Part shown: positions 1-64,000 of the stretch, piece after piece
How positions within the stretch are numbered: the first letter of the stretch is position 1
Layout of the letters: each line of letters opens with the position of its first letter
Source: Escherichia coli
Lineage (GTDB): Bacteria > Pseudomonadota > Gammaproteobacteria > Enterobacterales > Enterobacteriaceae
Reading direction: 5' to 3' (one strand)
NCBI RefSeq assembly: GCF_003991155.1
Contig: NZ_CP031293.1
DNA length: 64,000 nt
Notes under the pieces: model-generated
What the model saw: only the letters and a program-made list of their open reading frames with translations
What the model was told of the DNA's origin: nothing
The model's database searches: none
Made by a program: the position numbers and the translations under genes

Positions 1-634
1 TGATAAATCCAGAATGGGTGACTTTAGCTGAATCAGGTAGAGACCATGAAATTCAAACAACCCTTAATCCACAACTTGTTCATGAATTAACCATTCCGGA
101 TAAACTATGGGATCAAATTCAGACATCGAAAGGAACTGGCTGGTTTCCGTTAATGGATTAAATATCTATTACTCTCCCGAGAGTAAAACTATCAAACCAA
201 TGAGTAACCGATACAGCCTCACAAATTCTTTCAGATAATTAACCCGTCACTGCGGCACGTTCTCTCGTAAGGCGTGCCTGCAGTGTAATCCAGTATGTAT
301 CCGGCATAGTTGACGGTTTAATAGAACTCAATTCCTCTCCCTGGTTACCTACAACGATATCTTGTATAACACCCCAGGAGATACGACATTACGATGAGAT
401 GCGATATGCTCCTCAGCGCCAATCAACGCCAGGGCTGGGCCAATCTTGAGATCAGACTCATTCCCGGAACTGACTTCAGGCGACATATATCAATGACGTT
501 GGTGCAATAAAAGATAGCCGATGTAATACATCTATTCAAATTTGTGATACATGTCAAAAAATTGGTTGACCAAACTCGTTATTTATATAAGGGCACTTAC
601 GAAGTGCACTCTTTTTTAAAGCGAGGAAGTACCA

Positions 635-736
635 ATGAAAGAGAATAAAGTACAGCAAATCAGTCATAAACTGATTAATATCGTTGTTTTTGTCGCAATT
701 GTAGAATACGCCTATTTATTTCTCCATTTCTATTAA
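635..736 (+). CDS. ykgR: Small hydrophobic protein (33 aa), YkgR-like
   Basis: Read directly: ATG..TAA encoding MKENKVQQISHKLINIVVFVAIVEYAYLFLHFY; below the ORF-track size cutoff; position next to ykgM matches K-12 gene order from memory. Confidence 0.45.
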   Translation: MKENKVQQISHKLINIVVFVAIVEYAYLFLHFY

Positions 737-1070
737 TAACGGCAATAAACTGTTCACTTCAGTGATATTTAAAATATGCATCCTCTCCCTTTTTTGTAAG
801 TAATTATTATATCCGTGGGAGAGGAATATACGCTGTCAGGTAATCAATCAAACTGCGATAAATCATCGGCCAGTAAAGTGGAGATAGCCTCCATTCTCGA
901 AAAATCCATACTCTCAGCGAAACCATCATCAATCACTCATCCAGGCGTTTATGGGAGCGTAGCCAATGGCTGCTAACAATGCCAGACTTCCCCGTTGCGG
1001 AAATTCCACATCCCACAAATAGTCACAGGGATTGGGTGTTGAAATGATCCGGATGAGCATGTATCTTTAT

Positions 1071-1092
1071 GGTTATGTTATAACATAACAGG
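1071..1092. promoter_or_regulatory. Zur-box-like palindrome upstream of ykgM
   Basis: GGTTATGTTATAACATAACAGG, palindromic core TGTTATAACATAACA a few bp upstream of the ykgM start; ykgM-ykgO are known Zur-repressed zinc-independent ribosomal paralogs. Confidence 0.55.
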
Positions 1093-1097
1093 TAAAA

Positions 1098-1364
1098 ATG
1101 ATGAAACCCAATATCCATCCTGAGTATCGTACTGTGGTGTTCCACGACACCATTGTTGATGAGTACTTTAAAATCGGCTCGACTATCAAAACAGACCGTG
1201 AGATTGAGCTGGATGGCGTAACGTATCCGTACGTAACAATTGATGTCTCTTCGAAATCGCACCCGTTCTATACAGGGAAGCTGAGAACAGTGGCATCAGA
1301 AGGAAATGTTGCACGGTTCACCCAACGTTTTGGTCGTTTTGTTAGCACGAAAAAGGGGGCATGA
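1098..1364 (+). CDS. ykgM: Ribosomal protein L31 paralog (type B, zinc-independent)
   Basis: ORF-track 88 aa [17 protein letters not shown]...; recognised as YkgM/RpmE2. Confidence 0.9.
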
Positions 1365-1504
1365 TGAAAGTCCTTAACTCTCTGCGTACCGCAAAAGAAC
1401 GCCATCCAGACTGTCAGATTGTGAAGCGAAAAGGACGGCTGTATGTGATTTGTAAATCTAATCCACGTTTTAAGGCCGTTCAGGGTCGTAAGAAAAAACG
1501 TTGA
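1364..1504 (+). CDS. ykgO: Ribosomal protein L36 paralog
   Basis: Read directly: ATG overlapping ykgM stop (ATGA), 46 aa [46 protein letters not shown]. Confidence 0.85.
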
Positions 1505-2519
1505 TTTAAAATTCGACGAATTAACGATATTTGTCTGATTAATAATCAGACCGGATTAATGTTGGTGTATTTATTACACCAGCATTAATTTTCCTGGGGA
1601 TGTATCTTCCTGTTCATTTAAGGTCAACTGCCTGACGTTTCTCTCCGAATATTCCATTATATTAATGTTGACTTGTTGACCAGCTTCGCCCTGTATGCTG
1701 GCATCAACTCTATTTTAGACTGAACACGTCACTCAGTTTCCTCCCTTTGCGACGCAGCCTGCATTTACACTCAAACTGTTAAGATGATAAATGTGGTAAA
1801 TCTGTTGGTACTGACATAAAAACGTTTACGCCACAGGAACGGCCAGATCCATCGGTAACCCCATCGCCGACGTTCGAGTGCCAGTTAGAGTAACGCGCAC
1901 AGATGACTGAATGCAGTGCCCTGGCAAAGAGGCCATCGTTCCTGTGACAACTGGCAGTCTTCGTTTAACTTCACTTAATTTGGCTCTTAGGGGGCTTACC
2001 GGACATGATGACGCACTTACACCTGTTTAATTTTTCATCACTTATTGGAGTGAACACCCATAACCATTTTGTGCGGCATGTTAACCCATTAAAACACCTT
2101 ACTGATTGGCAAATCATCTTTAATTATGACTCATGATAGTTTTATATTCTATTTCTTATCATTTAAACTTGTTTTTTTACTAGTCCATTACACAACACAT
2201 TAAGACTATTCCTAACACCTCAGGGCAAAGTTCCTGGCTAATATAAAATGCAAGTAAGAATTGAACGTTATATTGCCAATAACCTTATGAAACTGAATGT
2301 CTTTTTCTTCTTATCAAAAAAGCAATATTTTCATTTTTTGTAAATATTGACTTAACCATGGAATTCATTTTCTGTTCACATATTGACACTCATCAGGAAA
2401 AAAACATAAATTTAAACCTAATCGAAATAATTAAAACTTAATCTCGTTTAACCTATATTGATATGTGCTACGTATCTTATTTACTTCCGATTTACTAAAG
2501 AAACTGAATGTACCTGTAA

Positions 2520-3131
<612 letters not shown>

Positions 3132-3205
3132 ACTCCAGGCAAGTTAGTTTTAAAAAATGACTCACCGGGACTTCATGTCCTCAATTCAACTCGGGAAGAA
3201 AAGCA

Positions 3206-3793
3206 ATGAAAAAAAAGGTTCTGGCAATAGCTCTGGTAACGGTGTTTACCGGTACAGGTGTGGCGCAGGCTGCTGACGTAACAGCTCAGGCTGTAGCGAC
3301 CTGGTCAGCAACAGCCAAAAAAGACACCACCAGTAAGCTGGTTGTGACGCCACTCGGTAGCCTGGCGTTCCAGTATGCCGAAGGCATTAAAGGTTTTAAC
3401 TCACAGAAAGGTCTATTTGACGTGGCTATCGAGGGTGACTCAACGGCTACCGCCTTTAAACTGACCTCACGTCTTATCACCAACACCTTAACCCAGTTGG
3501 ATACCTCAGGTTCCACACTGAATGTGGGCGTGGATTATAACGGCGCGGCAGTCGAAAAAACTGGCGATACCGTGATGATCGATACCGCCAACGGCGTACT
3601 GGGCGGCAACCTTAGCCCGCTGGCTAACGGTTACAATGCCAGCAATCGTACCACCGCACAGGATGGTTTCACTTTCTCCATCATCAGCGGCACCACCAAT
3701 GGTACCACCGCAGTAACCGATTACAGCACTCTACCGGAAGGCATCTGGAGCGGCGACGTTAGCGTACAGTTCGACGCGACCTGGACCAGTTAA
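3206..3793 (+). CDS. ecpA: E. coli common pilus major subunit
   Basis: 195 aa with signal peptide [22 protein letters not shown]; recognised as EcpA/MatB. Confidence 0.9.
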
Positions 3794-3808
3794 TCTCTCT
3801 GATGTACC

Positions 3809-3836
3809 AGCAGGGGTAGCCCCCCTGCTTTATTCC
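3809..3836 (+). terminator. Intra-operon hairpin (partial terminator/attenuator) after the pilin gene
   Basis: AGCAGGGGTAGCCCCCCTGCT stem-loop followed by TTATT between ecpA and ecpB. Confidence 0.45.
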
Positions 3837-3850
3837 TGGACGGAATTGTT

Positions 3851-4519
3851 ATGAAAAAGCACCTTCTGCCTCTCGCTTTGCTGTTATCCGGAATATCTCC
3901 GGCCCAGGCGCTGGATGTCGGCGATATATCATCGTTTATGAACAGTGACAGCAGCACGCTGAGCAAAACGATCAAAAACAGTACCGACAGTGGTCGCCTC
4001 ATCAATATCCGTCTCGAACGGCTCTCTTCACCGCTTGACGACGGGCAGGTTATCTCAATGGACAAGCCGGATGAGTTGCTACTCACTCCCGCTAGCTTGC
4101 TGCTACCCGCCCAAGCCAGCGAAGTGATCCGCTTCTTCTATAAGGGACCCGCAGATGAAAAAGAGCGCTACTACCGCATTGTCTGGTTTGATCAGGCCCT
4201 CAGTGATGCGCAGCGCGATAATGCCAACCGCAGCGCTGTGGCCACTGCTTCCGCCCGCATCGGCACCATTCTGGTCGTCGCACCCCGCCAGGCAAACTAC
4301 CACTTTCAGTACGCCAACGGCTCCCTGACAAATACAGGAAATGCGACGCTGCGGATCCTCGCCTACGGCCCCTGCCTGAAAGCCGCCAATGGTAAAGAGT
4401 GTAAAGAGAATTACTACCTGATGCCGGGCAAGTCGCGTCGTTTTACCCGCGTGGACACGGCGGATAACAAAGGACGGGTTGCACTTTGGCAGGGTGATAA
4501 GTTCATTCCCGTGAAATAG
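3851..4519 (+). CDS. ecpB: Pilus chaperone
   Basis: 222 aa with signal peptide; operon position. Confidence 0.85.
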
Positions 4520-4544
4520 ATAGCTGTGCAGATGGATAACGACA

Positions 4545-7070
4545 ATGCCTTTACGACGGTTCTCCCCAGGACTGAAAGCCCAGTTTGCCTTCGGCATGGT
4601 CTTTTTGTTCGTTCAGCCCGATGCCAGCGCTGCTGACATAAGTGCGCAGCAAATAGGTGGGGTGATTATTCCGCAGGCCTTCAGTCAGGCGCTCCAGGAC
4701 GGCATGAGCGTCCCGCTCTATATTCATCTCGCCGGTAGCCAGGGTCGCCAGGACGATCAGCGAATCGGCAGCGCTTTTATCTGGTTGGATGATGGACAGC
4801 TACGCATCCGGAAAATACAGCTGGAAGAGAGTGAAGATAACGCCAGTGTCAGCGAACAAACTCGACAGCAGCTGATGGCTCTGGCGAACGCCCCGTTCAA
4901 TGAGGCCCTTACCATCCCCCTGACTGACAACGCGCAGCTGGATCTCAGCTTGCGCCAACTGCTGCTGCAGCTGGTGGTCAAGCGCGAAGCGCTGGGCACT
5001 GTACTACGCTCACGTAGCGAAGACATCGGGCAGTCCAGTGTTAACACCCTCAGCAGTAATCTGAGCTATAACTTCGGCGTCTATAACAACCAGTTGCGTA
5101 ACGGCGGGAGCAACACATCCAGCTATCTGTCGCTGAATAACGTTACTGCACTGCGCGAACATCATGTGGTGCTCGACGGCTCACTGTACGGGATTGGTAG
5201 CGGTCAACAGGACAGTGAATTATATAAAGCGATGTATGAACGCGATTTTGCTGGTCACCGATTTGCCGGTGGAATGCTCGACACCTGGAACTTGCAGTCC
5301 TTAGGGCCGATGACCGCCATTTCAGCAGGGAAGATTTACGGCCTTTCCTGGGGAAACCAGGCCAGCTCCACCATCTTCGACAGCAGCCAATCGGCCACGC
5401 CAGTGATCGCCTTTTTACCGGCGGCGGGCGAAGTACATCTCACCCGTGATGGGCGACTACTAAGCGTTCAGAACTTCACCATGGGCAATCATGAAGTGGA
5501 TACCCGGGGTCTACCGTACGGTATTTACGATGTGGAAGTTGAGGTAATCGTTAACGGTCGCGTGATCAGCAAACGCACCCAGCGGGTCAATAAGCTGTTT
5601 AGCCGGGGGCGTGGTGTCGGTGCACCGCTGGCGTGGCAGATATGGGGCGGTAGCTTTCATATGGATCGCTGGTCGGAAAACGGGAAAAAGACGCGACCAG
5701 CCAAAGAGAGTTGGCTGGCAGGTGCCTCGACCTCCGGCTCACTGAGTACGTTTAGCTGGGCGGCAACGGGATATGGATACGATAATCAGGCGGTGGGTGA
5801 AACCCGTCTGACGCTGCCGCTTGGGGGGGCGATCAACGTTAACCTGCAAAACATGCTGGCCAGTGACAGCTCATGGAGCAACATCGCCAGCATCAGCGCC
5901 ACTCTACCTGGAGGCTTCAGTTCGCTGTGGGTTAACCAGGAAAAAACCCGCATTGGCAATCAATTGCGACGTAGCGATGCCGACAACCGTGCAATCGGCG
6001 GCACACTCAACCTGAACTCACTGTGGTCGAAGCTGGGTACGTTCAGCATCAGCTACAATGATGACCGCCGCTACAACAGCCATTATTACACGGCAGATTA
6101 CTATCAAAGTGTCTACAGCGGTACCTTTGGTTCGCTTGGCCTGCGGGCCGGTATTCAGCGCTATAACAACGGCGACAGCAGCGCCAATACAGGGAAATAT
6201 ATCGCTCTCGATCTCTCGCTACCACTGGGCAACTGGTTTAGCGCAGGGATGACCCATCAAAACGGCTACACCATGGCAAACCTGTCAGCACGCAAACAGT
6301 TTGATGAAGGAACCATTCGCACTGTTGGTGCCAATCTGTCACGAGCCATCTCCGGCGATACCGGTGATGACAAAACCCTCAGCGGTGGGGCGTATGCACA
6401 GTTCGACGCTCGTTACGCCAGCGGAACGCTGAACGTCAATAGCGCGGCGGACGGCTACATCAATACTAATTTGACCGCCAACGGCAGCGTCGGCTGGCAG
6501 GGTAAAAACATCGCTGCCAGCGGGCGGACCGATGGCAACGCTGGGGTGATATTCGACACTGGCCTGGAGAACGATGGTCAGATCAGCGCCAAAATCAACG
6601 GGCGGATTTTCCCGCTTAACGGCAAGCGTAACTATCTCCCGCTCTCTCCCTATGGAAGATATGAGGTGGAGTTGCAGAACAGCAAAAACTCACTCGACAG
6701 TTACGATATCGTCAGCGGTCGCAAAAGTCATCTGACTCTCTATCCAGGCAATGTCGCTGTCATTGAGCCAGAGGTGAAGCAGATGGTTACCGTCTCCGGT
6801 CGTATCCGTGCGGAAGACGGCACACTGCTGGCTAACGCACGGATTAACAACCATATCGGCCGAACCCGAACCGATGAAAACGGCGAGTTTGTCATGGACG
6901 TGGATAAGAAATACCCCACTATCGATTTTCGCTACAGTGGCAATAAAACCTGCGAAGTGGCACTGGAACTCAACCAGGCGCGCGGTGCCGTCTGGGTCGG
7001 TGATGTGGTCTGCAGCGGCCTCTCATCGTGGGCGGCGGTGACGCAGACAGGAGAAGAGAATGAGAGTTAA
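4545..7070 (+). CDS. ecpC: Outer-membrane usher
   Basis: 841 aa ORF; operon position, size typical of fimbrial usher. Confidence 0.85.
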
Positions 7071-8703
7071 CCTACTGATAGCGATGATAATCTTTGCGCT
7101 AATCTGGCCTGCAACCGCGCTCAGAGCGGCAGTGAGCAAAACAACCTGGGCGGATGCTCCGGCACGCGAGTTTGTGTTTGTCGAAAACAACTCAGACGAC
7201 AACTTTTTCGTCACTCCTGGCGGGGCGCTGGATCCGCGCCTGACCGGTGCCAACCGCTGGACCGGTTTAAAATACAATGGTTCAGGAACCATCTATCAGC
7301 AAAGCCTCGGCTACATTGATAACGGTTACAACACCGGCCTTTATACCAACTGGAAGTTTGATATGTGGCTGGAAAATTCACCAGTTTCATCTCCTTTAAC
7401 TGGCTTGCGCTGCATCAACTGGTACGCAGGGTGTAATATGACCACCAGTCTTATCCTGCCGCAAACCACCGACGCCAGTGGATTTTATGGCGCGACGGTG
7501 ACCAGCGGCGGCGCGAAATGGATGCACGGCATGTTGTCAGACGCGTTTTACCAGTATCTGCAACAAATGCCCGTCGGCAGCAGCTTTACAATGACCATCA
7601 ATGCCTGCCAGACCTCTGTGAACTATGACGCCAGCAGCGGCGCACGCTGTAAGGATCAGGCCTCCGGCAACTGGTATGTTCGCAACGTCACCCATACGAA
7701 AGCAGCAAATCTACGGTTGATAAATACCCACTCGCTGGCGGAAGTATTTATCAACAGCGACGGAGTACCGACTCTGGGCGAAGGGAACGCCGACTGCCGG
7801 ACGCAAACCATCGGCAGCCGTTCAGGATTAAGTTGTAAGATGGTTAACTATACCCTGCAAACAAACGGACTCAGCAACACCTCAATCCATATATTCCCTG
7901 CGATCGCCAACTCGTCGTTAGCCTCGGCCGTCGGGGCGTACGATATGCAGTTCAGTCTGAATGGCAGTTCATGGAAACCGGTGAGCAATACCGCCTATTA
8001 CTACACCTTCAACGAGATGAAGAGCGCAGACTCGATCTATGTTTTCTTCTCGAGCAATTTCTTTAAGCAGATGGTGAACCTCGGGATCAGCGATATCAAT
8101 ACCAAAGATCTGTTCAACTTTCGCTTTCAGAACACCACATCACCGGAGTCTGGCTGGTATGAATTTTCTACCTCCAACACGCTGATTATCAAACCCCGTG
8201 ATTTCAGCATCAGTATTATCTCCGATGAATATACTCAGACACCGTCGCGGGAGGGATATGTTGGCAGCGGCGAGTCGGCACTCGATTTCGGCTATATCGT
8301 AACCACCAGCGGTAAAACAGCTGCTGACGAAGTGCTGATCAAGGTGACCGGACCCGCGCAGGTGATTGGCGGGCGCTCCTATTGTGTCTTCAGCTCCGAT
8401 GACGGTAAGGCGAAAGTACCGTTCCCGGCGACGCTTTCCTTTATTACCCGCAACGGAGCTACAAAAACCTACGATGCCGGGTGCGATGATAGCTGGCGGG
8501 ATATGACCGATGCGCTGTGGCTGACTACACCGTGGACTGATATCTCTGGCGAAGTGGGGCAGATGGATAAGACCACAGTCAAATTTTCGATTCCAATGGA
8601 TAACGCCATTTCGCTGCGTACGGTAGATGATAACGGCTGGTTTGGCGAAGTCAGCGCTTCAGGAGAGATTCATGTTCAGGCGACGTGGCGTAACATTAAC
8701 TAA
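7060..8703 (+). CDS. ecpD: Pilus tip adhesin/polymerised minor subunit
   Basis: 547 aa with signal peptide; overlaps ecpC stop. Confidence 0.85.
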
Positions 8704-9382
8704 GGCCCTGCTGACAGTGGTCTGTATGCTGGCGGCACCTTTGACACAGGCGATTTCGGTCGGCAATCTGACATTTTCGCTGCCGTCCGAGACTGACTTT
8801 GTCAGCAAACGTGTAGTGAATAACAACAAAAGCGCGCGGATATACCGTATTGCCATCAGTGCTATCGATAGCCCGGGCAGCAGTGAATTGCGCACTCGAC
8901 CGGTGGATGGTGAACTGCTTTTCGCCCCCCGCCAGCTGGCGTTGCAGGCTGGTGAGAGCGAGTATTTTAAATTTTACTATCATGGTCCACAGGATAACCG
9001 CGAGCGCTACTACCGGGTCTCATTTCGCGAGGTCCCCACTCGCAACCAGACAAGACGTAGCCCAACCGGCGGCGAGGTCAGCACAGAGCCGGTGGTGGTG
9101 ATGGATACCATTCTGGTAGTACGACCACGTCAGGTTCAGTTTAAATGGTCCTTCGACCAGGTGACAGGAACGGTAAGTAACACCGGCAACACGTGGTTTA
9201 AGCTACTGATTAAACCAGGATGTGATTCGACCGAAGAGGAAGGCGACGCCTGGTATCTACGTCCGGGAGACGTGGTTCATCAGCCTGAGTTACGTCAGCC
9301 GGGGAATCACTATCTGGTCTATAACGACAAATTCATTAAGATTAGCGATTCCTGTCCGGCTAAGCCCCCTTCGGCGGACTAA
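8672..9382 (+). CDS. ecpE: Second pilus chaperone
   Basis: ORF-track frame 8627..9382; likely start at internal ATG 8672 (MFRRRGVTL..., 236 aa) overlapping ecpD end. Confidence 0.8.
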
Positions 9383-9694
9383 GACTTATCCATCAGACGA
9401 GGGAAGAATTCCACCTCAGAGACTCAAAAATCGTTTAAATGATGTGGAAGCGATCGTCAATGTCACCTGTAACGATGAGCTTTCTCATATGCACACCACA
9501 GTGTTCAGGAGACACGGAAAGGTACCAGGCGGCCTGCTAACGAGTGGTTTCTTCACGAATTAGGACGTAAAATCGGTAACGGCTGGAAATCATTCAATAC
9601 TCACACTATCGAAAGTACACCAGCCAACCGCGATACGTCCCTGCATACGACGTACCGCAGTTCTCTTTACGATTTATAGCTGTACTGGTGAATT

Positions 9695-10024
9695 ATGAGC
9701 AATCTGAATCCATGCATGACGTGTGGTGCCTGTTGTGCATTTTTCCGCGTCTCTTTTTACTGGGCCGAAGCCGACGATGCTGGCGGTACCATTCCCGCCA
9801 GGCTCACTGAACAAATATCCCCTTTTCACCGATGCATGAGCGGTACCAATCAGAAAAACCCCCGATGTATTGCCCTTGCAGGAACACCGGGCAAAAATGC
9901 CTGCTGCACGATATATAAAAATCGATCTTCCACGTGCAGAGAATTCGCCATGTCTGGTGAGAACGGAGTCGTCAATGAGGCTTGCAATCGTGCAAGAGCT
10001 AAATACGGGCTGACACCGTTATAA
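9695..10024 (+). CDS. ykgJ: Cys-rich putative Fe-S/zinc-binding protein (UPF0153-like)
   Basis: 109 aa [17 protein letters not shown]... with multiple Cys motifs. Confidence 0.8.
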
Positions 10025-10047
10025 ATATGCAATAATTAATTGCACTG

Positions 10048-10080
10048 CCCCGCCAGCTATAATCGCGGGGCTTCGTTTTT
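10048..10080 (+). terminator. Rho-independent terminator after ykgJ
   Basis: CCCCGCCAGCTATAATCGCGGGG hairpin followed by CTTCGTTTTT. Confidence 0.5.
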
Positions 10081-10273
10081 CAGGGATAACAAAACCCGAA
10101 ACTTCTTCCATCTGCCAGCAACAATGCCTCTTCCTCTATAGTGTTCTCCGGATCTACAGCATCCTGAAGTAGCGCGATGTACTCACTGGCTATCTGCCAT
10201 CAGAAAGTTAAAAACAATGTTTTTAACCTATAAAAATGGCGCTGTATTTGCGCCATTTTTATCATTCAATGCA

Positions 10274-10888
10274 TTATCTGTTTGAGCCTAAAGGGATCTC
10301 AGGGTCTGGCTCATGAGTAATTCTGTTTCGTAAATCTCTGCGAATAATTTCAATGGACCAGAACCAGACTAAATGTCCAAAAATTTCAGAAACATTCTCA
10401 TACCACGGGAGATCAAACAGAGGTGGCGTCAGTCCCATGAGAGGGAATGAAATCATATGAACAAAAAGTTGGGCTAAAGCACCTGCCAGTAAGCCCTGCC
10501 AGAGTTTAATTTTTGGAAATACTTCAGCGACCACACAATAACCGACAGCAAACACTATCGAAAAGATAATGTGCGTAACACCAACCCAGTTAAAGACATG
10601 CCCGGCAAAGGTATAAACAGCCGCATTGGGATCTGTCAGCCCCAGCCAGTCTCGAAGAAAAATATACGGAGGATTGAGAAAATTACGGGAGCAATCAATT
10701 TGCCCAGCAGCCCTGATTAATGATTCCGGACCACACGCTGCATTAAACATATCCACCGGGCTACGTGGCGGCAATGGAACTTCAGCCCCCCACTTCACAA
10801 ATGCGGAAACAACGCCAGCAATCAGCCCAATGAATGCAGCAAGACCATAACGTCTGCGGTTCGGTGGAGTTTGTTCAAATATATTCAT
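10274..10888 (-). CDS. yagU: DUF1440 inner-membrane protein
   Basis: 204 aa [36 protein letters not shown]...; recognised. Confidence 0.85.
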
Positions 10889-11095
10889 ATTTACCCTGTT
10901 TGTTTAATTATGTTGTACACCTCTTCAGGAGTATTCATAAAACAAGACAAATGTAAAGAACTGTATTGTTTTGTATAACCACATGGTTACCTAATCGCCA
11001 ATTAATATAAGCTCCATTATTTCTCCATATTTTTATGTTAGAAGTGACAAGGAGAAATGTAATGTTTCTCTCAGAGAATATAAATCATTCCTTTT

Positions 11096-11121
11096 GCCCA
11101 CCTTAATGGTGGGCTTTTTTA
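11096..11121 (+). terminator. Rho-independent terminator-like hairpin (orphan)
   Basis: GCCCACCTTAATGGTGGGC followed by TTTTTT; no annotated plus-strand gene upstream, possibly ends a short transcript. Confidence 0.4.
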
Positions 11122-11339
11122 TGCAAAACCTGAACGTCCTGTGGTATTCCTCTGGCATAATGATTTTCGCGATTAACCAACAACCAGACCAGCAAAGACG
11201 CCACCACAAGCACAGCAACATCCTTCAGGCTTGCCACACCCCATACGTGCGGCTCAAAGCCGCCATGGCATATTAATCCGCTTGCCATTTTCGAACAGCT
11301 GATTGGTTTAGTCCGGTGTTTCCCTGCTTGCACTTAAAA

Positions 11340-11474
11340 ATGAGCGGATGGGAAACTCTCGAAATGGTTCGTCGATATGCTCACCTTTCAGTCAGGCATT
11401 TCACCGCGCACGCGAGCAAAATCAAAGGCACAAGAGGAGAACGTAGTTTACTGAAATGTGAGGTAACTTATTGA
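11340..11474 (+). pseudogene. 3'-terminal remnant of a tyrosine integrase gene
   Basis: Translates to MSGWETLEMVRRYAHLSVRHFTAHASKIKG...*, a typical integrase C-terminus (RYAHL motif); upstream frame does not continue as integrase. Confidence 0.5.
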
Positions 11475-11480
11475 TTTAAA

Positions 11481-11496
11481 TGGTGCGATAATAGGA
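11481..11496. repeat. Distal att repeat: partial copy of thrW 3' end
   Basis: TGGTGCGATAATAGGA versus thrW 3' end TGGTGCCGATAATAGGAG at 31061-31078, same orientation. Confidence 0.55.
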
Positions 11497-11558
11497 ACAA
11501 TACACATAGGCGATAAGCTTTGTTTTTGTTGCCTTTTTTATTGTTCATTTTTTATAGA

Positions 11559-11578
11559 TACCCCCAAAAGTACCCCCA
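11559..11578. repeat. Arm-type motif TACCCCCAAAAGTACCCCCA near distal att
   Basis: Near-identical copy TACCCCCATAAGTACCCCCA at 30928-30947 near the thrW-proximal att. Confidence 0.4.
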
Positions 11579-11697
11579 TATCTTTTTCCGCCCCTGAAAT
11601 TTGGTTGTTATTCATACAGCATATCAGGCGGTAACGCTCTCCCTTTAACCCACTTATTGTATGATAGTGCTATCCCACAATAAGGAATCAGCCAGCC

Positions 11698-12057
11698 ATG
11701 AGAATGACCAGTCGCAAAAAAGAGATACTTAGCTACTTTGAACCGGATAACCTCGAATGGGTGACTGGTGAGATTGGTGCGCCGCCGTTCGATGTGTCGG
11801 GTGTGGCCTACCTGCTTCATGGCATGGTGTCGTTCGATAAGCGTCACCAGCTCGAATCAACCCGGCGAACACTGGAAAGCATGGTTGCTGGTGGACTGCT
11901 TGAGCGGGTGACAGTGTATGAATCGCGCCAGATACGGCGCGGCGGTGATACTAACGCAACGGTCGTGCGCTACGGTTTACCCGGTCAGTGCGCTGTTATG
12001 CGCGATACTGGCGGCGCTGACAACGCAATATCAGGTGAATACATGCGGGTCAGTTAA
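11698..12057 (+). CDS. Hypothetical protein (119 aa), island cargo
   Basis: ORF-track; convergent and overlapping stop with next gene; no recognised domain. Confidence 0.35.
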   Translation: MRMTSRKKEILSYFEPDNLEWVTGEIGAPPFDVSGVAYLLHGMVSFDKRHQLESTRRTLESMVAGGLLERVTVYESRQIRRGGDTNATVVRYGLPGQCAVMRDTGGADNAISGEYMRVS

Positions 12058-12592
12058 TAGCCTGCAATCTGTCGTTGATGCGGCTCAGGTCGTAAACCCG
12101 GCGTTCAATATCCAGCATCAGGAAATTGTGGATCTCGGCCTGCTCAGGATTATCAGACTCTCTGGCCTGTAATAGCAATTCATTGTAACCATGCAAGCCG
12201 CCTGAGTTTTCCGCCGGGGTGGTGCCTTTCCCACGCAGGCAGCTAATGGGCTGATTACTCGTATCGTGTGTTTGCTTCTCCAGCACAATGACGCAATCCC
12301 ACCAGTCGCCAAAGTCATACGTGTAAACCAGCTTGTCACCCTCATTCTGGAGCGCCGCCCATAGTGGCGTGATTGCCGCGTTACCCATGCTTTCATCCTC
12401 ACCCCATACGCGATACTCGCTACCTGGATCACCTTTACGCCCTTTCTCGAACATATACAGGTGTTCGTCATTCCAGCCAAAAGCTAACTGGATCACGGCA
12501 TGAAGTTTACTAAAGGGGATTTGCTCTGGAACCAGCACACGCCGCCATATAGGTGGTTTGCTGTCTCGGATGGTTATCTTTAGCTGGTACAT
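12050..12592 (-). CDS. pRiA4b ORF-3-like family protein
   Basis: 180 aa with signature MYQLKIT..PPIWRRVLVP...LHAVIQLAFGW...YTYDFGDWWDCVI typical of the plasmid pRiA4b ORF-3-like domain. Confidence 0.6.
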   Translation of the reverse strand: MYQLKITIRDSKPPIWRRVLVPEQIPFSKLHAVIQLAFGWNDEHLYMFEKGRKGDPGSEYRVWGEDESMGNAAITPLWAALQNEGDKLVYTYDFGDWWDCVIVLEKQTHDTSNQPISCLRGKGTTPAENSGGLHGYNELLLQARESDNPEQAEIHNFLMLDIERRVYDLSRINDRLQAIN

Positions 12593-12712
12593 GCAAATCC
12601 TGAATAAATGCGAATCGGAAGGATAACGATACTGACGTACTCACAATTCTGTAAAGGTGAATAAAGGAAATTTGCTTAATACGCATAAGTTACATGTGGA
12701 ATAATCCCATAT

Positions 12713-12898
12713 CTACCTGCGCGGCGCTGGCTTCTTCCACTGGTAGGCAGGTGCTCGCATCATTTCGCGGAACCTGTCGCGCCGGGCTATATCGGCATTA
12801 ACTGATCGTTCTATCTCCCGTTGATCTGCCTGTGTAAGCTGGTGGCCTCCGTGCTCAAGTTTGGCGATGGTCAATAAGGCTATTTCGCGTGGTGTCAT
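12713..12898 (-). CDS. Hypothetical small protein (61 aa)
   Basis: ORF-track only. Confidence 0.25.
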   Translation of the reverse strand: MTPREIALLTIAKLEHGGHQLTQADQREIERSVNADIARRDRFREMMRAPAYQWKKPAPRR

Positions 12899-13195
12899 AC
12901 GTCATACCCTCTGGAAGGATGAAACACGCCCGGATTAAATTTCATTTTTCGCGGGTATAAAAAAACGATGGGGCGGGCAGTCCCGGATAGTCAGGGCTGT
13001 AGAGATTTGACTACCCCCTCCCCACTGGATTCAGGTTACTGCTATTCCGTTAAGCGCTGCTTACGGGGATAGCTGCGTTGTGATTTTGACCATTCAGGTC
13101 GCCGCTATTTCCTCACCGATTGGGTGCTACGCGCGCGCGTACTTGTCCCGAAATACCAGAAACCGCCAGCCAGAGGATGATTTCCCTCTGGTGGT

Positions 13196-13477
13196 CTACC
13201 TTTGCCTCTTGCCGCCATTTAACCGGAAGGCGTTACCGTTCGGTTGCGCTATCCCCATGCGGTGTTGCGTTTCGGTAACAGCTTTATGCAGGTCGCCAAA
13301 TTCCTCAACCTTCACGGGCGGGCGCTTCACGTTCTCCAGACACGTTTCACGGCGGCGCTTTATCCATTCCCGATCATCGTCCTCGGTGCATAACAGCATG
13401 ACTTCCATCCATCGTGCGGCAGCTCTCCGGTATAGCCCTTTTGACTCCAGCTCTTCAGCTTTCCTGTCCCTTATCAT
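13196..13477 (-). CDS. PerC/Pch-family transcriptional activator-like protein
   Basis: 93 aa with ..ELESKGLYRRAAARWMEVM.. resembling the conserved PerC/Pch core. Confidence 0.55.
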   Translation of the reverse strand: MIRDRKAEELESKGLYRRAAARWMEVMLLCTEDDDREWIKRRRETCLENVKRPPVKVEEFGDLHKAVTETQHRMGIAQPNGNAFRLNGGKRQR

Positions 13478-13506
13478 TTCTGCCTCTCAGATTATATAGA
13501 TAAGCA

Positions 13507-13636
13507 AAAAGGTGTTGGTTCAGTTGGTTCAGTTGGTTCAATTTGTAAAGATCGTTGTTTTTATTGTGTTTTTTCTGAAATGTTGAACCAACATCAACTC
13601 ATTTTGAACCAACACAGCCCAGCTCTGAACCAACAA
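13507..13636. repeat. Iteron cluster A (GTTGGTTCA / TGAACCAAC repeats), left inverted repeat
   Basis: 13507-13550 is the exact reverse complement of 21756-21799; followed by AT-rich stretch and further TGAACCAAC-like repeats. Confidence 0.65.
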
Positions 13637-13748
13637 CACAGCGATAGCTTTGTGATTGGTCCGTTATTTTCTGGCTGATATTTGAGCGTATAACAGTGTT
13701 ATACAGTGGTATACTGTATGGATATTACTCACTGATATGGTCTTTGCA

Positions 13749-14192
13749 ATGAGCAAATCTAATCTGATCGCGTTCCGCATCCCATCTGAATTGCAGGATG
13801 AGTTTAATCGGTCTGTTCTCGCTTCTGGAGGGGATAAAACCTCCTGGCTTGTTGATGCGATTCGCATGAAGCTGGGACAGCCGGAAAAGTCTATTGATTC
13901 ACGAATGCTTGGGCTGGTGGAGCGCATGGAAAAAGCCGCTGCGTCGCTTATTGCCGGAAAGCCGAACATCCCACCAAAGCCATATAACGAAACGGCAGTT
14001 ATAAAGATCATTGCCGATACCATCCAACAGGGATTTGATAATGGGCGTGTGATAGCTGAACGGATCAATGAAGCAGGCTATCAAACAAAAGCTGGTAAAG
14101 CGTGGGATAAAGATATTTACAGCGCGTGGAAGCGTCAGGGAAGCAATGCTGAAAAGTTAAAAGCGGTGATTGATTGTAAGGTCAGCGTATAA
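13749..14192 (+). CDS. Putative ribbon-helix-helix DNA-binding protein
   Basis: N-terminus SKSNLIAFRIPSELQDEFNRSVLASGGDKTSWLVDAIRMKL is RHH-like; preceded by inverted repeat ATACAGT-N5-ACTGTAT at about 13700-13725; start 13737 or 13749. Confidence 0.4.
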   Translation: MSKSNLIAFRIPSELQDEFNRSVLASGGDKTSWLVDAIRMKLGQPEKSIDSRMLGLVERMEKAAASLIAGKPNIPPKPYNETAVIKIIADTIQQGFDNGRVIAERINEAGYQTKAGKAWDKDIYSAWKRQGSNAEKLKAVIDCKVSV

Positions 14193-14271
14193 ACATGAGT
14201 GCCCATTGGAAAGCTGCTTGGGCCAATACCTTTATACACCAGCAGGTGGTGACGATAGGTGAGGATTAGGC

Positions 14272-14493
14272 ATGAAAGGCAGAACGCCACACATTGAACA
14301 TCAAGCCAACCACTTCTCGGATGTTCGCAATGAGATGATTGCCATTCGCGGTGATATGCACGGCTTGGAGCGTCGAATTATTGATAAGATTGATGAAAAT
14401 AGAGATAAGGCCAGTGAAAATCAAAAGTGGATCATCGGCCTGTTGATTTTATCAATTCTTATCCCGCTACTTATCGCATTGGTCACAAAATGA
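14272..14493 (+). CDS. XhlA-like small membrane protein (coiled coil plus C-terminal TM)
   Basis: 73 aa; ..LERRIIDKIDENRDKASENQKWIIGLLILSILIPLLIALVTK matches XhlA/holin-like architecture. Confidence 0.4.
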   Translation: MKGRTPHIEHQANHFSDVRNEMIAIRGDMHGLERRIIDKIDENRDKASENQKWIIGLLILSILIPLLIALVTK

Positions 14494-15036
14494 ATATCCA
14501 ATGTGTATGCTGTCGATGCTACGCGCGCGTACTTGTCGCAAAATATCAGGCAAAGGCCAGATTCAGAAATTCGTGATAACCACCAGCACAACATGAGAGG
14601 TCATGTAACGCGATTTATCACACCAGATACATGTGATTGGTGTACCCGCATAAAACATCGTCATAGCGCGTCCTGTGCGCATATACGCCGATAATCAACA
14701 CATCACCACCACTCTGTCTCATGTAGAGAACAGTTTTATGGTACTCCCCTCCATCGTGCGCGTACTGGTCGGACGTAGTTGCAAAATTTTTTGCAACTGA
14801 TACCCCTCGCGCGCGTACTGGTCACGAAATTGGTGTTTTGCTGTGGCAGTGATATCAGAAAAATCTTCCTGTTTCACATAAAGCGGATATGCGCGTAATG
14901 TAACGGCCCCATCAACTGGGAGCGGATTTGAGCCCGAATGTGTAGGCAATGTCACTTAACGTTTGTCGCATACCTTCCAGAAAAAGCGATTCATGAATAA
15001 TAGGGGCATGAATGCCCGGCGTACCGGGCTTATTAG

Positions 15037-15735
15037 TTAATTTGGTGCTTTAGGGTCAACATTAAAAGTTATATCACCTTCTGTATTTTTCCCGGCATAG
15101 CTAGCGGCTATTCTCGCCAACCCTTTGTAATCAGCAATTCCATCAGACTGTTGCGAGACGACTGAGCTACCAACTTTCCATAACATATTAATCTGCCGAT
15201 TATTGAGATAAGCCTTGGCATCAAACGACTGGAGTATCACCCCTGCGCCGTAGAACGTGTCCGTCACAGTTGTGTTATACGCGCCAGTAATTCCATAAGT
15301 AGGCGTATAAACTGTTGTTGCCGTTCCAGTGGTATTAGCTGTACCGTAGCCACCACCATAACTATTGAACGTGGTGTTCGAGTTTCCGTACGTTGTTGCT
15401 GAGCTCACACCAGTTTGCCCGTATATTGGGATGGTTACATTACGAGTATTTGAAATGGCCCCGCTTCTCAAAAAGTTCAAGAGAATTACCTGGTCAGCCA
15501 ATTTTTCATCTTTAACTTGTGTATATCCTTGGCTTGATAAACTGGCGGCTACTACCGTAGCTATTTGAGTGTATTCAATCTGTTTGGTGTTCCAAAGTTC
15601 TTGGCTTGCGGGGATGATCAAGAACTTCTTACCGACAGATTGCCCGGAAGATAAAGCATTGACCGTTACTAACGGTTTTTGTACGCATCCAGCCAATAAT
15701 GACAGGGATAATATTAAAAGAAGATTTTTAATCAT
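15037..15735 (-). CDS. Lipoprotein, unknown function (Thr/Gly/Tyr-rich)
   Basis: Signal peptide with lipobox LLAGC; 232 aa. Confidence 0.6.
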   Translation of the reverse strand: MIKNLLLILSLSLLAGCVQKPLVTVNALSSGQSVGKKFLIIPASQELWNTKQIEYTQIATVVAASLSSQGYTQVKDEKLADQVILLNFLRSGAISNTRNVTIPIYGQTGVSSATTYGNSNTTFNSYGGGYGTANTTGTATTVYTPTYGITGAYNTTVTDTFYGAGVILQSFDAKAYLNNRQINMLWKVGSSVVSQQSDGIADYKGLARIAASYAGKNTEGDITFNVDPKAPN

Positions 15736-15885
15736 GATAATCTCACCTAAGAATTGCGTGGTTATAAATTATCATCACTGTAAGCGAATGTAAGCCACAG
15801 GCTCGTAATGTGATATGGAATTTTGATAGTTGGCTCAATATCAGTATGCCGTCCTTGGCTATTATGGTTTTGTTAGTTAGAGCGT

Positions 15886-18612
15886 CTATTCCCATTCGCT
15901 AACATCTTTCATGCCACTGAGGGTAGCTACAATCCCGGCCCTTGTCAGTTTCACGAATTCTTCAGCCCCAACGGCATCACGAATTGCTTTCATGGCAATT
16001 TTATTGGCCGAAAATCGTTTCTCTGCTGCGGCGATCGCTGCTGGTGATGCCCCTGCGCGCACTGCTTTTGTAGCTTCCTGAACGGCTTTCTCTATCGCAT
16101 ATCGACCACTTCTTGTCGCCCCAATCTTAGCCACAGCATTTCTTAGCGCGCCACCAGCAACCAAACCACTAATCGAACCAATTACACCACCGCCAAAGCC
16201 TCCAGCGATCGCACCTGACTGTTGAACTCCGTTCATAATCACGCCGACGATCTTTGGAAGGCCTGAATCGAGCGTTTTGAGAGCCTCAGTTGTTCTTCCC
16301 GTGCGCTCTACGTATCGCTGCGGTCTGGTACTGGCTTTAGCGAGTACACCGAACTCTTTCATCATTCTACCGAGATCTGGCGCATGACGACTGATGGCGT
16401 TTACATTCTGCTGGGTCATGAGCTTGGCAAAATACTGGATACCTGACTCTTCACCGATTCCTCCCTTCTCTCCCTGCGCCACAGCATGCTGAAGAATAGA
16501 TGCTATTGCAGGTTGGCGTTCTGCTTCCGGCAGCGCGGAGATAAGACGGTGAAAAGCTCCCGTTCCAGTGTTTGCGGATGCCTTAAGCGTATCGGCACCT
16601 TTTCTTACCATAGCGTCTGATGCGAGATCTCGACCAAAAACAGATTCGGCATTTTGTTTGGCGATAATGTAACTTTTAGAGAGATCGTTAGCTTTCTGCC
16701 ATTCTGTGAGGAAGTTTCCTTTTTCAGCCATGATGCGCATGTCATCAGTGATAGCTCTGCGCATTTCTCCGGCAATCCGGGCGGCATTGGCCTTACCTGC
16801 CCGGGTGTTTGCTTGTTCAGCATCAGCAAACTTAGCACGCCATGCCTTCATCCCGTCGAAGGTTATGCCGCCACCTTGGTTGTTGGCAGCCTGAAACTGT
16901 TTCATCTCCGGGCTGAGTGGAACATTGGCTGCTTTTTCTGCTTGGACGACAGCCATCCCATTACTCATTTTCATCCTTTCGCGTGGCATCGTGCTTCGCA
17001 GTTCTGCCCATGCCATATTCTCTGCTGTTTTCATATCACTGAGGCTCGCGATGATGCGCTCTTTAATTGCTGCGCTTTTTTCTGATGCGCTTCCAGACTC
17101 AGCACCGAAATCAGACAACTGCTTATTCAACTTTGAGGATATTTCATTGAAGGCCGTAAGGTGAGCATCCTGAACATTCCCAGGAGTTGATGCCAGAACA
17201 CCTTCTGCTTGGGCAATTCCACGACTACCTGAGCGCATTCCAGGCGTCAGGGTGTTGATATTAATACCAGTGATTTTCGCCGCCTTAGCGACATCATCTC
17301 TGACGTTTGATGCCTGCGATGCGATATGCTCTCGGCCTACGGCAGAACGCGCTGCTTTCGATACATCATTGGCGGTTTCCAGAGTATTTGCTGCCCCTAA
17401 CACATGGCCTGATTGATTTGTATTACTCCGCAATACATCTCGCATTACGTCACTGGCTGTCTGTCCGCTCTTTATTAAAGCGCGTGCTCCTAGCGATCCT
17501 GCTAGGCCAATACCTGTCTCTTTTGCTAGGTCTTCTGGGCTGATCTGCCCGTTCTTTTGGGCGTTCACCAATGTACCTGGCAGGTTTTCTGCCAACATAC
17601 TAGCCACCTTTGTGGCCGCACGTTCAGCACGTGGAGCGTTGGCAACTGAAGAAGCTGCGGTAGCTGCCTTTCCTGCACCTAATCCTGTAATAAGGTAAGG
17701 TGCTAGCTGCTCACCAGCCTGCGCGTATGGATCTGTAGGTTGGTCTACTGGGCGAAAGACAGGTGATATGGGCGTGTATGTGCCATCACCCACACCAAGC
17801 TTCTGAGCTGCCCATGCTCCGGCTGATTGCGCCGCATTGACTACCCCCACGCCTGCGTCCATTACATCAAACGGTATATTAGCAATCCCTCTGGCCATCT
17901 GCTCTGGCGCAGCTTTCAGTCCTGGCGAAAGATATTCCATCTCAGGATTAAGGTTAGACTTGGCTACTTGCTGCTGCGGTTCCCCGGCATTTTCATCGGC
18001 GAGAAACTGAGCTCTTTTCTGCTCCCATGAACTGGCTGTTGGTAGTCCTGCTTCTATGTTCTTAAATTGCTGACGTTTTGCTTCCCATGCAGAAATATCT
18101 CCCACCTGAGAGATTTCTTTATCAAGCTCTGAGTAGTCAGGCTGCTGAAGATTGCGATGTTGACTGGTTTGTGCAAACTGCAAGATTTCACTGTCATCAG
18201 GGATTATTCCGGCATCTGCAAATTTACTTACGTAATTAGCCGTTTCATCTGGCAGTGTAGATTTACCGTTTCTGACGGCATTAATACGAGCATAGCCAGA
18301 ATTATACCCAGCCAATGCCATACCTATATCACCAAATCGCTTCATTCCTTTATTGAGATGGTTTGCTGCGATATCCATTTGCTTTTCAAATGGCAGTGAG
18401 CGCGGATCTGTTCCACGATAACCAGCATCACTCATTACTGAGGGCATCAGTTGAGCAAATCCTCTAGCTCCTTTCGGTGACTCGGCACTTCCGTTACCAC
18501 TAGATTCATTGCCAACTAATGTTTCCATCGTCCCTGATGGGAAACCATATTTTTCATCGAGATGACGGGAATAGGCTTTCTGTTTTTCTGTCAGTTGTGC
18601 CATCATTGCCAT
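15886..18612 (-). CDS. Large Ala-rich protein with N-terminal lytic transglycosylase (SLT) motif; phage internal virion/ejection protein-like
   Basis: 908 aa; N-terminus contains ESSGNG...GFAQLMPS...AGYNSGYARI (family-1 LT ES / GLMQ / AYNxG motifs); rest is long Ala/Gly-rich. Confidence 0.6.
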   Translation of the reverse strand: MAMMAQLTEKQKAYSRHLDEKYGFPSGTMETLVGNESSGNGSAESPKGARGFAQLMPSVMSDAGYRGTDPRSLPFEKQMDIAANHLNKGMKRFGDIGMALAGYNSGYARINAVRNGKSTLPDETANYVSKFADAGIIPDDSEILQFAQTSQHRNLQQPDYSELDKEISQVGDISAWEAKRQQFKNIEAGLPTASSWEQKRAQFLADENAGEPQQQVAKSNLNPEMEYLSPGLKAAPEQMARGIANIPFDVMDAGVGVVNAAQSAGAWAAQKLGVGDGTYTPISPVFRPVDQPTDPYAQAGEQLAPYLITGLGAGKAATAASSVANAPRAERAATKVASMLAENLPGTLVNAQKNGQISPEDLAKETGIGLAGSLGARALIKSGQTASDVMRDVLRSNTNQSGHVLGAANTLETANDVSKAARSAVGREHIASQASNVRDDVAKAAKITGININTLTPGMRSGSRGIAQAEGVLASTPGNVQDAHLTAFNEISSKLNKQLSDFGAESGSASEKSAAIKERIIASLSDMKTAENMAWAELRSTMPRERMKMSNGMAVVQAEKAANVPLSPEMKQFQAANNQGGGITFDGMKAWRAKFADAEQANTRAGKANAARIAGEMRRAITDDMRIMAEKGNFLTEWQKANDLSKSYIIAKQNAESVFGRDLASDAMVRKGADTLKASANTGTGAFHRLISALPEAERQPAIASILQHAVAQGEKGGIGEESGIQYFAKLMTQQNVNAISRHAPDLGRMMKEFGVLAKASTRPQRYVERTGRTTEALKTLDSGLPKIVGVIMNGVQQSGAIAGGFGGGVIGSISGLVAGGALRNAVAKIGATRSGRYAIEKAVQEATKAVRAGASPAAIAAAEKRFSANKIAMKAIRDAVGAEEFVKLTRAGIVATLSGMKDVSEWE

Positions 18613-19922
18613 CCCTTAAGTTTTGCCTGATAGTAACTTTCCGGCAGATAGCCATGTGCGGTCACATAATCCTTAACCAGTGAAGGATCCTGCAACAGCA
18701 TTTTGGTATCAGTTTCTTCGTCCTTAGATTTGGTTACAGGAATACCGAGCCCGGCAATCTGTCGTTTCTGCATTCGAATAATTACGTCCTGCGCTTTATT
18801 CAACTCTCGCAAAAATGCCTCATTGCTGGTTGCTGACTTAATGCCATTTTGAGATTGCATAAGGGCAGCCCTTTCCCCTTCGGTTGGGTTAGAGCCAAAA
18901 GTCCCTTTGAGGCTAGGCAGAATAACCTTTAGGTTGTATTCATCAGCTTTGGCGCGTAGGCTTCGTGTGTCTTCTGCTACATCAGGAAGGAATCCAAACC
19001 CCAGCGTCAGGGGGTTATAGTTCTGCGAGCGGGTAACGGCCGAAGGATGTTTCCCTACAATTCCCGCCAGTTCATGACCCACTTCAAGCGCAGAGTTCAA
19101 GGAGTCGATGTTACCTACAACAGTATTAATTTTATCGTTCATCTTCTCCACTTTCGCCTGCTGTACCTTGCTCAGTTCAGCATTGAGCTTGTCTCTCTCG
19201 ATGTCATTTTGAGCACGTCCAAGTCGTGCTTTCAGAACCATTTCTCTCGTGCGTAGTTGGTTATCGGATAGGACTTTGAACTGCTCCATATCGAGACGTC
19301 GATTACCCTGTTCCGCATTAACCTGAGCATTATATGCGGATGTATCTGCGTTCTGCTGTGCAATGCTCTGCCCTTGCTGCTTCTCTTGAACACTAAAGTA
19401 ACTATTTGGATCAGCATGGAGGTGGATGAGGTCAGTGATTCTGTTGAATTCCTGTGGGTCATTCTGCCAAGACTGATAAACCTCTTCAGCAGGAAGACCA
19501 AATCGCTGTAATACTGGATTTGCCTGCTGAATGGCCTTCTGCATGGTCAGTGGATCTCCAGTTTGTGACGCAAGACGCAGATTCATGGCAGCGTCAGCGG
19601 TCTGTCGATTTTGCTCAGCATCAATGAATCCCATCTGTTTTTGAGAATCAGCCATAAACTGGGGATACTGGGCCATTAACTTCTGCACGCCAACACGATC
19701 ATTATTAGCTACCGCACTACCCAACCGTGCCTGATATTCTTTTAACTGCTGGGAAATTTGCGCCTGCTGATTAATCTCAGCAACGCCTCTTAGCCCCTGT
19801 AGCGCCATTAAACCTACGTTTGGCTGCTGCTGATACTGCACAGGCTGAGGAACGGAAGAACGAGGAGCATTATCATTTTGCGGTGCCATGCTAGGCAGCC
19901 CGCCAAGTTGCCATGTCGCCAT
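18603..19922 (-). CDS. Gln-rich coiled-coil protein, ejection-protein-like
   Basis: 439 aa; overlaps downstream gene start (operon). Confidence 0.45.
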   Translation of the reverse strand: MATWQLGGLPSMAPQNDNAPRSSVPQPVQYQQQPNVGLMALQGLRGVAEINQQAQISQQLKEYQARLGSAVANNDRVGVQKLMAQYPQFMADSQKQMGFIDAEQNRQTADAAMNLRLASQTGDPLTMQKAIQQANPVLQRFGLPAEEVYQSWQNDPQEFNRITDLIHLHADPNSYFSVQEKQQGQSIAQQNADTSAYNAQVNAEQGNRRLDMEQFKVLSDNQLRTREMVLKARLGRAQNDIERDKLNAELSKVQQAKVEKMNDKINTVVGNIDSLNSALEVGHELAGIVGKHPSAVTRSQNYNPLTLGFGFLPDVAEDTRSLRAKADEYNLKVILPSLKGTFGSNPTEGERAALMQSQNGIKSATSNEAFLRELNKAQDVIIRMQKRQIAGLGIPVTKSKDEETDTKMLLQDPSLVKDYVTAHGYLPESYYQAKLKGWQ

Positions 19923-20599
19923 TAGAATCCAAGCCCCCCAACAAGACCAATAAGCCCACCACCAATAGCGCCGGCCGCAGTTCCTATTCCAGGAACAACG
20001 GAACCAAGTTGCGCACCCGCTAAAGCGCCTGATGCTGCCCCACCAATACCACGCGCAAGACTGGATGGCTGCTGCGCCTGACCTGCACGAATAGCGCCAA
20101 GCCCCTGCAAGAGTTGTCCGGTATTATTGGCGTAGTTTTGCCCTGCCGTTGCCTGCCCTGATGCCGCATTCATCCCGACATTTAGCAGGTTTCCATAATT
20201 TTGCATTTGCCCACTAAGCCAATTGTTATAAAGCATGGGCGCAATGGAAGATAACTGGTTACTGGTAGCTGTTGAGCCAAGCCCCCCGGTAGCTTCTGCT
20301 GAGACAAGGTTCTGATAACGGGCCTGATCTGCCTGTGTTTTATATAAACCAGAACCAAAGAAATCATTCGCGGCTTTATTCTGCCCTTCCAGAGTCATCA
20401 GTCCTTGCAGTTGTTGTAAAGCAGGCAATCCGACTTCTGCATACGGCTTGAGATTATTCATCACCGTATTCCACTGCTCGCGCTGCAAATCAATTGCCTG
20501 CTGCTGGGCCTTCGCCTGAGCTTTAGAGGCACCACCATCACCGCCTTTTTCGTATACGGCACGATTGAGATGTTTATGAGCTATATGGGTAATTAACAT
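19922..20599 (-). CDS. Gly/Ala-rich protein with hydrophobic C-terminus, ejection-protein-like
   Basis: 225 aa; C-terminal GxxxG-rich hydrophobic segment; contiguous with neighbours. Confidence 0.45.
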   Translation of the reverse strand: MLITHIAHKHLNRAVYEKGGDGGASKAQAKAQQQAIDLQREQWNTVMNNLKPYAEVGLPALQQLQGLMTLEGQNKAANDFFGSGLYKTQADQARYQNLVSAEATGGLGSTATSNQLSSIAPMLYNNWLSGQMQNYGNLLNVGMNAASGQATAGQNYANNTGQLLQGLGAIRAGQAQQPSSLARGIGGAASGALAGAQLGSVVPGIGTAAGAIGGGLIGLVGGLGF

Positions 20600-21054
20600 T
20601 CGCTGAATTCCTTATATTGTTGCCGAGTTAACTGATAAAGCGTTACGCCGACGGGTTTACCACATCTGATATAAGCATCATCAAGGTGACCAACACGGGT
20701 AGCGCCAAGCAAACGGATAATTGCCCGTCCATATTTTGTGGTGTCAGGAACCATAGTGATGCTGTTAAGGAATGGTGAGTTTTCGAGAAGCCATTTGCAG
20801 AATAATCGATGCCCTTGCAGTGCATATTCACCACGGAATCCGGGGTCGTACACCGCATGGCATTCAACAACGCTATGCCAGAAGTTACGCACTTCATGAA
20901 CGCCAGCCAGCACTAATCCTTCGTAGATGCCGAGATATACCGCATCAGGCTTGATGTAGTACGTGTGCCCCGGCTCAACAATATTTTCGGTATTGCCTGG
21001 CTCGTTAAGAAAGGCCTGTAATCGCACAGGGTTATCAATAAATTTTAGTTCCAT
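20593..21054 (-). CDS. Hypothetical protein (153 aa), first large gene of the module
   Basis: ORF-track; overlaps next gene start. Confidence 0.4.
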   Translation of the reverse strand: MELKFIDNPVRLQAFLNEPGNTENIVEPGHTYYIKPDAVYLGIYEGLVLAGVHEVRNFWHSVVECHAVYDPGFRGEYALQGHRLFCKWLLENSPFLNSITMVPDTTKYGRAIIRLLGATRVGHLDDAYIRCGKPVGVTLYQLTRQQYKEFSEC

Positions 21055-21070
21055 GCGATGCCATCCATTT

Positions 21071-21232
21071 TCACATACAGCCTGCCAGCGCCTTATCTAT
21101 TAACCCTCGTGCAATTTCATGCAGAGTTGGCGCTACTCCAATTCCTGATTTTTTACGCTGCTCTTCCTGAATTTTCTTTATCGCTTCCATTTGCTTCTCA
21201 CTTATCAATACCGGCTTTACTGAAATAGCCAT
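21071..21232 (-). CDS. Small RHH-like protein (about 53 aa)
   Basis: Internal start MAISVKPVLISEKQMEAIKKIQEE... within the 96-aa track ORF; beta-strand plus two helices pattern. Confidence 0.3.
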   Translation of the reverse strand: MAISVKPVLISEKQMEAIKKIQEEQRKKSGIGVAPTLHEIARGLIDKALAGCM

Positions 21233-21685
21233 AACGCCCCCCTTAGAACTGTATAAAACAACAGTTATTATAGTTTCACAAATCGCAATATTCATCATCG
21301 TAATTGCAAAATATGAAACAAATAGCACAAAAAAATGCCACCGCTCAGTAGCTGGTGGCATCGTTCTGTGTGTCAGGTTTTGACAGGTTTTTTATGGACT
21401 CTAAAAACTATATTTATGGTATCGCATTACTCTTCACGGCAGGTGCTTTTCAGTTCTGCCCTTGCTTCTGGCTCCATTGGTAATTTGATTCGCGATCAGC
21501 TATGCGGATGGTTTGCTGAACAGGCATAACAACTTCTCAGAGGCTGTTTTTTGAACTACGAAAATTTCGTAGTGCTCACTTTCAAAAACGTCACGCCCTT
21601 GTACACAGGATTTTACGAAAGTCTCGTAAAACACTCTCTGATGCCAGCCAGGTGTTGTGCGCATCAATTCAGTCACATTGTGTCG

Positions 21686-21799
21686 GTTCAAAATACCGTG
21701 TTGTTGGTTCAGTGTTGGTTCAATAAAAAGAATAAAATCCTTATAAAACAATACACTTTACAAATTGAACCAACTGAACCAACTGAACCAACACCTTTT
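21686..21799. repeat. Iteron cluster B (TGAACCAAC repeats), right inverted repeat
   Basis: Three tandem 9-mers at 21762-21793; degenerate copies at 21686-21722; immediately 3' of the primase gene. Confidence 0.65.
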
Positions 21800-21817
21800 C
21801 TACGCACATGAAGAAGC

Positions 21818-24577
21818 TCATTCTTCAGATGAGTTATAATCTCCTGGCTGGTAATTGAGTACATAAACGTTTATTTGTCGTCCCTGAATACGTGGTGATT
21901 TTCTTTGGTATCCACGACCGCTGTTTGGTGGGGTTAGCATCCCGGCTTTTTTCAACACTTCAGCAAACTGTTTTGCGTTGAAACCACATGCGATCTCCTT
22001 TTCAAATGTGGCCGGGAATGTGTAGAAAATCATTGGGCTTTCGTCATGTTCTCCACGCTGACGGTATCCGGCTAAATCTTTGATGGGCAAATCTGCCGGG
22101 CTGTATGGAAATGGTGCAAAACGGCTAAGCCCATAGGCATTAAGAAATGCCTCCGTTTGTTCAATAATCTGCTGATGCTCTTTGTTACCTGTGCCGAACT
22201 CGCGCAACCATGCGTTATAGCTGTGCTGTATCGCATCACGGCATGTCTGAGCATCCCAGCCTGTTACAACCTCGCCTAACAACAATGCGGCCTCCAGAAT
22301 GGCAAATCGCGCGGCTACACGGTGAACCTGCTCACCATAATCGGATGGGATCAGGCTTCTCCATCTGCTTTCGCAATCACGAACGGTTTTAATAGCCTGT
22401 TGCTGGTGGTGTGCCAGCCATTTAATCCACTCACGCCCGGACGCGCCGTGGTGATGCTGGTAAGCGTCTTTCAGTGCGTCTGCGTGCTGTTTTCCGTTCT
22501 GGTAATCGTGAAAGCGTACTGCTTTACTCAACGGAATATTCAGCAGTCGCACCAGTTGCCCGGCTTTGGTTTTTCGCCCGGAAGTAGCGATAAATGTTTC
22601 TAAATCCATTTCTCCGGTGCTGATTGCCACTGTACGCCAGCGTTTTAGATCCCGGTTTCCACCATCTTTAGCGCCTTGCAGTTTCCCTACACCGTTAAAT
22701 AACGCATAGGCAGACTGTGAAACGCTGACAGGATCAGCGCCCTGACCAACTTCATCAAGCGGCATTAGTCCGTCATTGTGGGCGGCGGCCTCATTTGCCA
22801 GCCCCAGCGCGGTTCCGTACCACGTCAGCCGCAGTAAATCAGGGTTGCCGTATAAGCTGCTCGCCACGTTTGCCGTGGTGGTCTTACCTGCGCTCGACTG
22901 CTCATAGAAATGAATGCCGAACCCGTCAGCGCCCACCAGCCCAATCAATGGCGCTGCCAGTGCTGCGCCGATCCCGGTCATCATTGAATAGTTACCAAAG
23001 GCCAGACGCGCCACGTTATCACGCCAGCTTTTCGCGCTCCCTGAGACGGTATATCCGGCTGCGGCTGAGCTTCTCCCGCTGAACAGCACAGGATTTTCAG
23101 GTGTTCCGATGATTTCCCCATCAGGCATGATGTACGCTCCGCATTGCCAGCCAGTGGCATGAGCAACACGCCACAATTCACGAGAGCCACTGCGTTGTAG
23201 CCAGTCTGCCAGTATTGCTCTGAGGCTGCTTTTGGTCGTGACATTTACCCCACCAGCTTTAAGTGTGCGCCATCCTTCACGTTCACCAATATCAGCCAGT
23301 GGAATGGCAGCGGTTGTCGGCGTTTCAGAACCAAACGACAGCCAGCGAAGAATGAGATACTGGTCTTTATCGTCTCTGCCAGTACCGATAACGCTTAACG
23401 GAGAACATAACCAGCTTTCGTTATTGATGATTTCTCCACTCTGGCTGTCAGCTCTCGGAGATACCCAATAAATACCATCCTCGCGGCTTTCTATTCTTGG
23501 TTTCAGTGGGTCGGTATCCATAACCTTAAAATCGCTTCCCTCAATGGTCTGTGGCTCCTGTTTCACGCCATTACCCTGTGGTTGGTACATTGACTTATTG
23601 AACGCTTCTGTGGCGCATTTAATGCCGTGTTTTTGGTGGTAATCATTCCAGTCTGCTTTGTGATCTGTCGGGGGTAATGCCACCCATCCAGAAACAGATA
23701 AAGCTGCTTTTTCTGCTGCTATTCTCCCCGTGTTTTGTCTTCCTTCGCTGTGGTCGTTATCCGCAGCAATGATGATTTGTGCTGAAGGAAATTTATCCCG
23801 CAGTACCTGGGCGACATATAACAGGTTCCCGGCATCAATCGCCGCCACTGTCAGCGCCTCTGGACGAATTAAATGGGCAGATAATGCCGTTGCCAGACCT
23901 TCTGCGATTAAGATGCTCTGTGTTGTTTCTGGTGCGTTTATGGCGTGATATGCCCCCCGCTTTGCTGAACCTGTCAGGAGTCTTTTTTCACCATGTGAGG
24001 TAATAGTCTGTGCTGCTGTGACTGCGCCGGATTTATCCACCAGCGCCAGCAACAGAGATCCATCGGGCAACACGGGGAATGTAAAATCACCTACCCCTTT
24101 CGCAACCAGATAATCAGATTTGCCGTTTACAGCCTTTCTGCGCATGTCATCAAACTGACGGGAAAACGTATCCCGTCTTTGTTGTTCGTCCTTCTCTGCC
24201 CTTTTCAGGCGCTCCTGTTCGCGTCGCTGGCGCTCGGTTTCCAGTTGTTCCCGTTTCTGGCTGGTGGCTTCTGGTGTTTCCGTTGTCCGGTAATCAATAC
24301 CCAGAACATCAGCGGCAAGAAGCGCCGCCTCTGTTGTGTCGCAGTTATTTACGCGTTTAATTAAATCCAGCCCATCACCAGCGCCGCACTGATTACAGAT
24401 GAAGCTACCGCGCCCGTTGTCATCGAACCGGAATCGATCTTTGCCCCCACATGCAGGGCAGGGAGCATGACGGCGCGGAGAGTCAGGGACATTTATGTTC
24501 AGGCAGCCCAGCACATGAGGCCAGTTGTTTTCAGACGCACTGATAACCTGACGGATAAGATCAATGTTTCGCATCAC
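21818..24577 (-). CDS. P4 alpha-like primase-helicase (zinc finger + toprim + P-loop NTPase)
   Basis: 919 aa; CPACGG..CNQCG zinc-binding motif, toprim-like IIIAADNDH, Walker A SSAGKTTT and Walker B LMPLDEV. Confidence 0.8.
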   Translation of the reverse strand: MMRNIDLIRQVISASENNWPHVLGCLNINVPDSPRRHAPCPACGGKDRFRFDDNGRGSFICNQCGAGDGLDLIKRVNNCDTTEAALLAADVLGIDYRTTETPEATSQKREQLETERQRREQERLKRAEKDEQQRRDTFSRQFDDMRRKAVNGKSDYLVAKGVGDFTFPVLPDGSLLLALVDKSGAVTAAQTITSHGEKRLLTGSAKRGAYHAINAPETTQSILIAEGLATALSAHLIRPEALTVAAIDAGNLLYVAQVLRDKFPSAQIIIAADNDHSEGRQNTGRIAAEKAALSVSGWVALPPTDHKADWNDYHQKHGIKCATEAFNKSMYQPQGNGVKQEPQTIEGSDFKVMDTDPLKPRIESREDGIYWVSPRADSQSGEIINNESWLCSPLSVIGTGRDDKDQYLILRWLSFGSETPTTAAIPLADIGEREGWRTLKAGGVNVTTKSSLRAILADWLQRSGSRELWRVAHATGWQCGAYIMPDGEIIGTPENPVLFSGRSSAAAGYTVSGSAKSWRDNVARLAFGNYSMMTGIGAALAAPLIGLVGADGFGIHFYEQSSAGKTTTANVASSLYGNPDLLRLTWYGTALGLANEAAAHNDGLMPLDEVGQGADPVSVSQSAYALFNGVGKLQGAKDGGNRDLKRWRTVAISTGEMDLETFIATSGRKTKAGQLVRLLNIPLSKAVRFHDYQNGKQHADALKDAYQHHHGASGREWIKWLAHHQQQAIKTVRDCESRWRSLIPSDYGEQVHRVAARFAILEAALLLGEVVTGWDAQTCRDAIQHSYNAWLREFGTGNKEHQQIIEQTEAFLNAYGLSRFAPFPYSPADLPIKDLAGYRQRGEHDESPMIFYTFPATFEKEIACGFNAKQFAEVLKKAGMLTPPNSGRGYQRKSPRIQGRQINVYVLNYQPGDYNSSEE

Positions 24578-24932
24578 CGTACCCCACGTGGTCTATAGCG
24601 TTTGCGATATGGCTAACCAGCATCTGCCACTTGGTTATTCCGTAATCAGTCAGCATGCCATCATTGTTTAGCCACATATCAAATTCAGCGGTTGTCGCAA
24701 GTTTCCACTTATCGCCGTGGACAGTCCTCATTGCTGGGTACATGAATGCGCAAATCAGATCACAAACATCTGACGGCTTCAGAGATGTAGTAATGGTGCG
24801 TCCCTCTGGCGTCTGAATTGCCATTTTCTCTTCACCAGTAGAATGAAGGTTATGAATCCACACAGCACCAGCAATCTTTGCCACCTGCTCTCCGATTGCG
24901 GAGCTAAGCGCCATTTCTGCATTTTCACGCAT
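24561..24932 (-). CDS. Hypothetical protein (123 aa)
   Basis: ORF-track; overlapping stops/starts with neighbours. Confidence 0.35.
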   Translation of the reverse strand: MRENAEMALSSAIGEQVAKIAGAVWIHNLHSTGEEKMAIQTPEGRTITTSLKPSDVCDLICAFMYPAMRTVHGDKWKLATTAEFDMWLNNDGMLTDYGITKWQMLVSHIANAIDHVGYGDAKH

Positions 24933-25266
24933 GAGAACCTCCCGCTACAGTTGCGCCCATGTCATTAACCATGCTTTGCCATATCTCACGCCCGACGTCA
25001 GTCAATCCGTCCTTAGTGACGCAACGTTCAAGAAGCTCGATCCCCACGGTTTCCCACTGCGGGTAGAACACTTTCATGGCTGCCAGTGTGTAGCTATCGA
25101 TCAGGCTGCGAACGCCTTTTACTCCATTGACGATTTCCACACGGACGGCCTCGCCGTCCGCATCAACCATGAAATAGTCCCCGCCGCTGGTGGAGGTAAT
25201 GTGGTTATACAGTGCCGACGCATACTTATTTGCCAGCGCATTCAGTCGGAAATTTTTAGTAATCAT
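24925..25266 (-). CDS. Hypothetical protein (113 aa)
   Basis: ORF-track. Confidence 0.35.
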   Translation of the reverse strand: MITKNFRLNALANKYASALYNHITSTSGGDYFMVDADGEAVRVEIVNGVKGVRSLIDSYTLAAMKVFYPQWETVGIELLERCVTKDGLTDVGREIWQSMVNDMGATVAGGSHA

Positions 25267-25276
25267 GGCTCCATCC

Positions 25277-25879
25277 TCAGTGCGTCACTGGTTCCGCTGG
25301 CATGCCGTTTTCATTCAGTTCAGCTATAAAGCTGTTGTGAAGTTCAGCAAGCGTTTCACGCCCAAATGGAGTCAGTGCTCCTTGTTCCACATCCATCATG
25401 GCTCTGTAGAAAATAATGGCGCGTTCTGTGCCAGACTCGATGCCAAAACGTTCTATCATCGCGCCCTCAATGTTGTTTGCCATAGCGAGGCGCTCTGCTA
25501 CTGGATACAGCGGCATGGCGACGATGCCGTTGGAATAAACAGCCACTTCGGAAGGATTGCCAGTATCATCAATGATGCTGACAGTGCCGTTTTCCTCTCT
25601 CATTTCCAGCATGAATACTGTTGCGATCAGCCATCTCCACATAATGACGTTATGCTGTGATGTGTAATCGAAATATCCCTGGTTACCGCCATCGGCAATA
25701 GCGAGATGTATTGACATACCTTCATCTGGTTTATCGTCATAATCCCCGGCATCCAGACGATTTACGGCATCAATATATGAGATGGCCTCAACGCGTTCTG
25801 TCATGCCATCGTTGCTGCGGTACATGATGTTTACGCCGTCAGGCGTTGCTTCTGCATGGAAAGTTAAGAAATTATTCAT
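25277..25879 (-). CDS. Hypothetical protein (about 200 aa)
   Basis: ORF-track frame 25277..25984; likely start at internal Met (MNNFLTFHAE...). Confidence 0.35.
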   Translation of the reverse strand: MNNFLTFHAEATPDGVNIMYRSNDGMTERVEAISYIDAVNRLDAGDYDDKPDEGMSIHLAIADGGNQGYFDYTSQHNVIMWRWLIATVFMLEMREENGTVSIIDDTGNPSEVAVYSNGIVAMPLYPVAERLAMANNIEGAMIERFGIESGTERAIIFYRAMMDVEQGALTPFGRETLAELHNSFIAELNENGMPAEPVTH

Positions 25880-26093
25880 GTTTCGCCTCGCCTGAATGAT
25901 TCTGTAACTCATATTTGCCCAACAATTCGTCCGCTTCCTGAATAGCTTCTGGTACGCCATTGAGCAGTGACATAACCGCGCCAATCATTAACTTGTCTCT
26001 GTTGCTGGGGCTGGCCCCTTCAAGCCAGAACCCTAAAACAGTCTGAACCTGTTCGATGCGACATTGCGCTTCAATGAGCTGGATGTTGGTCAT
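25872..26093 (-). CDS. Hypothetical small protein (73 aa)
   Basis: ORF-track; 4-nt overlap with upstream gene. Confidence 0.3.
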   Translation of the reverse strand: MTNIQLIEAQCRIEQVQTVLGFWLEGASPSNRDKLMIGAVMSLLNGVPEAIQEADELLGKYELQNHSGEAKHE

Positions 26094-26353
26094 TTCGCAC
26101 TCTCCACATCGATTAAACCGATATCTATCAGGGAGGTAACTTTTTGTAGCCAGCTATTGATTACTGTCGCCTGTTCCCCTCCCACCGAGGGAACAATCTC
26201 ATTCATCACATGAACCAGACCTGTGCGCGCTCTGGTAAGCCGTTCAGTCGCGCAATCTGCGGGAGTGAATGTGTCTGGATATGGCTCTTCACGCCCCAGC
26301 AATGATTCAATTTCCAGCTCACACGGATGACGATAAATTAAGTTGATATTCAT
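26090..26353 (-). CDS. Hypothetical small protein (87 aa)
   Basis: ORF-track; ATGA-type overlaps. Confidence 0.3.
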   Translation of the reverse strand: MNINLIYRHPCELEIESLLGREEPYPDTFTPADCATERLTRARTGLVHVMNEIVPSVGGEQATVINSWLQKVTSLIDIGLIDVESAK

Positions 26354-26544
26354 TTTTCACCCCCAAGAATTACCAGCTCGGCACGGGCATCGTTAACCAA
26401 AGATGAGCACGCTTTAATCGCATCCACGACATCAGCAGCGTCCATTTCTTCAGCCGAAAGACTGACAGCAACCAGGACAGCCGCTGCTTGCTCGATTAAT
26501 TGAAGTGCGGACGTAAGTCGAGGGGCATTAATTGAGTTATTCAT
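26350..26544 (-). CDS. Hypothetical small protein (about 64 aa)
   Basis: Internal start [10 protein letters not shown]... in track ORF 26350..26601. Confidence 0.3.
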   Translation of the reverse strand: MNNSINAPRLTSALQLIEQAAAVLVAVSLSAEEMDAADVVDAIKACSSLVNDARAELVILGGEK

Positions 26545-27604
26545 TGGTTGCCCCCGTTTTTCCTGGCATTTCGCCACCTTCCAGCAGGAAATGAACGTCA
26601 CGAACGGCGAGATCCAATATCGCGAGTAACGCCTTCAGTCTTTCGTCTCGTGAGGGAGAGTTGCTCACCAGAATGTCGTTAATCACTTCTGTCAGTGTGA
26701 TGATCTGGCTTGTGCGTTCGAGGGGATCCATATGCACATCGTAGGTTTTAATCATGAGCCACCTCCATGCGGATACGACCAGCAAAAAAGCAGACGTGAT
26801 CGCGCACCAGAGAACGGCGAGCATCGCGTTCAGACTCGGCAGCAATATGATGAATTTTGGCGGTAATTGTCGAGCAATCGCGGCGAACTGCGGCGATAAT
26901 CCAGATAAATTGCGGTTTTTGGGTAGGGGTAGTAGCCAGCATGTGGCAGCCTCCATTCGATAGCATGTAACGCTACCACCGGAAACGCCAATTTCGCTGG
27001 TGGTAGCCCAGACAGGGTTGGCGTAACCGGCTCGAATGGATACCGGCGCTTCCGAAGAAGCCCCTGCCTGAGCCACCATTGATTGACAAAGGCGCTGGAT
27101 TATACACCAACGCCCAAAAAATGGGTGAGTCAGACCTACGACATAAAAAAAGACGCTCGGCGCGTCATATGTCGCCATTCGATTTACTAGGACGCCAATC
27201 CCGGCACCCGTTTTATGAGGTGCCTTATAACCATAAACCGTGTTGCCGCATAACGGCAAGCTCTTTTTTATGGACTCCGAAAACTCGCTATTGGAAGCAC
27301 CAGATGCACAGTACATCGCGCTCATTTCGTTAACGTCACGCGCGTGGACGAATGTTTTTGTGGAGTCACTACACGAGCGGAAGACATCATCTACGACCAG
27401 AAATTTTCTGGCGCAGCCGCTGACCTTCTCAATGCTAATATCATCGCCCGAGATTTCTGATATGGTTAAGGCATCCGTTCCGACCACCAGCAAATGATAA
27501 ACTTTGCTTGTATCTGCTGTATTAATGCCTGACTTTGCCGTCATATTGCTGGATTTTGGCGACATACCAGCCAGTGAAAATGTCTTCTTCTGGACGGTTA
27601 GCAT
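26537..27604 (-). CDS. Long open frame of uncertain gene structure (possibly a 72-aa gene 26537..26755 plus upstream gene)
   Basis: 355 codons without stop; composition atypical in middle part; start overlaps stop of upstream gene. Confidence 0.25.
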
Positions 27605-27780
27605 TTGTTAACCTCCGCGAACTCCTTCATGAAACGCGCCAGCGGTTGTACGCATGGCGATTGATACCCGTCGCGATAAAACGTCACTCGGTTGTGAGAC
27701 ACGCTTTCGACAGTAACGAGTGCTCCGTGGGCATCTTTGTAGCGTTTTTGTGGTTGTGGTGTTCCTGTTGGCTTAGACAT
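27598..27780 (-). CDS. Hypothetical small protein (about 60 aa)
   Basis: Internal start MSKPTGTPQPQKRYKD... with GGAGGTG Shine-Dalgarno upstream. Confidence 0.3.
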   Translation of the reverse strand: MSKPTGTPQPQKRYKDAHGALVTVESVSHNRVTFYRDGYQSPCVQPLARFMKEFAEVNKC

Positions 27781-28606
27781 TGACCACCTCCAGACGCTTG
27801 GCGAGCCAGCGTTGCGACAGGCGGGTGAGTTCTCCTTTGCGCTGCTCATATTCCATGCCCATATCAATTAACGTGATATTGGTGCTTTCGAGATATGAGA
27901 GGTGCTCAAGCTGTTCTGCGTTCATATGGTCGCGAGGTTCGCCAGAATAGCCATTTATCCGCGCCCACTGCTTAGCAGTTAGCCCACCAAGAACGATACG
28001 AGAAATCATATTGCTCTCGTTTGTGTAGTGGTGTTGCTGCGTCGTTTTACCCATCTCGGCACGGGCCATATTCAGCGCATCGCACATTGGCTTAAAGTTG
28101 TTTGCGGCACTGAGACGGGCTTTTAGCTGGCGACGATAGCGGGCGGCGATTTCAGGCACGCTACGCTGTAATTCTTCCTCGCACTGGATGAAATAACGGC
28201 GGATAGCGCGACCCTGATCATTGCGTTCGATCATTGCCAGTTCTTTCGCCATTCCGACACTTAACAGATAGTCTTTGCCGGGTCTGCCAGAGTGCTTTAT
28301 CTTGCTGTAAGCCGCGCCATTCGGGCTTTTCCCCAAATTTGGGGAAATTGTTTTATGGACTGAGTAATCGTGCCCAATGGTGAAGTCATATTCAGAGATG
28401 CGATCAGTGATCCATGTAGAGAAGTCTTTTCCCACGCCCAACGCTTTGTGTAACGCTTTTGCGCTAACAATATTGGTTTCACGCCCACCGATATGACCAG
28501 GAATAACCGGGACAATTGCGGCAAATTCATTACCGTTAATTGTGCTCAGAGAGGCGTTCAGATGAGGGGCGGCCTCAGAAATTAATCTGCTTTTTTCGAT
28601 GTTCAT
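27773..28606 (-). CDS. Phage antirepressor-like protein (AntA/KilAC-type)
   Basis: 277 aa; N-terminus ..INGNEFAAIVPV.. and ..DYLLSVGMAKELAMIERNDQGRAIRRYFIQCEEE.. resemble antirepressor domains. Confidence 0.5.
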   Translation of the reverse strand: MNIEKSRLISEAAPHLNASLSTINGNEFAAIVPVIPGHIGGRETNIVSAKALHKALGVGKDFSTWITDRISEYDFTIGHDYSVHKTISPNLGKSPNGAAYSKIKHSGRPGKDYLLSVGMAKELAMIERNDQGRAIRRYFIQCEEELQRSVPEIAARYRRQLKARLSAANNFKPMCDALNMARAEMGKTTQQHHYTNESNMISRIVLGGLTAKQWARINGYSGEPRDHMNAEQLEHLSYLESTNITLIDMGMEYEQRKGELTRLSQRWLAKRLEVVNV

Positions 28607-28618
28607 TTTCAGTCTCCG

Positions 28619-29050
28619 TTAGGCGGCGTTAAACGCGTCCGGGTAGAGTTTCAGAATGTCGGCAATTTCCTGCTGAGAAAGTCCGTTGTGATCATTTATG
28701 TTCGCAAGATGGTTAATATGAGTGATCACTTTCAGAACATCACCACGGCAGGAGAAACGGTAGCGAAGGTGTGTTCCGATACCATCAGGATTCTTTTCGT
28801 CGATACGCTCCAGAGTGATTCCAAGCTGGCGTTCTAACTCTGTTGCATAGTTACGACCAGAAGACAGACGGCAGTAGCGAAGAATGTCATTTTCTGTCCA
28901 TCCCTCTATACCAGTACGCAGCATATAGACTCTGGCACGATGCTTTTTCGGTGTGCGCTTTGGTGCTTGAAGGGATTTTGTAAGGGGCGTAACATCAGAT
29001 ACACGAATATCTGAATTAGCCGCCTGTAATGGGCGGTTTTTCTTTTCCAT
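28619..29050 (-). CDS. Hypothetical protein (143 aa)
   Basis: ORF-track; immediately downstream of alpA. Confidence 0.35.
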   Translation of the reverse strand: MEKKNRPLQAANSDIRVSDVTPLTKSLQAPKRTPKKHRARVYMLRTGIEGWTENDILRYCRLSSGRNYATELERQLGITLERIDEKNPDGIGTHLRYRFSCRGDVLKVITHINHLANINDHNGLSQQEIADILKLYPDAFNAA

Positions 29051-29253
29051 CAGGCCACCTCGTCTCTAGATTCTAATATACACTTCTCAATCCATTCATC
29101 TATTTCAGACTCAACAAAAGCAATTGCCCGACTTCCAATTTTTACCTGTTTAGGGAACCTCCCCTGACTAATAAGACGATAAATCCATGCTTTGCTATAA
29201 CCAGTTCGCCTTTGAACTTCAGAGAGACGAATTAATGAATTGTAATTAGCCAT
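29050..29253 (-). CDS. alpA: AlpA-family transcriptional regulator/excisionase-like
   Basis: 67 aa MANYNSLIRLSEVQRRTGYSKAWIYRLISQGRFPKQVKIGSRAIAFVESEIDEWI; classic AlpA HTH. Confidence 0.75.
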   Translation of the reverse strand: MANYNSLIRLSEVQRRTGYSKAWIYRLISQGRFPKQVKIGSRAIAFVESEIDEWIEKCILESRDEVA

Positions 29254-29680
29254 TTATTAATATCCTGTACTAATGACGCAATAACCCCCTCCTGCAACGA
29301 ATGGCGAGAGTTTTATTTGCGTCAAATGTCGAATACGCCAAAGACCACAATATGAAAAACATATTGCGGTCTTTTATAAAAGATAGTCAGATTGTTTTGG
29401 TTTGTTTGCTCCACAAGGGTAGAGCTACCCTGCATTTCGGCAGGATCACGCTATTAGGCGTGACATCCAGTAGTTTTAAAGAACAATTGCGCTTTGTCAG
29501 CGCCAAAGCCTGTTAAAGAACATTCCGCTTTTCAGCAGCGTAGAAGGCTCAATACACCTTCGTTTATAAAAGAGCGATTGCCCTTCTCCAGGGCTAACTG
29601 TTAAATAGCAATCCTCTGTGAGTTTTTATCAATCTACTCCCCTATACTTTAGTAAACCTCTGTATACTTGTCCAGTTGTT

Positions 29681-30895
29681 TCATGCGTGTTTTTCAAACA
29701 CCATATGCACCACATTTCCGCCATGCTCGAGAGAATCCATATAGTCGGCATACCATTGAAGCATCTCCCGCCGTCCATCCAGATATTGCGCATGGTTGTA
29801 TGTGCCACGAATTGAGTTCTTATCAACGTGAGCGAGCTGCGTTTCTATCCACGCGGTGTTATAGCCCTGCTCATGCAAAATCGTGCTCATAGTGTGTCGG
29901 AACCCATGACCAGTTACACGTCCAGCGTAGCCAATGCGCTTAAACACTTGGTTTATGCTGGCCTCACTCATTGTTTTCCTTGGATCATTGCGCCCGGGAA
30001 ACATAAGAGGGTAATTGCCTGTTATTTCTCTAATCTTCCCAATAAGCGAAAGAGCCTGCTCAGACAATGGCACAATATGAGGCCGCCGCATTTTCATACG
30101 TGAAGCGGGTATCTCCCATATAGCCTTGTTGAAATCAATTTCATCCCATAATGCGCCACGTAGTTCGCCAGTTCGCAAGCCGGTGATAATCAGTAGACGA
30201 GCCGCCATAACAACCAATGCGCTTCCTGAGTAACTGGACAATGCCTTGAAAAAATCAGGTAATTCTTTGGTCGTAAGGAAAGGGTAATGATTAGATTCAT
30301 GGCCTTGCATCGCGCTAGTAAGGTCTGGTGCAGGGTTATACTCTGCGCGACCAGTGACTATTGCATAGCGGAAAACTTCCCCGCACCGCTGCCTCACTTT
30401 TTTGGCTTTTTCTGTCGCACCGCGCCCCTCGATGCGCCGCAGCACATTCAGAAGTTCAAGTGGTTTGATTTCGGCGATTGGTTTTTTGCCAATGTAAGGG
30501 AACACATCTTTGTTGAAGGCTTCGAGGATGTCTGAAGCATAACCAGCAGACCATTTTTTTAATTTGCTGCTGTGCCACTCAAGGGCAATATCTTTGAAGG
30601 TGTTGTTTAACTGCGTTTCCCGGGCAATCTTTTCCTCTCGTTTCGCTTCCATCGGATCGATACCACCAGCGATACCTCTTTTCGCATCTTCACGTTTTGC
30701 CCGAGCATCGGCTAGAGTAACCTCAGGATACACACCTAGTGCCAATAGCTTCTCTTTACCAGCTACACGATATTTAAGTCGCCAGTATTTACCTCCATTA
30801 GGTTTTACCAAGAGATACAAACCGCCACCATCGGCCAGCTTGTAAGCCTTCTCTTTTGGCTTGGCTGTGTCTATTTGACGGGCATTGAGTTTCAC
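29681..30895 (-). CDS. P4-type tyrosine integrase, thrW-adjacent
   Basis: 404 aa; N-terminal arm-binding domain (..KLADGGGLYLLVKPNGGKYWRLKYR..) and catalytic HGFRHT...Y motifs; adjacent to tRNA. Confidence 0.85.
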   Translation of the reverse strand: MKLNARQIDTAKPKEKAYKLADGGGLYLLVKPNGGKYWRLKYRVAGKEKLLALGVYPEVTLADARAKREDAKRGIAGGIDPMEAKREEKIARETQLNNTFKDIALEWHSSKLKKWSAGYASDILEAFNKDVFPYIGKKPIAEIKPLELLNVLRRIEGRGATEKAKKVRQRCGEVFRYAIVTGRAEYNPAPDLTSAMQGHESNHYPFLTTKELPDFFKALSSYSGSALVVMAARLLIITGLRTGELRGALWDEIDFNKAIWEIPASRMKMRRPHIVPLSEQALSLIGKIREITGNYPLMFPGRNDPRKTMSEASINQVFKRIGYAGRVTGHGFRHTMSTILHEQGYNTAWIETQLAHVDKNSIRGTYNHAQYLDGRREMLQWYADYMDSLEHGGNVVHMVFEKHA

Positions 30896-30965
30896 TTGGG
30901 GGTACCTCCACTAAACCGAACAGCAAATACCCCCATAAGTACCCCCATCTGACCGTAGATTTTGA

Positions 30966-31043
30966 GGGACTTTAGTAGACGTCAAAAGACGAACGGGGCT
31001 TTAATACGCGGATTATAAGGGGTTTTGAAAGACTTTAGTAGAC
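30966..31043. promoter_or_regulatory. attL arm region with direct repeats GACTTTAGTAGAC x2
   Basis: Copies at 30967-30980 and 31031-31043 between integrase start and thrW; putative arm-type binding sites. Confidence 0.4.
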
Positions 31044-31060
31044 TTGGGGAGATGTTTGAA

Positions 31061-31136
31061 TGGTGCCGATAATAGGAGTCGAACCTACGACCTTCGCATT
31101 ACGAATGCGCTGCTCTACCAACTGAGCTATATCGGC
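31061..31136 (-). tRNA. thrW: tRNA-Thr (anticodon CGU)
   Basis: Reverse complement GCCGATATAGCTCAGTTGGTAGAGCAGCGCATTCGTAATGCG...GGTTCGACTCCTATTATCGGCACCA. Confidence 0.9.
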
Positions 31137-31250
31137 CCTGAAAGGACATATTCACGAACGTGAATCACGGTGGACAAGGTTAAAACTAACCGGGCGATGC
31201 GTCAATGGCCTTGTGAATCAAATGGCTACTTTTGCATCACCCGGTTTTAT

Positions 31251-32504
31251 TTACGCACGAATGGTGTAATCACCGATGCCGATCCACTTGTAAGTGGTCA
31301 GTGCTTCCAGGCCCATCGGGCCACGCGCGTGGAGTTTTTGTGTGCTTACCGCCACTTCCGCTCCCAGACCAAACTGGCCGCCGTCGGTAAAACGCGTAGA
31401 GGCGTTAACGTAAACAGCGGACGAATCCACTTCGTTAACAAAACGCTGGGCGTTGCGCATATCGCGGGTCAGGATCGCATCGGAGTGTTGCGTGCCGTGT
31501 TCACGAATATGGGCGATGGCATCGTCAAGATCGCTGACGATTTTGACGTTCAAATCTAATGACAGAAACTCATCGTCATACTCTTCGGCTTTAACCGCCA
31601 CCACCTTCGCGGGGCCTGTCTGCAACTGCGCCAGCGCAGCAGCATCTGCGTGTAACGTCACGCCGCTTTCCGCCATTTGCTTGCTTAATGCGGGCAGGAA
31701 GCTATCGGCGATGTTTTTATTTACCAGCAAGGTTTCTACCGTATTACATGTGCTCGGTCGCTGAGTTTTCGCGTTGACGATCACTTTTAATGCTTCAGCG
31801 ATCTCTGCGCTTTCATCAACGTAAATATGGCATACGCCTATACCACCAGTGATCACCGGGATTGTCGACTGTTCGCGGCACAGTTTATGCAAACCAGCCC
31901 CGCCGCGCGGGATCAGCATGTCGATGTATTTATCCATACGCAGCATTTCACTGACCAGCGCACGGTCAGGATTATCAATCGCCTGCACGGCACCCGCCGG
32001 TAAGCCACAGGATTTCAGGGCGTCCTGAATCACTGCCACCGTTGCCGCGTTAGTGCGACACGTTTCTTTGCCGCCGCGCAGGATCACTGCGTTACCTGTT
32101 TTCAGGCACAGCGAAGCGACATCAACCGTCACGTTCGGGCGCGCTTCATAAATCACGCCAATAACCCCCAGCGGTACGCGACGACGCTCCAGACGCAGGC
32201 CACTGTCCAGTACGCCGCCATCGATTACCCGCCCCACCGGATCGGCGAGATTGCACACCTGGCGCACATCGTCGGCAATGCCTTTCAGCCGTGCGGGCGT
32301 CAGTGCCAGACGGTCAAGCATCGCTTCGCTAAGGCCATTGGCACGCGCGTCAGCAACATCCTGGGCGTTAGCGTTGAGGATGATTTCGCTTTGTGCTTCC
32401 AGTTCATCGGCGATTTTTTCCAGCACGCGATTTTTTTCGCGGCTGGAGAGTTGCGCTAATTTATAAGAGGCTTGCTTCGCGGCAATGCCCATTTGTTCCA
32501 GCAT
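31251..32504 (-). CDS. proA: Gamma-glutamyl phosphate reductase
   Basis: 417 aa; recognised. Confidence 0.9.
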
Positions 32505-32515
32505 CAGCCTGCTCC

Positions 32516-33619
32516 TTAACGGGTAATCATGTCATCACGGTGAACGGCAACCGGGCCGTATTCATATCCCAGTATTGCATCAATTTCTTGCGAGTGGTGT
32601 CCGGCAATACGGCGTAATGCATCGCTGTTGTAACGACTGACGCCGTGAGCGATATCGCGACCTTCGAGGTTGCAAATGCGGATGACTTCACCACGCGAGA
32701 AGTTGCCAGTCACGCTTTTAATGCCTTTCGGCAACAGGGAGCTGCCGCGTTCGAGAATGGCGGCGGTTGCCCCTTCATCTACCGTGATTTCACCCGCCGG
32801 CGGCGCACCGAAAATCCAGCGTTTGCGGTTTTCAAGCGGAGTCGCCTGGGCATGGAACAACGTACCGACGGAGATGCCTTCCATCACATCACCAATAACG
32901 CCCGGCTTGCTGCCCGCGGCAATAATGGTGTCGATACCCGCACGGCAAGCCACGTCTGCGGCCTGCAATTTGGTACTCATGCCGCCAGTTCCGAGGCCTG
33001 AAACGCTGTCACCGGCAATCGCGCGCAGTGCGTCATCAATGCCGTAAACATCTTTAATCAGTTCTGCCTGCGGATTGCTGCGCGGGTCAGCGGTATACAA
33101 ACCTTTTTGATCGGTCAGCAGCAACAGTTTATCGGCACCCGCCAGAATCGCCGCCAGCGCAGAAAGGTTATCGTTATCGCCGACCTTAATCTCTGCAGTC
33201 GCGACAGCATCGTTCTCATTGATTACCGGAACGATATTGTTATCGAGCAACGCACGCATGGTGTCGCGGGCGTTCAGGAAGCGTTCACGGTCTTCCATAT
33301 CAGCACGGGTCAGCAACATCTGCCCGACATGAATGCCGTAAATTGAAAACAGCTGTTCCCACAGTTGAATCAGTCGACTCTGCCCTACCGCCGCCAGCAG
33401 TTGTTTCGAGGCGATAGTCGCTGGCAGTTCCGGGTAACCCAGGTGCTCACGTCCGGCGGCGATCGCGCCCGACGTCACAATAACAATCCGATGCCCGGCG
33501 GCATGTAACTGCGCGCACTGGCGAACAAGTTCAACGATATGGGCACGGTTCAGGCGGCGCGATCCGCCTGTTAGCACACTGGTGCCGAGTTTTACCACCA
33601 GCGTCTGGCTGTCACTCAT
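32516..33619 (-). CDS. proB: Glutamate 5-kinase
   Basis: Start at [19 protein letters not shown] (367 aa) inside the longer track ORF. Confidence 0.9.
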
Positions 33620-33906
33620 GATTCTCTGCCATTCAATTTTAGGAAAAATGATATCAAACGAACGTTTTAGCAGGACTGTCGTCGGTTGCCAACCATCTGC
33701 AAGCAAAGCATGGCGTTTTGTTGCGCGGGATCAGCAAGCGTAGCGGCAGTTGTTTACGCTTTTATTACAGATTTAATAAATTACCACATTTTAAGAATAT
33801 CATTAATCTGTAATATATCTTTAACAATCTCAGGTTAAAAACTTTCCTGTTTTCAACGGGGCTCTCCCGCTGAATATTCGCGCGTTAATTAAAATCAGGA
33901 ATGAAA

Positions 33907-34962
33907 ATGAAAAAGAGCACTCTGGCATTAGTGGTGATGGGCATTGTGGCATCTGCGTCCGTAAAGGCCGCAGAAATATATAACAAAGACGGTAATAAAC
34001 TGGATGTCTATGGCAAAGTTAAAGCCATGCATTATATGAGTGATAACGACAGTAAAGATGGCGACCAGAGTTATATCCGTTTTGGTTTTAAAGGCGAAAC
34101 ACAAATTAACGATCAACTGACGGGTTATGGTCGTTGGGAAGCAGAGTTTGCCGGTAATAAAGCGGAGAGTGATACTGCACAGCAAAAAACACGTCTCGCT
34201 TTTGCCGGGTTGAAATATAAAGATTTGGGTTCTTTCGATTATGGTCGTAACCTGGGCGCGCTGTATGACGTGGAAGCCTGGACCGATATGTTCCCGGAGT
34301 TTGGTGGCGACTCCTCCGCACAGACCGACAACTTTATGACCAAACGTGCCAGCGGTCTGGCGACGTATAGGAACACCGACTTCTTCGGCGTTATCGATGG
34401 TCTGAACTTAACCCTGCAATATCAAGGGAAAAACGAAAACCGCGACGTTAAAAAGCAAAACGGCGATGGCTTCGGCACGTCATTGACATATGACTTTGGT
34501 GGCAGCGATTTCGCCATCAGTGGAGCCTATACCAACTCTGATCGCACCAACGAGCAGAACCTGCAAAGCCGTGGTACAGGCAAGCGTGCAGAAGCATGGG
34601 CAACAGGTCTGAAATACGATGCCAATAATATTTATCTGGCAACTTTCTATTCTGAAACACGCAAAATGACGCCAATAACTGGCGGCTTTGCCAATAAGAC
34701 ACAGAACTTTGAAGCGGTCGCCCAATACCAGTTTGACTTTGGTCTGCGTCCGTCGCTGGGTTATGTCTTATCGAAAGGGAAAGATATTGAAGGAATCGGT
34801 GATGAAGATCTGGTCAATTATATCGATGTTGGTGCTACGTATTATTTCAACAAAAATATGTCGGCATTTGTTGATTATAAAATAAACCAACTGGATAGCG
34901 ATAATAAGCTGAACATCAATAATGATGATATTGTCGCGGTTGGCATGACCTATCAGTTTTAA
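33907..34962 (+). CDS. phoE: Outer-membrane phosphoporin
   Basis: 351 aa from [19 protein letters not shown]...; ends ..GMTYQF. Confidence 0.9.
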
Positions 34963-35000
34963 TGGATATTGCCGGATGTGATGCATCCGGCACATTTCAC

Positions 35001-35459
<459 letters not shown>

Positions 35460-36704
35460 TTAACACAATCGTTTTTCGATCCAGTCGGTGATTTCCTGAA
35501 GACCTTTGTCAAAATTCCGATACACCGGGTTAAATGGGATCTCTAACAATTTACCGTCAGCAGATGATGAGGTGATTAAGCGTGAGTCCTCTTCCGGGCT
35601 GAACGGATCGTTCTTCCAGTAGCCTGATAACATTGGCGTTGGGCAGCGACGTCCCAGCAATCCTTGCACTTTTAATGAATAGCGATTCAGCTCCACGCGC
35701 AACGCTTCGTCGGAAGCATCATGCATCCCCAAACGGCTCGCCAGAACGTCAAGATACATTTCCGGCACCTGTTGCTGGCACTTAAAATCACTCAACAGGG
35801 TATGAACTACCGGACCAAGACAGGCAACCGCTTTCAGACGCGGCGATTCAAGGTATGCCAGACGCACGGCAACGTTAGCGCCGAAACGGAAACCAAAGGC
35901 CGCGACGCGAGTGTGATCTACCCACGGTACGTTAGGCAGCGCCTTTAAGACGTGCTGATGCAACAGGCTGGAGTCCTGGGTGAGCTTCCATTTTGAAGAA
36001 AAGCCCACCGACGGCATATCAATAGTCAGCATCGCAATGCCGCGCGGCGCAAAATAACGTTCATACAGGCTGTAATAGTCCGTCTGCATCGCATCCAGAC
36101 CACCACACATTAATACTGTCGGGAACGGGCCATCACCTTTCGGCATATGCAAAAAGCCGGTGATGGGCGCACCGCCGGGTACGGTAAACTCCATCTGCCG
36201 CATCGTGCCCGGCAGACGCTGAGCGGCCTCTTCATAGGCGCGGTTTGACAAAGCCTGCGCTTGCTCGGCCAGGTCATCTCCTTTCAGATGAGGATAGGCA
36301 GCAATGTTGTACAACGTAGCCGCATGCAGCCAGTGTCGACCGCTGAGTTGCGGATCTTCTTCCGCACAGGCTTTTTGTTGCCACACCATCGCCTGGGTAG
36401 CCCACTCATAAATCCAGTTGCCGCCGCGGTAGCCAATCACCGTATCGTATAAATCATCGTCGGTACGTTCGGCATCGCTCATCACAATACGCGCCTGGAC
36501 GTCGAGGATTTCACGTGGGTCAATGCCGCGCCAGATCCACATCAGACGGTTAATCATGCGATACCAGTGAGGGATGGTTTTACCATCAAGGGCCGACTGC
36601 ACAGGCGGTTGTGCGCCGTGATTAAAGCGGCGGACTAGCGTCGAGGTTTCAGGATGTTTAAAGCGGGGTTTGAACAGGGTTTCGCTCAGGTTTGCCTGTG
36701 TCAT
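35460..36704 (-). CDS. frsA: Esterase FrsA
   Basis: 414 aa; recognised. Confidence 0.9.
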
Positions 36705-36795
36705 GGATGCAGCCTCCAGAATACTTACTGGAAACTATTGTAACCCGCCTGAAGTTAAAAAGAACAACGCCCGGCAGTGCCAGGCGTTGAAAAGA

Positions 36796-37254
36796 TTAGC
36801 GACCGGAGATTGGCGGGACGAATACGACGCCCATATCCCACGGCTGTTCAATCCAGGTATCTTGCGGGATATCAACAACATAGTCATCAACCAGCGGACG
36901 ACCAGCCGGTTTTGCGAAGATGGTGACAAAGTGCGCTTTTGGATACATTTCACGAATCGCAACCGCAGTACCACCGGTATCCACCAGGTCATCAATAACG
37001 ATGAAGCCTTCGCCATCGCCTTCTGCGCGTTTCAGCACTTTAAGCTCGCGCTGGTTGTCGTGATCGTAGCTGGAAATACAAACGGTATCGACATGACGAA
37101 TACCCAGTTCACGCGCCAGTAACGCACCCGGTACCAGACCGCCACGGCTTACGGCAATAATGCCTTTCCATTGTTCAGAAGGCATCAGTCGGCTTGCGAG
37201 TTTACGTGCATGGATCTGCAACATGTCCCAGGTGACGATGTATTTTTCGCTCAT
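36796..37254 (-). CDS. gpt: Xanthine-guanine phosphoribosyltransferase
   Basis: 152 aa [23 protein letters not shown]... Confidence 0.9.
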
Positions 37255-37514
37255 GTGAAGTGTCCCAGCCTGTTTATCTACGGCTTAAAAAGTGTTCGAG
37301 GGGAAAATAGGTTGCGCGAGATTATAGAGATCTGGCGCACTAAAAACCAGTATTTCACATGAGTCCGCGTCTTTTTACGCACTGCCTCTCCCTGACGCGG
37401 GATAAAGTGGTATTCTCAAACATATCTCGCAAGCCTGTCTTGTGTTGACAACATTTTCTGCTAACCCTGTGACCTGCAATACTGTTTTGCGGGTGATCGA
37501 CAAGGAGACTTAAC

Positions 37515-38972
37515 GTGTCTGAACTGTCTCAATTATCTCCACAGCCGCTGTGGGATATTTTTGCCAAAATCTGTTCTATTCCTCACCCGTCCTATCATGA
37601 AGAGCAACTCGCTGAATACATTGTTGGTTGGGCAAAAGAGAAAGGTTTCCATGTCGAACGCGATCAGGTAGGTAATATCCTGATTCGTAAACCTGCTACC
37701 GCAGGTATGGAAAATCGTAAACCGGTCGTCTTGCAGGCCCACCTCGATATGGTGCCGCAGAAAAATAACGACACCGTGCATGACTTCACTAAAGATCCTA
37801 TCCAGCCTTATATTGATGGCGAATGGGTTAAAGCGCGCGGCACCACGCTGGGTGCGGATAACGGCATTGGTATGGCCTCTGCACTGGCGGTTCTGGCTGA
37901 CGAAAACGTGGTTCACGGCCCGCTGGAAGTGCTGCTGACCATGACCGAAGAAGCCGGTATGGACGGTGCTTTTGGCTTACAGAGCAACTGGTTGCAGGCT
38001 GATATTCTGATTAACACCGACTCCGAAGAAGAAGGTGAAATCTACATGGGTTGTGCGGGGGGTATCGACTTCACCTCCAACCTGCATTTAGATCGTGAAG
38101 CGGTTCCAGCTGGTTTTGAAACCTTCAAGTTAACCTTAAAAGGTCTGAAAGGCGGTCACTCCGGCGGTGAAATCCACGTTGGCCTGGGTAATGCCAACAA
38201 ACTGCTGGTGCGCTTCCTGGCGGGTCATGCGGAAGAGCTGGACCTGCGCCTTATCGATTTCAACGGTGGCACACTGCGTAACGCCATCCCGCGTGAAGCC
38301 TTTGCGACGATTGCTGTCGCAGCTGATAAAGTCGACGCACTGAAATCTCTGGTGAATACCTATCAGGAGATCCTGAAAAACGAGCTGGCAGAGAAAGAGA
38401 AAAATCTGGCATTGCTGCTGGACTCTGTTGCGAACGATAAAGCTGCCCTGATTGCGAAATCTCGCGATACCTTTATTCGTCTGCTGAACGCCACCCCGAA
38501 CGGTGTGATCCGCAACTCCGACGTGGCAAAAGGCGTGGTCGAAACCTCCCTGAACGTCGGTGTGGTGACCATGACTGACAATAACGTAGAAATTCACTGC
38601 CTGATCCGTTCTCTGATCGACAGCGGTAAAGACTACGTGGTGAGCATGCTGGATTCTCTGGGTAAACTGGCTGGCGCGAAAACCGAAGCGAAAGGCGCAT
38701 ATCCTGGCTGGCAGCCGGACGCTAATTCTCCGGTGATGCATCTGGTACGTGAAACCTATCAGCGTCTGTTCAACAAGACGCCGAACATCCAGATTATCCA
38801 CGCGGGCCTGGAATGTGGTCTGTTCAAAAAACCGTATCCGGAAATGGACATGGTTTCTATCGGGCCAACCATTACCGGTCCACACTCTCCGGATGAGCAG
38901 GTTCATATCGAAAGCGTTGGTCATTACTGGACACTGCTGACTGAACTGCTGAAAGAAATTCCGGCGAAGTAA
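37515..38972 (+). CDS. pepD: Cytosol nonspecific dipeptidase (aminoacyl-histidine dipeptidase)
   Basis: 485 aa; recognised. Confidence 0.9.
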   Translation: MSELSQLSPQPLWDIFAKICSIPHPSYHEEQLAEYIVGWAKEKGFHVERDQVGNILIRKPATAGMENRKPVVLQAHLDMVPQKNNDTVHDFTKDPIQPYIDGEWVKARGTTLGADNGIGMASALAVLADENVVHGPLEVLLTMTEEAGMDGAFGLQSNWLQADILINTDSEEEGEIYMGCAGGIDFTSNLHLDREAVPAGFETFKLTLKGLKGGHSGGEIHVGLGNANKLLVRFLAGHAEELDLRLIDFNGGTLRNAIPREAFATIAVAADKVDALKSLVNTYQEILKNELAEKEKNLALLLDSVANDKAALIAKSRDTFIRLLNATPNGVIRNSDVAKGVVETSLNVGVVTMTDNNVEIHCLIRSLIDSGKDYVVSMLDSLGKLAGAKTEAKGAYPGWQPDANSPVMHLVRETYQRLFNKTPNIQIIHAGLECGLFKKPYPEMDMVSIGPTITGPHSPDEQVHIESVGHYWTLLTELLKEIPAK

Positions 38973-39278
38973 TAACGATAACGTCCACGCCTGCGGGCGT
39001 GGACTTCTGTTTGAAGCCAATGGCTATCTATATCGAAATAACAAAACATTATGAAACTCATGAAAAGGTCGCATATTTATATAGCTGCGACCATATTTCA
39101 TGGGGGGAGTTTCTGATCACCAAAGAAAGTTTTGCGCTGGAATCCGTGAAAGAACTTAAGGGTGAAAAGCAGAATTTTTATATGTTCAGAGCCTGGGGCA
39201 AAGTCAGGAAAACATACTTAGCCACGGGAGAATTTCCCCAGGAAACATGTTACGCCGCTTAAAGTCAGAATTATTTTT

Positions 39279-39842
39279 TCATGCATTTACCATTTTGGCA
39301 TTACGCCTGTACCACATGGCAATGGCGGCAACCACTAATGCCAGTTCAAGTAAAAACGACCAGTGTAATAAAAAATTGAGCCACCACGGATGATGTACCG
39401 CCGTAATATGAAAGAGTGCAAAGGGTTGGTTAACGAAAGGCATCAACCACCAGATATCACCGACCAGCGTATCGAGTAATAAATGCACGATACCATTCAG
39501 GCAAAACACCACGCCCAACCACGCCGGAAGTTTATTCTTCGCAATTGCGGCCCAAACTAATGTCGCCGCCAGCAGAGCAAACCATAATAATGGCCAATGA
39601 GACGGGTAAAGATGATGATGGCGTTGCCCGTTATCAACCAGATAGCACCAGAAAAGATCAAAATCGGGCGCAATGGCCCCAACTAAGCCAATAACCATCG
39701 CCCAGCGCGCATGACGAGCAATCAGTGGCAAGCGTTTCACTAAAGTACAAGTTATTAAATAACCAGCCGGAAGATGACCGATAAACATGACGATTCCTTT
39801 CGTTTTGCCCGCCGCTTTCATATAGAAAACGGCGGGAGACAT
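39279..39842 (-). CDS. Polytopic inner-membrane protein, His-rich (metal-dependent hydrolase-like)
   Basis: 187 aa with multiple TM segments and H-rich motifs; family assignment tentative. Confidence 0.45.
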   Translation of the reverse strand: MSPAVFYMKAAGKTKGIVMFIGHLPAGYLITCTLVKRLPLIARHARWAMVIGLVGAIAPDFDLFWCYLVDNGQRHHHLYPSHWPLLWFALLAATLVWAAIAKNKLPAWLGVVFCLNGIVHLLLDTLVGDIWWLMPFVNQPFALFHITAVHHPWWLNFLLHWSFLLELALVVAAIAMWYRRNAKMVNA

Positions 39843-39849
39843 TCCTCAA

Positions 39850-40464
39850 TTACACAGCAACAAAAGCCATCCCTGTAAATGTCCGTCGCGGGTTGCCACG
39901 TTCAATCTGGTGATGGAACATTCGCCGCTGCGATTTCAGCACCGCGCTATTTTCCTGTTGCTGTTGTTCCAGCTTCCATGCAATCAGCAATCGCGCCAGC
40001 CGCTTGTTAGCATGCTGACTACGCTCTGACTGAACCTTCACGCTAATTCCGGTAGCCAAATGCGTGGCGCGTACCGCCGAGTCGGTTTTATTGACATGTT
40101 GACCGCCCGGCCCCGACGAACGCAGCGTCTCATAACGGATCGCGTCGGATTGCTCCTGCTCATCAGCGGTAAAACGCCCAATGCCCAGAAACCAGTTTTT
40201 GCGCCTATGATGAGGCCGATACGGACTCGGACAAATCCACTGAATAGTGCCGCACCAACTTTCGCTTAATGCCCATGCGTTATCGCCATCCAGAGAAACC
40301 AGCGCTGAACGCAGCGTGTCAGAGTAGCGGCCCGTTTCTGTTTCCAGCACCGTTACCGCGACGTCTTGTCGGGTAGCTTCTTTAATCAGCCTGTCCAGCG
40401 CCTTTTTCACTGCCAGGCAACATTCTTCCGGCCCCTGAGCTGAGGAGAGTTGTAGCAAGATCAT
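39850..40464 (-). CDS. prfH: Peptide chain release factor homolog PrfH (full length)
   Basis: [40 protein letters not shown] (GGQ motif); start taken at [11 protein letters not shown]. Confidence 0.7.
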
Positions 40465-41600
40465 CCTTTTTTCCCTCCACTGTTTTTGAGCGTTAGCACC
40501 GGACGCAGTCGCGCGACAGGAATAATTAACCCAGCCTGCACCAGACATTGCACCACGCTTTCAGCCGATTTATAAGCTTGTGGCGCTTCTTCAAAGATGA
40601 GTTGTTTATCGCGACAAATTACCCGGCTGCCAAGTTCAGTACGTGAGAGCTGCGTCGCTGTGTATTTCGCTGCCAGACGCCCTTTACACTCAGTACGTCC
40701 CCATTTGCGCCCTGCCCCATGCGCCAGCGAGTGGAGCGTTTTTTCGTTCGCAACAGGTTTAACCAGCCAGGAGTAATCGCCGCGTGAACCGGGAATAATC
40801 ACCAGACCGTTGTCATCCGGCGTGGCGCCTTTACGATGCAACCAGCCCTGTTGATCGCCGATTTGGCACGCGCTAACAAAGTTATGCGCCACATCCAGAA
40901 CCGGACTTCCGGTGGCCTTAACTTGTTGCATTATGCGCAAAGCGATCAGCTGGCGATTAATACGCGCAAACGCCAGCGCATCATCATGTTCCACAATATA
41001 ACTTAGCGCGTCGTCACTGCCTTCAGGCAAACCATGATGCGAAAACGAGGCAATATGCCGCTGTAAAATAGACTGGCCCAAACCCCGCGAGCCGCTATGA
41101 ACCAGCAGTTGCAGATGCTGCGCATCCAGACCTGTCAGTGCAAACAGTTCAGCGTCGATAATTTGATCAACTTGTTGCAGTTCTGCGAAGTGGTTTCCGC
41201 CACCGATGGAACCCAGCGAGCTGCGCCACGGATGCTGTGCTAACGCTGACGGCAGGTTTTCCTCCAGCCAGCTTTCTTCAGCAACGTCATCCAGCGCAGA
41301 TAATCGCTTTTCAAACTTATCGGCGTTGTATTTGCGCGCGAAAATATCTGTTTGCCATAGCGCCATACCGCAGCCGATATCATTGCCGACCAGTGCCGGG
41401 TAAAAACGGCCTACGGAGAAGAACGCTGCGCCAATCGGATAGCCGCGTCCGGGGTGTAAATCTGGCATCCCTACTACGCGTTGCATGTCGGGTAAATTTG
41501 CCGTGGTGTGTAATTGTTGGATCGCTAAACTCTCGATCCACAGGTCATCAGATGCGATGGTAAATACCGCATCGGATAAGGGACGAATATATTTGCCCAT
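40461..41600 (-). CDS. RtcB-family RNA ligase paralog (prfH-associated)
   Basis: About 380 aa with His/Cys-rich RtcB-like motifs; stop overlaps prfH start. Confidence 0.7.
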
Positions 41601-41790
41601 GTACCATTCCATTTATGAATAAAAATCAGGAAATGGCAGACGAATCCAGGGCAAGAAAAAAAGAATTAATCCTGGAAAGGTCTGCAAAGAGTCATTGATA
41701 AAGGATTTGTCATGATTTACCTCCTTGCAGTTTGTGGAATAAGAAAACGCGCACATACTAGGCGGGCGTTATTTTCTTTGCAAGCTGGAT

Positions 41791-42243
41791 TTAATGTTGC
41801 GGTTTATATCGCATATAAAAATTAGTAAACCACGCTCCCCGGCATTCAACGCGCTGCTGCTTAACTGTCTGAAAACCATAACGTTCAAAAAAGGGTTTTG
41901 CGGTTATGCTGGCATCTACCGTTAGTTCGGATTCAGACTTAATCAAAGGTTTTAACAAAGCGCTGGCAACCCCACGGCGGGTGTATTCAGGGTCAACAAA
42001 TAACATATCGATATAGTGTTCAACGCAGGTAATAAAGCCGACCAGTTTTGCATTAATGACTGCAACCCGCACTTGTGATTTCGCGAGTTTCTCCTTCCAG
42101 CGAGATTCGTCAATCTGCGCCCAGGCGGCAATTTGTTGTGGTGAATAATGCTGACTGGCGGTCATCGTAACCGCTCTAAGGAAAATAGCGCATAGTTGCT
42201 GAAAATCGCCAGGCTGATAGTTTCTTATTTGTATGTTATTCAT
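41791..42243 (-). CDS. yafP: GNAT-family acetyltransferase
   Basis: 150 aa; start codon overlaps dinB stop (ATGA). Confidence 0.8.
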
Positions 42244-43295
42244 AATCCCAGCACCAGTTGTCTTTCCATTTGAGGGTCAAGTAACGTCACATGCAGCCCC
42301 ACCAGACGCACACCGCGCCCGCCACGGCGTTCATTCCAGGTTTTACGCGCGGTGGCGATTAAGTCAGCTTTATTCAGCCGCGGCCAGACGTGCTCCTGAG
42401 TGGTTTGCTGAAAATCATCAAACTTTAATTTCACCCCCTGGCGAGCAATCAGTAAATCAGGTTTTACCTTTGCCAGACGGCGTTCAAGTTCAGGATACAG
42501 CCGCTCAATAATCGCTTCACATTCAGACCAGTGATGAATATCTTCCGCCATCGTGCGTTCCACGCCGACGGATTTTCGCAACCGTTCGCTGTTAACGTCG
42601 CGCTCGTCAATCCCCTGACTACGCTCCCACAAAATGCGTCCAAATTTGCCAAAACGTTTGAGCAGAGTCACCAGATCACACTTTTGCACATCACCGCAGG
42701 TCCGCAGCCCCATCGCTTCCAGTTTTGCCGCCGAGACTTTGCCGACGCCGGGAATTTTTGCCAGCGGTAAGGTTTGCAGAAATGCCGGAACTTCTGCCGG
42801 CGTAATCACAAACTGACCGTTGGGTTTATTCATGTCGGAAGCAATTTTGGCGAGAAACTTTACCGGCGCAACGCCCGCAGATGCCGTCAGTTGCAGCTCG
42901 TTAAAGATCGTCTGGCGGATTTCCTGGGCGATGAGGGTCGCGGAGCCGTGGCAATGCACACTATCGGTGACGTCGAGATAGGCTTCATCCAGTGATAACG
43001 GTTCAATGCGCGAGGTATAGCGCGAGAAAATTTCGCGGATATGATTTGAGGCTTCTTTGTAGGCGTCAAAGCGCCCTGGAAGCAGCGTGAGATGTGGGCA
43101 TAATTTGAGCGCCATCCCTGTCGGCATAGCGCTGCGTACGCCAAATTTACGCGCGGGATAATTGGCGGTGCTGATCACCCCCCGACGTTCGCGGCTGCCG
43201 CCAATAGCAATAGGGATATCGCGCAGGGCAGGATTGTCGCGCATCTCCACCGCTGCGAAAAAGCAGTCCATATCCACATGAATGATTTTACGCAT
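42240..43295 (-). CDS. dinB: DNA polymerase IV
   Basis: 351 aa [22 protein letters not shown]... Confidence 0.9.
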
Positions 43296-43309
43296 TGCTC
43301 ACCTCTCAA

Positions 43310-43329
43310 CACTGGTAAAGTATACAGTG
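43310..43329. promoter_or_regulatory. LexA (SOS) box upstream of dinB
   Basis: CACTGGTAAAGTATACAGTG palindrome (CTG-N10-CAG) about 15 bp upstream of dinB start. Confidence 0.55.
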
Positions 43330-43365
43330 ATTTCAGGGCTTGAGAAATGCGTAAAGATTCAGCAT

Positions 43366-44256
43366 TTAACGCGTTCGCTGTGAAAGCACCTGCTGCTTAT
43401 CCAGCTTTTGCACCAGCGGCTGCACCACTTTATCCCCATGCTGACCAAAGTATTGATACAGCGTATCGGACGCGCTTTTAGTCAGCACCATAATCTCAAT
43501 GCGCCGGTTGCCCGCGCTTTGCGGATTTTTCGCGTCCAGCAGCATCTGGTCCGCCATTGCGCTCACCTGCATCACTTTATCTTCCGGCATTCCTGCCTCT
43601 TCCAGCACCCGACGAGCCGAAAGCGCGCGGTCACCCGAAAGGTTCCAGTTGTTGTAGATATTGTTTTTGTAGGCCATCGCATCGGTATGCCCGGTAATAA
43701 TAATTTTGTTATCGAGCGAGTCGAACACTGGCGCGAGCTCCACCAGCAGCGTTTTAAAGAACGGCATAATCTGCGCGCTGCCACGTTCGAACATATTGCG
43801 ATTCTGGTCGTCTTTAATCAGCACGCGTAATCCCTGCGGGACAATCTCCATCTCCAGATTCGCTTCCATATGCGCATCACGGGCAATGGTGTTGATACTG
43901 GTTGCCAGCTCACCAAGCTCGGTGGCGGATTTCTTCTTCAGCAGCGCCGTTTTCTCGTTGACGTCGCGCGCTTTTTTCTCCGTTTCTTCCGGCACCGCCA
44001 CGGTGGCAGGTTTTGACGGATGAGACGGGCTGATTTTATTTAACGGCGACAGCCCACCACCGTTAAAAATCGACTGCCCGTGCAGCGCGGCGATAATGCT
44101 TTCACGCTCGGATTTACTGACGCTGTTGACAATCAACTTTATCGTCGTCACCAAAGGGGCCGAGCGTATTTCCGAGGTTTCTGCCCGCTTTACCCTGGAC
44201 GCGATGCCCGGCAAGCAGATGGCGATTGACGCCGATCTTAACGCCGGGTTGATCAA
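43366..44256 (-). pseudogene. lafU: Flag-2 remnant: MotB-like LafU fragment (C-terminal OmpA-like domain retained)
   Basis: C-terminal ..IIITGHTDAMAYKNNIYNNWNLSGDRALSARRVLEEAGMP... MotB/OmpA-like; N-terminus lacks the expected TM anchor; frame overlaps lfhA remnant. Confidence 0.55.
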
Positions 44257-45835
44257 TCAGGCGCAGGCGCAGACCCGGCGTAAAGATGTTGCCAGCGAGG
44301 CCGATTTCTACGGCGCGATGGACGGGGCATCGAAGTTTGTGCGCGGGGATGCCATCGCCGGGATGATGATTCTGGCGATCAACCTGATCGGCGGCGTCTG
44401 TATCGGGATCTTCAAATACAACCTGAGCGCCGACGCCGCCTTCCAGCAGTATGTGCTGATGACCATCGGCGACGGGCTGGTGGCGCAGATCCCTTCCCTG
44501 CTGCTCTCCACCGCGGCGGCGATTATCGTCACCCGCGTCAGCGACAACGGCGATATCGCCCATGACGTGCGCCACCAGCTGCTGGCAAGCCCGTCGGTGC
44601 TCTACACCGCCACCGGGATCATGTTTGTGCTGGCGGTGGTGCCGGGGATGCCGCATCTGCCATTTTTGCTGTTCAGCGCCCTGCTTGGCTTTACCGGCTG
44701 GCGGATGAGCAAACGCCCGCAGGCGGCGGAGGCGGAAGAGAAAAGCCTCGAAACACTGACCCGCACCATCACCGAAACCAGCGAGCAACAGGTCAGTTGG
44801 GAAACCATTCCGCTGATCGAGCCTATCAGCTTAAGTCTCGGCTACAAGCTGGTGGCGCTGGTGGACAAAGCGCAGGGGAACCCGCTCACCCAGCGGATTC
44901 GCGGCGTGCGGCAGGTGATATCCGACGGCAACGGCGTGCTGCTACCGGAGATCCGCATTCGGGAAAACTTCCGCCTCAAGCCCAGCCAGTACGCCATTTT
45001 CATCAACGGCATTAAGGCTGATGAAGCGGATATTCCGGCGGATAAACTGATGGCCCTGCCCTCCAGTGAAACCTACGGTGAGATTGACGGCGTGCTGGGG
45101 AACGACCCGGCGTATGGGATGCCGGTCACCTGGATCCAGCCCGCGCAGAAGGCGAAGGCGCTGAATATGGGGTATCAGGTGATCGACAGCGCCAGCGTAA
45201 TTGCCACACATGTGAATAAGATTGTGCGCAGCTATATTCCTGACCTCTTTAACTATGACGATATTACGCAGTTGCATAACCGCCTGTCGTCGATGGCACC
45301 GCGCCTGGCGGAGGATTTGAGCGCGGCGCTCAATTACAGTCAGTTGCTGAAAGTGTACCGGGCGCTGCTGACCGAAGGCGTTTCCCTGCGCGATATCGTC
45401 ACCATCGCCACCGTGCTGGTTGCCAGTAGCGCGGTGACCAAAGATCATATTCTGCTGGCGGCTGATGTGCGCCTGGCGCTGCGGCGCAGCATTACCCATC
45501 CGTTCGTTCGCAAACAGGAGCTGACGGTGTATACGCTGAATAATGAGCTGGAAAATCTGCTGACCAACGTAGTGAATCAGGCGCAACAGGGCGGCAAAGT
45601 GATGCTCGACAGCGTGCCGGTGGACCCGAATATGCTTAACCAGTTCCAGAACACGATGCCGCAGGTGAAGGAGCAGATGAAAGCGGCGGGGAAAGACCCT
45701 GTGCTGCTGGTGCCTCCGCAGTTGCGCCCTTTGCTGGCGCGCTACGCAAGGTTGTTTGCGCCGGGGCTGCATGTGCTGTCGTATAACGAAGTGCCGGACG
45801 AGCTGGAGTTGAAGATTATGGGGGCGTTGATGTAG
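44096..45835 (+). pseudogene. lfhA: Flag-2 remnant: FlhA-like LfhA fragment (N-terminally truncated)
   Basis: 579 aa FlhA-like C-terminal region (..FVRGDAIAGMMILAINLIGG..) without the N-terminal membrane domain. Confidence 0.6.
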
Positions 45836-45945
45836 GTATCCGGCATCTGCGCACAACCGCCGGATGCGGCGTGAACGCCTTATCCGGCCTACCGTTCAGG
45901 CACGATTCGTAGGCTAAGCGTAAGCGCATCCGGCATCGGCGCGCA
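45836..45945. repeat. REP/BIME elements
   Basis: GCCGGATGCGGCGTGAACGCCTTATCCGGCCTAC and related REP palindromes. Confidence 0.6.
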
Positions 45946-45946
45946 A

Positions 45947-46444
45947 TTATACAATGATACGCTCCCCGGCACTAAAATCCGTTACGTCCCCCGCCCAATC
46001 GATGGGATATAACCCCTTCGCGACATCGCGATGAAACGTTGAGAATGGCCAATCACTCACTTGCTTTACCCAGCCATGTTTTACTGGATTTATATAAATA
46101 TAATCAACATGATGGCGATAGTCTTTGGTATTGCGGATGGCGTGCTCCCAAAAACGCGGTTGCCAGATATTTTGCAATCCACAAGCATGGGTGAACTGTT
46201 TTTTAATCTCCCGCCAGCGAGAGGAAAAATCATCATCGCTTTCGGGTAATGTCCAGATACAGTGCATATGCTCCGGCAAAACTACCCAGGCGTTAATTTC
46301 AAAAGGTCTGGCTCGCTTAACGTTAATAATGACTTTACGGAGCATCTGGAACTGAGCGGTCAGAAGATGGCTTCGACGATTTCGTAGGTTAACCGTGAAA
46401 AACCAGGTTCCCCCTTTGATGTAATAACGACGATATTCAGACAT
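45947..46444 (-). CDS. rayT: REP-associated tyrosine transposase
   Basis: 165 aa IS200-like TnpA fold flanked by REP sequences on both sides. Confidence 0.8.
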   Translation of the reverse strand: MSEYRRYYIKGGTWFFTVNLRNRRSHLLTAQFQMLRKVIINVKRARPFEINAWVVLPEHMHCIWTLPESDDDFSSRWREIKKQFTHACGLQNIWQPRFWEHAIRNTKDYRHHVDYIYINPVKHGWVKQVSDWPFSTFHRDVAKGLYPIDWAGDVTDFSAGERIIV

Positions 46445-46539
46445 GGCGACTCCTTTTTCTCAACGGTAAGAAGAAAAGGAAAGGTCGGCAATGAGGTGAT
46501 GGAATAACGGGAAAGCGGCTCGCATAAACGCACAGATTT

Positions 46540-46620
46540 GTAGGCATGATAAGACGCGCCAGCGTCGCATCAGGCATCGGTGCACAATTGCCGAATCCGG
46601 CGTGAACGCCCTCTCCGTCC
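46540..46620. repeat. REP elements
   Basis: GCATCAGGCATCGGTGCACAATTGCCGAATCCGGCGTGAACGCC REP-type palindromes. Confidence 0.55.
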
Positions 46621-47369
46621 TACAAAATCGTCTCTTCCGTCAAAATCCGCCGCGCGCCTAAAAAATGATCCTGCCAGAAAGGTTCAGCTAACCGGCTTAT
46701 CCGAATGGTTTCGCCGGTACGTGGTGACTCGATAAACTGACCGTCTCCCAGATACACCCCCATATGATCGGCTATCTCGCGGCTGTGAATATGGAAAAAC
46801 AGCAAATCTCCCCGGCGCAGGTCGTTGTTCGCCACAATCGTTGCCCGATGGTAGTGATACATCTCATTGGCTGTGCGCGGGAGCTTCGCCTCAAGGATCT
46901 TGTTGTAGGCATAAAAAACCAACCCGCTACAGTCGAAGCCTTTATCGGGCCGCGTGCCGCCCCAGACATAAGGCTTGCCAAGCTGCTGCTCCAGGCGGTG
47001 AATCGCCACTTCGGTGATGTTATGCAGGTGATCGCTGCTTAAAAAGTGGTTGTTTTCCGCCAGCGCCTGCCAGCGTCTGTCACTCGCCTTGAGCGGCGCA
47101 GGAAACCATTCTGGATGCTGTTTTATCTGCTCCCGGTTGTGCTGGCGTAGCGCCCTTCTGCTTTCGGCATTGCCTTCCACAATATAGCTGGCCTGTTTTT
47201 TCAGATGGGTTTGGTACTGTTTTAATAAACGCGCACGGTTTTGCATCCGCTGGCGGGCGGCGTAGCTGAAAGAGATATGTGATGTGGTGGCGCTGGCAAA
47301 TGAAGAAAACGGCAAGCAAAGCAACAGTAATCCCGACAACACAAAAGAGGGAATCGACGGCAAAGACAT
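46620..47369 (-). CDS. yafL: NlpC/P60-family lipoprotein peptidase
   Basis: ..GKPYVWGGTRPDKGFDCSGLV.. NlpC/P60 catalytic Cys motif; start taken at MSLPSIPSFVL. Confidence 0.8.
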   Translation of the reverse strand: MSLPSIPSFVLSGLLLLCLPFSSFASATTSHISFSYAARQRMQNRARLLKQYQTHLKKQASYIVEGNAESRRALRQHNREQIKQHPEWFPAPLKASDRRWQALAENNHFLSSDHLHNITEVAIHRLEQQLGKPYVWGGTRPDKGFDCSGLVFYAYNKILEAKLPRTANEMYHYHRATIVANNDLRRGDLLFFHIHSREIADHMGVYLGDGQFIESPRTGETIRISRLAEPFWQDHFLGARRILTEETIL

Positions 47370-47546
47370 TCTCAATAATGGCTGGTCATGCATTGATGTT
47401 GCAGTGTATCCCGGCCCGTACCTGAACAAACTTAATAAACCATTATTATAAAATTAATAAATATATTTCAGTTAATTATGTAAAAACATCCGTTTATTAA
47501 ATTACTCATGGATTGTCGCTGTTGCTCATTTGAGCTACAATTCAAG

Positions 47547-47562
47547 CTGAATAAATATACAG
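47547..47562. promoter_or_regulatory. LexA-box-like site upstream of dinJ
   Basis: CTGAATAAATATACAG (CTG-N10-CAG) about 17 bp upstream of dinJ start. Confidence 0.45.
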
Positions 47563-47578
47563 CACAGGAGATATCCCA

Positions 47579-47839
47579 ATGGCTGCTAACGCGTTTGTTC
47601 GCGCCCGAATCGATGAAGATCTGAAGAATCAGGCGGCGGACGTACTGGCCGGGATGGGGCTGACCATCTCTGACCTGGTTCGCATAACCCTCACAAAGGT
47701 CGCGCGTGAAAAGGCATTGCCGTTTGATTTACGCGAGCCTAATCAATTAACTATTCAATCAATCAAAAACAGCGAAGCTGGCGTTGGTATTCATAAGGCC
47801 AAAGACGCCGATGATTTATTTGATAAATTAGGAATTTAA
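47579..47839 (+). CDS. dinJ: DinJ antitoxin
   Basis: 86 aa MAANAFVRARIDEDLKNQAADVLAGMGLTISDLVRITL... Confidence 0.85.
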   Translation: MAANAFVRARIDEDLKNQAADVLAGMGLTISDLVRITLTKVAREKALPFDLREPNQLTIQSIKNSEAGVGIHKAKDADDLFDKLGI

Positions 47840-47841
47840 AT

Positions 47842-48118
47842 ATGATTCAAAGGGATATTGAATACTCGGGACAATTTTCAAAGGATGTAAAACTTGCACA
47901 AAAGCGTCATAAGGATATGAATAAATTGAAATATCTTATGACGCTCTTATCAATAATACTTTACTGCTTCCAGCTGTTTATAAAGACCACCCGCTGCAAG
48001 GTTCATGGAAAGGTTATCGCGATGCTCATGTCGAACCGGACTGGATCCTGATTTACAAACTTACCGATAAACTTTTACGATTTGAGAGAACTGGAACTCA
48101 CGCGGCGCTATTTGGGTA
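47842..48118 (+). pseudogene. yafQ: YafQ toxin gene with apparent 1-bp frameshift
   Basis: Frame 1 gives MIQRDIEYSGQFSKDVKLAQKRHKDMNKLKYLMTLL then aberrant tail to stop at 48048; +1 frame from about 47951 gives NNTL.LPAVYKDHPLQGSWKGYRDAHVEPDWILIYKLTDKLLRFERTGTHAALFG* ending 48118. Confidence 0.6.
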
Positions 48119-48274
48119 AAGCCCGCTGCCGATGAAATTTGTAAACCCTGCGCCGACAGGCTTGCGTAAAACTCTTTTGGTGATAATGTGAGCCTTCCAA
48201 ATCCAGACTATTCCGATTTGGGATCCATTTTGCCGTCCTGGCGTGTGTAACCGTTTTATCAAGGAATAAGCAGT

Positions 48275-49015
48275 ATGCGTAAAATCGCATTAATTCTTGC
48301 GATGTTGTTGATCCCGTGCGTTTCGTTTGCCGGTTTGCTGGGCAGCAGTAGCTCGACCACGCCAGTGAGCAAAGAGTATAAGCAGCAGTTGATGGGATCC
48401 CCTGTCTACATCCAGATCTTCAAGGAAGAACGTACGCTCGATCTCTACGTCAAAATGGGCGAGCAATATCAACTGCTCGACAGCTATAAAATCTGTAAAT
48501 ATTCCGGCGGCTTAGGGCCAAAACAGCGTCAGGGCGATTTCAAAAGCCCGGAAGGGTTTTATAGCGTCCAGCGTAATCAGTTAAAACCAGACAGCCGTTA
48601 CTACAAAGCGATTAATATTGGATTCCCCAATGCCTATGACCGTGCGCATGGTTATGAAGGGAAATATCTGATGATCCACGGCGATTGTGTTTCCATCGGC
48701 TGCTACGCGATGACCAATCAGGGTATTGATGAGATCTTCCAGTTCGTTACTGGTGCGCTGGTGTTTGGTCAGCCGAGCGTGCAAGTGAGTATTTACCCGT
48801 TCCGCATGACCGACGCCAATATGAAGCGCCATAAATATTCCAACTTTAAGGACTTCTGGGAGCAACTGAAGCCGGGCTACGACTACTTTGAGCAAACCCG
48901 TAAGCCACCGACCGTTTCTGTGGTCAATGGCCGTTACGTGGTCAGCAAGCCGTTAAGCCACGAAGTTGTGCAGCCACAGCTGGCATCAAACTACACGCTC
49001 CCCGAGGCAAAATAA
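48275..49015 (+). CDS. yafK: L,D-transpeptidase-fold periplasmic protein
   Basis: 246 aa with signal peptide; YkuD-like HGDCVSIGC catalytic motif. Confidence 0.85.
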
Positions 49016-49753
49016 GCGCCATTCGCCTGGCATAATCTTTTGCCAGGTTTCATTGCCCGTCAGCGGCTGTGTTGCAATCACCGTGACCACATCATTCGGT
49101 GTGGTCTGCGAGCTGAAGTCGATTTCCACATCCTGATCCAGCAACGTTGCCACGCCAAACGGCGCGCGGCGGGTGATCCAGTGTAAATTAGTCGAGCAAT
49201 ACGCCATTACATAGCGTCCGTCAGAAAGCAGCATGTTGAAAACGCCCTTCTGCCGCAGTTCATCCGCCAGTGAGGCGATATATTTAAACACTGCCGCCAT
49301 ATTGCCCGGTGTGCGCGGGTAACGCTGCGTTAATTTATGCAGGAGCCAGCAGAAGGCTTTTTCGCTGTCGGTTTCACCGACCGGGCGGAAGTTGCCGGTT
49401 TCCAGTGATTTGTACCCCGTCAGTTGCCCGTTATGGGCATAAGTCCAGTTACGTCCCCATAACTCGCGGGTAAACGGGTGAGTATTTTCCAGCGCCACCT
49501 CGCCCCGATTGGCCTGGCGAATATGAGCCACAACCGAACAGGATTTTATCGGGTAGTCCTGGACAAGTTTGGCGATGGGGGAATTAAAGCTGGGTTGTGG
49601 ATCTTTAAATGTGCGACAGCCTTTACCTTCGTAAAAGGTGATGCCCCAGCCATCTTTATGTGGCCCGGTTCCACCACCACGCTGTACAAGCCCGGTGAAA
49701 CTAAAGCAGATATCAGTAGGGACGTTGGCGCTCATCCCGAGCAATTCGCACAT
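48986..49753 (-). CDS. yafJ: Class II glutamine amidotransferase-like protein
   Basis: Start at [19 protein letters not shown] (N-terminal Cys nucleophile). Confidence 0.85.
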
Positions 49754-49868
49754 GGGTAACCTCCACAACAGCGGGAGCGCATGGCCCCCGGCGAAGATTG
49801 ATTAAAAAGTACAAAGGTGCAGGCTGTTACCCTCACCCCGGCCCTCTCCCTGAAAGGGAGAAAAGACC

Positions 49869-50447
49869 TTACTTAACCATCTCTTTTTCAATTAACTGGA
49901 TCAGGATATGGATCACTTTAATGTGGATCTCCTGAATGCGGTCGGCATAACCAAAGTGCGGAACGCGAATTTCAATATCCGCCGTGCCAGCCATTTTGCC
50001 GCCATCTTTACCGGTCAGGGTGATCACTTTCATCCCCTTCTCACGCGCCGCTGCGATCGCTTTGATCACGTTTGCAGAGTTACCGGAGGTAGAGATCCCC
50101 AGCAGTACATCGCCTTCGCGACCTACCGCTTCAACGTAACGGGAGAAAATATCATTGAAACCAAAATCGTTACCGACGCAGGAAATATGACTAACGTCAG
50201 AAATGGCAATCGCCGGGTAGCCCGGACGGTTTTCACGGTAGCGCCCCGTCAACTCTTCAGCAAAGTGCATAGCGTCGCAATGGGAGCCGCCGTTGCCGCA
50301 AGAAAGCACTTTGCCACCGCCTTTAAAGCTGTCTGCTAACAGGACCGCCGCGCGCTGAATGGCGTGAATATTGGCGTCATCTTTTAAAAAATTAGCCAGC
50401 GTTTCCGCCGCTTCGTTCAGTTCGTTACAAATAAGATCCTGGTACAT
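49869..50447 (-). CDS. gmhA: Phosphoheptose isomerase
   Basis: 192 aa from [20 protein letters not shown]...; SIS domain. Confidence 0.9.
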
Positions 50448-50686
50448 GAGGATATCCTTCAGCATAAATGTAATAGACAAAATGCAGTGTACCGGATACC
50501 GCCAAAAGCGAGAAGTACGGGCAGATGCTATGACCAGGACTTTTTGACCTGAAGTGCGGATAAAAACAGCAACAATGTGAGCTTCGTTGTAATTATATTG
50601 TAAACACATTGCTAAATGTTTTTACATCCACTACAACCATATCATCACAAGTGGTCAGACCTCCTACAAGTAAGGGGCTTTTCGTT

Positions 50687-53131
50687 ATGATGATTTTGAG
50701 TATTCTCGCTACGGTTGTCCTGCTCGGCGCGTTGTTCTATCACCGCGTGAGCTTATTTATCAGCAGTCTGATTTTGCTCGCCTGGACAGCCGCACTCGGC
50801 GTTGCTGGTCTGTGGTCGGCGTGGGTACTGGTGCCTCTGGCCATTATCCTCGTGCCATTTAACTTTGCGCCTATGCGTAAGTCGATGATTTCCGCGCCGG
50901 TATTTCGCGGTTTCCGTAAGGTAATGCCGCCGATGTCGCGCACTGAGAAAGAAGCGATTGATGCGGGCACCACCTGGTGGGAGGGCGACTTGTTCCAGGG
51001 CAAGCCGGACTGGAAAAAGCTGCATAACTATCCGCAGCCGCGCCTGACCGCTGAAGAGCAAGCGTTTCTCGACGGTCCGGTAGAAGAAGCCTGCCGGATG
51101 GCGAATGATTTCCAGATTACCCATGAGCTGGCGGATTTGCCGCCGGAGCTGTGGGCGTATCTTAAAGAGCATCGCTTCTTCGCGATGATCATCAAAAAAG
51201 AGTACGGCGGGCTGGAGTTCTCGGCTTATGCCCAGTCTCGCGTGCTGCAAAAACTCTCCGGCGTGAGCGGGATCCTGGCGATTACCGTCGGCGTGCCAAA
51301 CTCATTAGGCCCGGGTGAGCTACTGCAACATTACGGCACTGACGAGCAGAAAGATCACTATCTGCCGCGTCTGGCGCGTGGTCAGGAGATCCCTTGCTTT
51401 GCACTGACCAGCCCCGAAGCGGGTTCCGATGCGGGCGCGATTCCGGATACCGGGATTGTTTGCATGGGCGAGTGGCAGGGCCAGCAGGTGCTGGGGATGC
51501 GACTGACCTGGAACAAACGTTACATTACGCTGGCACCGATTGCGACCGTGCTTGGTCTGGCGTTTAAACTCTCCGACCCGGAAAAACTGCTGGGTGGCGC
51601 AGAAGATTTAGGTATTACCTGTGCGCTGATCCCGACCACCACGCCGGGCGTGGAAATTGGTCGTCGCCACTTCCCGCTGAACGTACCGTTCCAGAACGGA
51701 CCGACGCGCGGTAAAGATGTCTTCGTGCCGATCGATTACATCATCGGCGGGCCGAAAATGGCCGGGCAAGGCTGGCGGATGCTGGTGGAGTGCCTCTCGG
51801 TAGGCCGCGGTATCACCCTGCCTTCCAACTCAACCGGCGGCGTGAAATCGGTAGCGCTGGCAACGGGTGCGTATGCGCACATCCGCCGTCAGTTCAAAAT
51901 CTCTATTGGTAAGATGGAAGGGATTGAAGAGCCGCTGGCGCGTATTGCCGGAAACGCTTATGTAATGGATGCTGCGGCATCGCTGATTACCTACGGCATT
52001 ATGCTCGGTGAAAAACCTGCCGTGCTGTCGGCTATCGTTAAGTATCACTGTACCCACCGTGGGCAGCAGTCGATTATTGATGCGATGGATATCACTGGTG
52101 GCAAAGGCATTATGCTCGGGCAAAGCAACTTCCTGGCCCGTGCTTACCAGGGCGCACCGATTGCCATCACCGTTGAAGGGGCTAACATTCTGACCCGCAG
52201 CATGATGATCTTCGGACAAGGAGCGATTCGTTGCCATCCGTACGTGCTGGAAGAGATGGAAGCGGCGAAGAACAATGACGTAAATGCGTTCGATAAACTG
52301 CTGTTCAAACATATCGGTCACGTCGGTAGCAACAAAGTTCGCAGCTTCTGGCTGGGCCTGACGCGCGGTTTAACCAGCAGCACGCCAACCGGCGATGCCA
52401 CTAAACGCTACTATCAGCACCTGAACCGCCTGAGCGCCAACCTCGCCCTGCTTTCTGATGTCTCGATGGCGGTGCTGGGCGGCAGCCTGAAACGTCGCGA
52501 GCGTATCTCGGCCCGTCTGGGGGATATTTTAAGTCAGCTTTACCTCGCCTCTGCCGTTCTGAAGCGTTATGACGACGAAGGCCGTAATGAAGCCGACCTG
52601 CCGCTGGTGCACTGGGGCGTACAGGATGCGCTGTATCAGGCTGAACAGGCGATGGATGATTTACTGCAAAACTTCCCGAGCCGCGTGGTTGCCGGGCTGC
52701 TGAATGTGGTGATCTTCCCGACCGGACGTCATTATCTGGCACCTTCTGATAAGCTGGATCATAAGGTGGCGAAGATTTTACAAGTGCCGAACGCCACCCG
52801 TTCACGTATTGGTCGCGGTCAGTACCTGACGCCGAGCGAGCATAACCCGGTTGGTTTACTGGAAGAGGCGCTGGTGGATGTGATTGCCGCCGACCCAATT
52901 CATCAGCGGATCTGTAAAGAGCTGGGTAAAAACCTGCCGTTTACCCGTCTGGATGAACTGGCGCATAACGCGCTGGCGAAGGGGCTGATTGATAAAGATG
53001 AAGCCGCTATTCTTGTGAAAGCTGAAGAAAGCCGTCTGCGCAGTATTAATGTTGATGACTTTGATCCGGAAGAGCTTGCGACGAAGCCGGTAAAGTTGCC
53101 GGAGAAAGTGCGAAAAGTTGAAGCCGCGTAA
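50687..53131 (+). CDS. fadE: Acyl-CoA dehydrogenase
   Basis: 814 aa from [20 protein letters not shown]... Confidence 0.9.
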
Positions 53132-53140
53132 TTGAATAAC

Positions 53141-53166
53141 GGAGCCGAAAGGCTCCGTTTCTTTAT
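53141..53166. terminator. Bidirectional rho-independent terminator (fadE/ivy)
   Basis: GGAGCCGAAAGGCTCC hairpin followed by GTTTCTTT. Confidence 0.6.
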
Positions 53167-53173
53167 CCGCTAA

Positions 53174-53647
53174 TTATTTAAAATTAAAGCCATCCGGATG
53201 GTTTTCCAGGCTGCCGGTCAACGCCGCGAACAGCACCGTTTTACCATCAATAGAAAGCGCATCGTTCACATTCAACCAGGTGAGTTTCTCTTGCGACGTT
53301 TTCTCATCAATGGTCGAGAACAGCCCCGTCATCTGATTAGATTTCTCGGACCACATCACAGCGATACGTTGCGAGCCACAGTCATGCGGTTTGCACGCGC
53401 TCATCACCTGATACGTCTCATCTCCCAACGTTACGGTTTGTGCAGGGGTATAAGTACCGCCTTTCATCACCCAGGCAGGCAGCTTATGCCCTTGCACCAT
53501 CTGATTAAACGCAGCTTTGGTGGTTTCGCCCTTTGCAAGGCTGCTAATGGTTAAATCATCCTGCGCCATTGCACTGGTGGCGATGACCAGAGCGGCGACT
53601 GTCGTTATTGCCTTAAACATCATTCCTCCCGAGCTTATCCTGCCCAT
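53174..53647 (-). CDS. ivy: Inhibitor of vertebrate lysozyme
   Basis: 157 aa with signal peptide and CKPHDCG loop. Confidence 0.85.
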   Translation of the reverse strand: MGRISSGGMMFKAITTVAALVIATSAMAQDDLTISSLAKGETTKAAFNQMVQGHKLPAWVMKGGTYTPAQTVTLGDETYQVMSACKPHDCGSQRIAVMWSEKSNQMTGLFSTIDEKTSQEKLTWLNVNDALSIDGKTVLFAALTGSLENHPDGFNFK

Positions 53648-53800
53648 GTTATTAACCTCCTAAAGCCTGGCGATAACACGATAATTTGCAAATCAGATAT
53701 TTCCAATATCAGCATTTGTTATCAATTTATTCTGCGCTAAGGCAACTGCCTGATAAGGTGTTAGAGTTATAAAACCCTTCGCATAAAGGAGTTGTACACC

Positions 53801-54571
53801 GTGCCTGGTTTGAAGATTACGCTTTTGCAGCAACCACTGGTGTGGATGGATGGCCCTGCCAACCTGCGCCATTTTGATCGTCAACTGGAAGGTATTACCG
53901 GGCGCGATGTGATCGTTCTACCGGAGATGTTTACCAGCGGCTTTGCCATGGAAGCGGCAGCTTCGTCGCTAGCACAAAATGACGTAGTGAACTGGATGAC
54001 AGCTAAGGCGCAGCAGTGCAATGCGCTGATTGCAGGCAGTGTTGCATTACAAACGGAGTCTGGTTCGGTTAACCGCTTTTTGCTGGTTGAGCCGGGCGGC
54101 ACGGTACATTTTTATGATAAGCGTCATCTGTTCCGCATGGCAGATGAGCATCTGCATTATAAAGCGGGCAATGCGCGAGTGATTGTGGAATGGCGCGGCT
54201 GGCGTATTTTGCCGCTGGTGTGCTACGACTTACGTTTTCCTGTGTGGTCGCGCAATCTCAACGATTATGACCTCGCCCTGTACGTCGCCAACTGGCCTGC
54301 TCCGCGCTCTCTGCACTGGCAGGCATTGCTGACAGCCCGCGCGATTGAGAATCAGGCGTATGTGGCGGGATGCAATCGCGTCGGCAGCGATGGCAACGGC
54401 TGCCATTATCGTGGTGACAGCAGGGTGATTAATCCACAGGGCGAGATTATCGCTACTGCCGACGCGCATCAGGCAACGCGCATTGATGCGGAGCTGTCGA
54501 TGGTGGCATTGCGGGAATATAGAGAAAAGTTTCCGGCATGGCGGGATGCGGATGAATTCACATTTCGTTAG
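53801..54571 (+). CDS. yafV: Nitrilase-superfamily omega-amidase
   Basis: Probable GTG start (PGLKITLLQQPLVWMDG...); nitrilase-like fold. Confidence 0.75.
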   Translation: MPGLKITLLQQPLVWMDGPANLRHFDRQLEGITGRDVIVLPEMFTSGFAMEAAASSLAQNDVVNWMTAKAQQCNALIAGSVALQTESGSVNRFLLVEPGGTVHFYDKRHLFRMADEHLHYKAGNARVIVEWRGWRILPLVCYDLRFPVWSRNLNDYDLALYVANWPAPRSLHWQALLTARAIENQAYVAGCNRVGSDGNGCHYRGDSRVINPQGEIIATADAHQATRIDAELSMVALREYREKFPAWRDADEFTFR

Positions 54572-54633
54572 AGGGTGAATATGGCTACGAGATAAGTTTC
54601 GTGGCTATTTTTCTCTGGAACTTAAACGACGAA

Positions 54634-54668
54634 AGCCCGAATCAGTAATGATTCGGGCTTTCTGAATA
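54634..54668. terminator. Hairpin terminator between yafV and aspV
   Basis: AAAGCCCGAATCAGTAATGATTCGGGCTTT followed by CTGAATATT. Confidence 0.5.
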
Positions 54669-54669
54669 T

Positions 54670-54746
54670 TGGCGGAACGGACGGGACTCGAACCCGCGAC
54701 CCCCTGCGTGACAGGCAGGTATTCTAACCGACTGAACTACCGCTCC
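54670..54746 (-). tRNA. aspV: tRNA-Asp (GUC)
   Basis: Reverse complement GGAGCGGTAGTTCAGTCGGTTAGAATACCTGCCTGTCACGCAGGGGGTCGCGGGTTCGAGTCCCGTCCGTTCCGCCA. Confidence 0.9.
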
Positions 54747-54878
54747 GCGTTGTGTTCCGTTGGGAACGAGGCGAATATTACGGATTGCCTCACCCTTCGT
54801 CAACGGTTTTTCTCATCTTTTGAATCGTTTGCTGCAAAAATCGCCCAAGTCGCTATTTTTAGCGCCTTTTACAGGTAT

Positions 54879-55610
54879 TTATGCCCGCCAGAGGCAGCTT
54901 CCGCCTTTCTTCTGCACCAGATCGAGACGGGCTTCATGTGCCGCAAGCTCTTCATCTGTCGCAAAAACAACGCGTAACTTACTTGCCTGACGCACAATGC
55001 GCTGAATTGTTGCTTCACCTTGTTGCTGTTGTGTCTCTCCTTCCATCGCAAAAGCCATCGACGTTTGACCACCGGTCATCGCCAGATAAACTTCCGCAAG
55101 GATCTGTGCATCGAGTAATGCCCCGTGTAGCGTTCGTTTACTGTTATCTATTTCGTAGCGGGCACATAACGCATCGAGGCTGTTGCGCTTACCAGGAAAC
55201 ATTTTCCTCGCCACCGCAAGGCTATCGGTGACCTTACAGAAGGTATTGGTCTTCGGAATATCGCGCTTAAGCAACGAAAACTCGTAGTCCATAAAGCCGA
55301 TATCGAACGCTGCGTTATGGATCACCAACTCCGCGCCGCGGATATAGTCCATGAACTCATCGGCTACCTCGGCAAACGTGGGCTTATCGAGCAAAAATTC
55401 ATCGGCAATACCATGTACGCCAAAGGCTTCCGGATCCACCAGCCGATCGGGTTTGAGATAAACATGGAAGTTATTGCCCGTCAGGCGACGGTTCACCACT
55501 TCAACGGCACCAATCTCAATGATCTTGTGGCCTTCATAGTGCGCACCAATCTGGTTCATACCGGTGGTTTCGGTATCGAGAACGATCTGGCGTGTAATTG
55601 CAGTGCTCAT
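54879..55610 (-). CDS. dnaQ: DNA polymerase III epsilon subunit (proofreading exonuclease)
   Basis: 243 aa from [17 protein letters not shown]... Confidence 0.9.
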
Positions 55611-55674
55611 AGCGGTCATTTATGTCAGACTTGTCGTTTTACAGTTCGATTCAATTACAGGAAGTCTACCAGAG

Positions 55675-56142
55675 ATGCTTAAACAGGTAGAAATTTTCAC
55701 CGATGGTTCGTGTCTGGGTAATCCTGGACCTGGGGGTTACGGCGCTATTTTACGCTATCGCGGACGCGAGAAAACCTTTAGCGCAGGCTACACCCGCACC
55801 ACCAACAACCGTATGGAGTTGATGGCCGCTATTGTCGCGCTGGAGGCGTTAAAAGAACATTGCGAAGTCATTTTGAGTACCGACAGCCAGTATGTCCGCC
55901 AGGGGATCACTCAGTGGATCCATAACTGGAAAAAACGTGGCTGGAAAACAGCAGACAAAAAACCAGTAAAAAATGTCGATCTCTGGCAACGTCTTGATGC
56001 TGCATTGGGGCAGCATCAAATCAAATGGGAATGGGTTAAAGGCCATGCCGGACACCCGGAAAACGAACGTTGCGATGAACTGGCTCGTGCCGCAGCGATG
56101 AATCCCACACTGGAAGATACGGGCTATCAAGTCGAAGTTTAA
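55675..56142 (+). CDS. rnhA: Ribonuclease HI
   Basis: 155 aa [26 protein letters not shown]...; divergent from dnaQ. Confidence 0.9.
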
Positions 56143-56861
56143 GCCTGTGGTTTACGACATTGCCGGGTGGCTCCAACCGCCTGGCGAATTCGTGGCTTGT
56201 TTTTACTCTGTTTCATCGGGTTTAGCGTTAAAGGAATAGTCCGTTTCCGGGCAACAATAAGTTGTAAGCAACCAAGCGCAGGAATATGCGCATTCAATAG
56301 TTTTCCTCCGTGTTTGTTCCACGGGAGAACGTGGAAACGGCTGGCGTGCAGCACTTCAAAATTCAACAAAGAGAGCCAGTCCAGTTGCCGCATCAGAGTA
56401 AACATCCGGCTGTTATAGGGCGAGGTTTTTCGCAATACCGGCACAAGTTTGCGTAATCCCATTAAACTGATGGGATTGAAGCCACTAATCACCAGCCAGC
56501 CATCATCAATCAGTACCCGATCGGCTTCACGCAATAAACGATGCGGATCGGTGCACCACGGCAAGGTATGTGCCAGTAGACAAACATCAACGGATTTATC
56601 GGCAAAAGGAAGATGAAGTGGATCTGCCTGCACCTGGACGGGCATTCCTTGCGCAGAAACATTCACTTGATGAGAAACCGCGCACGCTTCGCAATTGATT
56701 TCTGCGCTTAAATTGCCAATCTTAAGCAGATGAAAACCATACATTTTAGTGAACCACGGGTTGAGCTGGCGCTCCAGCGCCTTGCGATAAAGCTCTCCCC
56801 AGGGCAAATCGCCCCAGCAATCAGGAGCCACGACAGTTTGAGGGACTCTTGCCGGTTTCAT
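56139..56861 (-). CDS. yafS: SAM-dependent methyltransferase
   Basis: ORF-track; start taken at MKPARVP. Confidence 0.8.
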
Positions 56862-56891
56862 CACAACCTTCCGTTTCACACTGAGAGGTAA

Positions 56892-57650
<759 letters not shown>

Positions 57651-57721
57651 TAAAACTTTCTTGTCATCGGCTCCGTTCGCCGTTATGATCGGTCGTCTTT
57701 TAAGCAACTATTGACACACAC

Positions 57722-59080
57722 ATGAAGGCAAAAGCGATATTACTCGCCTCTGTCCTGCTCGTGGGTTGCCAGAGTACCGGCAACGTTCAACAGCACGCAC
57801 AGAGCCTTTCTGCAGCTGGTCAAGGGGAAGCAGCAAAGTTTACAAGTCAGGCACGATGGATGGACGATGGGACGTCTATCGCGCCAGATGGTGACTTGTG
57901 GGCTTTCATTGGCGACGAGCTAAAGATGGGAATTCCGGAAAATGACCGGATTCGCGAACAGAAACAGAAATATTTACGCAATAAGAGCTATCTCCACGAT
58001 GTAACTTTACGGGCAGAGCCGTATATGTACTGGATAGCAGGGCAAGTTAAAAAACGTAACATGCCTATGGAACTGGTACTACTACCCATAGTGGAGAGCG
58101 CTTTTGATCCTCACGCAACGTCTGGCGCCAATGCCGCAGGCATCTGGCAGATCATTCCGAGCACGGGGCGCAATTATGGTTTGAAACAGACCCGCAATTA
58201 TGACGCGCGTCGCGATGTTGTTGCTTCAACAACTGCCGCGCTGAATATGATGCAGCGTCTGAACAAAATGTTTGACGGCGACTGGCTTCTGACCGTAGCG
58301 GCTTATAACAGCGGCGAAGGTCGGGTCATGAAGGCAATTAAAACGAACAAAGCGCGTGGGAAATCCACGGACTTCTGGTCGTTACCGTTGCCGCAGGAAA
58401 CGAAGCAGTACGTGCCTAAAATGCTGGCATTGAGTGATATTCTCAAAAACAGCAAGCGTTATGGCGTACGTCTGCCAACGACCGATGAAAGCCGTGCTCT
58501 GGCGCGTGTGCACCTGAGTAGCCCGGTTGAAATGGCGAAGGTTGCAGATATGGCGGGGATTTCCGTCAGCAAGCTGAAGACATTCAACGCTGGCGTGAAA
58601 GGCTCCACGCTGGGCGCAAGTGGGCCGCAGTACGTGATGGTGCCAAAGAAGCATGCAGATCAACTGCGTGAATCTCTGGCTTCAGGCGAAATTGCTGCTG
58701 TACAGTCGACGCTGGTTGCCGACAATACGCCGCTTAACAGCCGTGTTTACACCGTACGCTCTGGCGACACGCTTTCAAGTATCGCTTCACGTCTCGGCGT
58801 AAGCACCAAAGATTTGCAGCAGTGGAACAAACTGCGCGGATCTAAGCTGAAGCCAGGCCAAAGTTTGACGATTGGCGCAGGCAGTAGCGCACAGCGACTG
58901 GCAAACAACAGCGATAGCATTACTTATCGTGTGCGCAAAGGCGATTCGCTTTCAAGCATTGCTAAACGCCACGGCGTGAACATCAAAGATGTGATGCGCT
59001 GGAACAGCGACACTGCGAATCTGCAACCAGGCGATAAGCTGACGTTGTTTGTGAAAAACAACAACATGCCAGATTCCTGA
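57722..59080 (+). CDS. mltD: Membrane-bound lytic murein transglycosylase D
   Basis: 452 aa lipoprotein with LT domain and C-terminal LysM repeats. Confidence 0.85.
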   Translation: MKAKAILLASVLLVGCQSTGNVQQHAQSLSAAGQGEAAKFTSQARWMDDGTSIAPDGDLWAFIGDELKMGIPENDRIREQKQKYLRNKSYLHDVTLRAEPYMYWIAGQVKKRNMPMELVLLPIVESAFDPHATSGANAAGIWQIIPSTGRNYGLKQTRNYDARRDVVASTTAALNMMQRLNKMFDGDWLLTVAAYNSGEGRVMKAIKTNKARGKSTDFWSLPLPQETKQYVPKMLALSDILKNSKRYGVRLPTTDESRALARVHLSSPVEMAKVADMAGISVSKLKTFNAGVKGSTLGASGPQYVMVPKKHADQLRESLASGEIAAVQSTLVADNTPLNSRVYTVRSGDTLSSIASRLGVSTKDLQQWNKLRGSKLKPGQSLTIGAGSSAQRLANNSDSITYRVRKGDSLSSIAKRHGVNIKDVMRWNSDTANLQPGDKLTLFVKNNNMPDS

Positions 59081-59097
59081 CAAATCAGATAATCAAA

Positions 59098-59127
59098 AGG
59101 CACCGATTCCCCCGGTGCCTTTTTTAT
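59098..59127. terminator. Bidirectional rho-independent terminator (mltD/yafE)
   Basis: AGGCACCGATTCCCCCGGTGCCT hairpin followed by TTTTTTATTT. Confidence 0.6.
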
Positions 59128-59898
59128 TTATGCCGCTTTATGTGCTTCTACCATGATGATATCACTGGTGAAAGAGCCGTCATTCTGCAAGGCAAAATAC
59201 GTTCTCACCTCTGTCGATGCGCTCTGTTGGTAAATGCGAATAGCGTCTACTAACGCTTCTGGCGTACGCATTCTCGCGACCCATGAAGAAAATTCCAGCG
59301 GTAACTTATCTGTAATTAAATTATCAACTATCAGATTGGCTTCATTGATTAACGTCAACCACTCACCGCTGGCGTAGTTTCGTACGTGAGAGGTATCGCG
59401 TAATGCTTCTACCGTCTGTAACCAGACGTCGCGCACTGGGTGACCCGGAGACATTACGTCCATCACAATCAGCCTACCGCCAGGTTTCAATATCCTATTC
59501 ACTTCTCGCAGTGCTGCACCAACATCATGCCAGTGATGGGCAGAATAACGGCTGATAACAATATCAAATGCGTTATCGGCAAATGGCAGACTTTCGGCAT
59601 ATCCCTGGCGGGTGGCGATATTTTTCAGGTGCCCGGCTTCGGCAGCTTGTGCCACGACATCCAGCATTTGGGCAGATAAGTCATACGCCACCACCGCGCT
59701 CACGTTTTGCGCAGCGACAAAGCTGGCATGCCCTGCTCCGCAGCCCATATCAAGTACGCTTGCATCAGGATAATCAGCCAGACGCACCGCCAGGCGCTGT
59801 AAATCTCGCCCGGATGCATGTACGGTACTGGTTAAATACTCACTGGCCTGCGAGCTAAACTGCTTTTCTACGTGGTCATGGTGGGATTGTGTTGTCAT
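59128..59898 (-). CDS. yafE: UbiE/COQ5-type SAM-dependent methyltransferase
   Basis: 256 aa with ..VLDMGCGAGH.. SAM-binding motif. Confidence 0.75.
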   Translation of the reverse strand: MTTQSHHDHVEKQFSSQASEYLTSTVHASGRDLQRLAVRLADYPDASVLDMGCGAGHASFVAAQNVSAVVAYDLSAQMLDVVAQAAEAGHLKNIATRQGYAESLPFADNAFDIVISRYSAHHWHDVGAALREVNRILKPGGRLIVMDVMSPGHPVRDVWLQTVEALRDTSHVRNYASGEWLTLINEANLIVDNLITDKLPLEFSSWVARMRTPEALVDAIRIYQQSASTEVRTYFALQNDGSFTSDIIMVEAHKAA

Positions 59899-59974
59899 TG
59901 CGCTGTCCTTTTATTGTTTGATTAAAAAGGGCAGCGCCAAACGTTGGTCTGCCCTGTGGCAGACTTGACATACC

Positions 59975-60826
<852 letters not shown>

Positions 60827-61015
60827 CTACTGTTATAGGGATTTTAGCTCACTCTTTCAACGAGCAATTGTATATTGCTATGTAAGCAAGTGCTTACACC
60901 GGTCAGAAATTTGCTCATTATTGAGAACATTAAATCGGATGACATATCTCGCATCCTGATGGTTTAATGACAATTAAATTCAAAATATCTCTTCTATTTT
61001 GCAACAGGAGCAAAA

Positions 61016-61930
61016 ATGAAAGCCACGTCGGAAGAACTCGCCATTTTTGTTTCAGTCGTCGAAAGCGGCAGCTTTAGCCGGGCAGCGGAACAATTAGGGC
61101 AAGCAAACTCAGCGGTAAGCCGGGCGGTGAAAAAGCTGGAGATGAAACTTGGCGTTAGCCTGCTTAATCGGACCACGCGGCAACTTAGCCTGACGGAAGA
61201 AGGCGAGCGTTATTTTCGTCGCGTACAGTCAATTTTGCAGGAGATGGCAGCGGCAGAATCAGAAATTATGGAGACGCGTAATACACCGCGTGGACTGTTA
61301 CGGATCGATGCCGCAACTCCAGTGGTGCTGCACTTTCTGATGCCGTTGATTAAGCCTTTTCGTGAACGCTATCCGGAAGTCACTTTATCGCTAGTCTCCT
61401 CCGAAACGATTATTAATTTGATCGAAAGAAAAGTGGATGTCGCGATACGCGCCGGTACGTTAACGGATTCCAGCTTACGTGCCAGGCCGTTATTTAACAG
61501 TTATCGAAAAATTATCGCCTCCCCCGATTATATTTCCCGCTACGGGAAGCCAGAAACGATCGACGATTTAAAGCAACATATTTGCCTGGGATTCACTGAA
61601 CCCGCTTCCCTCAATACCTGGCCGATAGCCTGTAGCGATGGACAATTACATGAGGTGAAGTACGGTTTGTCATCCAATAGTGGGGAAACACTGAAACAGC
61701 TTTGCCTGAGTGGCAACGGGATTGCGTGTTTGTCCGACTACATGATCGACAGAGAAATCGCTCGCGGAGAATTGGTGGAGTTAATGGCAGATAAAGTATT
61801 GCCAGTGGAAATGCCATTCAGTGCCGTATATTACAGCGACCGTGCGGTAAGTACACGCATCCGGGCTTTTATCGATTTCCTTAGCGAGCATGTAAAAACA
61901 GCTCCCGGAGGAGCTGTCAGAGAGGCTTAA
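61016..61930 (+). CDS. yafC: LysR-family transcriptional regulator
   Basis: 304 aa with N-terminal HTH (..[23 protein letters not shown]..); divergent from dkgB. Confidence 0.8.
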
Positions 61931-62730
61931 TCCCATTCAGGAGCCAGACCTTCCGGGCTAACCAGGCGGTCGTTGCAATCCAGTGCGGCGATCGCTTTTT
62001 TATCTTCGGCATCAAGCTGTAAATTTTGTGCCTTAAGATTACTTTCCAGGTTTTTACGTTTAGTAGAAGAAGGAATTACGGAGTAACCTTCCCCCATAGC
62101 CCACGCCAGAATCACTTGTGCCGGAGTCGCATTGTGTTTAGCTGCGATACGAGCAATAACCTCATCTTTCAGGGCCTTACCATACGCCAGCGTCATATAG
62201 GAAGTAATATGGATGCCGTGCTGTTTAGCCCAGGCGACCACTTTACGGTTTTGCAGATAAGGTGAGAGTTCAATCTGGTTAGTAGCGATGTTTTCAGCGC
62301 CAACAGCAGCAATCGCCTTTTCCATCAATGGGATCGTGAAGTTGGAAATACCGATCTCACGCGTCAGCCCTTGTTTTTTGGCTTCCAGCAGCGCCTGCAT
62401 AAACTCTTCAACAGAGACTTCATCGTTTGGTGACGGCCAGTGGATTAGCGTCAGATCAACATAATCGATACGCAATTTTTGCAGGCTCTCTTTCAGACTC
62501 GGGATCAATTTGTCTTTGCTGAGATTTTCAATCCAGATTTTAGTGGTGATGTAGAGTTCATGACGTGGCACGCCACTTTCTGCAATCGCCTGACCTACTG
62601 CGGCTTCGTTATCATAGATTTGTGCGGTATCAATTACGCGATAACCAAGTTCAAGCGCCGTTTTCACAGATGAAATAACAACGTCGTCTTTCAGACGGAA
62701 AGTACCTAAACCAAATGCAGGGATAGCCAT
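61927..62730 (-). CDS. dkgB: 2,5-diketo-D-gluconate reductase B (aldo-keto reductase)
   Basis: 267 aa [22 protein letters not shown]... Confidence 0.85.
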
Positions 62731-62851
62731 AATATGCCTCTTTTAATGCTATTTTCGTTAACTGAAGTGATTATGGGCTTTAGAATGTTGCGGAAAAAGG
62801 GCGTAAAACGCAGAGGATTTTTGCGATTTAAGCAATAATAGAAATATAGAC

Positions 62852-62885
62852 GAAAAAAAACCTCGAGCGTTAACTCGAGGCTTCT
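62852..62885 (-). terminator. rrn operon terminator after aspU
   Basis: On minus strand: CCTCGAGTTAACGCTCGAGG hairpin followed by TTTTTTTT. Confidence 0.55.
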
Positions 62886-62892
62886 TAATAAG

Positions 62893-62969
62893 TGGCGGAA
62901 CGGACGGGACTCGAACCCGCGACCCCCTGCGTGACAGGCAGGTATTCTAACCGACTGAACTACCGCTCC
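62893..62969 (-). tRNA. aspU: tRNA-Asp (GUC), distal gene of an rrn operon
   Basis: Identical tRNA-Asp sequence to the copy at 54670-54746; lies just downstream of 5S rRNA. Confidence 0.9.
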
Positions 62970-63021
62970 ACCGAATTCTTTTACAACCACCGGTTTTATG
63001 ACCGGCTTACTGCTTAATTTG

Positions 63022-63141
63022 ATGCCTGGCAGTTCCCTACTCTCGCATGGGGAGACCCCACACTACCATCGGCGCTACGGCGTTTCACTTCTGAGTTCGG
63101 CATGGGGTCAGGTGGGACCACCGCGCTAAGGCCGCCAGGCA
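63022..63141 (-). rRNA. rrfH: 5S ribosomal RNA
   Basis: Reverse complement matches 5S rRNA (TGCCTGGCGGCC...GGGAACTGCCAGGCAT), 120 nt. Confidence 0.9.
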
Positions 63142-63240
63142 AATTCTGTTTTATCAACACGTCCTGTTCTGACCTGTCGATTTAATCTGTATCAAGCTTA
63201 CTTGTCGATGTCTCTTCCGCCAAAACACCTTCGGCGTTGT

Positions 63241-64000
<760 letters not shown>

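Follow-up and report, generated by a model that had tools for sequence, protein, structure and literature searches.

A P4-type antisense-RNA immunity switch within an open leader frame probably governs the early operon of a thrW island in Escherichia coli

In P1, the immI locus has upstream a1/b1 and downstream a2/b2 target sites, the latter lying over the ribosome-binding site of a gene of the Icd family, and the specificities of P1 and P7 are set by covarying loops. For P4, the eta/kil/CI model is summarised in PMC10111431; C4 and isrK matches also occur in Gram-negative PICIs. IsrK is a structural homolog of P4 seqA (PMC4825925). Here, we analysed a 64,000-nt window of an E. coli chromosome (contig NZ_CP031293.1, assembly GCF_003991155.1), and we propose that the region under study is, very probably, the early ('left') operon of an island at thrW, governed by a P4-type antisense-RNA switch lying within an open leader ORF. 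This type of immunity switch is known from P4; the new detail is that kil and the leader ORF use different reading frames here.

An island of the satellite or PICI-like type, located at tRNA-Thr (thrW) in the E. coli chromosome, carries the array. The satellite nature proposed in the initial annotation is thus borne out. The succession of int and alpA, of AntA and the eta-like gene with its C4 and isrK RNAs, of the primase and of captured phage late genes follows the four zones (Integration, Bro, Replication, Late) of Gram-negative PICIs and helper-embedded PICIs (PMC10111431), a text in which the terms thrW island, DUF4222 and ejection-protein cargo are absent. The order int, alpA, hyp143, AntA, DUF4222, leader, small genes and primase is kept in 61 IMG/VR loci. 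RefSeq names no sid, psu or delta gene in the neighbourhood, a difference from P4.

Between the AntA antirepressor and the primase lie nine minus-strand genes chained mostly by 4-14 nt overlaps (in array order, overlaps of 8, 7, 8, 8, 4, 4 and 8 nt, a 10-nt gap, and overlaps of 8 and 14 nt), and every downstream ATG is preceded by a GGAGG- or GGGGG-like Shine-Dalgarno sequence. The minus strand carries all of the features, and their stated coordinates were confirmed (Table 1). The dense array of overlapping small genes is real, and its start/stop overlaps are consistent with the translational coupling that had been suggested. By contrast, the view that these genes have no recognisable homologs does not hold: searches of individual segments returned Pfam, NCBIfam, PHROG and Rfam matches, among them DUF4222, Icd-like, Phage_ASH, phrog_1515, phrog_37628 and phrog_20558, and 254 complete E. 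coli genomes cover at least 80% of the whole 3.2-kb stretch.

Table 1. Features of the array, from the DUF4222 gene to the primase
Feature	Coordinates	Strand	Matches and properties
DUF4222 gene	27598-27780	-	Pfam PF13973, 6e-25; dN/dS 0.13
Leader ORF, eta/'ash'-like	26537-27604	-	355 codons, stop-free; Pfam Phage_ASH, 3e-30
Putative constitutive promoter within leader ORF	27230-27259	-	Homologous to P4 PLE
isrK/seqA-type RNA	27146-27223	-	Rfam RF01394, 60.5 bits (gathering score 50)
isrK target site a1	27193-27198	-	Hairpin loop; pairing with C4
isrK target site b1	27175-27182	-	Pairing with C4
isrK intrinsic terminator, stem	27152-27166	-	Followed by a U run; terminator scan
Conserved hairpin, UAUAAU loop, between isrK and C4	27091-27114	-	
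C4/CI-type antisense immunity RNA	26996-27083	-	Rfam RF01695, 79.5 bits (gathering score 45)
C4 loop b'	27032-27040	-	Recognition element
C4 a'	27018-27023	-	Linker, single-stranded
Downstream target region	26950-26991	-	Pairing with C4; equivalent of P4 seqC and P1 a2/b2
Target site a2	26986-26991	-	
Target site b2	26952-26960	-	Overlaps the kil/icd GGAGG Shine-Dalgarno sequence (26950-26954)
kil/icd homolog	26748-26942	-	64 aa from conserved ATG; NCBIfam NF033153 (Icd-like), 2e-19
o72	26537-26755	-	72 aa; own GGAGG Shine-Dalgarno sequence
o64	26350-26544	-	RefSeq hypothetical protein
o87	26090-26353	-	RefSeq hypothetical protein
o73	25872-26093	-	phrog_20558; RefSeq hypothetical protein
o200	25277-25879	-	phrog_1515, 2e-47; dN/dS 0.20
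o113	24925-25266	-	phrog_37628, 1e-49; dN/dS 0.17
o123	24561-24932	-	dN/dS 0.13
Primase (zinc ribbon, Toprim, DUF927)	21818-24574	-	Pfam matches; dN/dS 0.14

The initial annotation was right to see a regulatory module here, but regulation does not lie with the small proteins, since Rfam identifies isrK and C4 RNAs: the regulatory part of the region is RNA, and isrK, C4 and kil/icd form a P4-type immunity switch. Upstream of isrK, the putative promoter consists of TTGCCG, 18 nt and TATGGT, and isrK begins after 6 further nt; the homologous site of P4 has the same layout (TTGCCT, 18 nt, TATAGT, 6 nt, isrK). The putative promoter was missed by a simple consensus scan because just 8 of 12 positions match. 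The sequence homology of relatives starts at this element. Between isrK and C4, the stem of the UAUAAU hairpin is 77.8% paired in the register of most relatives, with 6 of 10 pairs changed on both sides; in the type found in the window the register is shifted by 1 nt. This hairpin, which is not present at the corresponding spot in P4, may signal processing or provide the -10 element for a second promoter.

The C4 RNA ends in ...ACCACCA, and pairing in its three internal helices reaches 100% over 39 distinct relatives, where compensatory pairs are numerous; the folding z of the leader is -6.3. Its loops show covariation with two targets, one in isrK and the other over the ribosome-binding site of icd. 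In the 39 distinct leaders, b'/a' are 99.8% paired with b1/a1 (10 of 14 pairs compensatory) and 97.6% paired with b2/a2 (10 of 15), compared with 28-45% in slid controls (28-43% for a2/b2). These leaders represent 15 specificity types.

The region is homologous to the P4 immunity region at the DNA level. P4 also gives isrK and then C4 Rfam matches, in the same order and inside the eta ORF, and the kil start in P4 has the same GGAGGCUGCC...AUG Shine-Dalgarno/start context. In both systems an ATG/stop overlap links the leader ORF to the gene before it, the kil/icd homolog is translated first and the primase closes the operon. However, P4 kil is nested in eta in the same frame, whereas kil/icd and the leader are in different frames here and in 42 of 54 relatives; the 'nested eta/kil' arrangement published for P4 therefore fails in this window, where the leader reads through kil/icd and ends with the next gene. 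The leader is also longer, by about 100 codons, on the upstream side of the promoter, its upstream neighbour is DUF4222 or AntA and not an AlpA homolog as in P4, and the UAUAAU hairpin is an addition before C4. The small genes occupy the place of P4 epsilon, ORF151 and ORF106 but without similarity to them. The primase is the positional counterpart of P4 alpha, with which it shares 32% amino-acid identity.

The leader ORF is the counterpart of P4 eta, and is neither an ordinary protein gene nor simply non-coding. It embeds the putative promoter, both RNAs and, out of frame, kil/icd, and it terminates in frame with o72. PGAP marks the frame as a pseudogene in an identical genome. Long plus-strand ORFs overlapping it, already pointed out in the initial annotation, do exist; they have no Pfam or PHROG family match and no RefSeq annotation. 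The 355 stop-free codons were confirmed, as was the atypical, only partly protein-like composition: in the real genes of the array GC1 is well above GC2 (0.53-0.65 vs 0.32-0.47), an excess not seen in the three non-nested leader segments (GC1/GC2/GC3 of 0.43/0.45/0.52, 0.54/0.52/0.50 and 0.49/0.51/0.59). Substitutions are even over the codon positions (653/676/714) and dN/dS is 0.74, or 1.96 in the segment over icd, the yardstick being the 0.13-0.23 of the well-sampled real genes of the region. The leader ORF is not under amino-acid-level selection, and the protein product of the long frame is probably irrelevant.

It is highly improbable that a functional regulatory protein is made from the long frame or from its 'ash' part. 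The names attached to it would suggest one ('ash family protein' in PGAP, 'transcriptional repressor' or regulator in PHROG, 'cI gene product' in old P4 descriptions), as would the Phage_ASH match over residues 124-232 (3e-30), a family that P4 Eta matches too, the conservation of the frame as open and the genuine Shine-Dalgarno sequence and ATG at its start. Besides the substitution pattern, this reading is contradicted by the conserved residues of the 'protein', which coincide exactly with both RNAs and the promoter. Its N-terminal stretches belong to six unrelated, low-complexity sequence groups (44-115 codons, non-homologous), and its C-terminal continuation shares the icd frame in 12 relatives and is in another frame, with at least four unrelated protein ends, in 42. 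Moreover, secondary literature (PMC10111431, PMC4825925) names the CI RNA, and not the product of ORF137, as the immunity factor of P4.

Across relatives, the leader frame stays open and coupled to the upstream gene. In the window, the stop of DUF4222, the final gene of the upstream 'Bro zone' operon, overlaps the leader ATG (GGAGGttaacaaATGcTAA). Of 54 relatives, 50 place the leader ATG on the stop codon of the preceding gene and have a GGAGG Shine-Dalgarno sequence 7 nt before this ATG. No stop interrupts the frame in 52 of the 54 unique relatives, whose remaining two frames hold 1-7 stops, and the ORF is 195-364 codons long in nearly all relatives. Indels of 39 and 42 nt among relatives preserve it.

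We consider it unlikely that this frame is never translated and is open because conserved RNA and promoter sequences happen to be stop-free. Such a reading fits with the absence of amino-acid-level selection, with the constrained RNA that makes up much of the frame and with the pseudogene flag; given the Icd protein, the +1 frame over icd would also be open in about 44% of cases with random synonymous codons. However, the frame is open in all six groups of non-homologous N-terminal stretches, over which the other two frames carry about 5-9 stops per 100 codons, and the conserved ATG/stop junction with its GGAGG and the indels in multiples of three also argue for translation. Over icd, the +1 frame is stop-free in 42/42 relatives whose leader and icd are in different frames, so that it continues the leader, vs only 5/12 where the leader is in frame with icd, although the sample is made of related sequences with effective independent lineages far below 42, so that the true significance is modest. 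Finally, P4 eta was reported to be translated and required for read-through (PMC10111431).

In the P4-type model that we favour, with a translated leader, a transcript from the PLE-like promoter would start with the isrK/seqA RNA and end at the intrinsic terminator, and read-through would carry the C4/CI RNA. By analogy with published P4 and P1 work, processed C4/CI RNA would pair with a1/b1 and a2/b2, block kil/icd translation and cause premature termination. This pairing would shut off the internal-promoter transcripts, and the small genes and primase would therefore be silent in the quiescent island. As for transcription entering from the alpA-antirepressor-DUF4222 operon, ribosomes would move from DUF4222 into the leader through the ATG/stop overlap, cross the promoter, the isrK terminator, C4 and kil/icd, and finish at the o72 stop. 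Translation of the leader would hold the RNA unfolded and covered, so that termination would fail and the overlapping genes through the primase would be expressed. Translated read-through from upstream may in this way escape the RNA shut-off, as suggested by the conserved open frame and the P4 eta model. The scheme presumes promoter activity, RNA processing, Rho-dependent termination and leader ORF translation.

The isrK-orf45-anrP region of Salmonella Gifsy-1 offers another model, in which isrK, the short RNA, would be an activator or a decoy working in trans: it would open an inactive read-through mRNA or titrate C4, so that the first downstream ORF and the genes coupled to it would be translated under stress. 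Both loci have an isrK-family RNA that ends in a terminator of its own; after it, within an ORF, comes a C4-like RNA that is processed in Gifsy-1 and would be so here. In Gifsy-1, IsrK activates orf45-anrP translation, and orf45 is conserved in nucleotide but not in amino-acid sequence (PMC4825925), as is the leader here. The specificity of b1/a1 in isrK is the same as that of b2/a2, so isrK could compete for C4. Nevertheless, we hold this model to be rather improbable for the present locus: homology and gene order are nearer P4, with which the leader aligns, and the layout and downstream cargo follow P4, whereas the short RNA of Gifsy-1 activates the translation of a prophage antirepressor. 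Here, the last gene of the operon is a primase, and the antirepressor gene lies upstream of the switch, outside its control. The P4-type and Gifsy-1-type models are not mutually exclusive. The locus resembles P1/P7 immI in its Rfam C4 family RNA, in having target pairs on both sides of that RNA, in covarying loops that set specificity and in the Icd-family gene downstream, but icd is followed by small proteins and the primase where P1/P7 have an antirepressor (ant), and the AntA-family gene is upstream of the switch.

The kil/icd homolog, which aligns with P4 Kil, is the earliest translated gene on internal-promoter transcripts. It has a dN/dS of 0.15 and a strong third-position bias; PGAP calls it as 72 aa (26748-26966). 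The ATG of o72 overlaps the icd stop (ATGATTAA), and o72 itself makes up, in the same frame, the last part of the leader ORF. Its protein has homologs in relatives with 37-53% identity, and relatives fill this slot with genes of at least four unrelated families. The primase is the last gene of the switch-controlled operon.

The initial annotation would have been refuted by a non-coding long frame together with unconserved small ORFs; the former stands in that the long frame is not selected as a protein, but the latter does not. Judged by protein-like substitution patterns or by protein-level homologs in relatives, the small ORFs are real, conserved early-operon genes. o64, o87 and o73, coupled by 8-, 4- and 4-nt overlaps, have homologs in many relatives at 25-56% amino-acid identity. 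For o200, o113 and o123, PDB and BFVD yielded no informative match. Their AlphaFold models (pLDDT 90) are alike in the order of secondary-structure elements and BLASTP relates o113 to o123 (E = 5e-4), which suggests that the three proteins likely share one domain predicted to consist of a beta-hairpin and a helical bundle.

The region between the antirepressor and the primase holds a member of the P4-type immunity family, set within a PICI-like island. Our computations establish two RNAs, their pairing targets and the covariation between them, a promoter sequence homologous to that of P4, and a long open frame that is conserved, coupled to the preceding gene and free of selection at the amino-acid level. 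The initial annotation had rightly placed a regulatory region with coupled small genes in a satellite, but missed the RNA switch. It had also described a 355-codon frame without stop, the eta/'ash'-like leader ORF, as being of atypical composition. This is borne out, since GC1 lies well above GC2 in genuine genes here whereas the two are flat or inverted in the three non-nested segments of the leader ORF.

Features of the island and of its switch region
Feature	Position	Strand	Remarks
tRNA-Thr(CGU)	31061-31136		adjoins island, beside proA
Integrase	29681-30895	-	
AlpA-family helix-turn-helix protein	29050-29253	-	
143-aa protein (hyp143)	between AlpA-family gene and antirepressor	-	
AntA-family antirepressor	27773-28606	-	
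DUF4222	27598-27780	-	
Leader ORF	26537-27604	-	355 codons, no stop
Leader ORF, N-terminal part	27604-27287	-	substitutions by codon position 66/25/68, dN/dS 0.48, few data
Leader ORF, 'ash' part	27286-26969	-	substitutions 653/676/714, dN/dS 0.74
Leader ORF, over icd	26968-26756	-	substitutions 140/861/245, dN/dS 1.96
Putative promoter, TTGCCG	27259-27254		18 nt to second hexamer
Putative promoter, TATGGT	27235-27230		6 nt to isrK start
isrK (RF01394)	27146-27223	-	60.5 bits, gathering score 50, full length
isrK intrinsic terminator	27152-27166		followed by U run
Hairpin with UAUAAU loop	27091-27114	-	
C4 antisense RNA (RF01695)	26996-27083	-	79.5 bits, gathering score 45, model positions 1-87
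icd/kil	26748-26942	-	NF033153, 69.3 bits, cut-off 25, 2e-19
Toprim/DUF927 primase	21818-24574	-	
Late zone, P22-type ejection-protein genes	15886-21054	-	beyond primase
DUF2824	20593-21054	-	late zone
P22_gp7	19922-20599	-	late zone, 7e-73
Inj_translocase/gp20-like protein	18603-19922	-	late zone
908-aa protein with SLT lytic transglycosylase domain	15886-18612	-	late zone

Rfam models place isrK and a C4 antisense RNA inside the leader ORF, and a scan adds the isrK terminator; against the C4 model, the P4 CI RNA itself scores 74.9 bits. Folding of the leader (z = -6.3 against shuffles) recovers the C4 shape, and the sequence shows both the tRNA-like 3′ end of C4 (...ACCACCA) and its closing stem. 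Relatives were collected by an Icd-like protein search, which gave 61 IMG/VR loci, reduced to 54 unique 600-nt regions with 39 distinct leaders. The C4 fold, a long closing stem with two hairpins, is supported by compensatory changes: helices 5, 6 and 7 are 100% paired in these 39, with 12 of 27 pairs changed on both sides. isrK has two 5′ hairpins ahead of its terminator, and its helices 1-3 are 94-100% paired in relatives. The loop b′ and linker a′ of C4 have two targets: b1/a1 inside isrK (99.8% of cells paired, 10/14 pairs compensatory) and b2/a2, which take in the icd ribosome-binding site and the stretch immediately before it, b2 overlapping the GGAGG of icd (97.6% paired, 10/15 compensatory). 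Slid controls reach 28-45%. Fifteen distinct b′/a′ specificity combinations occur among the 39 leaders; the window carries the type AUCCAUUCGAG, and AUCCUUCAGAG is a different one.

Upstream of isrK, the hexamers and spacing of the putative promoter are homologous to those found in P4 at the same place and are conserved in relatives, while a generic promoter scan did not pick up this PLE-like element. A further conserved element, a hairpin whose loop reads UAUAAU, separates the isrK terminator from C4 and is absent from P4 at the corresponding spot. In the register of the window its stem is only 53% paired, the relatives being offset by 1 nt; in the shifted register, 77.8% is paired and six of ten pairs are changed on both sides. 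This hairpin might act as a processing signal or provide the -10 element for a second C4 promoter.

Judged by its substitutions, the leader ORF is not a gene in the protein sense, amino-acid-level selection being absent. Codon-position counts and dN/dS, made against up to 50 relatives, give dN/dS of 0.13-0.23 and a marked third-position bias for the well-sampled real genes, namely hyp143, the antirepressor, DUF4222, icd, the primase and the small genes o200, o113 and o123; the leader ORF values are listed in the table. The pattern of its N-terminal part is ambiguous, resting on only eight close homologs; these 106 codons match no family, and a repeat search gave only weak two-copy DNA repeats. 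Plus-strand ORFs overlapping the leader ORF, which had been thought to make the gene structure uncertain, were rejected as genes, as they match no family and are unannotated in RefSeq.

The leader ORF does match Phage_ASH (PF10554) at residues 124-232, with 105 bits against a cut-off of 26 (3e-30). As the matched residues are exactly the DNA of isrK and C4, and substitutions there show no codon-position bias, this family appears to capture RNA genes read as protein. Like PF10554, several of the PHROG families labelled 'transcriptional repressor/regulator' match the translation of the RNA region 26996-27223 (-). In RefSeq (NZ_CP091026, L001 14409-15044), 26969-27604 is an 'ash family protein' pseudogene and neither RNA is annotated. 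A confusing stretch of sequence is resolved in this way, the pseudogene label having missed two RNAs. Related sequence, including partial matches, is present in 1294 of 5426 complete E. coli genomes, so this mis-reading is widespread.

While the product seems unconstrained, the frame is not. The promoter and RNA block is stop-free in the leader frame in 52/54 relatives, with 1-7 stops in the other two frames, and indels of 39 and 42 nt preserve the leader frame. Nearly all relatives have an ORF of 195-364 codons starting upstream of the promoter. There, six unrelated sequence groups of 44-115 codons are all open in the leader frame, against about 5-9 stops per 100 codons in the other frames. 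At 27604 the leader opens with an ATG that overlaps the stop codon of DUF4222 and has a GGAGG 7 nt before it; in 50/54 relatives, too, the leader ATG lies on the stop codon of the gene before it and follows a Shine-Dalgarno motif. This comparative evidence suggests that the leader ORF is selected for staying open and coupled, and not for its product. We lean slightly towards reading it as a pure ribosome track, in which selection would act on unbroken translation from the upstream operon over promoter, terminator, antisense RNA and kil, and not at all on the product. Such a track would explain why the leader frame drifts relative to kil and why it ends in at least four unrelated downstream genes. 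If this is true, the conserved residues of the ORF behind Phage_ASH, behind the PGAP label 'ash family protein' and behind several 'repressor' families of PHROG would be dictated by embedded RNAs, and the many covarying loop types would mark out a large group of E. coli satellites that are heteroimmune to one another.

The drift shows at icd (kil), the first gene after the antisense RNA. Its product matches the Icd-like family, shares 43% identity with the P4 Kil region and evolves as a protein (dN/dS 0.15); the conserved start codon of icd, an ATG at 26942, follows a GGAGG, as does that of P4 kil. In 12/54 relatives, as in P4, the leader and icd share one frame and one stop codon. In the other 42, including the window, the leader frame is shifted, crosses icd in the +1 frame and closes 172-211 nt further on, with the stop codon of the next gene. 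The ATG of this next gene and the icd stop overlap by 8 nt, or by 11 nt in three relatives. In the window, the last 72 codons of the leader ORF are a separate gene, o72, with its own Shine-Dalgarno motif and an ATG overlapping the icd stop. The slot directly after icd is occupied by at least four unrelated small-protein families (loci L002-L062) and looks like a swap-in cargo position. Over icd, the +1 frame is stop-free in all 42 shifted loci and in only 5 of the 12 in-frame loci; an openness of about 44% would be expected were synonymous codons drawn at random. In shifted and in-frame loci alike, the +2 frame carries about 2.2 stops. Because the sequences are related, this stop avoidance is suggestive, not decisive, of a +1 frame kept open in shifted loci.

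BLAST links the window DNA to P4, where old records label the same ORF 'put. ash gene' or 'cI gene product (AA 1-137)'. In P4 the long ORF begins with ATGA on the stop of ORF88, an AlpA homolog, so that the leader is coupled to the preceding gene by an ATG/stop overlap as in the window. It then contains a promoter of the same layout (TTGCCT-18 nt-TATAGT), the isrK match, the C4 match and the 65-aa Kil, and the 197-aa Eta matches Phage_ASH. The two systems differ in that kil shares the frame of eta in P4, while icd/kil of the window is shifted relative to the leader frame. P4 immunity relies on CI-dependent, Rho-dependent premature termination, the CI RNA being matured by RNase P and PNPase. 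The P4 transcript is processed into CI RNA, and Kil is translated only on read-through (PMC10111431); IsrK is a structural homolog of P4 seqA (PMC4825925). By analogy with P4 and P1, the processed C4/CI RNA of the island would pair with isrK and the icd ribosome-binding site; the pairing would block translation and bring premature termination, keeping the small genes and the primase off. When transcription comes from the alpA-to-DUF4222 operon, frame conservation and the P4 eta model suggest that translation would continue through the leader. The translated leader could then override the isrK terminator and the RNA switch, turning on the coupled chain to the primase.

It appears to be a known switch, combining RNA immunity with escape by translated read-through, that controls replication genes in a PICI-like satellite. 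No new kind of system is revealed; the out-of-frame kil and the comparative evidence for an open, coupled leader are modest additions. These comparative data nonetheless give independent, sequence-only support to the P4 model in which translation prevents termination, and the 15 covarying specificity types are ready material for studying heteroimmunity between co-resident satellites.

Two closer equations with known systems were considered and rejected. A strict P4-like satellite redirects capsid size and has sid, psu and delta, along with epsilon. The RefSeq annotation over 12 kb on each side names none of these; the Pfam family 'Derepression' (epsilon) matched P4 and no small protein of the window, and P22-type ejection proteins fill the late zone instead. 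In the P1/P7 immI operon, ant is downstream of icd and coupled to it; here, o72 to the primase take that place and the AntA gene is upstream of the switch.

The dense coupled array from antirepressor to primase, already seen in the initial annotation, is confirmed. Successive genes overlap by 8, 7, 8, 8, 4, 4 and 8 nt, then follow a 10-nt gap and overlaps of 8 and 14 nt, with a Shine-Dalgarno-like motif before every start. The small genes had been said to lack homologs, which is wrong: those of o87, o73, o200 and o113 occur in most relatives (25-80% identical), those of o72 and o64 in fewer, and gene content between icd and o200 varies. Among them, o200, o113 and o123 evolve as proteins (dN/dS 0.13-0.20). 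The last two are weak paralogs (BLASTP E = 5e-4), and their predicted fold resembles that of the C-terminal half of o200; BLASTP, hhalign (P about 1e-3 to 4e-3) and similar predicted secondary structure lend weak support to a possible common origin of the three. Family, defence-system and structural searches returned no function-giving match for the small genes. At the corresponding place P4 encodes epsilon, which acts in helper derepression, together with ORF151 and ORF106; the small genes of the island show no detectable similarity to these.

All island genes lie on the minus strand, in order from the integrase to the ejection-protein genes, and follow the succession of Integration, Bro, Replication and Late zones known from Gram-negative PICIs, in which C4 and isrK matches also occur (PMC10111431). 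A search of window positions 1-31136 for a further copy of the 3′ end of tRNA-Thr, a candidate attR at the far boundary, found none with three mismatches allowed. The satellite carries P22-type ejection proteins, and its having ejection proteins of its own suggests that the helper is P22-like. E. coli STEC383 has the 3.2-kb stretch with 100% identity, and at least 80% of it is covered in 254 of the 5426 genomes. PerC-family and pRiA4b ORF-3-family genes lie further along in the window. Outside the island core, Rfam matches IS009 at 10067-10268 (-) with 191.7 bits and naRNA4/CssrE at 46543-46620 (-) with 60.4 bits, barely over the gathering score.

Follow-up and report, generated by a model that had tools for sequence, protein, structure and literature searches.

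A candidate helper-phage sensor built from nut-like sites in the alpA leader region of an EcCIMP1-type chromosomal island of Escherichia coli

Introduction

Between the integrase gene int and alpA of an EcCIMP1-type phage-inducible chromosomal island (PICI) of Escherichia coli lies a spacer in which boxA-like motifs are interleaved with hairpins resembling, and in one case equalling, the boxB elements of lambdoid phages, all in the sense of alpA. We assign a probability of roughly 0.55 to the reading that the alpA operon is transcribed with this spacer as its leader and that the leader serves as a helper-phage sensor made of borrowed nut sites. On the leader RNA, an N protein supplied in trans by the helper would drive read-through into alpA.

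A phage N protein supplied in trans works on every transcript in which a cognate nut site lies between promoter and terminator. The boxA motif of such sites reads CGCUCUUA in lambda, CGCUCUUUA in P22 and UGCUCUUUAACA in phi21 and the rrn operons, and the cognate boxB loops are GAAAA or GAAGA for lambda, GACAA for P22 and 933W, and CUAACC, on a 7-bp stem, for phi21.

Helper sensing by Gram-negative PICIs has been a standing question since their first description. For the E. coli PICIs, it was stated in 2018 that the phage factor inducing alpA "is now under study" (PMC6092414), and the 2025 paper on EcCIMP1 reports only induction of the alpA region by the helper (PMC11773190). A lux fusion with positions -449 to +50 of EcCIMP1 alpA, a region that contains a promoter, was off without a helper, was strongly induced by the P22-like helper Kapi1, and responded more weakly to Kapi1 in a delta-alpA strain, i.e. 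partly independently of AlpA (PMC11773190).

Results

The island and its int-alpA spacer

The window, i.e. the whole 64-kb stretch of DNA that was analyzed, contains a PICI of the EcCIMP1 type, which extends over about 20 kb from thrW to yagU. Insertion at thrW, between proA and yagU, and the gene order agree with EcCIMP1, and int, alpA, the Bro/immunity-RNA zone and the primase gene are all co-directional. The tyrosine integrase gene int (29681..30895, minus strand; Pfam Arm-DNA-bind_3, Phage_int_M and Phage_integrase) adjoins the tRNA-Thr gene thrW (31061-31136). The alpA gene (29050..29253, minus strand) encodes 67 aa with a match to Pfam Phage_AlpA (E = 7e-20) and is preceded by the Shine-Dalgarno motif AGGA at 29263-29266. 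Also encoded on the island are P22-like ejection proteins, which fit lambdoid or P22-type helpers, and a PerC-family regulator. The 143-aa ORF after alpA, the only island ORF screened as a candidate for a satellite-encoded N-like protein, was rejected because searches of Pfam and PHROGs assigned it to no family.

The spacer comprises 427 bp between the start of alpA (29253) and the int stop codon (29681), which forms the upstream boundary of the leader, and these limits agree with those in an earlier note on this DNA. The spacer is 99.4% identical to the published EcCIMP1 "alpA promoter region" (3 of 467 aligned nt differ). The leader was found in 293 of 5426 complete E. coli genomes (~5%), including ETEC H10407 and O26 STEC, and a spacer identity of at least 90% is kept across 280 E. 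coli genomes.

The same note saw no credible ORF in the spacer, and indeed none is conserved among the alleles. The longest one (71 aa, plus strand, 29301-29516) lacks its N-terminus in relatives inserted at glyU, and the ORF length shifts with every indel allele (71, 77, 129, 69 and 57 aa). None of the listed RefSeq records with the 427-bp form has an annotation under the spacer, and a 'hypothetical protein' appears there solely in some records with a 651-bp allele. A protein-coding reading was rejected because the start, length and frame of the ORF are all unconserved among the alleles.

A promoter-like element directly after int

A consensus scan located a promoter-like element at 29646..29674 on the minus strand, consisting of a -35 hexamer TGGACA (29674-29669), a 17-nt spacer and a -10 hexamer TAAAGT (29651-29646), from which a transcription start near 29640 is predicted. 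This block is kept in the glyU-inserted relatives despite their differing int 3' ends, and in Pantoea (L016) a homologous TGGAAA-N17-TATATT follows the int stop. The proposal of the earlier note that the spacer holds the promoter or operator of the alpA operon is supported by a conserved sigma70-like TGGACA-N17-TAAAGT directly after the int stop, located inside the published reporter fragment, as well as by the helper-inducible lux expression that the near-identical EcCIMP1 region (-449 to +50) drives (PMC11773190). The spacer between the two hexamers contains a palindrome, GTATACAGATGTATAC in the glyU relatives and GTATACAGAGGTTTAC in the window.

The array of boxA-like motifs and boxB hairpins

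The array is read in the same direction as int and alpA (minus strand), and its boxA motifs and boxB hairpins form tandem nut-like sites with boxA on the 5' and boxB on the 3' side. It begins with boxA-like motif 0 (UGCUAUUUAACAG, 29598..29610, repeat family D1), which has one mismatch to the rrn/phi21-type boxA UGCUCUUUAACA, and hairpin B0 (GCCCU-GGAGA-AGGGC, 29580..29594), whose GCCCUGGAGAAGGGC matches the lambda nutL boxB GCCCUGAAGAAGGGC (NC_001416) in 14 of 15 positions; the G at loop position 2 of B0 counts against a nut function. Then follow boxA-like motif 1 (CGCUCUUUUAUAA, 29564..29576), which shares its CGCUCUUU with the boxA of both P22 nut sites (nutL and nutR), hairpin Hb (GAAGG-UGUAUUGAG-CCUUC, 29543..29561), which begins 7 nt past the 8-nt core of boxA1, and hairpin B1 (CUGCU-GAAA-AGCGG, 29525..29538) with a GNRA tetraloop. 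The inner pair of Hb is G-C here and A-U in other alleles, with both sides changed, and a U.G pair of B1 likewise becomes A-U. Two IMG/VR variants (L096 and L100) have a hairpin with a GACAA loop in place of B1, and the B1 module is wholly missing in the 392-bp allele.

Downstream of B1, boxA-like motif 2 (UGUUCUUUAACAG, 29510..29522) is followed, after a gap of 8 nt (9 nt in P22 nutL), by hairpin B2 (GCGCU-GACAA-AGCGC, 29489..29503). B2 (GCGCUGACAAAGCGC) is identical over 15 of 15 positions to the boxB of P22 nutL and of the annotated 933W-type nutL, and with its flanks (GGCGCTGACAAAGCGCAAT) matches the latter at 19 of 19 positions. The exact B2 sequence occurs as a single copy in the window, and the expectation for an exact 15-mer match is ~1e-4 per window.

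The last site combines boxA-like motif 3 (UGUUCUUUAAAAC, 29473..29485) with hairpin B3 (GUCACGC-CUAAUA-GCGUGAU, 29445..29464; -8.2 kcal/mol, z = -5.5), which resembles a phi21-type boxB and is phi21-like only, as 4-5 of its 6 loop bases are identical to the phi21 loop. From boxA3 through B3, about 31 of 44 nt (~70% identity, counted on the alignment) agree with the phi21-type nutR of Kapi1, and the stem differences preserve pairing. The starts of boxA3 and B3 are 21 nt apart, as are those of boxA and boxB in Kapi1 nutL. The loop is CUAAUA here and CUAAUC in the glyU relatives, compared with CUAACC in Kapi1; the difference between B3 and Kapi1 sits in the UMAC core of the phi21-type loop (PMC12550061).

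Across the array, the four boxA-like motifs have 0-1 mismatch each in the 8-nt core, and the same positions in other alleles carry GCUCUUUA; the C3U change in two of the motifs (GUUCUUUA) counts against the nut reading. Every boxB has a boxA on either side, each hairpin is followed by a boxA 2-4 nt later, and all sites have the sense of alpA. The pattern GYTCTTTAA is present in 6 copies in the window (1.0 expected), two of them in the array, 37 nt apart and on the same strand.

The two stem-loops listed by the earlier note, CACGCTATTAGGCGTG (29447-29462) and GCGCTTTGTCAGCGC (29489-29503), are present and correspond to B3 and B2, and its duplicated TTAAAGAACA was found at 29476-29485 and 29513-29522 (repeat family D5), which is boxA3 and boxA2 read on the other strand. 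These motifs had been written on the non-functional strand, and further hairpins as well as two more boxA-like repeats had been overlooked. Judged by their sequences, the hairpins are probably copies of phage boxB elements flanked by boxA, i.e. cis-acting antitermination signals in a long leader RNA and not a trans-acting sRNA.

Selection on RNA structure and a nut covariance model

The spacer is under selection for RNA structure, and this on the minus strand. The minus-strand fold (-132 kcal/mol, z = -4.74, equalled by none of 100 shuffles) is 22 kcal/mol better than the plus-strand fold (-109.7 kcal/mol, z = -3.33), and both beat the shuffles. The comparison of structure and covariation across related islands, which the earlier note had recommended, found the hairpins kept and some pairs exchanged as a whole: pairing holds in 93.4% of cells, compared with 34-45% when the partners are slid, four pairs are altered on both sides, and G.U pairs occur in the minus sense only.

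A covariance model, R1, was trained only on nutL and nutR of lambda and of P22, i.e. on 4 sequences, which makes its E-values rough. Searched against both strands of the window, its top hit was 29524-29486 on the alpA strand (29.8 bits, E = 4.6e-5), which takes in boxA2 as its 5' half and B2, followed by 29612-29577 on the same strand (17.4 bits, E = 0.035), which takes in boxA0 and B0; all others had E > 0.5. The model also recovers the 933W nutL and the leaders of related islands.

Alleles, phage matches and relatives

Alleles of 392, 427, 543, 641 and 651 bp differ by the gain or loss of whole modules, which, with the swap of one boxB loop in IMG/VR variants, points to a cassette-like evolution of the array. 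The longer allele of ETEC H10407 contains an exact lambda nutR boxB (15/15) and, in sense orientation, a segment that agrees at 45 of 48 nt with the nutL annotated in 933W, H-19B and HK97-type phages. No match at E = 1e-5 was obtained when the 427-bp spacer was compared by BLAST with 50,697 phage records; the 933W nutL match surfaced only with the longer H10407 allele at a relaxed E-value. In exact-pattern scans of IMG/VR, boxA plus B1 gave one chance hit within a coding region (L103), boxA plus B0 gave none, and the B3 sequence was found only in copies of the same island and in one unrelated chance hit (L104), and in no phage contig. The occurrence of B1, B0 and B3 in no IMG/VR phage nut context counts against the N reading.

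In Pantoea septica and Providencia alcalifaciens, the region between int and alpA likewise contains a promoter, four to six units of boxA and hairpin, terminators and then alpA. These were the exceptions among 80 loci with AlpA relatives in other species; 78 had no comparable array, and many of the array-less loci have a coding gene directly upstream. In EcCICFT073, an island studied by experiment and induced by lambda and phi80, the spacer is unrelated and contains ACAAC repeats and one boxA resembling that of lambda nutL. Because of this unrelated spacer and of the lack of an array at most AlpA loci, the mechanism should not be extended to Gram-negative PICIs in general.

Elements between the array and alpA

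Two further hairpins follow B3 on the minus strand, hp2 (CCUGC-CGAAAU-GCAGG, 29429-29444), in which a U-A pair is C-G in the glyU relatives, and hp3 (GCUCUAC-CCUU-GUGGAGC, 29408-29425). The adjacent stretch (AAACAAACCAAAACAAUCUGACUAUC..., minus strand, 29380..29407) is unstructured, C-rich and G-poor; nowhere else in the leader does C clearly outnumber G (6-9 C and 1-4 G per 30 nt here), a composition that might possibly provide a short Rho-loading (rut-like) segment.

A candidate terminator hairpin, AAAGACCGCAAUAUG-UUUUU-CAUAUUGUGGUCUUU followed by GGCGUAUU, lies between the array and alpA at 29340..29374 (minus strand), with a stem of 12-15 bp (-20.8 kcal/mol, z = -7.8). Its pairing is kept in the glyU relatives via changes from U-A to C-G and from G.U to A-U, and in Pantoea (L016) a homologous hairpin is followed by CUUUU. 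The tail is UUUGGCGUAUU in the window and UUUUUGUCG (UUUUUG) in the glyU relatives, and because this U-tract is weak in the window allele, a simple terminator scan did not list the hairpin.

Closer to alpA, the block TTTGACGCAAATAAAACTCT (29307-29326, minus strand) is nearly invariant across both lineages, and the inverted repeat I6, TGACGCAA at 29317-29324 and TTGCGTCA at 29274-29281, brackets AGGAGGGGG (29285-29293). AlpA activates its own expression (PMC6092414, PMC11773190), and the region 29270..29326 is a candidate AlpA autoregulation site or second promoter.

Immunity RNAs of the island

The RNAs CI and C4 undergo processing, act in trans and bring about termination via base pairing with their targets. 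The suggestion that the spacer might encode a small regulatory RNA like the immunity RNA of P4 did not hold up: an Rfam search of 28900-30000 returned nothing near the gathering score of a family, even with the list opened to E <= 10, and the island has a C4-type RNA (26996-27083, 79.5 bits) and an isrK-type RNA (27146-27223, 60.5 bits), both identified by Rfam, about 2.2 kb downstream of alpA. Complementarity of these RNAs to the spacer is no better than to shuffles; in a comparison of RNA-duplex energies, a method that is crude for long sequences, the value for the leader was matched by 108 of 200 shuffled leaders for C4 and by 17 of 200 for isrK. Like P4 CI and P1-P7 C4 RNA, the spacer is structured and non-coding and would govern transcription elongation in a satellite; it differs from them in that the island has its own copy of such an RNA elsewhere, with no similarity or complementarity to the spacer.

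Discussion

The proposed course of events is as follows. Transcription would start at the sigma70-type promoter after the int stop (~29674-29646, minus strand) and yield a leader RNA of ~390 nt, in which four boxA-like motifs would be interleaved with lambda-like, P22/933W-type (exact) and phi21-like boxB hairpins; longer alleles would add an exact lambda nutR boxB and more of the 933W nutL. When a helper is absent, transcription would halt before alpA at the 29374-29340 hairpin, perhaps with participation of Rho at the C-rich stretch just upstream. With the onset of lytic growth of a lambdoid or P22-like helper, the N protein made early by this phage would bind a cognate boxB on the nascent leader and, together with NusA, NusB, NusE and NusG at boxA, convert RNA polymerase to a termination-resistant form. 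The polymerase would then enter alpA, AlpA would amplify its own expression, probably at the 29326-29270 block, and would start excision and replication of the island.

Kapi1 encodes an N-like protein (phrog_271, E = 4e-32). It is the sole proven helper and has an N of the phi21 type, and the leader is without an exact phi21 boxB, which counts against the proposal. As a further step, which we put forward tentatively and at somewhat below even odds, the multi-specific 'nut cassette array' may be a universal eavesdropping device. With boxBs from the N families of lambda, of P22/933W/HK97 and of phi21, any lambdoid or P22-like phage starting lytic growth, including Stx phages, would switch the island on, and the processive, N-modified polymerase could also pass the terminators of the C4/CI immunity type on the island itself and drive its whole 17-kb operon. 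For at least one class of Gram-negative PICIs, the inducer would then be a helper antiterminator acting on RNA, not a protein-protein derepression.

The helper response of the reporter could also be explained by control at the promoter through a helper early protein other than N, such as an antirepressor, Cro or a CII-like activator, the hairpins then being insulating terminators or fossil phage sequence. We regard this as unlikely. The reporter data indeed show only that the region -449 to +50 responds to the helper, the palindrome between the promoter hexamers could be an operator, the hairpins together with the U-rich boxA motifs score as weak terminators, and a boxB exactly cognate to the phi21-type N of Kapi1 is missing from the leader. 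However, the palindrome is unconserved in EcCIMP1 and Pantoea, and such control leaves unexplained both the exact boxBs of several N families, in the right orientation and at the right distance from boxA, and the cassette-like gain and loss of boxB copies. It is improbable, in our estimation, that the leader has no part in alpA control and serves as a decoy that titrates helper N or host Nus factors and thereby modulates helper early genes. Tandem sites of several specificities resemble such a sponge, and interference of satellites with helper gene expression is common; against it stand the position of the array exactly between promoter and alpA, the helper response of downstream expression, and the weakness of a sponge encoded by a single chromosomal copy with a moderate promoter, and EcCIMP1 is reported to aid, not hinder, Kapi1 replication (PMC11773190). 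The roles of sponge and of alpA control are not mutually exclusive.

The boxA motifs fit the rrn consensus UGCUCUUUAACA better than the lambda boxA, and a hairpin followed by boxA at 2-4 nt is the order of the rrn leaders. The modules may thus recruit NusB, NusE, NusA, NusG and SuhB independently of N and of any phage protein, either for protection of a long untranslated leader or operon against Rho or for termination as in the suhB leader. We give this possibility a low probability: the phage-specific boxB sequences and their variety would be unexplained, and a Nus-only effect is insufficient for expression since the reporter is off without helper. Finally, the H10407 allele is partly a clear phage nutL fragment, as would be expected of non-functional debris from recombination with lambdoid prophages, and the 129-aa plus-strand ORF annotated in some records could be taken for a small-protein gene. 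Both are very improbable, as the region keeps at least 90% identity in 280 E. coli genomes, compensatory changes preserve its hairpins across lineages, analogous arrays exist in two other genera, and the ORF varies in start, length and frame.

Read as an N-responsive leader, the spacer has its closest counterparts in the nut sites of lambda, P22, the phi21-type Kapi1 and the 933W/H-19B/HK97 group. Shared features are a boxA (CGCUCUUUA or UGCUCUUUAACA) followed after 8-10 nt by a hairpin that has either 5 bp of stem and a GNRA-like pentaloop or 7 bp and a hexaloop, and copies identical or nearly identical to phage sites (15/15, 19/19; 45/48) in the same orientation to transcription; the predicted location between promoter and terminator would be a further one. 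In phages, however, each early operon has one nut site of a single specificity for the phage's own N, whereas the leader has three to six in tandem with mixed specificities; in the island, boxA stands on both sides of each boxB, and the controlled gene is the master activator of a satellite. With the rrn leader antiterminator (boxB-boxA-boxC) the array shares the rrn-consensus boxA and a hairpin immediately 5' of boxA, and it is distinguished by repeated units, phage boxB hairpins and helper-dependent expression.

Other satellites sense their helpers by derepression of SaPI Stl through phage proteins or, for P4, by activation through Cox and Ogr of P2. Helper-embedded PICIs use read-through from helper late operons (PMC10111431). 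The logic of a satellite that is silent until an early or late function of the helper appears is common to all of these; in contrast, the signal proposed here would be an RNA-binding antiterminator of the helper, caught by mimicking the RNA sites of that helper, and control would be exerted in trans on elongation and not by a repressor or at a promoter.

The Nun protein of HK022 terminates transcription by binding the boxB of a rival phage. Exploitation of the nut/boxB system of another phage would be common to both cases, but here it is the RNA sites that are copied, and the copying element would be activated as a result. In openly searchable papers, i.e. outside the subscription-only literature, no link of PICIs or alpA to nut sites or antitermination was found.

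If the leader is an N-responsive nut array, it would give a simple answer to the question of helper sensing for this class of PICIs. It would be the first case of a satellite copying the cis-acting RNA signals of its helpers and the first stacking of nut sites of different specificities, and the helper range of each island would be predictable directly from sequence. According to the title of the study describing it, EcCIMP1 represses the LEE pathogenicity island (PMC11773190). Given this repression, the PerC-family gene on the island and its carriage by STEC and ETEC strains, cross-talk with Stx-phage induction would then be of practical interest.

The int-alpA spacer and its RNA potential

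The 427-bp spacer is flanked by the tyrosine integrase gene int (29681–30895, minus strand), which adjoins a tRNA-Thr gene (31061–31136), and by alpA (29050–29253, minus strand), encoding a 67-aa AlpA-family regulator. The features on which the earlier note was based, namely CACGCTATTAGGCGTG (29447–29462), GCGCTTTGTCAGCGC (29489–29503) and two copies of TTAAAGAACA (29476–29485 and 29513–29522), were all recovered. Its statement that the spacer holds no credible ORF was also upheld, as none is conserved among the alleles and the RefSeq records listed carry no annotated feature under the 427-bp form. Folding of the spacer was well above that of shuffled sequence on either strand, with −132 kcal/mol (z = −4.74) for the minus strand and a weaker −109.7 kcal/mol (z = −3.33) for the plus strand.

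A likeness to the P4 immunity RNA (CI/C4), suggested previously, was not borne out, since the test with a C4-type model fails in the spacer and such an RNA is located 2.2 kb downstream of alpA. There, Rfam matches to C4 antisense RNA (26996–27083, minus strand, 79.5 bits) and isrK (27146–27223, minus strand, 60.5 bits) fall within a 355-aa ORF (26537–27604) whose RefSeq name varies with the strain ('ash family protein', 'Icd-like' or truncated). Judged by these matches, 26996–27223 is the predicted P4/P1-type immunity-RNA zone of the island, corresponding to the 'Bro zone' of PMC10111431, and the ORF call may partly be an artefact over RNA genes. Two further Rfam matches are unrelated to the spacer: IS009 (10067–10268, minus strand, 191.7 bits) between ykgJ and yagU, outside the island, and naRNA4 (46543–46620, minus strand, 60.4 bits), barely over threshold.

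Nut-like elements in the leader

The duplicated motif reads UGUUCUUUAA on the minus strand, one base off boxA, to which NusB/NusE bind in phage nut sites and in rrn leaders, and the spacer hairpins are, by sequence and predicted fold, boxB elements. From 5′ to 3′ on this strand, the leader begins with a promoter-like element (29674–29646; TGGACA-N17-TAAAGT), followed by boxA0 (29610–29598; UGCUAUUUAACAG), hairpin B0 (29594–29580; GCCCU-GGAGA-AGGGC, 14/15 to lambda nutL boxB), boxA1 (29576–29564; CGCUCUUUUAUAA), hairpin Hb (29561–29543), B1 (29538–29525; CUGCU-GAAA-AGCGG), boxA2 (29522–29510; UGUUCUUUAACAG), B2 (29503–29489; GCGCU-GACAA-AGCGC, 15/15 to P22 nutL boxB), boxA3 (29485–29473; UGUUCUUUAAAAC) and B3 (29464–29445; GUCACGC-CUAAUA-GCGUGAU). 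Upstream of each boxB, at phage-like distance, lies a boxA, and the next boxA begins 2–4 nt past each boxB. Two further hairpins, hp2 and hp3 (29444–29408), an unstructured C-rich stretch (29407–29380), a long hairpin with a 15-bp stem (29374–29340; −20.8 kcal/mol, z = −7.8), a conserved block containing an inverted repeat (29326–29270) and the Shine-Dalgarno sequence of alpA (29266–29263) lead to the ATG at 29253. As a candidate terminator, the long hairpin has a weak U-tract on the minus strand in the window allele. On the plus strand (29340–29376) the T-run following it (TTTTATAAAAG) is better, and the hairpin may be a bidirectional terminator also halting antisense transcription leaving alpA. 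Within the N17 stretch of the promoter-like element lies GTATACAGAGGTTTAC (29662–29668); at the matching place, two glyU-inserted relatives (L003, L004) carry the perfect repeat GTATAC-AGAT-GTATAC, which could be an operator for a dimeric protein.

For comparison, nut sequences were taken directly from phage records. Given as boxA-spacer-boxB, these are CGCTCTTA-CACATTCCA-GCCCTGAAAAAGGGC for lambda nutR, CGCTCTTTAAC-TTCGATGAT-GCGCTGACAAAGCGC for P22 nutL, CGCTCTTTACC-AATCTGAA-CCGCCGACAACGCGG for P22 nutR, GGCTCTTTAACA-TCGACGGAC-TCTCAAC CTAACC GTTGAGA for Kapi1 nutL and TGCTCTTTAACA-GTTCTGGCCT-TTCACCT CTAACC GGGTGAG for Kapi1 nutR; lambda nutL reads CGCTCTTAAAAATTAA-GCCCTGAAGAAGGGC. The N-like protein of Kapi1 (phrog_271, E = 4e-32) has an arginine-rich N-terminus that we take to be that of phage 21 N. 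BoxA3, spacer and B3 agree with the phi21-type Kapi1 nutR at ~31/44 positions, by our own count on the alignment, with equal distance between the elements and stem differences that keep pairing; the last two loop bases differ (CUAAUA in the window, CUAAUC in the glyU relatives, CUAACC in Kapi1). Since 933W nutL contains GGCGCTGACAAAGCGCAAT, to which B2 and its flanks match at 19/19 positions, this segment is assigned to the 933W nutL lineage.

A covariance model trained on four accepted phage sites only (nutL and nutR of lambda and P22) was searched against both strands of the full 64-kb window with filters off. The best match was at 29524–29486 on the alpA strand (29.8 bits, E = 4.6e-5) and the second-best at 29612–29577 on the same strand (17.4 bits, E = 0.035), while all remaining matches had E > 0.5. 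The model also detects 933W nutL, on which it was not trained, as well as leaders of related islands in sense orientation. We put the probability that the spacer elements are genuine nut-derived elements under selection at roughly 90%.

Allelic variation and RNA structure

The allelic variation agrees with this reading. Five length classes (392, 427, 543, 641 and 651 bp) differ by whole modules. Exactly B1 and boxA2 are missing from the 392-bp allele, whereas the 651-bp allele of ETEC H10407 has extra modules, including GCCCUGAAAAAGGGC, identical to lambda nutR boxB (15/15), and a 48-nt stretch matching at 45/48 positions, in sense orientation, the annotated nutL of 933W, H-19B, HK97 and HK106-type phages. 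Two IMG/VR copies have a GACAA-loop hairpin in place of B1 with the flanking boxA unchanged.

The covariation check proposed earlier was made between the thrW lineage and the glyU-inserted relatives (~75% identical). In the nine proposed helices, 93.4% of cells were paired, compared to 34–45% with slid partners, and both partners had changed in four pairs, found singly in Hb, B1, hp2 and the long hairpin. Several helix pairs are G·U in the minus sense only. Selection on a minus-strand RNA structure would agree with these data, which, with effectively two lineages in the sample, are supportive and not decisive.

Identity and distribution of the island

The island extends from thrW to yagU and contains, in this order, int, alpA, a 143-aa ORF, an AntA-type antirepressor, DUF4222, the C4/isrK RNA region, a TOPRIM/DUF927 primase, P22-like ejection-protein genes and PerC. 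Organization, insertion site and size agree with those of EcCIMP1, a phage-inducible chromosomal island (PICI) in E. coli MP1 for which Kapi1, a P22-like phage, is the mobilising helper (PMC11773190), and on these grounds the island is classified as an EcCIMP1-type PICI. MP1 and the window differ at 3 of 467 aligned bases spanning the spacer. In MP1 (L012, 27090–27128; compare window 29489–29503), the P22/933W-type boxB is mutated from G to U at its first stem position, giving UCGCUGACAAAGCGC, and the nut-model score falls from 29.8 to 22.5 bits; in the H10407 allele, the additional module of P22 type shows this G/T polymorphism as well. Selection may have been relaxed on boxB types that are not in use, the N of the MP1 helper being phi21-type.

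Homologues of P22-type ejection proteins and of gp14 are encoded at ~15886–21054 (minus strand), with the annotations DUF2824, DNA transfer protein, phage DNA ejection protein and 908-aa lytic transglycosylase. Such proteins of its own are unusual in a satellite and point to P22-like helpers. The spacer is carried by 293 of 5426 complete E. coli genomes and is chromosomal in every case. In strain 214-4 (L001, 3350–5775) alpA is truncated by an IS66-family insertion, and in strain 23CRST038 IS1 replaces everything from mid-leader on, leaving 138 int-proximal nt; these natural knock-outs would fix the island in place.

Among 80 loci of other species encoding AlpA relatives (68–79% identical), a boxA array is missing from 78, many of which are in a different context. 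The remaining two, in Pantoea septica and Providencia alcalifaciens, are organized as in the window (int, long spacer, alpA, ~140-aa ORF, Ant-like ORF), and their spacers follow the same plan with different sequences. The former has a promoter-like TGGAAA-N17-TATATT directly after int, four boxA motifs accompanied by hairpins, a long hairpin homologous to that of the window with CUUUU and, immediately upstream of alpA, another hairpin bearing a U-run; the latter has a near-consensus promoter (TTGACT, TATAAT), then boxA with a GAAAA-loop hairpin and another five boxA motifs, of which four have a hairpin after them. In contrast, the int-alpA spacer of EcCICFT073, a PICI induced by lambda and phi80, is unrelated to that of the window. 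Accordingly, the array marks one class of islands and not all. The EcCICFT073 spacer (E. coli CFT073; L010, 11161–11525) has (G/A)ACAAC(G) repeats every ~10 nt directly after int and again before alpA, as well as CACTCTTAAAAAT, with one mismatch to CGCTCTTAAAAAT, the context of boxA in lambda nutL. A long hairpin, AT-rich and closed by a GUAAAA loop, lies 9 nt further on, and the two could form a single degenerate nut site.

A possible role in helper sensing

Classic two-plasmid antitermination assays have established that N works in trans, whatever the transcript, as long as a cognate nut site lies after a promoter and before a terminator. In the mechanism we propose, transcription from the promoter after int would yield a leader ending at the long hairpin, with Rho possibly helping on the C-rich stretch. 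A helper phage entering lytic growth would make N. Once bound to a cognate boxB of the leader as it is being transcribed, and joined by Nus factors on boxA, N would render the polymerase termination-resistant; alpA would then be transcribed, and AlpA would boost its own expression. We infer these steps, the one supporting measurement being that made in published work with a reporter of the EcCIMP1 region, which is nearly identical. This region is strongly induced only upon Kapi1 induction, induction is still seen, although weaker, in a delta-alpA strain, and no phage factor is named (PMC11773190); a 2018 description of E. coli PICIs as a whole says of the alpA inducer that it "is now under study" (PMC6092414). 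N sensing fits these data, as induction from the region alone is helper-specific, SOS-independent and partly AlpA-independent.

Against it stand that Kapi1 N is phi21-type and the leader holds only a diverged phi21-like site, that B0 and two boxA motifs carry substitutions, and that the U-tract of the putative terminator is weak in the window allele. Taking both sides together, we consider the full N-sensing mechanism slightly better than an even bet. We keep beside it activation at the promoter level, including by other helper early proteins, a leader that serves as N/Nus decoy, rrn-like antitermination independent of N, and an array that is debris. A screen of the ORF adjoining alpA revealed no N-like gene, and the searchable literature yielded no link of PICIs or alpA to nut sites or antitermination. 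The parts of the array are ordinary nut-site parts, and it is their deployment that is new: as read from the sequences, a tandem array of apparently mixed specificity, with cassette-like turnover, upstream of the master activator of a satellite.

Follow-up and report, generated by a model that had tools for sequence, protein, structure and literature searches.

Organization of the thrW locus

The DNA analysed here, called the window throughout, is a stretch of 64,000 nt from Escherichia coli (contig NZ_CP031293.1). It contains a gene for a tyrosine integrase (int) next to the tRNA gene thrW, a gene for a small AlpA/Vis-family protein as the next gene after int, two copies of a core sequence and several short repeats close to these (Table 1). 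The start of int lies 166 nt from the 3' end of thrW, and its product matches the Pfam families PF13356 (E 1e-28), PF22022 and PF00589. The N-terminal domain of the integrase (Int; residues 1-100) aligned to PDB entry 3JU0 with an E value of 2e-27, and Foldseek also matched 3JTZ and 3RMP. In the structural model, which reached a pLDDT of 90.9, strands are predicted at residues 18-23, 26-30, 36-44 and 47-56. AlpA homologues were found downstream of int in about 47 related loci, and the Vis excisionase of satellite phage P4 matches at E 3e-10. A search of Rfam returned thrW only, together with a spurious antisense match.

Table 1. Features of the attachment-site region and their positions in the window.
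Feature	Position	Strand	Remarks
Distal core copy, AATGGTG-CGATAATAGGA	11479..11496	.	one C missing; left island boundary
Distal (P'-arm) doublet, TACCCCCA AAAG TACCCCCA = TACCCCCAAAAGTACCCCCA	11559..11578	+	78 nt from TGGTG of distal core; P4 homologue 4151-4174
alpA, AlpA/Vis-family small HTH protein, 67 aa	29050..29253	-	candidate recombination directionality factor (RDF); PF05930, E 7e-20
int, P4-type tyrosine integrase, 404 aa	29681..30895	-	GTG start; Arm-DNA-bind_3, Phage_int_M, Phage_integrase
Third arm-type copy, inverted TACCCCCA	30897..30904	-	between Shine-Dalgarno GGAGG and GTG of int; P4 homologue 3915-3926
Int-proximal (P-arm) doublet, TACCCCCA TAAG TACCCCCA = TACCCCCATAAGTACCCCCA	30928..30947	+	12-nt period; P4 homologue 3942-3965
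Box I, candidate AlpA/Vis-type RDF site	30955..30980	-	GTCTAC 30975-80, degenerate GTCCCT 30965-70, ATCTAC 30955-60; holds first GACTTTAGTAGAC
Box II, candidate AlpA/Vis-type RDF site	31028..31043	-	GTCTAC 31038-43, GTCTTT 31028-33; holds second GACTTTAGTAGAC; 15 nt from core
tRNA-proximal core copy, AATGGTGCCGATAATAGGA	31059..31077	.	last 17 nt of thrW plus 2 nt
thrW, tRNA-Thr (CGT)	31061..31136	-	integration target; proA to its right

The cargo of the island (11698-29253) includes an antA/antB antirepressor, ash and a TOPRIM/DUF927 primase (21818-24577), as well as a block at 15886-21054 with annotations for a DUF2824 protein, a DNA transfer protein, a phage DNA ejection protein and a lytic transglycosylase of 908 aa. 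PerC, a SocA-domain antitoxin and a pRiA4b ORF-3 family gene are further members. No capsid or tail genes were found within 11698-29253, and the island resembles a phage satellite equipped with ejection proteins of its own. The cargo varies between relatives: strain EC476 has an Abi gene, and an IMG/VR contig differs too.

Arm-type repeats at both ends of the island

An earlier note on this DNA, made from the sequence alone, had described TACCCCCA(T/A)AAGTACCCCCA near both ends of a proposed island, and we found this element at 30928-30947 and 11559-11578. The unit TACCCCCA occurs six times in the 64-kb window, against 1.1 expected, and none of 100 shuffles reached six. The copies start at 11559, 11571, 30928 and 30940 on the plus strand and at 17842, and the inverted copy occupies 30897-30904 on the minus strand. 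The copy at 17842 is solitary, lies within an ORF and is at chance level. Allowing up to three mismatches, the 20-mer doublet matched at the two island ends only, with 0.01 matches expected in the 64-kb window. Both doublets lie inside the island, the distal one 62 nt from the left core copy and the int-proximal one 111 nt from the right copy. The four arm copies listed in the earlier note thus hold, but the total is five, as the inverted copy at 30897-30904 had been missed.

A further sequence, TACCACCA at window position 30661 (plus strand), differs from the arm motif by one mismatch and is situated about 234 nt into int; it is probably a chance match. The sixth arm repeat of P4 is found about 290 nt into its int gene, so that the near-match at 30661 is in a roughly equivalent place, and the int gene of the window has no arm copy matching P4 3621-32.

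Boundaries of the integrated element

Two kinds of locus define the ends of the island, which measures about 19.58 kb (11497-31058 plus one core). In strain 536 the site is empty: the left flank directly abuts an intact thrW, and homology to the window ends at 11496. In the viral contig IMGVR_UViG_2617270975_000009 (L102), of which the stored piece ends at 12,097 nt, the sequence from window position 11475 onward is fused to that from 31077 downward via one core copy. Both the empty site and this joined attP, GTTTGAATGGTGCCGATAATAGGAACAATAC, have the same core sequence as AATGGTGCCGATAATAGGA. A stretch of 330 nt in the viral contig comprises the int start, the inverted copy, the doublet, two 13-mer repeats treated below, the core and the distal doublet. 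This junction is the attP expected from recombination between the cores and should reflect real circular or tandem molecules, since assemblers typically work with words longer than the 19-nt core repeat. The empty site and the joined attP place recombination exactly at the core and confirm the island boundaries that the earlier note had proposed. The element occupies the 3' end of a tRNA gene and is flanked by two copies of a short core.

Among 5,426 complete genomes, 711 have a near-identical int-thrW junction. In the window, the reading frame of int is intact, and alpA and the five arm sites are all present; the C missing from the distal core could nevertheless impair excision of this copy.

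The distal core without one C (GTG-CG), as compared to thrW, is common to all six E. coli chromosomes examined, which cover three distal-arm families. The full GCCG is present in the empty site and in the joined attP (9688-9710 of the viral contig), and another IMG/VR contig (L107, 9470-9490) has a larger deletion of 5 nt at the same core position. Such recurrent small core deletions might mark the cleavage or overlap region, or 'lock' islands in place.

To the left of the island, positions 11300-11450 (plus strand) encode a C-terminal fragment of a lambda-type integrase (…LEMVRRYAHLSVRH) that faces the distal core and is a pseudogene according to the RefSeq annotation of relatives. Strain 536 has a full-length lambda-type integrase gene of 1155 nt, which ends beside the intact thrW. 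These observations suggest that successive elements have used thrW and that the left flank of the island is itself old mobile DNA.

Remnants at thrW were seen in E. coli PBP5 (L005) and E. coli MS1657 (L006), where int is cut to about 330 nt; in MS1657 another integrase is inserted at the same core. The doublet of both remnants has decayed, with one repeat unit deleted and the other mutated, and their hexamer boxes are still recognisable.

Conservation of the repeat layout

A scan with one genome per species yielded 80 loci with Int identities of 48-98%, mostly from Enterobacterales and with several tRNA targets. Together with the window, P4 and three E. coli variants, 85 loci were compared. 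The doublet is found at -51 to -53 from the int start in most of them, and all three int-proximal copies are recognisable, at fixed positions, in 70 of the 85. The motif itself falls into classes, namely TACCCCC, TGCCCCC, GG/AGCCCCC and the quite different CTATACA, which switch repeatedly across the loci. Despite these switches, the copies within a locus agree: one class is shared by all three int-proximal copies in 67 of the 70 loci. Doublet and inverted copy are of the same class in 69 of the 70, whereas 10,000 shuffles gave 26 on average and at most 42; since the loci are related by descent, this comparison overstates the significance.

Within E. coli, thrW-linked integrases keep the layout at nucleotide identities of 92%, 83.5% and 68%. 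The most distant of these relatives, strain 675SK2 (68%), has TGCCCCC as the motif of its three int-proximal copies, and AAATGCCCCCTTTTATGCCCCCACC is present 81 nt from the distal core copy, at the other end of its island of about 50 kb. The variant of the motif therefore changes in both arms, with TGCCCCC in 675SK2 and P4 and TACCCCC in the window. The distal arms comprise three families, in which the spacers between core and doublet have diverged at the same length and similarity stops right after the doublet, leaving the doublet as the sole conserved block. In strain EC476, whose Int is identical to that of the window at 403 of 405 positions and whose int-side arm is identical, the distal arm belongs to a different family; nevertheless, the doublet is kept at the same distance from the core. 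The earlier note had named absence of the motifs from relatives with the same integrase as the observation that would speak against arm sites, and the opposite is seen in EC476, as well as in the 70 of 85 loci that retain three int-proximal copies.

The loci with CTATACA (L062, L063, L066, L068, L069, L072, L073, L077, L080, L083, L084, L086 and L091) have TGTATAG-N5-TGTATAG upstream of int and an inverted CTATACA at the start codon, with unchanged positions. This subgroup keeps RTCTAY hexamers and a window-like AlpA.

At the selC (tRNA-Sec) locus of E. coli JNEC-KY171 (L008), a P4-like integrase is preceded by several (T/C)ACCCCC copies. Spacing and copy number differ there, with copies about 115 nt apart and a longer leader, and the arm plan therefore varies between subfamilies.

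The arm motif follows the N-terminal domain of the integrase

We compared the arm classes with the sequences of the integrases, whereby the truncated Int of one locus (L065) was left unscored and P4 Int was aligned allowing an insertion of two amino acids. Residue 50 is leucine in every TACCCCC locus and arginine in every TGCCCCC locus with a readable Int; the Int proteins of P4 and of HPI also have arginine at this position. Lysine is found in the GG/AGCCCCC loci; in the CTATACA class, 11 of the 12 loci where the residue can be read have methionine. Residues 29 (L versus E/Q) and 53 (L/I/V versus F) switch with the arm class as well, and all of these class-linked residues are located in predicted beta-strands.

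Mosaic integrases separate the N-domain from the remainder of the protein. Outside the N-domain, two of them (L027 and L095) have 83% identity with the Int of the window, but inside it only 63-64%, and they belong to the TGCCCCC class. Conversely, several integrases with 62-66% identity outside and 71-76% inside the N-domain use TACCCCC. Because these domain-mosaic integrases carry the motif class of their N-domain, the arm motif follows the N-domain of Int. One may tentatively go further and propose a specificity code, in which residue 50 (L/R/K/M) together with residues 29 and 53 sets the motif that is used and natural N-domain swaps re-target the integrases, although we consider this extension somewhat less likely to be right than wrong.

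13-mer repeats and hexamer boxes between int and thrW

The region between the int start (GTG, 30895) and thrW holds, besides the int-proximal doublet, two 13-mers. The duplicated motif that the earlier note had placed here corresponds to GACTTTAGTAGAC, which is present as exact copies at 30968-30980 and 31031-31043. A further match within int (29645), with two mismatches, does not exceed chance expectation. On the int strand, GACTTTAGTAGAC reads GTCTAC-TAAA-GTC, and the 13-mer is a fragment of hexamer arrays with a phase of 10 nt. In 82 distinct regions upstream of int, we counted 2.45 hexamers of the form RTC(T/C)AY per locus within 138 nt, whereas the background is 0.19, which is a 13-fold enrichment. 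Its positions peak at -148/-138 and at -85/-75/-65 and thus form two arrays, and direct repeats at a 10-nt phase are the usual pattern of RDF sites (PMC7498355).

The type of the hexamer differs between loci, being TCTAY in the window, TCAAY in 675SK2 and four further loci (L029-32) and TCCR in P4. In about 42 loci, a window-like AlpA (at least 78 bits) is accompanied by TCTAY, irrespective of the arm class (TA, CA or CTATACA). The four loci L029-32 encode a distinct AlpA (25 bits) together with TCAAY, even though their integrases are closer to that of the window than those of many TCTAY loci. One exception, L092, combines an AlpA of the L029 type with TCTAY hexamers. This link between hexamer and AlpA relates to about 47 loci, as many loci are without an AlpA gene within 3 kb. 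In P4, Vis reportedly protects two boxes between int and the core. Since the hexamer type tends to follow the neighbouring AlpA/Vis-type gene, boxes I and II are probably excisionase sites of the AlpA/Vis type, a prediction that we hold with moderate confidence. Binding of Vis to the attP region of P4 has been described (PMC2603039). The two types of motif are therefore probably recognised by different proteins, TACCCCCA by Int and the 13-mers by AlpA.

A rather unlikely alternative is that the boxes, that is GACTTTAGTAGAC and the RTCTAY hexamers, are bound by Int or by a host factor such as IHF or Fis, or that they are elements of the int promoter instead of RDF sites. Box I overlaps the family-conserved TTGAAATC, which resembles a -35 element, and the regulatory region of P4 reportedly contains a high-affinity IHF site (PMC7286903). 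The best match to the IHF consensus WATCAANNNNTTR is a weak one with two mismatches between the boxes (31002-31014), where the background is 1.7 such matches per 165 nt, and across the family this consensus showed no clear enrichment. The L092 locus, which breaks the AlpA/hexamer rule, would also fit this explanation. Against Int as the ligand, the hexamer type is independent of arm class and identity of Int: the integrases of L029-32 are 71-75% identical to that of the window and yet go with TCAAY, whereas integrases at 61-67% identity with a window-like AlpA carry TCTAY. Host-factor sites, in turn, would not switch together with a protein encoded by the element, and the 10-nt-phased direct repeats are those typical of RDFs.

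Proposed function of the attachment region

We interpret the region as the attachment-site apparatus of an integrative element of the P4 type, about 19.6 kb long and inserted in the 3' end of thrW, with a probability of roughly 0.85. The proposal of the earlier note that the repeats are integrase arm or RDF sites gains support from the P4 record, which annotates the homologous elements as attP arm repeats. According to this model, Int would act as a heterobivalent integrase. Its C-terminal domains would work on the 19-nt core (31059-31077 / 11479-11496), and its N-terminal domain, a predicted four-stranded beta-sheet, would bind the TACCCCCA sites, which form a pair in each arm plus the inverted copy at its own ribosome-binding site. 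By bridging arm and core sites, Int would assemble the intasome that carries out integration (attP x thrW) and excision. The AlpA/Vis-type protein on boxes I and II may bend the int-side arm, direct excision and dampen int expression.

Int bound to the doublet and to the inverted copy around the 5' end of its gene probably represses int, as in P4, where both Int and Vis repress the int promoter (PMC7286903), and AlpA on box I may repress int as well. Because a sigma-70 consensus scan of 30850-31140 detected no promoter, this autoregulation model draws on homology to P4. There, TTGAAA-18-CATAAT can be recognised by eye, with the -10 element inside the doublet, and the equivalent in the window is poor. 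In KplE1, arm and RDF sites overlap the int promoter, which leads to autoregulation (PMC2951348).

We regard it as improbable that the int-proximal copies mainly serve to form an RNA or DNA hairpin, in which the inverted copy and the second copy of the doublet are base-paired and make the ribosome-binding site of int inaccessible, so that the changes between classes would be compensatory. Such a hairpin is predicted at -26.7 kcal/mol with the Shine-Dalgarno sequence in its loop or stem, the inverted copies co-vary in 69 of 70 loci, and P4 int is reportedly also regulated post-transcriptionally. The z-score of the fold, -1.72 with 7 of 200 shuffles folding as well, is modest, however, and complementarity drops to near the random level within about 3 nt outside the motif. 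In addition, a hairpin leaves unexplained the tandem duplication, the co-varying distal doublet 19 kb away and the link to residue 50 of Int; it could exist as an additional layer of control.

The idea that the repeats arose by chance, or that they are remnants of duplication or low-complexity sequence without a function, can practically be dismissed: the extra TACCCCCA at 17842 and the 13-mer with two mismatches at 29645 do occur at chance level, but the 20-mer is expected 0.01 times and seen twice, once per island end, and the positions are conserved over dozens of genera while the flanks diverge.

Replication iterons were considered separately and ruled out, given that P4 annotates its ori repeats separately and that the motif tracks the N-domain of Int.

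Comparison with P4 and other integration systems

The attP of P4 goes back to Pierson and Kahn (1987), as cited in PMC7286903. The P4 record NC_001609 lists six 'attP arm sequence repeat' features: an inverted copy over the int start, the pair ATGCCCCCAATTATGCCCCCAA, the pair ATGCCCCCTTTTGTGCCCCCAC and one copy inside int, with a 20-nt core between the two pairs. Window and P4 share the order of int, inverted repeat, doublet with a 12-nt period, two boxes, tRNA core and second doublet, with distances that agree within 1-3 nt. With the family-conserved int start as reference, window and P4 both have the inverted copy at +2; the doublet follows at +33/+45 and +31/+43, and the tRNA end TGGTGCC at +166 and +164, respectively. 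The distal doublet follows 78 nt from the core in the window and 76 nt in P4, and in the P4-type layout the tRNA core comes about 113 nt beyond the int-proximal doublet. The domain architecture of the integrase and the AlpA/Vis-family gene are common to both as well.

In contrast, P4 combines TGCCCCC with R50 where the window has TACCCCC with L50 (an A for G at motif position 2), it targets leuX instead of thrW, and its hexamers are of the RTCCR and not of the RTCTAY type. The cargo is unrelated: the window lacks sid, psu and delta and has ejection-protein genes of the podovirus type instead. Thus, while the attP plan of P4 has been known since 1987, the TACCCCC/L50 variant, the thrW target and the unrelated cargo are specific to the island described here.

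In P4 (L016, 3914-3926), int is annotated to start 12 nt ahead of the ATG that corresponds to the MKLNARQ start, which all relatives conserve, and the inverted arm repeat is located between the two ATGs. P4 Int may be translated from two start codons, which fits a repeat in this position.

The arm-binding domains of HPI (3JTZ), HAI7 (3JU0) and 3RMP are 50-59% identical to the N-domain of the window Int and superimpose on its model with an rmsd of 0.6-1.0 Å. The int locus of HPI displays the same layout of doublet and inverted copy, in the form of TGGTGGTCA/TGGGGTCA and TGACCCCCA, but its motif is TGACCCC(C). Entry 3RMP bears the title 'Structural basis for the recognition of attP substrates by P4-like integrases'. 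Among our results, only the class-switching code may be new, and 3RMP may already cover some of it. A literature text search for the motif strings returned primer noise only, and one with keywords for P4-like arm sites gave nothing specific.

Heterobivalent bridging of arm and core sites, along with direct RDF repeats near the core, is also known from lambda (P1, P2 and P'1-3, with Xis, IHF and Fis) and from IntS/TorI of KplE1. The sequences of the arm motifs as well as number and orientation of the sites differ in both, and the P' sites of KplE1 share TAAA. In lambda and in phages of the IntS type, attP is downstream of int and C5 doublets are lacking. The same holds for Dewey and phiEt88 (49% identity), the best phage matches listed by tblastn, which are of the IntS type with the order xis-int-attP and have no C5 doublets. 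The motif is therefore specific to a P4-like subgroup and not a property of all DUF4102 integrases.

Implications for P4-type islands

These results define, in functional terms, where a common thrW island of E. coli begins and ends. They also provide a sequence rule by which attL and attR of P4-type islands can be annotated: an inverted copy is expected where int starts, a first doublet near -52 and another some 78 nt past the core. The co-variation of residue 50 with the arm motif offers a cheap, testable handle on which islands may employ one another's integrases. If the specificity code is true, meaning that it reflects direct contacts and has not already been described, the arm specificity of P4-type integrases would be predictable and could be re-engineered from sequence, and cross-talk between the many islands of one genome would be predictable as well.

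Follow-up and report, generated by a model that had tools for sequence, protein, structure and literature searches.

An intact RtcB2-PrfH ribosome rescue and repair operon of Escherichia coli preceded by a putative PA5471.1-type leader

The window, a 64,000-nt stretch of Escherichia coli DNA, carries on its minus strand a pair of overlapping genes, rtcB2 (41600..40461; 1140 nt, 379 aa) and prfH (40464..39850; 615 nt, 204 aa), each of which is uninterrupted and closed by a single terminal stop. As read from the sequence, the rtcB2 stop TGA (40463-40461) and the prfH start ATG (40464-40462) share a 4-nt ATGA overlap (40461..40464, minus strand) with GGAGGG/AAGGA directly upstream of it, and a 4-nt overlap of the two genes is likewise found at the loci of Salmonella, Klebsiella, Citrobacter, Enterobacter, Cronobacter, Pragia, Kosakonia and P. 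aeruginosa. Longer forms of both genes appear in the program-made list of open reading frames, 383 aa from 41612 for rtcB2 and 232 aa from 40548 for prfH; since the HMM matches start at residues 5 and 30 of these forms, respectively, the shorter starts fit, and the RefSeq starts agree with them. The RefSeq annotation of E. coli 2016C-3878, which is 100% identical to the window, consists here of exactly rtcB2 (WP_000521546.1, coordinates equal) and prfH (WP_000602130.1). An earlier note on this DNA had described a full-length RtcB-family gene overlapping the start of a full-length prfH, a GGQ-motif release-factor homologue, and this description is borne out by the overlap and by the end-to-end family matches given below, whose scores are far above anything expected by chance; neither gene has a frameshift, a premature stop or a missing catalytic residue. 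Neither PADLOC nor PHROGs had any match to RtcB2, PrfH, a YdjM-like protein encoded downstream or an 80-aa protein.

The RtcB2 protein matches the RtcB-family equivalog NF007153 (the same as PRK09588) at 640 bits against a cut-off of 407, covering positions 1-378 of the 379 in the model, as well as TIGR03073 release_rtcB over the full length at 622 bits (cut-off about 272, more exactly 271.8) and the Pfam RtcB family (PF01139) at 8e-74. The characteristic motifs are all in place, namely NDIGCG (D74, C77), GGGNHF (N136, H137), H168, H239 and LAHGAGR (H294). The seven residues D74, C77, N136, H137, H168, H239 and H294 align with D95, C98, N202, H203, H234, H329 and H404 of Pyrococcus horikoshii RtcB, its metal ligands and GMP-histidine nucleophile, all of which are conserved in RtcB2. 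The rtcB2 product is, as predicted from these features, an intact 3′-phosphate/5′-OH RNA ligase of the PrfH-coupled RtcB subfamily. It belongs to the same fold family (PF01139) as the E. coli RtcB1 encoded by rtcBA and shares its ligation chemistry, whereas the two proteins are only about 28% identical and have mutually exclusive substrates; RtcB1 is partnered by RtcA and controlled by RtcR/sigma-54, while RtcB2 is partnered by PrfH and regulated differently. No RtcB2 structure is present in the PDB.

The PrfH protein matches TIGR03072 release_prfH (IPR017509) at 329 bits against a cut-off of 166.65 and spans all 200 positions of the model. The GGQ motif at residues 120-122, within the RF-1 domain, is unchanged across 16 orthologues. 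Like RF1/RF2 and ArfB, PrfH has the GGQ domain PF00472, but it lacks RF domain 1, and residues 6-190 of its 204 align to residues 115-303 of RF2 (about 115-305 overall), covering domains 2-4 only; instead of a stop codon, as read by RF1/RF2, or an empty mRNA channel, as read by ArfB, PrfH reads a damaged rRNA end. Residues R83, H85, H86, R88 and R189, which contact A1493P and C1054 (PMC9304027), are all retained in the window protein together with the AQGP motif at 9-12, so that the A1493-3′-phosphate pocket and the rRNA contacts are complete, and across the aligned family R83, R88, R189, G11 and P12 never vary. The prfH product is accordingly predicted to be an intact release factor H, a GGQ peptidyl-tRNA hydrolase. 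Only 6 of 202 residues differ from PDB 7SA4 chain 8, the ATCC 25922 protein solved on the damaged ribosome.

The gene pair as such is not new: it is the RtcB2-PrfH operon already characterised in E. coli, present here in intact form. The ATCC 25922 pair, a rescue and repair system for ribosomes (PMC9304027, PMC9223846, PMC13166195; PDB 7SA4), lies at the same locus between yafP and pepD, encodes proteins of 379 and 204 aa with the same ATGA coupling, and is identical to the window pair in all named contact and catalytic residues. The differences are few: the window PrfH has G87R, located between the pocket residues H86 and R88, K20 in place of R20 and a C-terminal VAV in place of IEG, and 12 residues of RtcB2 are substituted when it is compared with the EC958 copy, which served as a proxy for ATCC 25922. 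The earlier note's proposal of a candidate ribosome/RNA-repair module is thus correct as to the repair module, but "candidate" understates the case, since the ATCC 25922 pair has been characterised. Work published in 2022 showed that the RtcB2-PrfH pair rescues ribosomes cut at 16S A1493/G1494 and repairs them; PrfH has been seen on the damaged ribosome by cryo-EM (PMC9304027), the pair protects against colicin E3 in vivo (PMC9223846), and translating ribosomes are repaired by it (PMC13166195).

The best explanation of the locus as a whole, which we hold to be very likely, is a two-gene rescue and repair operon for A1493/G1494-cut ribosomes with a putative PA5471.1-type leader upstream. The relevant toxins would be decoding-centre ribotoxins such as colicin E3 and the CdiA-CT of Enterobacter cloacae, which cut 16S rRNA between A1493 and G1494. 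When a cut ribosome stalls, PrfH, lacking domain 1, would occupy the A site and read the 3′-phosphorylated A1493 end with no stop codon involved, and its GGQ motif would hydrolyse the peptidyl-tRNA, so that the ribosome could then be split. RtcB2 would subsequently reseal the 16S break on the 30S subunit by Mn2+/GTP-dependent chemistry, joining 3′-phosphate or 2′,3′-cyclic-phosphate ends to 5′-OH ends via a histidine-GMP intermediate, the histidine here being H294, and the ATGA overlap would couple the translation of the two proteins. These steps have been demonstrated with the near-identical ATCC 25922 proteins, and by that identity the window proteins are expected to perform them as well.

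A broader role, in which the pair would mainly act in the general rescue of ribosomes that stall under antibiotics or other stress on translation, a function reported for PA5470, and not specifically on toxin-cut ones, appears unlikely. It would be in keeping with the orthology of the operon to armZ-PA5470 of P. aeruginosa, which is induced by ribosome-targeting drugs and whose PA5470 product is reported to relieve macrolide-induced stalling, with the leader common to the two operons, and with the finding that a PrfH subfamily with a C-terminal tail also rescues intact stalled ribosomes (PMC12829566). The window PrfH, however, is of the tail-less type with its 204 aa, the E. coli PrfH released peptide on damaged 70S only and gave none from intact 70S, the authors of that work hold the A1493/G1494 cut to be the one lesion it recognises, and EcRtcB2 was specific for cleaved 30S and inactive on RtcB1 substrates (PMC9304027).

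Of 5,426 complete E. coli genomes, 2,674 (about 49%) contain the interior of the operon, and in about half the locus is deleted. In K-12 the locus had been described by the earlier note as degraded, and MG1655 indeed annotates ykfJ and prfH as pseudogenes. Alignment with the K-12 genes reveals a deletion of about 1.03 kb, corresponding to 41393..40376 of the window, that joins rtcB2 codon ~69 to prfH codon ~33 across the 9-nt near-repeat TACCCG(G/A)CA; in addition, K-12 has a 129-bp insert directly upstream of the ykfJ start. Given such losses, and the position of G87R next to the pocket residues, the pair in the window strain might be viewed as a decaying or inactive relic as well, yet this is highly improbable, as neither reading frame is shortened or lacks a catalytic residue, at least 1000 contigs encode identical proteins, the exact PrfH protein among them, and intact orthologues have G, R, A, K or Q at position 87, the C-terminal tripeptide likewise varying naturally within the family. 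The strain, like approximately half of E. coli, retains what looks like a functional antidote to decoding-centre ribotoxins, one that is lost from K-12, BL21 and O157:H7, and the presence or loss of rtcB2-prfH bears on the choice of strains for work on colicins or contact-dependent inhibition.

The 190-nt spacer 5′ of rtcB2 contains a promoter-like site, a strong Shine-Dalgarno (SD) sequence, a 15-codon mini-ORF and three covarying helices, all on the minus strand. The promoter-like site, TTGCAA-N17-TAGTAT, is read from the sequence at 41755..41783, upstream of the leader; it scores 8 of 12 against the consensus and, with a scanner threshold of 9, is not listed by a simple promoter scan, while 15 of 20 taxa have the pattern TTGCnn-N17-TAnnAT at 41-50 nt 5′ of the AUG of the mini-ORF. 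The mini-ORF, MTNPLSMTLCRPFQD with its stop included, occupies 41666..41713 behind the SD AAGGAGG at 41726-41720, and is intact in K-12. Within it lies a conserved RNA box, CUUUGCAG (41682..41689), which is complementary to GCAAAG adjoining the leader SD and the 3′ half of which is the 5′ arm of helix P1. P1 (41685-41680 with 41641-41636) encloses P2 (41675-41671 with 41650-41646), and together they constitute a leader hairpin (41636..41685) with the stop codon of the mini-ORF in the P2 loop. The third helix, P3 (41604..41636), pairs CCAUUUCC at 41636-41629 with GGAAUGG at 41610-41604, which is located 3 nt 5′ of the rtcB2 AUG and is likely the SD of rtcB2; an extended P3, UGCCAUUUC/GGAAUGGUA, belongs to the minimum-energy structure when the RNA is folded free. 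The fold of the single E. coli leader sequence is not distinctive (z = -1.5), and hence for the leader it is the comparative evidence alone that carries weight.

The plan of an SD followed by a mini-ORF recurs at all 20 beta- and gammaproteobacterial rtcB2-prfH loci examined, P. aeruginosa PA5471.1 included, the mini-ORF having 15 codons in all nine Enterobacterales, 13 in eight other taxa and 19 in three. The SD and the AUG are invariant, and the frame is kept open at these lengths while its sequence changes freely. In 14 taxa the distance of the CUUUGCAG box from the AUG is 18 or 24 nt and that to the stop 21 nt, and as the box is read in another frame in three taxa, the RNA and not the peptide is what is conserved. 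Over 18 leader sequences 89% of cells are paired and six pairs are changed on both sides, these pair counts being taken from an alignment fitted to the covariance model itself, and on four of five measures none of 500 shuffles reaches the observed value. P1 is paired in 98% of cells, one of its pairs occurring as AU, GU, GC and UG; P2 has three pairs with changes on both sides; and P3 is paired in 84% of cells with an AU/UA swap in its central pair, compared with at most 46% in slid-partner controls. A covariance model built from 13 non-aeruginosa leaders finds one site only in the window and matches the PA5471.1-armZ leader (L094 1584-1873) at 36.4 bits with a rough E-value of about 3e-7, whereas nothing below E 0.1 was found in about 65 RF1/RF2 control loci. 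These negative controls stem from the pattern scan for PrfH, in which G[PA]GGQHVN and ERSQHANK also match RF1/RF2; among the matches listed, about 13 of 79 loci were true prfH, none of them enterobacterial, and the remaining RF1/RF2 loci served as the controls.

That the mini-ORF is incidental and the conserved spacer only a promoter with 5′-UTR structure, with no sensing in E. coli, appears quite improbable. The MG1655 annotation lists no gene at the mini-ORF, a search of 38900-42400 against Rfam found nothing at E up to 1, and the N-terminal half of the peptide is not conserved, all of which would suit such a reading; against it stand the invariant SD and AUG, a frame open at 15, 13 or 19 codons despite free sequence change, the fixed 21 nt from box to stop, and the homologous ORF of P. 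aeruginosa, which is experimentally required for regulation.

The correspondence with P. aeruginosa extends over the entire operon. The armZ (PA5471)-PA5470 operon is orthologous to rtcB2-prfH, with ArmZ 61% identical to RtcB2 and PA5470 60% identical to PrfH, the 4-nt gene overlap and membership in NCBIfam family PRK09588. The two leaders share TTGCnn-N17-TAnnAT, GCAAAGGAGG, a short ORF with CUUUGCAG 21 nt before its stop, a GUCUGCC box and GGAUUGG before AUGGGCAA. The P. aeruginosa copy of the leader ORF, MIQFSTLCRLRLA, fits the description of PA5471.1 as a 13-aa peptide with Q3 and F4 about 250 nt upstream, the identification being by such published descriptors and not by a published sequence. 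Differences are also evident, as the P. aeruginosa ORF has 13 codons against 15 in E. coli and is separated from the main gene by 212 nt against 65 nt, and ArmZ has gained an anti-repressor role toward MexZ via its C-terminal helix. We infer that the leader found in E. coli represents the enterobacterial version of PA5471.1, which mediates stall-dependent induction of the armZ operon (PMC13041342, PMC3516279, PMC12057347); this mode of regulation has been demonstrated in P. aeruginosa and would extend to E. coli by homology. The leader links two literatures on one gene pair that hardly cite each other, and as a concrete, testable regulatory element it concerns operon control in E. coli, which is not discussed in the literature found; the E. 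coli RtcB2-PrfH papers found make no mention of it.

In the proposed arrangement, a constitutive-type promoter, a translated 15-codon leader and then P1, P2 and P3 would precede the operon, and the leader probably keeps expression low under normal leader translation and allows more of it upon early stalling of ribosomes on the mini-ORF. This would resemble ermC/cat-type attenuators in the short leader, the choice of downstream helices by ribosome occupancy and the placement of the main-gene SD in a helix; in contrast to them, there is no sequence relation, and ribosomes would be sensed by their stalling at the leader start or close to it and not at a drug-specific arrest peptide. According to a second-hand report, K-12 ykfJ is inducible by 4-azaleucine.

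The leader might instead act, in the way proposed for PA5471.1, by ending transcription prematurely at an intrinsic or Rho-dependent terminator, and not by masking of the ribosome-binding site, an alternative we regard as a serious one while holding it to be less than probable. The published P. aeruginosa model is one of transcription attenuation with segment 3:4 as the terminator, although a 2025 review says that this model still needs confirmation, and the simple scan found no canonical hairpin-plus-U-tract terminator between the leader ORF and the main gene in either E. coli or P. aeruginosa. In non-enteric leaders the mini-ORF is followed by 87-212 nt of untranslated RNA, often C-rich, as would suit termination, whereas enteric ones have only 60-72 nt from the mini-ORF stop to the rtcB2 AUG, with the SD-like GGAAUGG paired in the conserved P3. 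The modelled accessibility of the ribosome-binding site is static in most non-enteric leaders, and its opening is modest in the enterics, from 0.23-0.36 to 0.39-0.50 in seven of nine only.

If masking by P3 operates, the leader could possibly make the repair operon self-inducing by the very damage it repairs, a suggestion we offer tentatively, as a model. Colicin-E3-cut ribosomes are reported to accumulate at start codons (PMC13166195). With ribosomes stuck at the start of the leader ORF, the region of its SD would be occupied and the CUUUGCAG box available for P1, and P1 formation would loosen the P3 helix by which the ribosome-binding site of rtcB2 is masked. The competing helix, in which the box pairs with the leader SD region, has no covariation, and as it is 91% complementary with both sides invariant, the counts are uninformative either way. 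In the literature found, of which Morita et al. 2009 was not a part, such self-induction via the leader was not found stated for E. coli. If true, it would tie the P. aeruginosa work on the ArmZ/MexXY drug response to that on E. coli RtcB2-PrfH repair, and armZ-PA5470 would at root be a ribosome-repair operon.

The order dinB-(yafP)-rtcB2-prfH-pepD-gpt is kept in Salmonella, Klebsiella, Citrobacter, Enterobacter, Cronobacter and Kosakonia. The YdjM-like gene downstream was considered as a third member of the operon and rejected, because it is missing at the same locus in these six genera and in 94% of E. coli genomes. Unlike ATCC 25922, the window strain has an extra segment of about 0.84 kb downstream of prfH.

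The rtcB2 and prfH genes both lie on the minus strand and are uninterrupted, with rtcB2 running from the ATG at 41600 to the TGA at 40461 (1140 nt, 379 aa) and prfH from the ATG at 40464 to the TAA at 39850 (615 nt, 204 aa), each with a single, terminal stop. The rtcB2 stop and the prfH start share an ATGA at 40464-40461, directly upstream of which GGAGGG and AAGGA motifs can be read inside rtcB2. A mechanical ORF list gives longer variants of 383 aa (rtcB2) and 232 aa (prfH), of which the family models start at residues 5 and 30, respectively, so the shorter starts fit. RtcB2 scores 640 bits against NF007153 (cut-off 407, model positions 1-378 of 379) and 622 bits against TIGR03073 "release_rtcB", PrfH scores 329 bits against TIGR03072 (cut-off 167, model positions 1-200 of 200), and the Pfam domains of the pair are RtcB and RF-1. 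E. coli 2016C-3878 (NZ_CP029747) matches the window at 100% identity, and its RefSeq annotation has exactly the same two CDS. The full-length RtcB-family gene overlapping a full-length prfH that the earlier note had described is therefore confirmed, with neither a frameshift nor a premature stop in either ORF.

The catalytic residues are likewise in place in both proteins. In an alignment of RtcB2 to solved RtcB chains, the computed counterparts of P. horikoshii RtcB Asp95 and Cys98 are D74 and C77 (NDIGCG), those of Asn202 and His203 are N136 and H137 (GGGNHF), and those of His234, His329 and His404 are H168, H239 and H294 (the last in LAHGAGR); they are the RtcB metal ligands and the histidine that carries the GMP. 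The GGQ motif of PrfH occupies positions 120-122, and the first 202 residues differ at six positions from the ATCC 25922 protein bound to a damaged 70S ribosome (PDB 7SA4, chain 8), namely K20R, V56I, R87G, T138S, V175A and V202I, with the window residue first. The residues contacting the 3′-phosphorylated A1493 end and C1054, R83, H85, H86, R88 and R189 (PMC9304027), are all retained, and the single change near the pocket is glycine to arginine at position 87, which is G, R, A, K or Q among 16 intact orthologues, in which R83, R88 and R189 are invariant. The last three residues are VAV instead of IEG because the downstream indel begins there, and the C-terminus is variable across the family in the same 16-orthologue alignment. 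The exact window PrfH protein is found in at least 1000 contigs.

The E. coli PrfH releases peptides only if the 70S ribosome has been cleaved by CdiA-CT or ColE3-CT between A1493 and G1494, and RtcB2 reseals the cut specifically on the 30S subunit, RtcB1 and RtcB2 having mutually exclusive substrates (PMC9304027). The operon shields ATCC 25922 from colicin E3, and BW25113 with its truncated operon is unprotected (PMC9223846). Translating ribosomes are also repaired, and cut ribosomes pile up at start codons (PMC13166195). The near-identity of the proteins suggests that the mechanism in the window strain would be that of the ATCC 25922 pair. At 204 aa, the window PrfH is of the tail-less E. 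coli type, unlike the second subfamily, which is defined by a C-terminal tail (PMC12829566). The pair proposed as a candidate ribosome/RNA-repair module belongs to a system that has already been characterised (PMC9304027, PMC9223846, PMC13166195); the finding holds up and was read correctly, but it is not new, and intact copies of the locus are common.

The K-12 locus is degraded, as the earlier note had stated. The MG1655 annotation lists ykfJ and prfH as pseudogenes, and in the alignment K-12 lacks window positions 41393..40376, a ~1.03-kb deletion between rtcB2 codon ~69 and prfH codon ~33 whose sides join across TACCCGGCA / TACCCGACA, in agreement with the truncation described by Baranov et al. 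2006 and in PMC9304027. The deleted form is also present in BL21(DE3) and O157:H7. A probe lying wholly within the deletion and counted at ≥80% coverage was found in 2,674 of 5,426 complete E. coli genomes (49%), and in the RefSeq annotations sampled from these both genes are called intact. Salmonella, Klebsiella, Citrobacter, Enterobacter, Cronobacter and Kosakonia have the common order dinB-(yafP)-rtcB2-prfH-pepD-gpt-frsA-crl, which makes possession of the intact pair the ancestral condition in enterobacteria. K-12 additionally carries a 129-bp insert (3335-3463 of its locus) between window positions 41619 and 41616, which places it downstream of the mini-ORF and ahead of the ykfJ start, in the loop of leader helix P3; the insert resembles an intergenic repeat of the ERIC/IRU type and may be one.

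Upstream of the interval covered by the earlier note (39850-41600), yafP and rtcB2 are separated by a 190-nt spacer that is conserved between genera. Its minus strand carries a promoter-like TTGCAA-N17-TAGTAT (41783-41755) and a Shine-Dalgarno sequence AAGGAGG (41726-41720), both read from the sequence, the latter preceding a 15-codon mini-ORF MTNPLSMTLCRPFQD (41713..41666). Helix P1 pairs GCAGAC (41685-41680) with GUCUGC (41641-41636), helix P2 pairs CCAGG (41675-41671) with CCUGG (41650-41646) and holds the mini-ORF stop codon in its loop, and helix P3 pairs CCAUUUCC (41636-41629) with GGAAUGG (41610-41604), 3 nt before the rtcB2 AUG. Each of the 20 beta- and gammaproteobacterial rtcB2-prfH loci examined has the Shine-Dalgarno sequence and mini-ORF, with 15 codons in 9/9 Enterobacterales, including Pragia with its different genomic neighbourhood, 13 codons in eight other taxa and 19 in three. 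The N-terminal residues of the leader peptide vary freely across taxa, whereas the RNA box CUUUGCAG is fixed: in 14 taxa it follows the AUG by 24 or 18 nt and precedes the stop by 21 nt, and in three taxa it lies in a different reading frame, which argues for a constraint on the RNA and on the ribosome start and stop sites, not on the peptide.

The helices are supported by comparison. When 13 short leaders are aligned with MAFFT, 89% of the cells are paired, versus at most 48% with slid partners. A covariance model built from these 13 and searched over 0.75 Mb finds a single site in the window and, outside its training set, the leaders of K-12 (109 bits, across the 129-bp insert), Cupriavidus (83 bits), P. 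aeruginosa (36 bits, a rough E-value of ~3e-7), and Pseudoalteromonas, Massilia and Delftia (23-30 bits), with nothing below a likewise rough E of 0.1 in ~65 RF1/RF2 loci. In the 18-sequence model alignment, which is fitted to the structure, 6 of 17 pairs have changed on both sides, one P1 pair being seen as AU, GU, GC and UG; for four of the five measures, no shuffle out of 500 reaches the value of the real alignment, and with slid partners pairing is at most 46%. A putative alternative helix between GCAAAG beside the leader Shine-Dalgarno sequence and CUUUGC in the box is 91% complementary, with both sides invariant.

The first rtcB2 codons (41591-41600) are conserved at the nucleotide level as ATGGGCAA, encoding MGN or MGK, from E. 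coli to Massilia and Hyphomicrobium, which suggests that the start region is itself part of the regulatory RNA or under an initiation-related constraint. In three Bacteroidota prfH loci among the matches listed, the ORFs ending at the prfH start have 205, 510 and 36 codons and are not a ~380-aa RtcB2 with an MGN start, and the leader model has no convincing match in these three; the locus organisation thus differs there.

The P. aeruginosa locus encodes a 379-aa RtcB-family protein and a 204-aa PrfH with 61% and 60% identity to the window proteins and the same 4-nt overlap, a pair known in the literature as ArmZ (PA5471, "PRK09588", "RtcB-like RNA ligase") and PA5470/PrfH. The leader peptide of that operon, PA5471.1, is described as 13 aa long, its third codon specifying Q and its fourth F, and as lying ~250 nt upstream, and the ORF MIQFSTLCRLRLA at -254 fits this description. 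The operon is induced when ribosomes stall on PA5471.1, whether because of drugs or of defects in suhB, cca, fmt or folD, and a codon-3 stop or deletion of the leader gives high expression. The E. coli leader is a further member of the PA5471.1-type leaders and a reasonable short experimental target. A 2012 review names K-12 ykfJ as a homologue induced by 4-azaleucine. The words ArmZ, PA5471, PA5470 and aeruginosa are absent from the three E. coli RtcB2-PrfH papers cited above, and the PrfH papers cited here do not mention a leader; an earlier notice of the enterobacterial leader, for instance in Morita et al. 2009, is possible. Neither the E. coli nor the P. aeruginosa leader-peptide string was found in the literature searched, Rfam has no family for the leader, and a generic entropy screen placed the spacer merely at rank 98.

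When the leaders were folded with ViennaRNA with the ribosome-covered stretch masked, the rtcB2 ribosome-binding site was computed to be mostly paired in an extended P3 in the free RNA or with a ribosome at codon 8 or the stop (unpaired probability 0.21-0.36). With a ribosome on the leader start, the full P1 forms and the probability rises to 0.39-0.50 in 7/9 enterics; the modelled opening is modest and absent in most non-enteric leaders. A ribosome stalled at the leader start might accordingly be modelled as allowing P1 to form and so freeing the rtcB2 ribosome-binding site, in the same direction as the P. aeruginosa codon-3-stop result and the start-codon arrest of colicin-cut ribosomes (PMC13166195). 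A simple scan finds no canonical terminator in the E. coli or the P. aeruginosa leader, hence translational masking, Rho-dependent termination or a non-canonical terminator are possible modes.

A segment of ~0.84 kb (39010-39845) separates prfH from pepD, its indel beginning within the last three prfH codons. One of its genes (39788..39279, minus strand) encodes a YdjM-family "metal-dependent hydrolase" of 169 aa (Pfam PF04307, 1e-8), and another, convergent to it (39020..39262, plus strand; GC ~41%), encodes an 80-aa hypothetical protein; neither protein has a match in PADLOC, PHROGs or NCBIfam. Only 325 of 5,426 complete E. coli genomes carry the segment, and in six other enterobacterial genera the locus lacks it; both proteins are also named in E. 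fergusonii. The gap from the prfH stop to the start of the YdjM-like gene holds an inverted repeat CCCGCCG-N15-CGGCGGG (39808-39836, minus strand) with no T-run after it; strains without the segment have a different hairpin there, CTGCCGGAAGGCG..CGCCATCCGGCAG. Directly after pepD, a 9-bp GC-rich hairpin GTCCACGCC-TGCG-GGCGTGGAC (38983-39004) with a T-rich tail on the plus strand (5 T in 8 bases; the scan lists the minus strand too) is likely the pepD terminator. On the other side of the module, dinB and yafP overlap directly at 42240-42243, and the K-12 yafN-yafO toxin-antitoxin pair between them is absent in the window, EC958 and Klebsiella. Further on, at 43366-45835, the RefSeq lafU and, following it, an flhA-like gene without its N-terminus are a remnant of the lateral-flagella (Flag-2) cluster; EC958 instead has an intact motA beside lafU.

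Follow-up and report, generated by a model that had tools for sequence, protein, structure and literature searches.

Direct overlap of dinB and yafP without the yafN-yafO pair in an Escherichia coli strain: a common two-gene form of the dinB operon

The 64-kb stretch of Escherichia coli DNA analysed here (the window) very probably carries the common two-gene allele of the dinB operon, in which yafNO is absent and dinB overlaps yafP, an ordinary polymorphism. The initial annotation proposed that the stop codon of dinB and the start codon of yafP share the letters ATGA, and this is borne out by the open reading frame listing and by the minus-strand sequence of the junction (CTGGTGCTGGGATTATGAATAACATA), in which dinB ends with the codons CTG GTG CTG GGA TTA TGA and yafP begins with ATG AAT AAC. 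Both reading frames are intact (open reading frame listing and Pfam). DinB matches the Pfam families IMS (4.9e-51, residues 7-154), IMS_HHH, IMS_HHH_1 and IMS_C (residues 240-347), as expected of a full-length Y-family polymerase, and differs from the K-12 protein by two amino-acid substitutions; its 99.4% identity to the characterised K-12 enzyme suggests that it would be active in translesion synthesis. YafP, with nine substitutions relative to K-12, has a GNAT domain that matches Acetyltransf_10 (1.3e-19) and also Acetyltransf_7 and Acetyltransf_1. Queries with K-12 YafN and YafO (tblastn) gave no match anywhere in the 64-kb window, and no PhdYeFM-type antitoxin gene with a YafO_toxin gene behind it, the order by which a YafN-YafO type II toxin-antitoxin system is defined, is found there. 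With the ATGA overlap and neither yafN nor yafO, the locus belongs to the two-gene dinB-yafP class as defined by Gutierrez et al. (2011; NAR 39:4192, PMC3105422). The record of E. coli 2016C-3878 (NZ_CP029747.1), a human rectal-swab isolate, is 100% identical to the window and is annotated in RefSeq with the same two genes. Coordinates are collected in Table 1.

Table 1. Features of the dinB operon and its neighbourhood in the window
Feature	Position	Strand	Basis and remarks
Promoter-like site TTCTCA-16 nt-TATACT, upstream of dinB	43319..43346	-	Consensus match only
Candidate LexA box CTGTATACTTTACCAG (CTG-N10-CAG)	43312..43327	-	Pattern search; overlaps the predicted -10 element of the dinB promoter
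dinB, DNA polymerase IV	42240..43295	-	ORF, 351 aa; first operon gene; Pfam, RefSeq annotation of the identical record
ATTATGA, single copy	42240..42246	-	Pairwise alignment with K-12
ATGA overlap of dinB and yafP	42240..42243	-	dinB stop TGA 42242..42240; yafP start ATG 42243..42241
yafP, GNAT-family N-acetyltransferase	41791..42243	-	ORF, 150 aa; second and last operon gene; Pfam, RefSeq
rtcB-family RNA ligase gene, then prfH	39850..41612	-	383-aa ORF for rtcB (RefSeq 40461..41600)
Flag-2 lateral flagellar cluster remnant	43366..45835		
LexA-box-like site CTGTATATTTATTCAG by dinJ-yafQ	47547..47562		Pattern search
dinJ-yafQ pair	47579..48119	+	dinJ 86 aa
Island between tRNA-Thr (beside proA) and yagU	about 17105..31064		About 14 kb

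The annotation of K-12 MG1655 shows the operon as dinB-yafN-yafO-yafP (McKenzie 2003 and Singletary 2009, as cited in PMC3105422), as the initial annotation had stated, with 756 nt between the end of dinB and the start of yafP. The window aligns collinearly with K-12 at a megablast identity of about 96%, with one clean 759-nt gap in the window; dinB, yafP, the promoter, the LexA box and the surroundings are common to both. Because of this gap and the lack of any tblastn match, the further claim that the strain has no yafN-yafO inside its SOS-regulated dinB operon also stands, and K-12 itself shows no direct dinB-yafP junction that would speak against the contrast drawn. The additional K-12 DNA is a 752-nt cassette consisting of a 51-nt yafN upstream region (the yafN promoter/operator region), yafN, yafO and the 9 nt that precede yafP. 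On either side of this cassette stands a copy of ATTATGA, the first holding the dinB stop codon and the second the yafP start codon, whereas the window has neither the cassette nor the second copy and keeps a single ATTATGA. The repeat at the junction is thus 7 nt long, longer than the ATGA of 4 nt described in earlier work, and the heptamer is conserved in 20/20 Escherichia loci compared. The two-gene operons of CFT073 and UTI89 (PMC3105422; PMC7167474) have the same genes, order, ATGA overlap and LexA-controlled promoter region, and the chromosomal neighbourhood is shared as well, with lafU upstream and rtcB-prfH/pepD downstream; the window shows no structural difference from them and differs in having a flank haplotype of its own. 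A comparable arrangement at another locus, with another toxin-antitoxin family, is relA-mazEF-mazG as opposed to relA-mazG, where a toxin-antitoxin pair likewise lies between two cistrons of a host operon and strains without the pair have an 'undisturbed bicistronic operon' (Fraikin et al., 2020; PMC7167474).

The survey of yafNO across E. coli that the initial annotation had suggested finds both states at about the same frequency. Among 5426 complete E. coli genomes, the dinB-yafP region is present in 5416; a 160-nt junction-spanning probe for the direct junction matched end to end in 2569 (47%), and the 752-nt yafNO cassette occurs in 2847 (52%). These two counts add up exactly to the number of genomes with the locus, which shows that the states complement each other and are about equally common. 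At the level of DNA identity that megablast detects, practically no two-gene genome has yafNO at another place, and for the same reason a copy elsewhere in 2016C-3878 or a sequencing error at its junction is unlikely. ATCC 25922 and O121 and O111 strains are examples of the two-gene state; K-12 and O157:H7 are examples of the four-gene state. Collapse of the yafNO segment out of the assembly can be set aside as vanishingly improbable: the identical junction recurs in 2569 independent complete genomes, it was confirmed by PCR and sequencing in ECOR strains (Gutierrez et al., 2011), both frames in the window are intact, and nothing speaks in favour of an artefact.

Much of this picture is already in print. 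Gutierrez et al. (2011) found only dinB and yafP in 40-50% of E. coli strains, described the two genes in such strains as 'always fused together' through a 4-nt ATGA overlap, and used CFT073 as the two-gene model strain; in their phylogroup survey nearly all group A strains were four-gene, all B1 strains were two-gene, and B2 and D were mixed. They concluded that deletion, through recombination between ATGA sequences, had happened independently at least three times. Fraikin et al. (2020) described yafNO as inserted downstream of dinB and noted that strains without it, e.g. UTI89, keep dinB-yafP as an undisturbed bicistronic operon. The polymorphism, the ATGA overlap, the phylogroup distribution and both evolutionary readings are therefore published.

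LexA control of dinB within the SOS response is stated in both papers (PMC3105422; PMC7167474). The region upstream of dinB in the window, with promoter and LexA box, is identical to that of K-12 in the alignment, and a LexA box lies at the promoter, as in members of the SOS (LexA) regulon. A single LexA-repressed promoter would thus drive dinB and then yafP directly behind it, and SOS-induced, LexA-repressed co-transcription of the two genes may be expected in this strain by extension from K-12 and CFT073. A scan for intrinsic terminators after yafP gave none that was convincing; its two matches both lie on the wrong strand. The yafP gene of the window has at best a weak Shine-Dalgarno sequence (GGTG, 8 nt upstream of the ATG), and K-12 yafP, which starts 9 nt after the yafO stop codon, is likewise without a clear one. 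Ribosomes that terminate on dinB would most likely re-initiate on yafP through the ATGA, i.e. the two genes would be translationally coupled. In K-12 and CFT073, YafP is established to act on nitroaromatic genotoxins and Pol IV to bypass the resulting lesions (Gutierrez et al., 2011), and the same roles in nitroaromatic genotoxin damage can be presumed for the two proteins here.

The K-12-type cassette is flanked by a 7-nt repeat of which the window has one copy, and hence a precise deletion is the most likely origin of the window's structure. Such an event between the two ATTATGA copies would restore the clean dinB/yafP overlap, and we favour, with moderate confidence, deletion between the repeats as the more likely origin of the E. 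coli two-gene alleles, that of the window included. 'Lacks yafNO' should not be taken as 'lost', since the change may have run in either direction. Possibly the site was never occupied, the two-gene operon being ancestral and K-12-type strains having gained a mobile yafNO by an insertion that duplicated ATTATGA, although we regard this as rather unlikely. A direct adjacency of the two genes is widespread: YafP homologues (56-65% identity) lie directly behind dinB, without yafNO, in Citrobacter amalonaticus, Kluyvera sichuanensis and Raoultella, where the dinB stop codon is followed by 2-5 nt and an ATG within the same pepD-gpt-frsA neighbourhood, and E. marmotae has the two-gene, overlapping form (GGGTTATGAATAAC). 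The module is also mobile, since Klebsiella variicola and a Pectobacteriaceae genome have yafNO homologues (67-69% identity) in unrelated islands. An insertion would further agree with the word 'inserted' used by Fraikin et al. (2020), with the resemblance of the 7-nt direct repeat beside the cassette to a target-site duplication, with a cassette G+C content of 42% compared with 54% for dinB, and with a yafO dS of 0.03 compared with 0.17-0.28 for dinB, as expected if the cassette is younger than the DNA around it. The base composition, however, does not set the cassette apart, as yafP itself has 43% G+C.

A counterweight to a site that was never occupied comes from other lineages in which dinB and yafNO are linked. 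Pseudocitrobacter (locus L031, 2097..4358) has dinB-yafN-yafO-yafP; the cassette lies at the same position, with the same left boundary, the region upstream of yafN is homologous, and there is no 7-nt flanking repeat. The synonymous divergence of the Pseudocitrobacter genes from K-12 is similar throughout (pS of 0.64 for yafN, 0.76 for yafO and 0.66 for dinB), the cassette being as saturated as dinB. An enterobacterium whose DinB is 88% identical to that of E. coli (L039, 1579..5389, and L040) has dinB-yafN-yafO followed by rtcB-prfH and no yafP, the converse of the arrangement in the window, where yafP is present without yafNO. A divergent Escherichia-like contig (L042) has the four-gene order with TAA as the dinB stop codon and no ATTATGA repeat, and E. 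fergusonii was reported as four-gene (PMC3105422). The linkage of dinB and yafNO in Pseudocitrobacter, L039 and the Escherichia-like contig is therefore old, spans several genera and predates E. coli, and its occurrence without ATTATGA means that the 7-nt repeat is no general insertion scar. Because of this combination of linkage, saturated divergence and absent repeat in Pseudocitrobacter, L039 and L042, we gave less weight to the proposal that the repeat is a target-site duplication and hence marks a recent insertion. A plasmid search (blastn in distant mode) for an independent cassette found none; its 14 matches are F' episomes or chromosome fragments that carry the whole dinB region.

Flanking sequences were compared in ten two-gene, ten four-gene and one three-gene loci. 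The two- and four-gene states are thoroughly interleaved in neighbour-joining trees, whether these are built from dinB, from yafP or from the 300 nt or 200 nt next to the junction. Two-gene 1162T7 and four-gene FDAARGOS_1253 differ at 1/600 flank positions and two-gene AR437 and four-gene O157 at 7/600, while two-gene alleles differ among themselves at up to 45/600; identical DinB or YafP proteins are common to some two- and four-gene strains. Such interleaving on many flank haplotypes indicates that the state has changed, or has been transferred, many times, a result that agrees with and extends the 2011 conclusion. That two-gene alleles nest within four-gene haplotypes (1/600) also argues against a never-occupied site, a simple deletion being easier than repeated identical insertions. 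The haplotype of the window is a separate one, at 14-45/600 from the sampled two-gene alleles; its nearest four-gene allele (15/600) and nearest two-gene allele (14/600) are nearly equidistant, so that nothing dates its event. A YafP-based contig scan, whose patterns need near-identity, returned only five loci; these include E. whittamii and three further lineages of Escherichia, with none from E. fergusonii or E. albertii. A third configuration, dinB-yafN-yafP with an orphan antitoxin, is found in Escherichia sp. E1V33 (L003, 3622..4000), in which a deletion in yafO begins at about codon 11 (…AAAACTTAT) and reaches directly to the ATTATGA at yafP. Elsewhere, yafO has an internal stop codon in one E. 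coli genome, a premature stop codon in SCPM-O-B-8794 and a frameshift in an Escherichia-like metagenomic contig. With stops, a frameshift and a deletion in several loci, decay of the toxin gene is evidently common.

The divergence of the cassette bears on a further possibility. Among four-gene E. coli, the mean dS is 0.169 for dinB, 0.119 for yafN, 0.034 for yafO and 0.108 for yafP; between E. whittamii and E. coli the corresponding values are 0.283, 0.109, 0.030 and 0.205. Within Escherichia, the synonymous divergence of yafO is thus 5-9 times below that of the flanking dinB and yafP (Fisher p about 1e-5), in a small sample of 9-10 four-gene sequences (L001, 5302..5700, and yafO of L006, L008, L009, L011-L013, L017 and L019). 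Nucleotide diversity is about 1-2% within yafO and rises from about 1.6% to about 4.7% exactly at the yafO/yafP boundary, and the lowest full-length identity to K-12 among the sampled cassette matches is 98.0%, while the flanks fall to 95%. Either synonymous constraint or a cassette genealogy shallower than that of the flanks, through recent exchange between lineages, could account for the low yafO dS. The second of these would follow if the cassette cycles, repeatedly leaving by excision at the 7-nt repeats and repeatedly returning from four-gene strains through homologous recombination, so that the state of any strain is recent and reversible; we entertain this only tentatively. The interleaving of states across many flank haplotypes, the diversity trough in yafO with its step exactly at the yafP start, and the E. 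whittamii-E. coli contrast (yafO dS 0.03 compared with 0.28 for dinB and 0.21 for yafP; Fisher p about 1e-5) are consistent with cycling. The sample of only 9-10 four-gene sequences weakens it, as does the prospect that the low dS reflects synonymous-site constraint in the yafO mRNA, for which truncated toxin transcripts are reported (PMC7167474); moreover, a recombinational gain should carry donor flanks, and the yafP side has no diversity trough. The broader proposition, in which yafNO cycles at the junction rather than being 'ancestral and lost three times' as published and a recent spread has carried one cassette allele through E. coli and its sister species, seems doubtful. If true, cycling with recent spread of an allele would explain why yafO has 5-9 times less synonymous divergence than its neighbours. 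Deletion between the two ATTATGA copies remains our preferred account of the window's allele.

Further features lie elsewhere in the window. Downstream of yafP, the rtcB-family RNA ligase gene and prfH (peptide chain release factor H) are both intact in the window (Pfam RtcB, 8e-74; RF-1, 1.5e-24), and their K-12 counterparts are pseudogene fragments (ykfJ and prfH). Upstream of dinB, the Flag-2 remnant, a K-12-like scar, has lafU next to a fragment of flhA/lfhA that lacks its N-terminal part and lies on the other strand; in E. marmotae (L030) sigma factor, motA and motB genes are still present upstream of dinB. In the dinJ-yafQ pair, the dinJ antitoxin gene is intact and the yafQ toxin gene is frameshifted after ...KYLMTLL, a frameshift that is also flagged by RefSeq. 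The strain is therefore without yafNO and has a dead YafQ toxin a few kilobases away. The island next to tRNA-Thr encodes many hypothetical proteins besides a site-specific integrase, a major capsid protein, DUF4145 and DUF6945 proteins and a GNAT acetyltransferase, and resembles a small phage-like or satellite element that has integrated; K-12 presumably carries the CP4-6 prophage at this site.

As a discovery the two-gene junction carries little weight, since presence/absence polymorphism of such a chromosomal toxin-antitoxin pair is textbook-level material. Annotation can profit from it, in that K-12 is not to be used as the species norm for the dinB operon. In this strain the SOS operon would deliver Pol IV and YafP, with no YafO ribosome-dependent mRNA interferase and no YafN antitoxin. 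Recurrent switching, the spread of both forms over several genera and a shallow yafO genealogy could feed the debate on chromosomal toxin-antitoxin modules as selfish, transient passengers.
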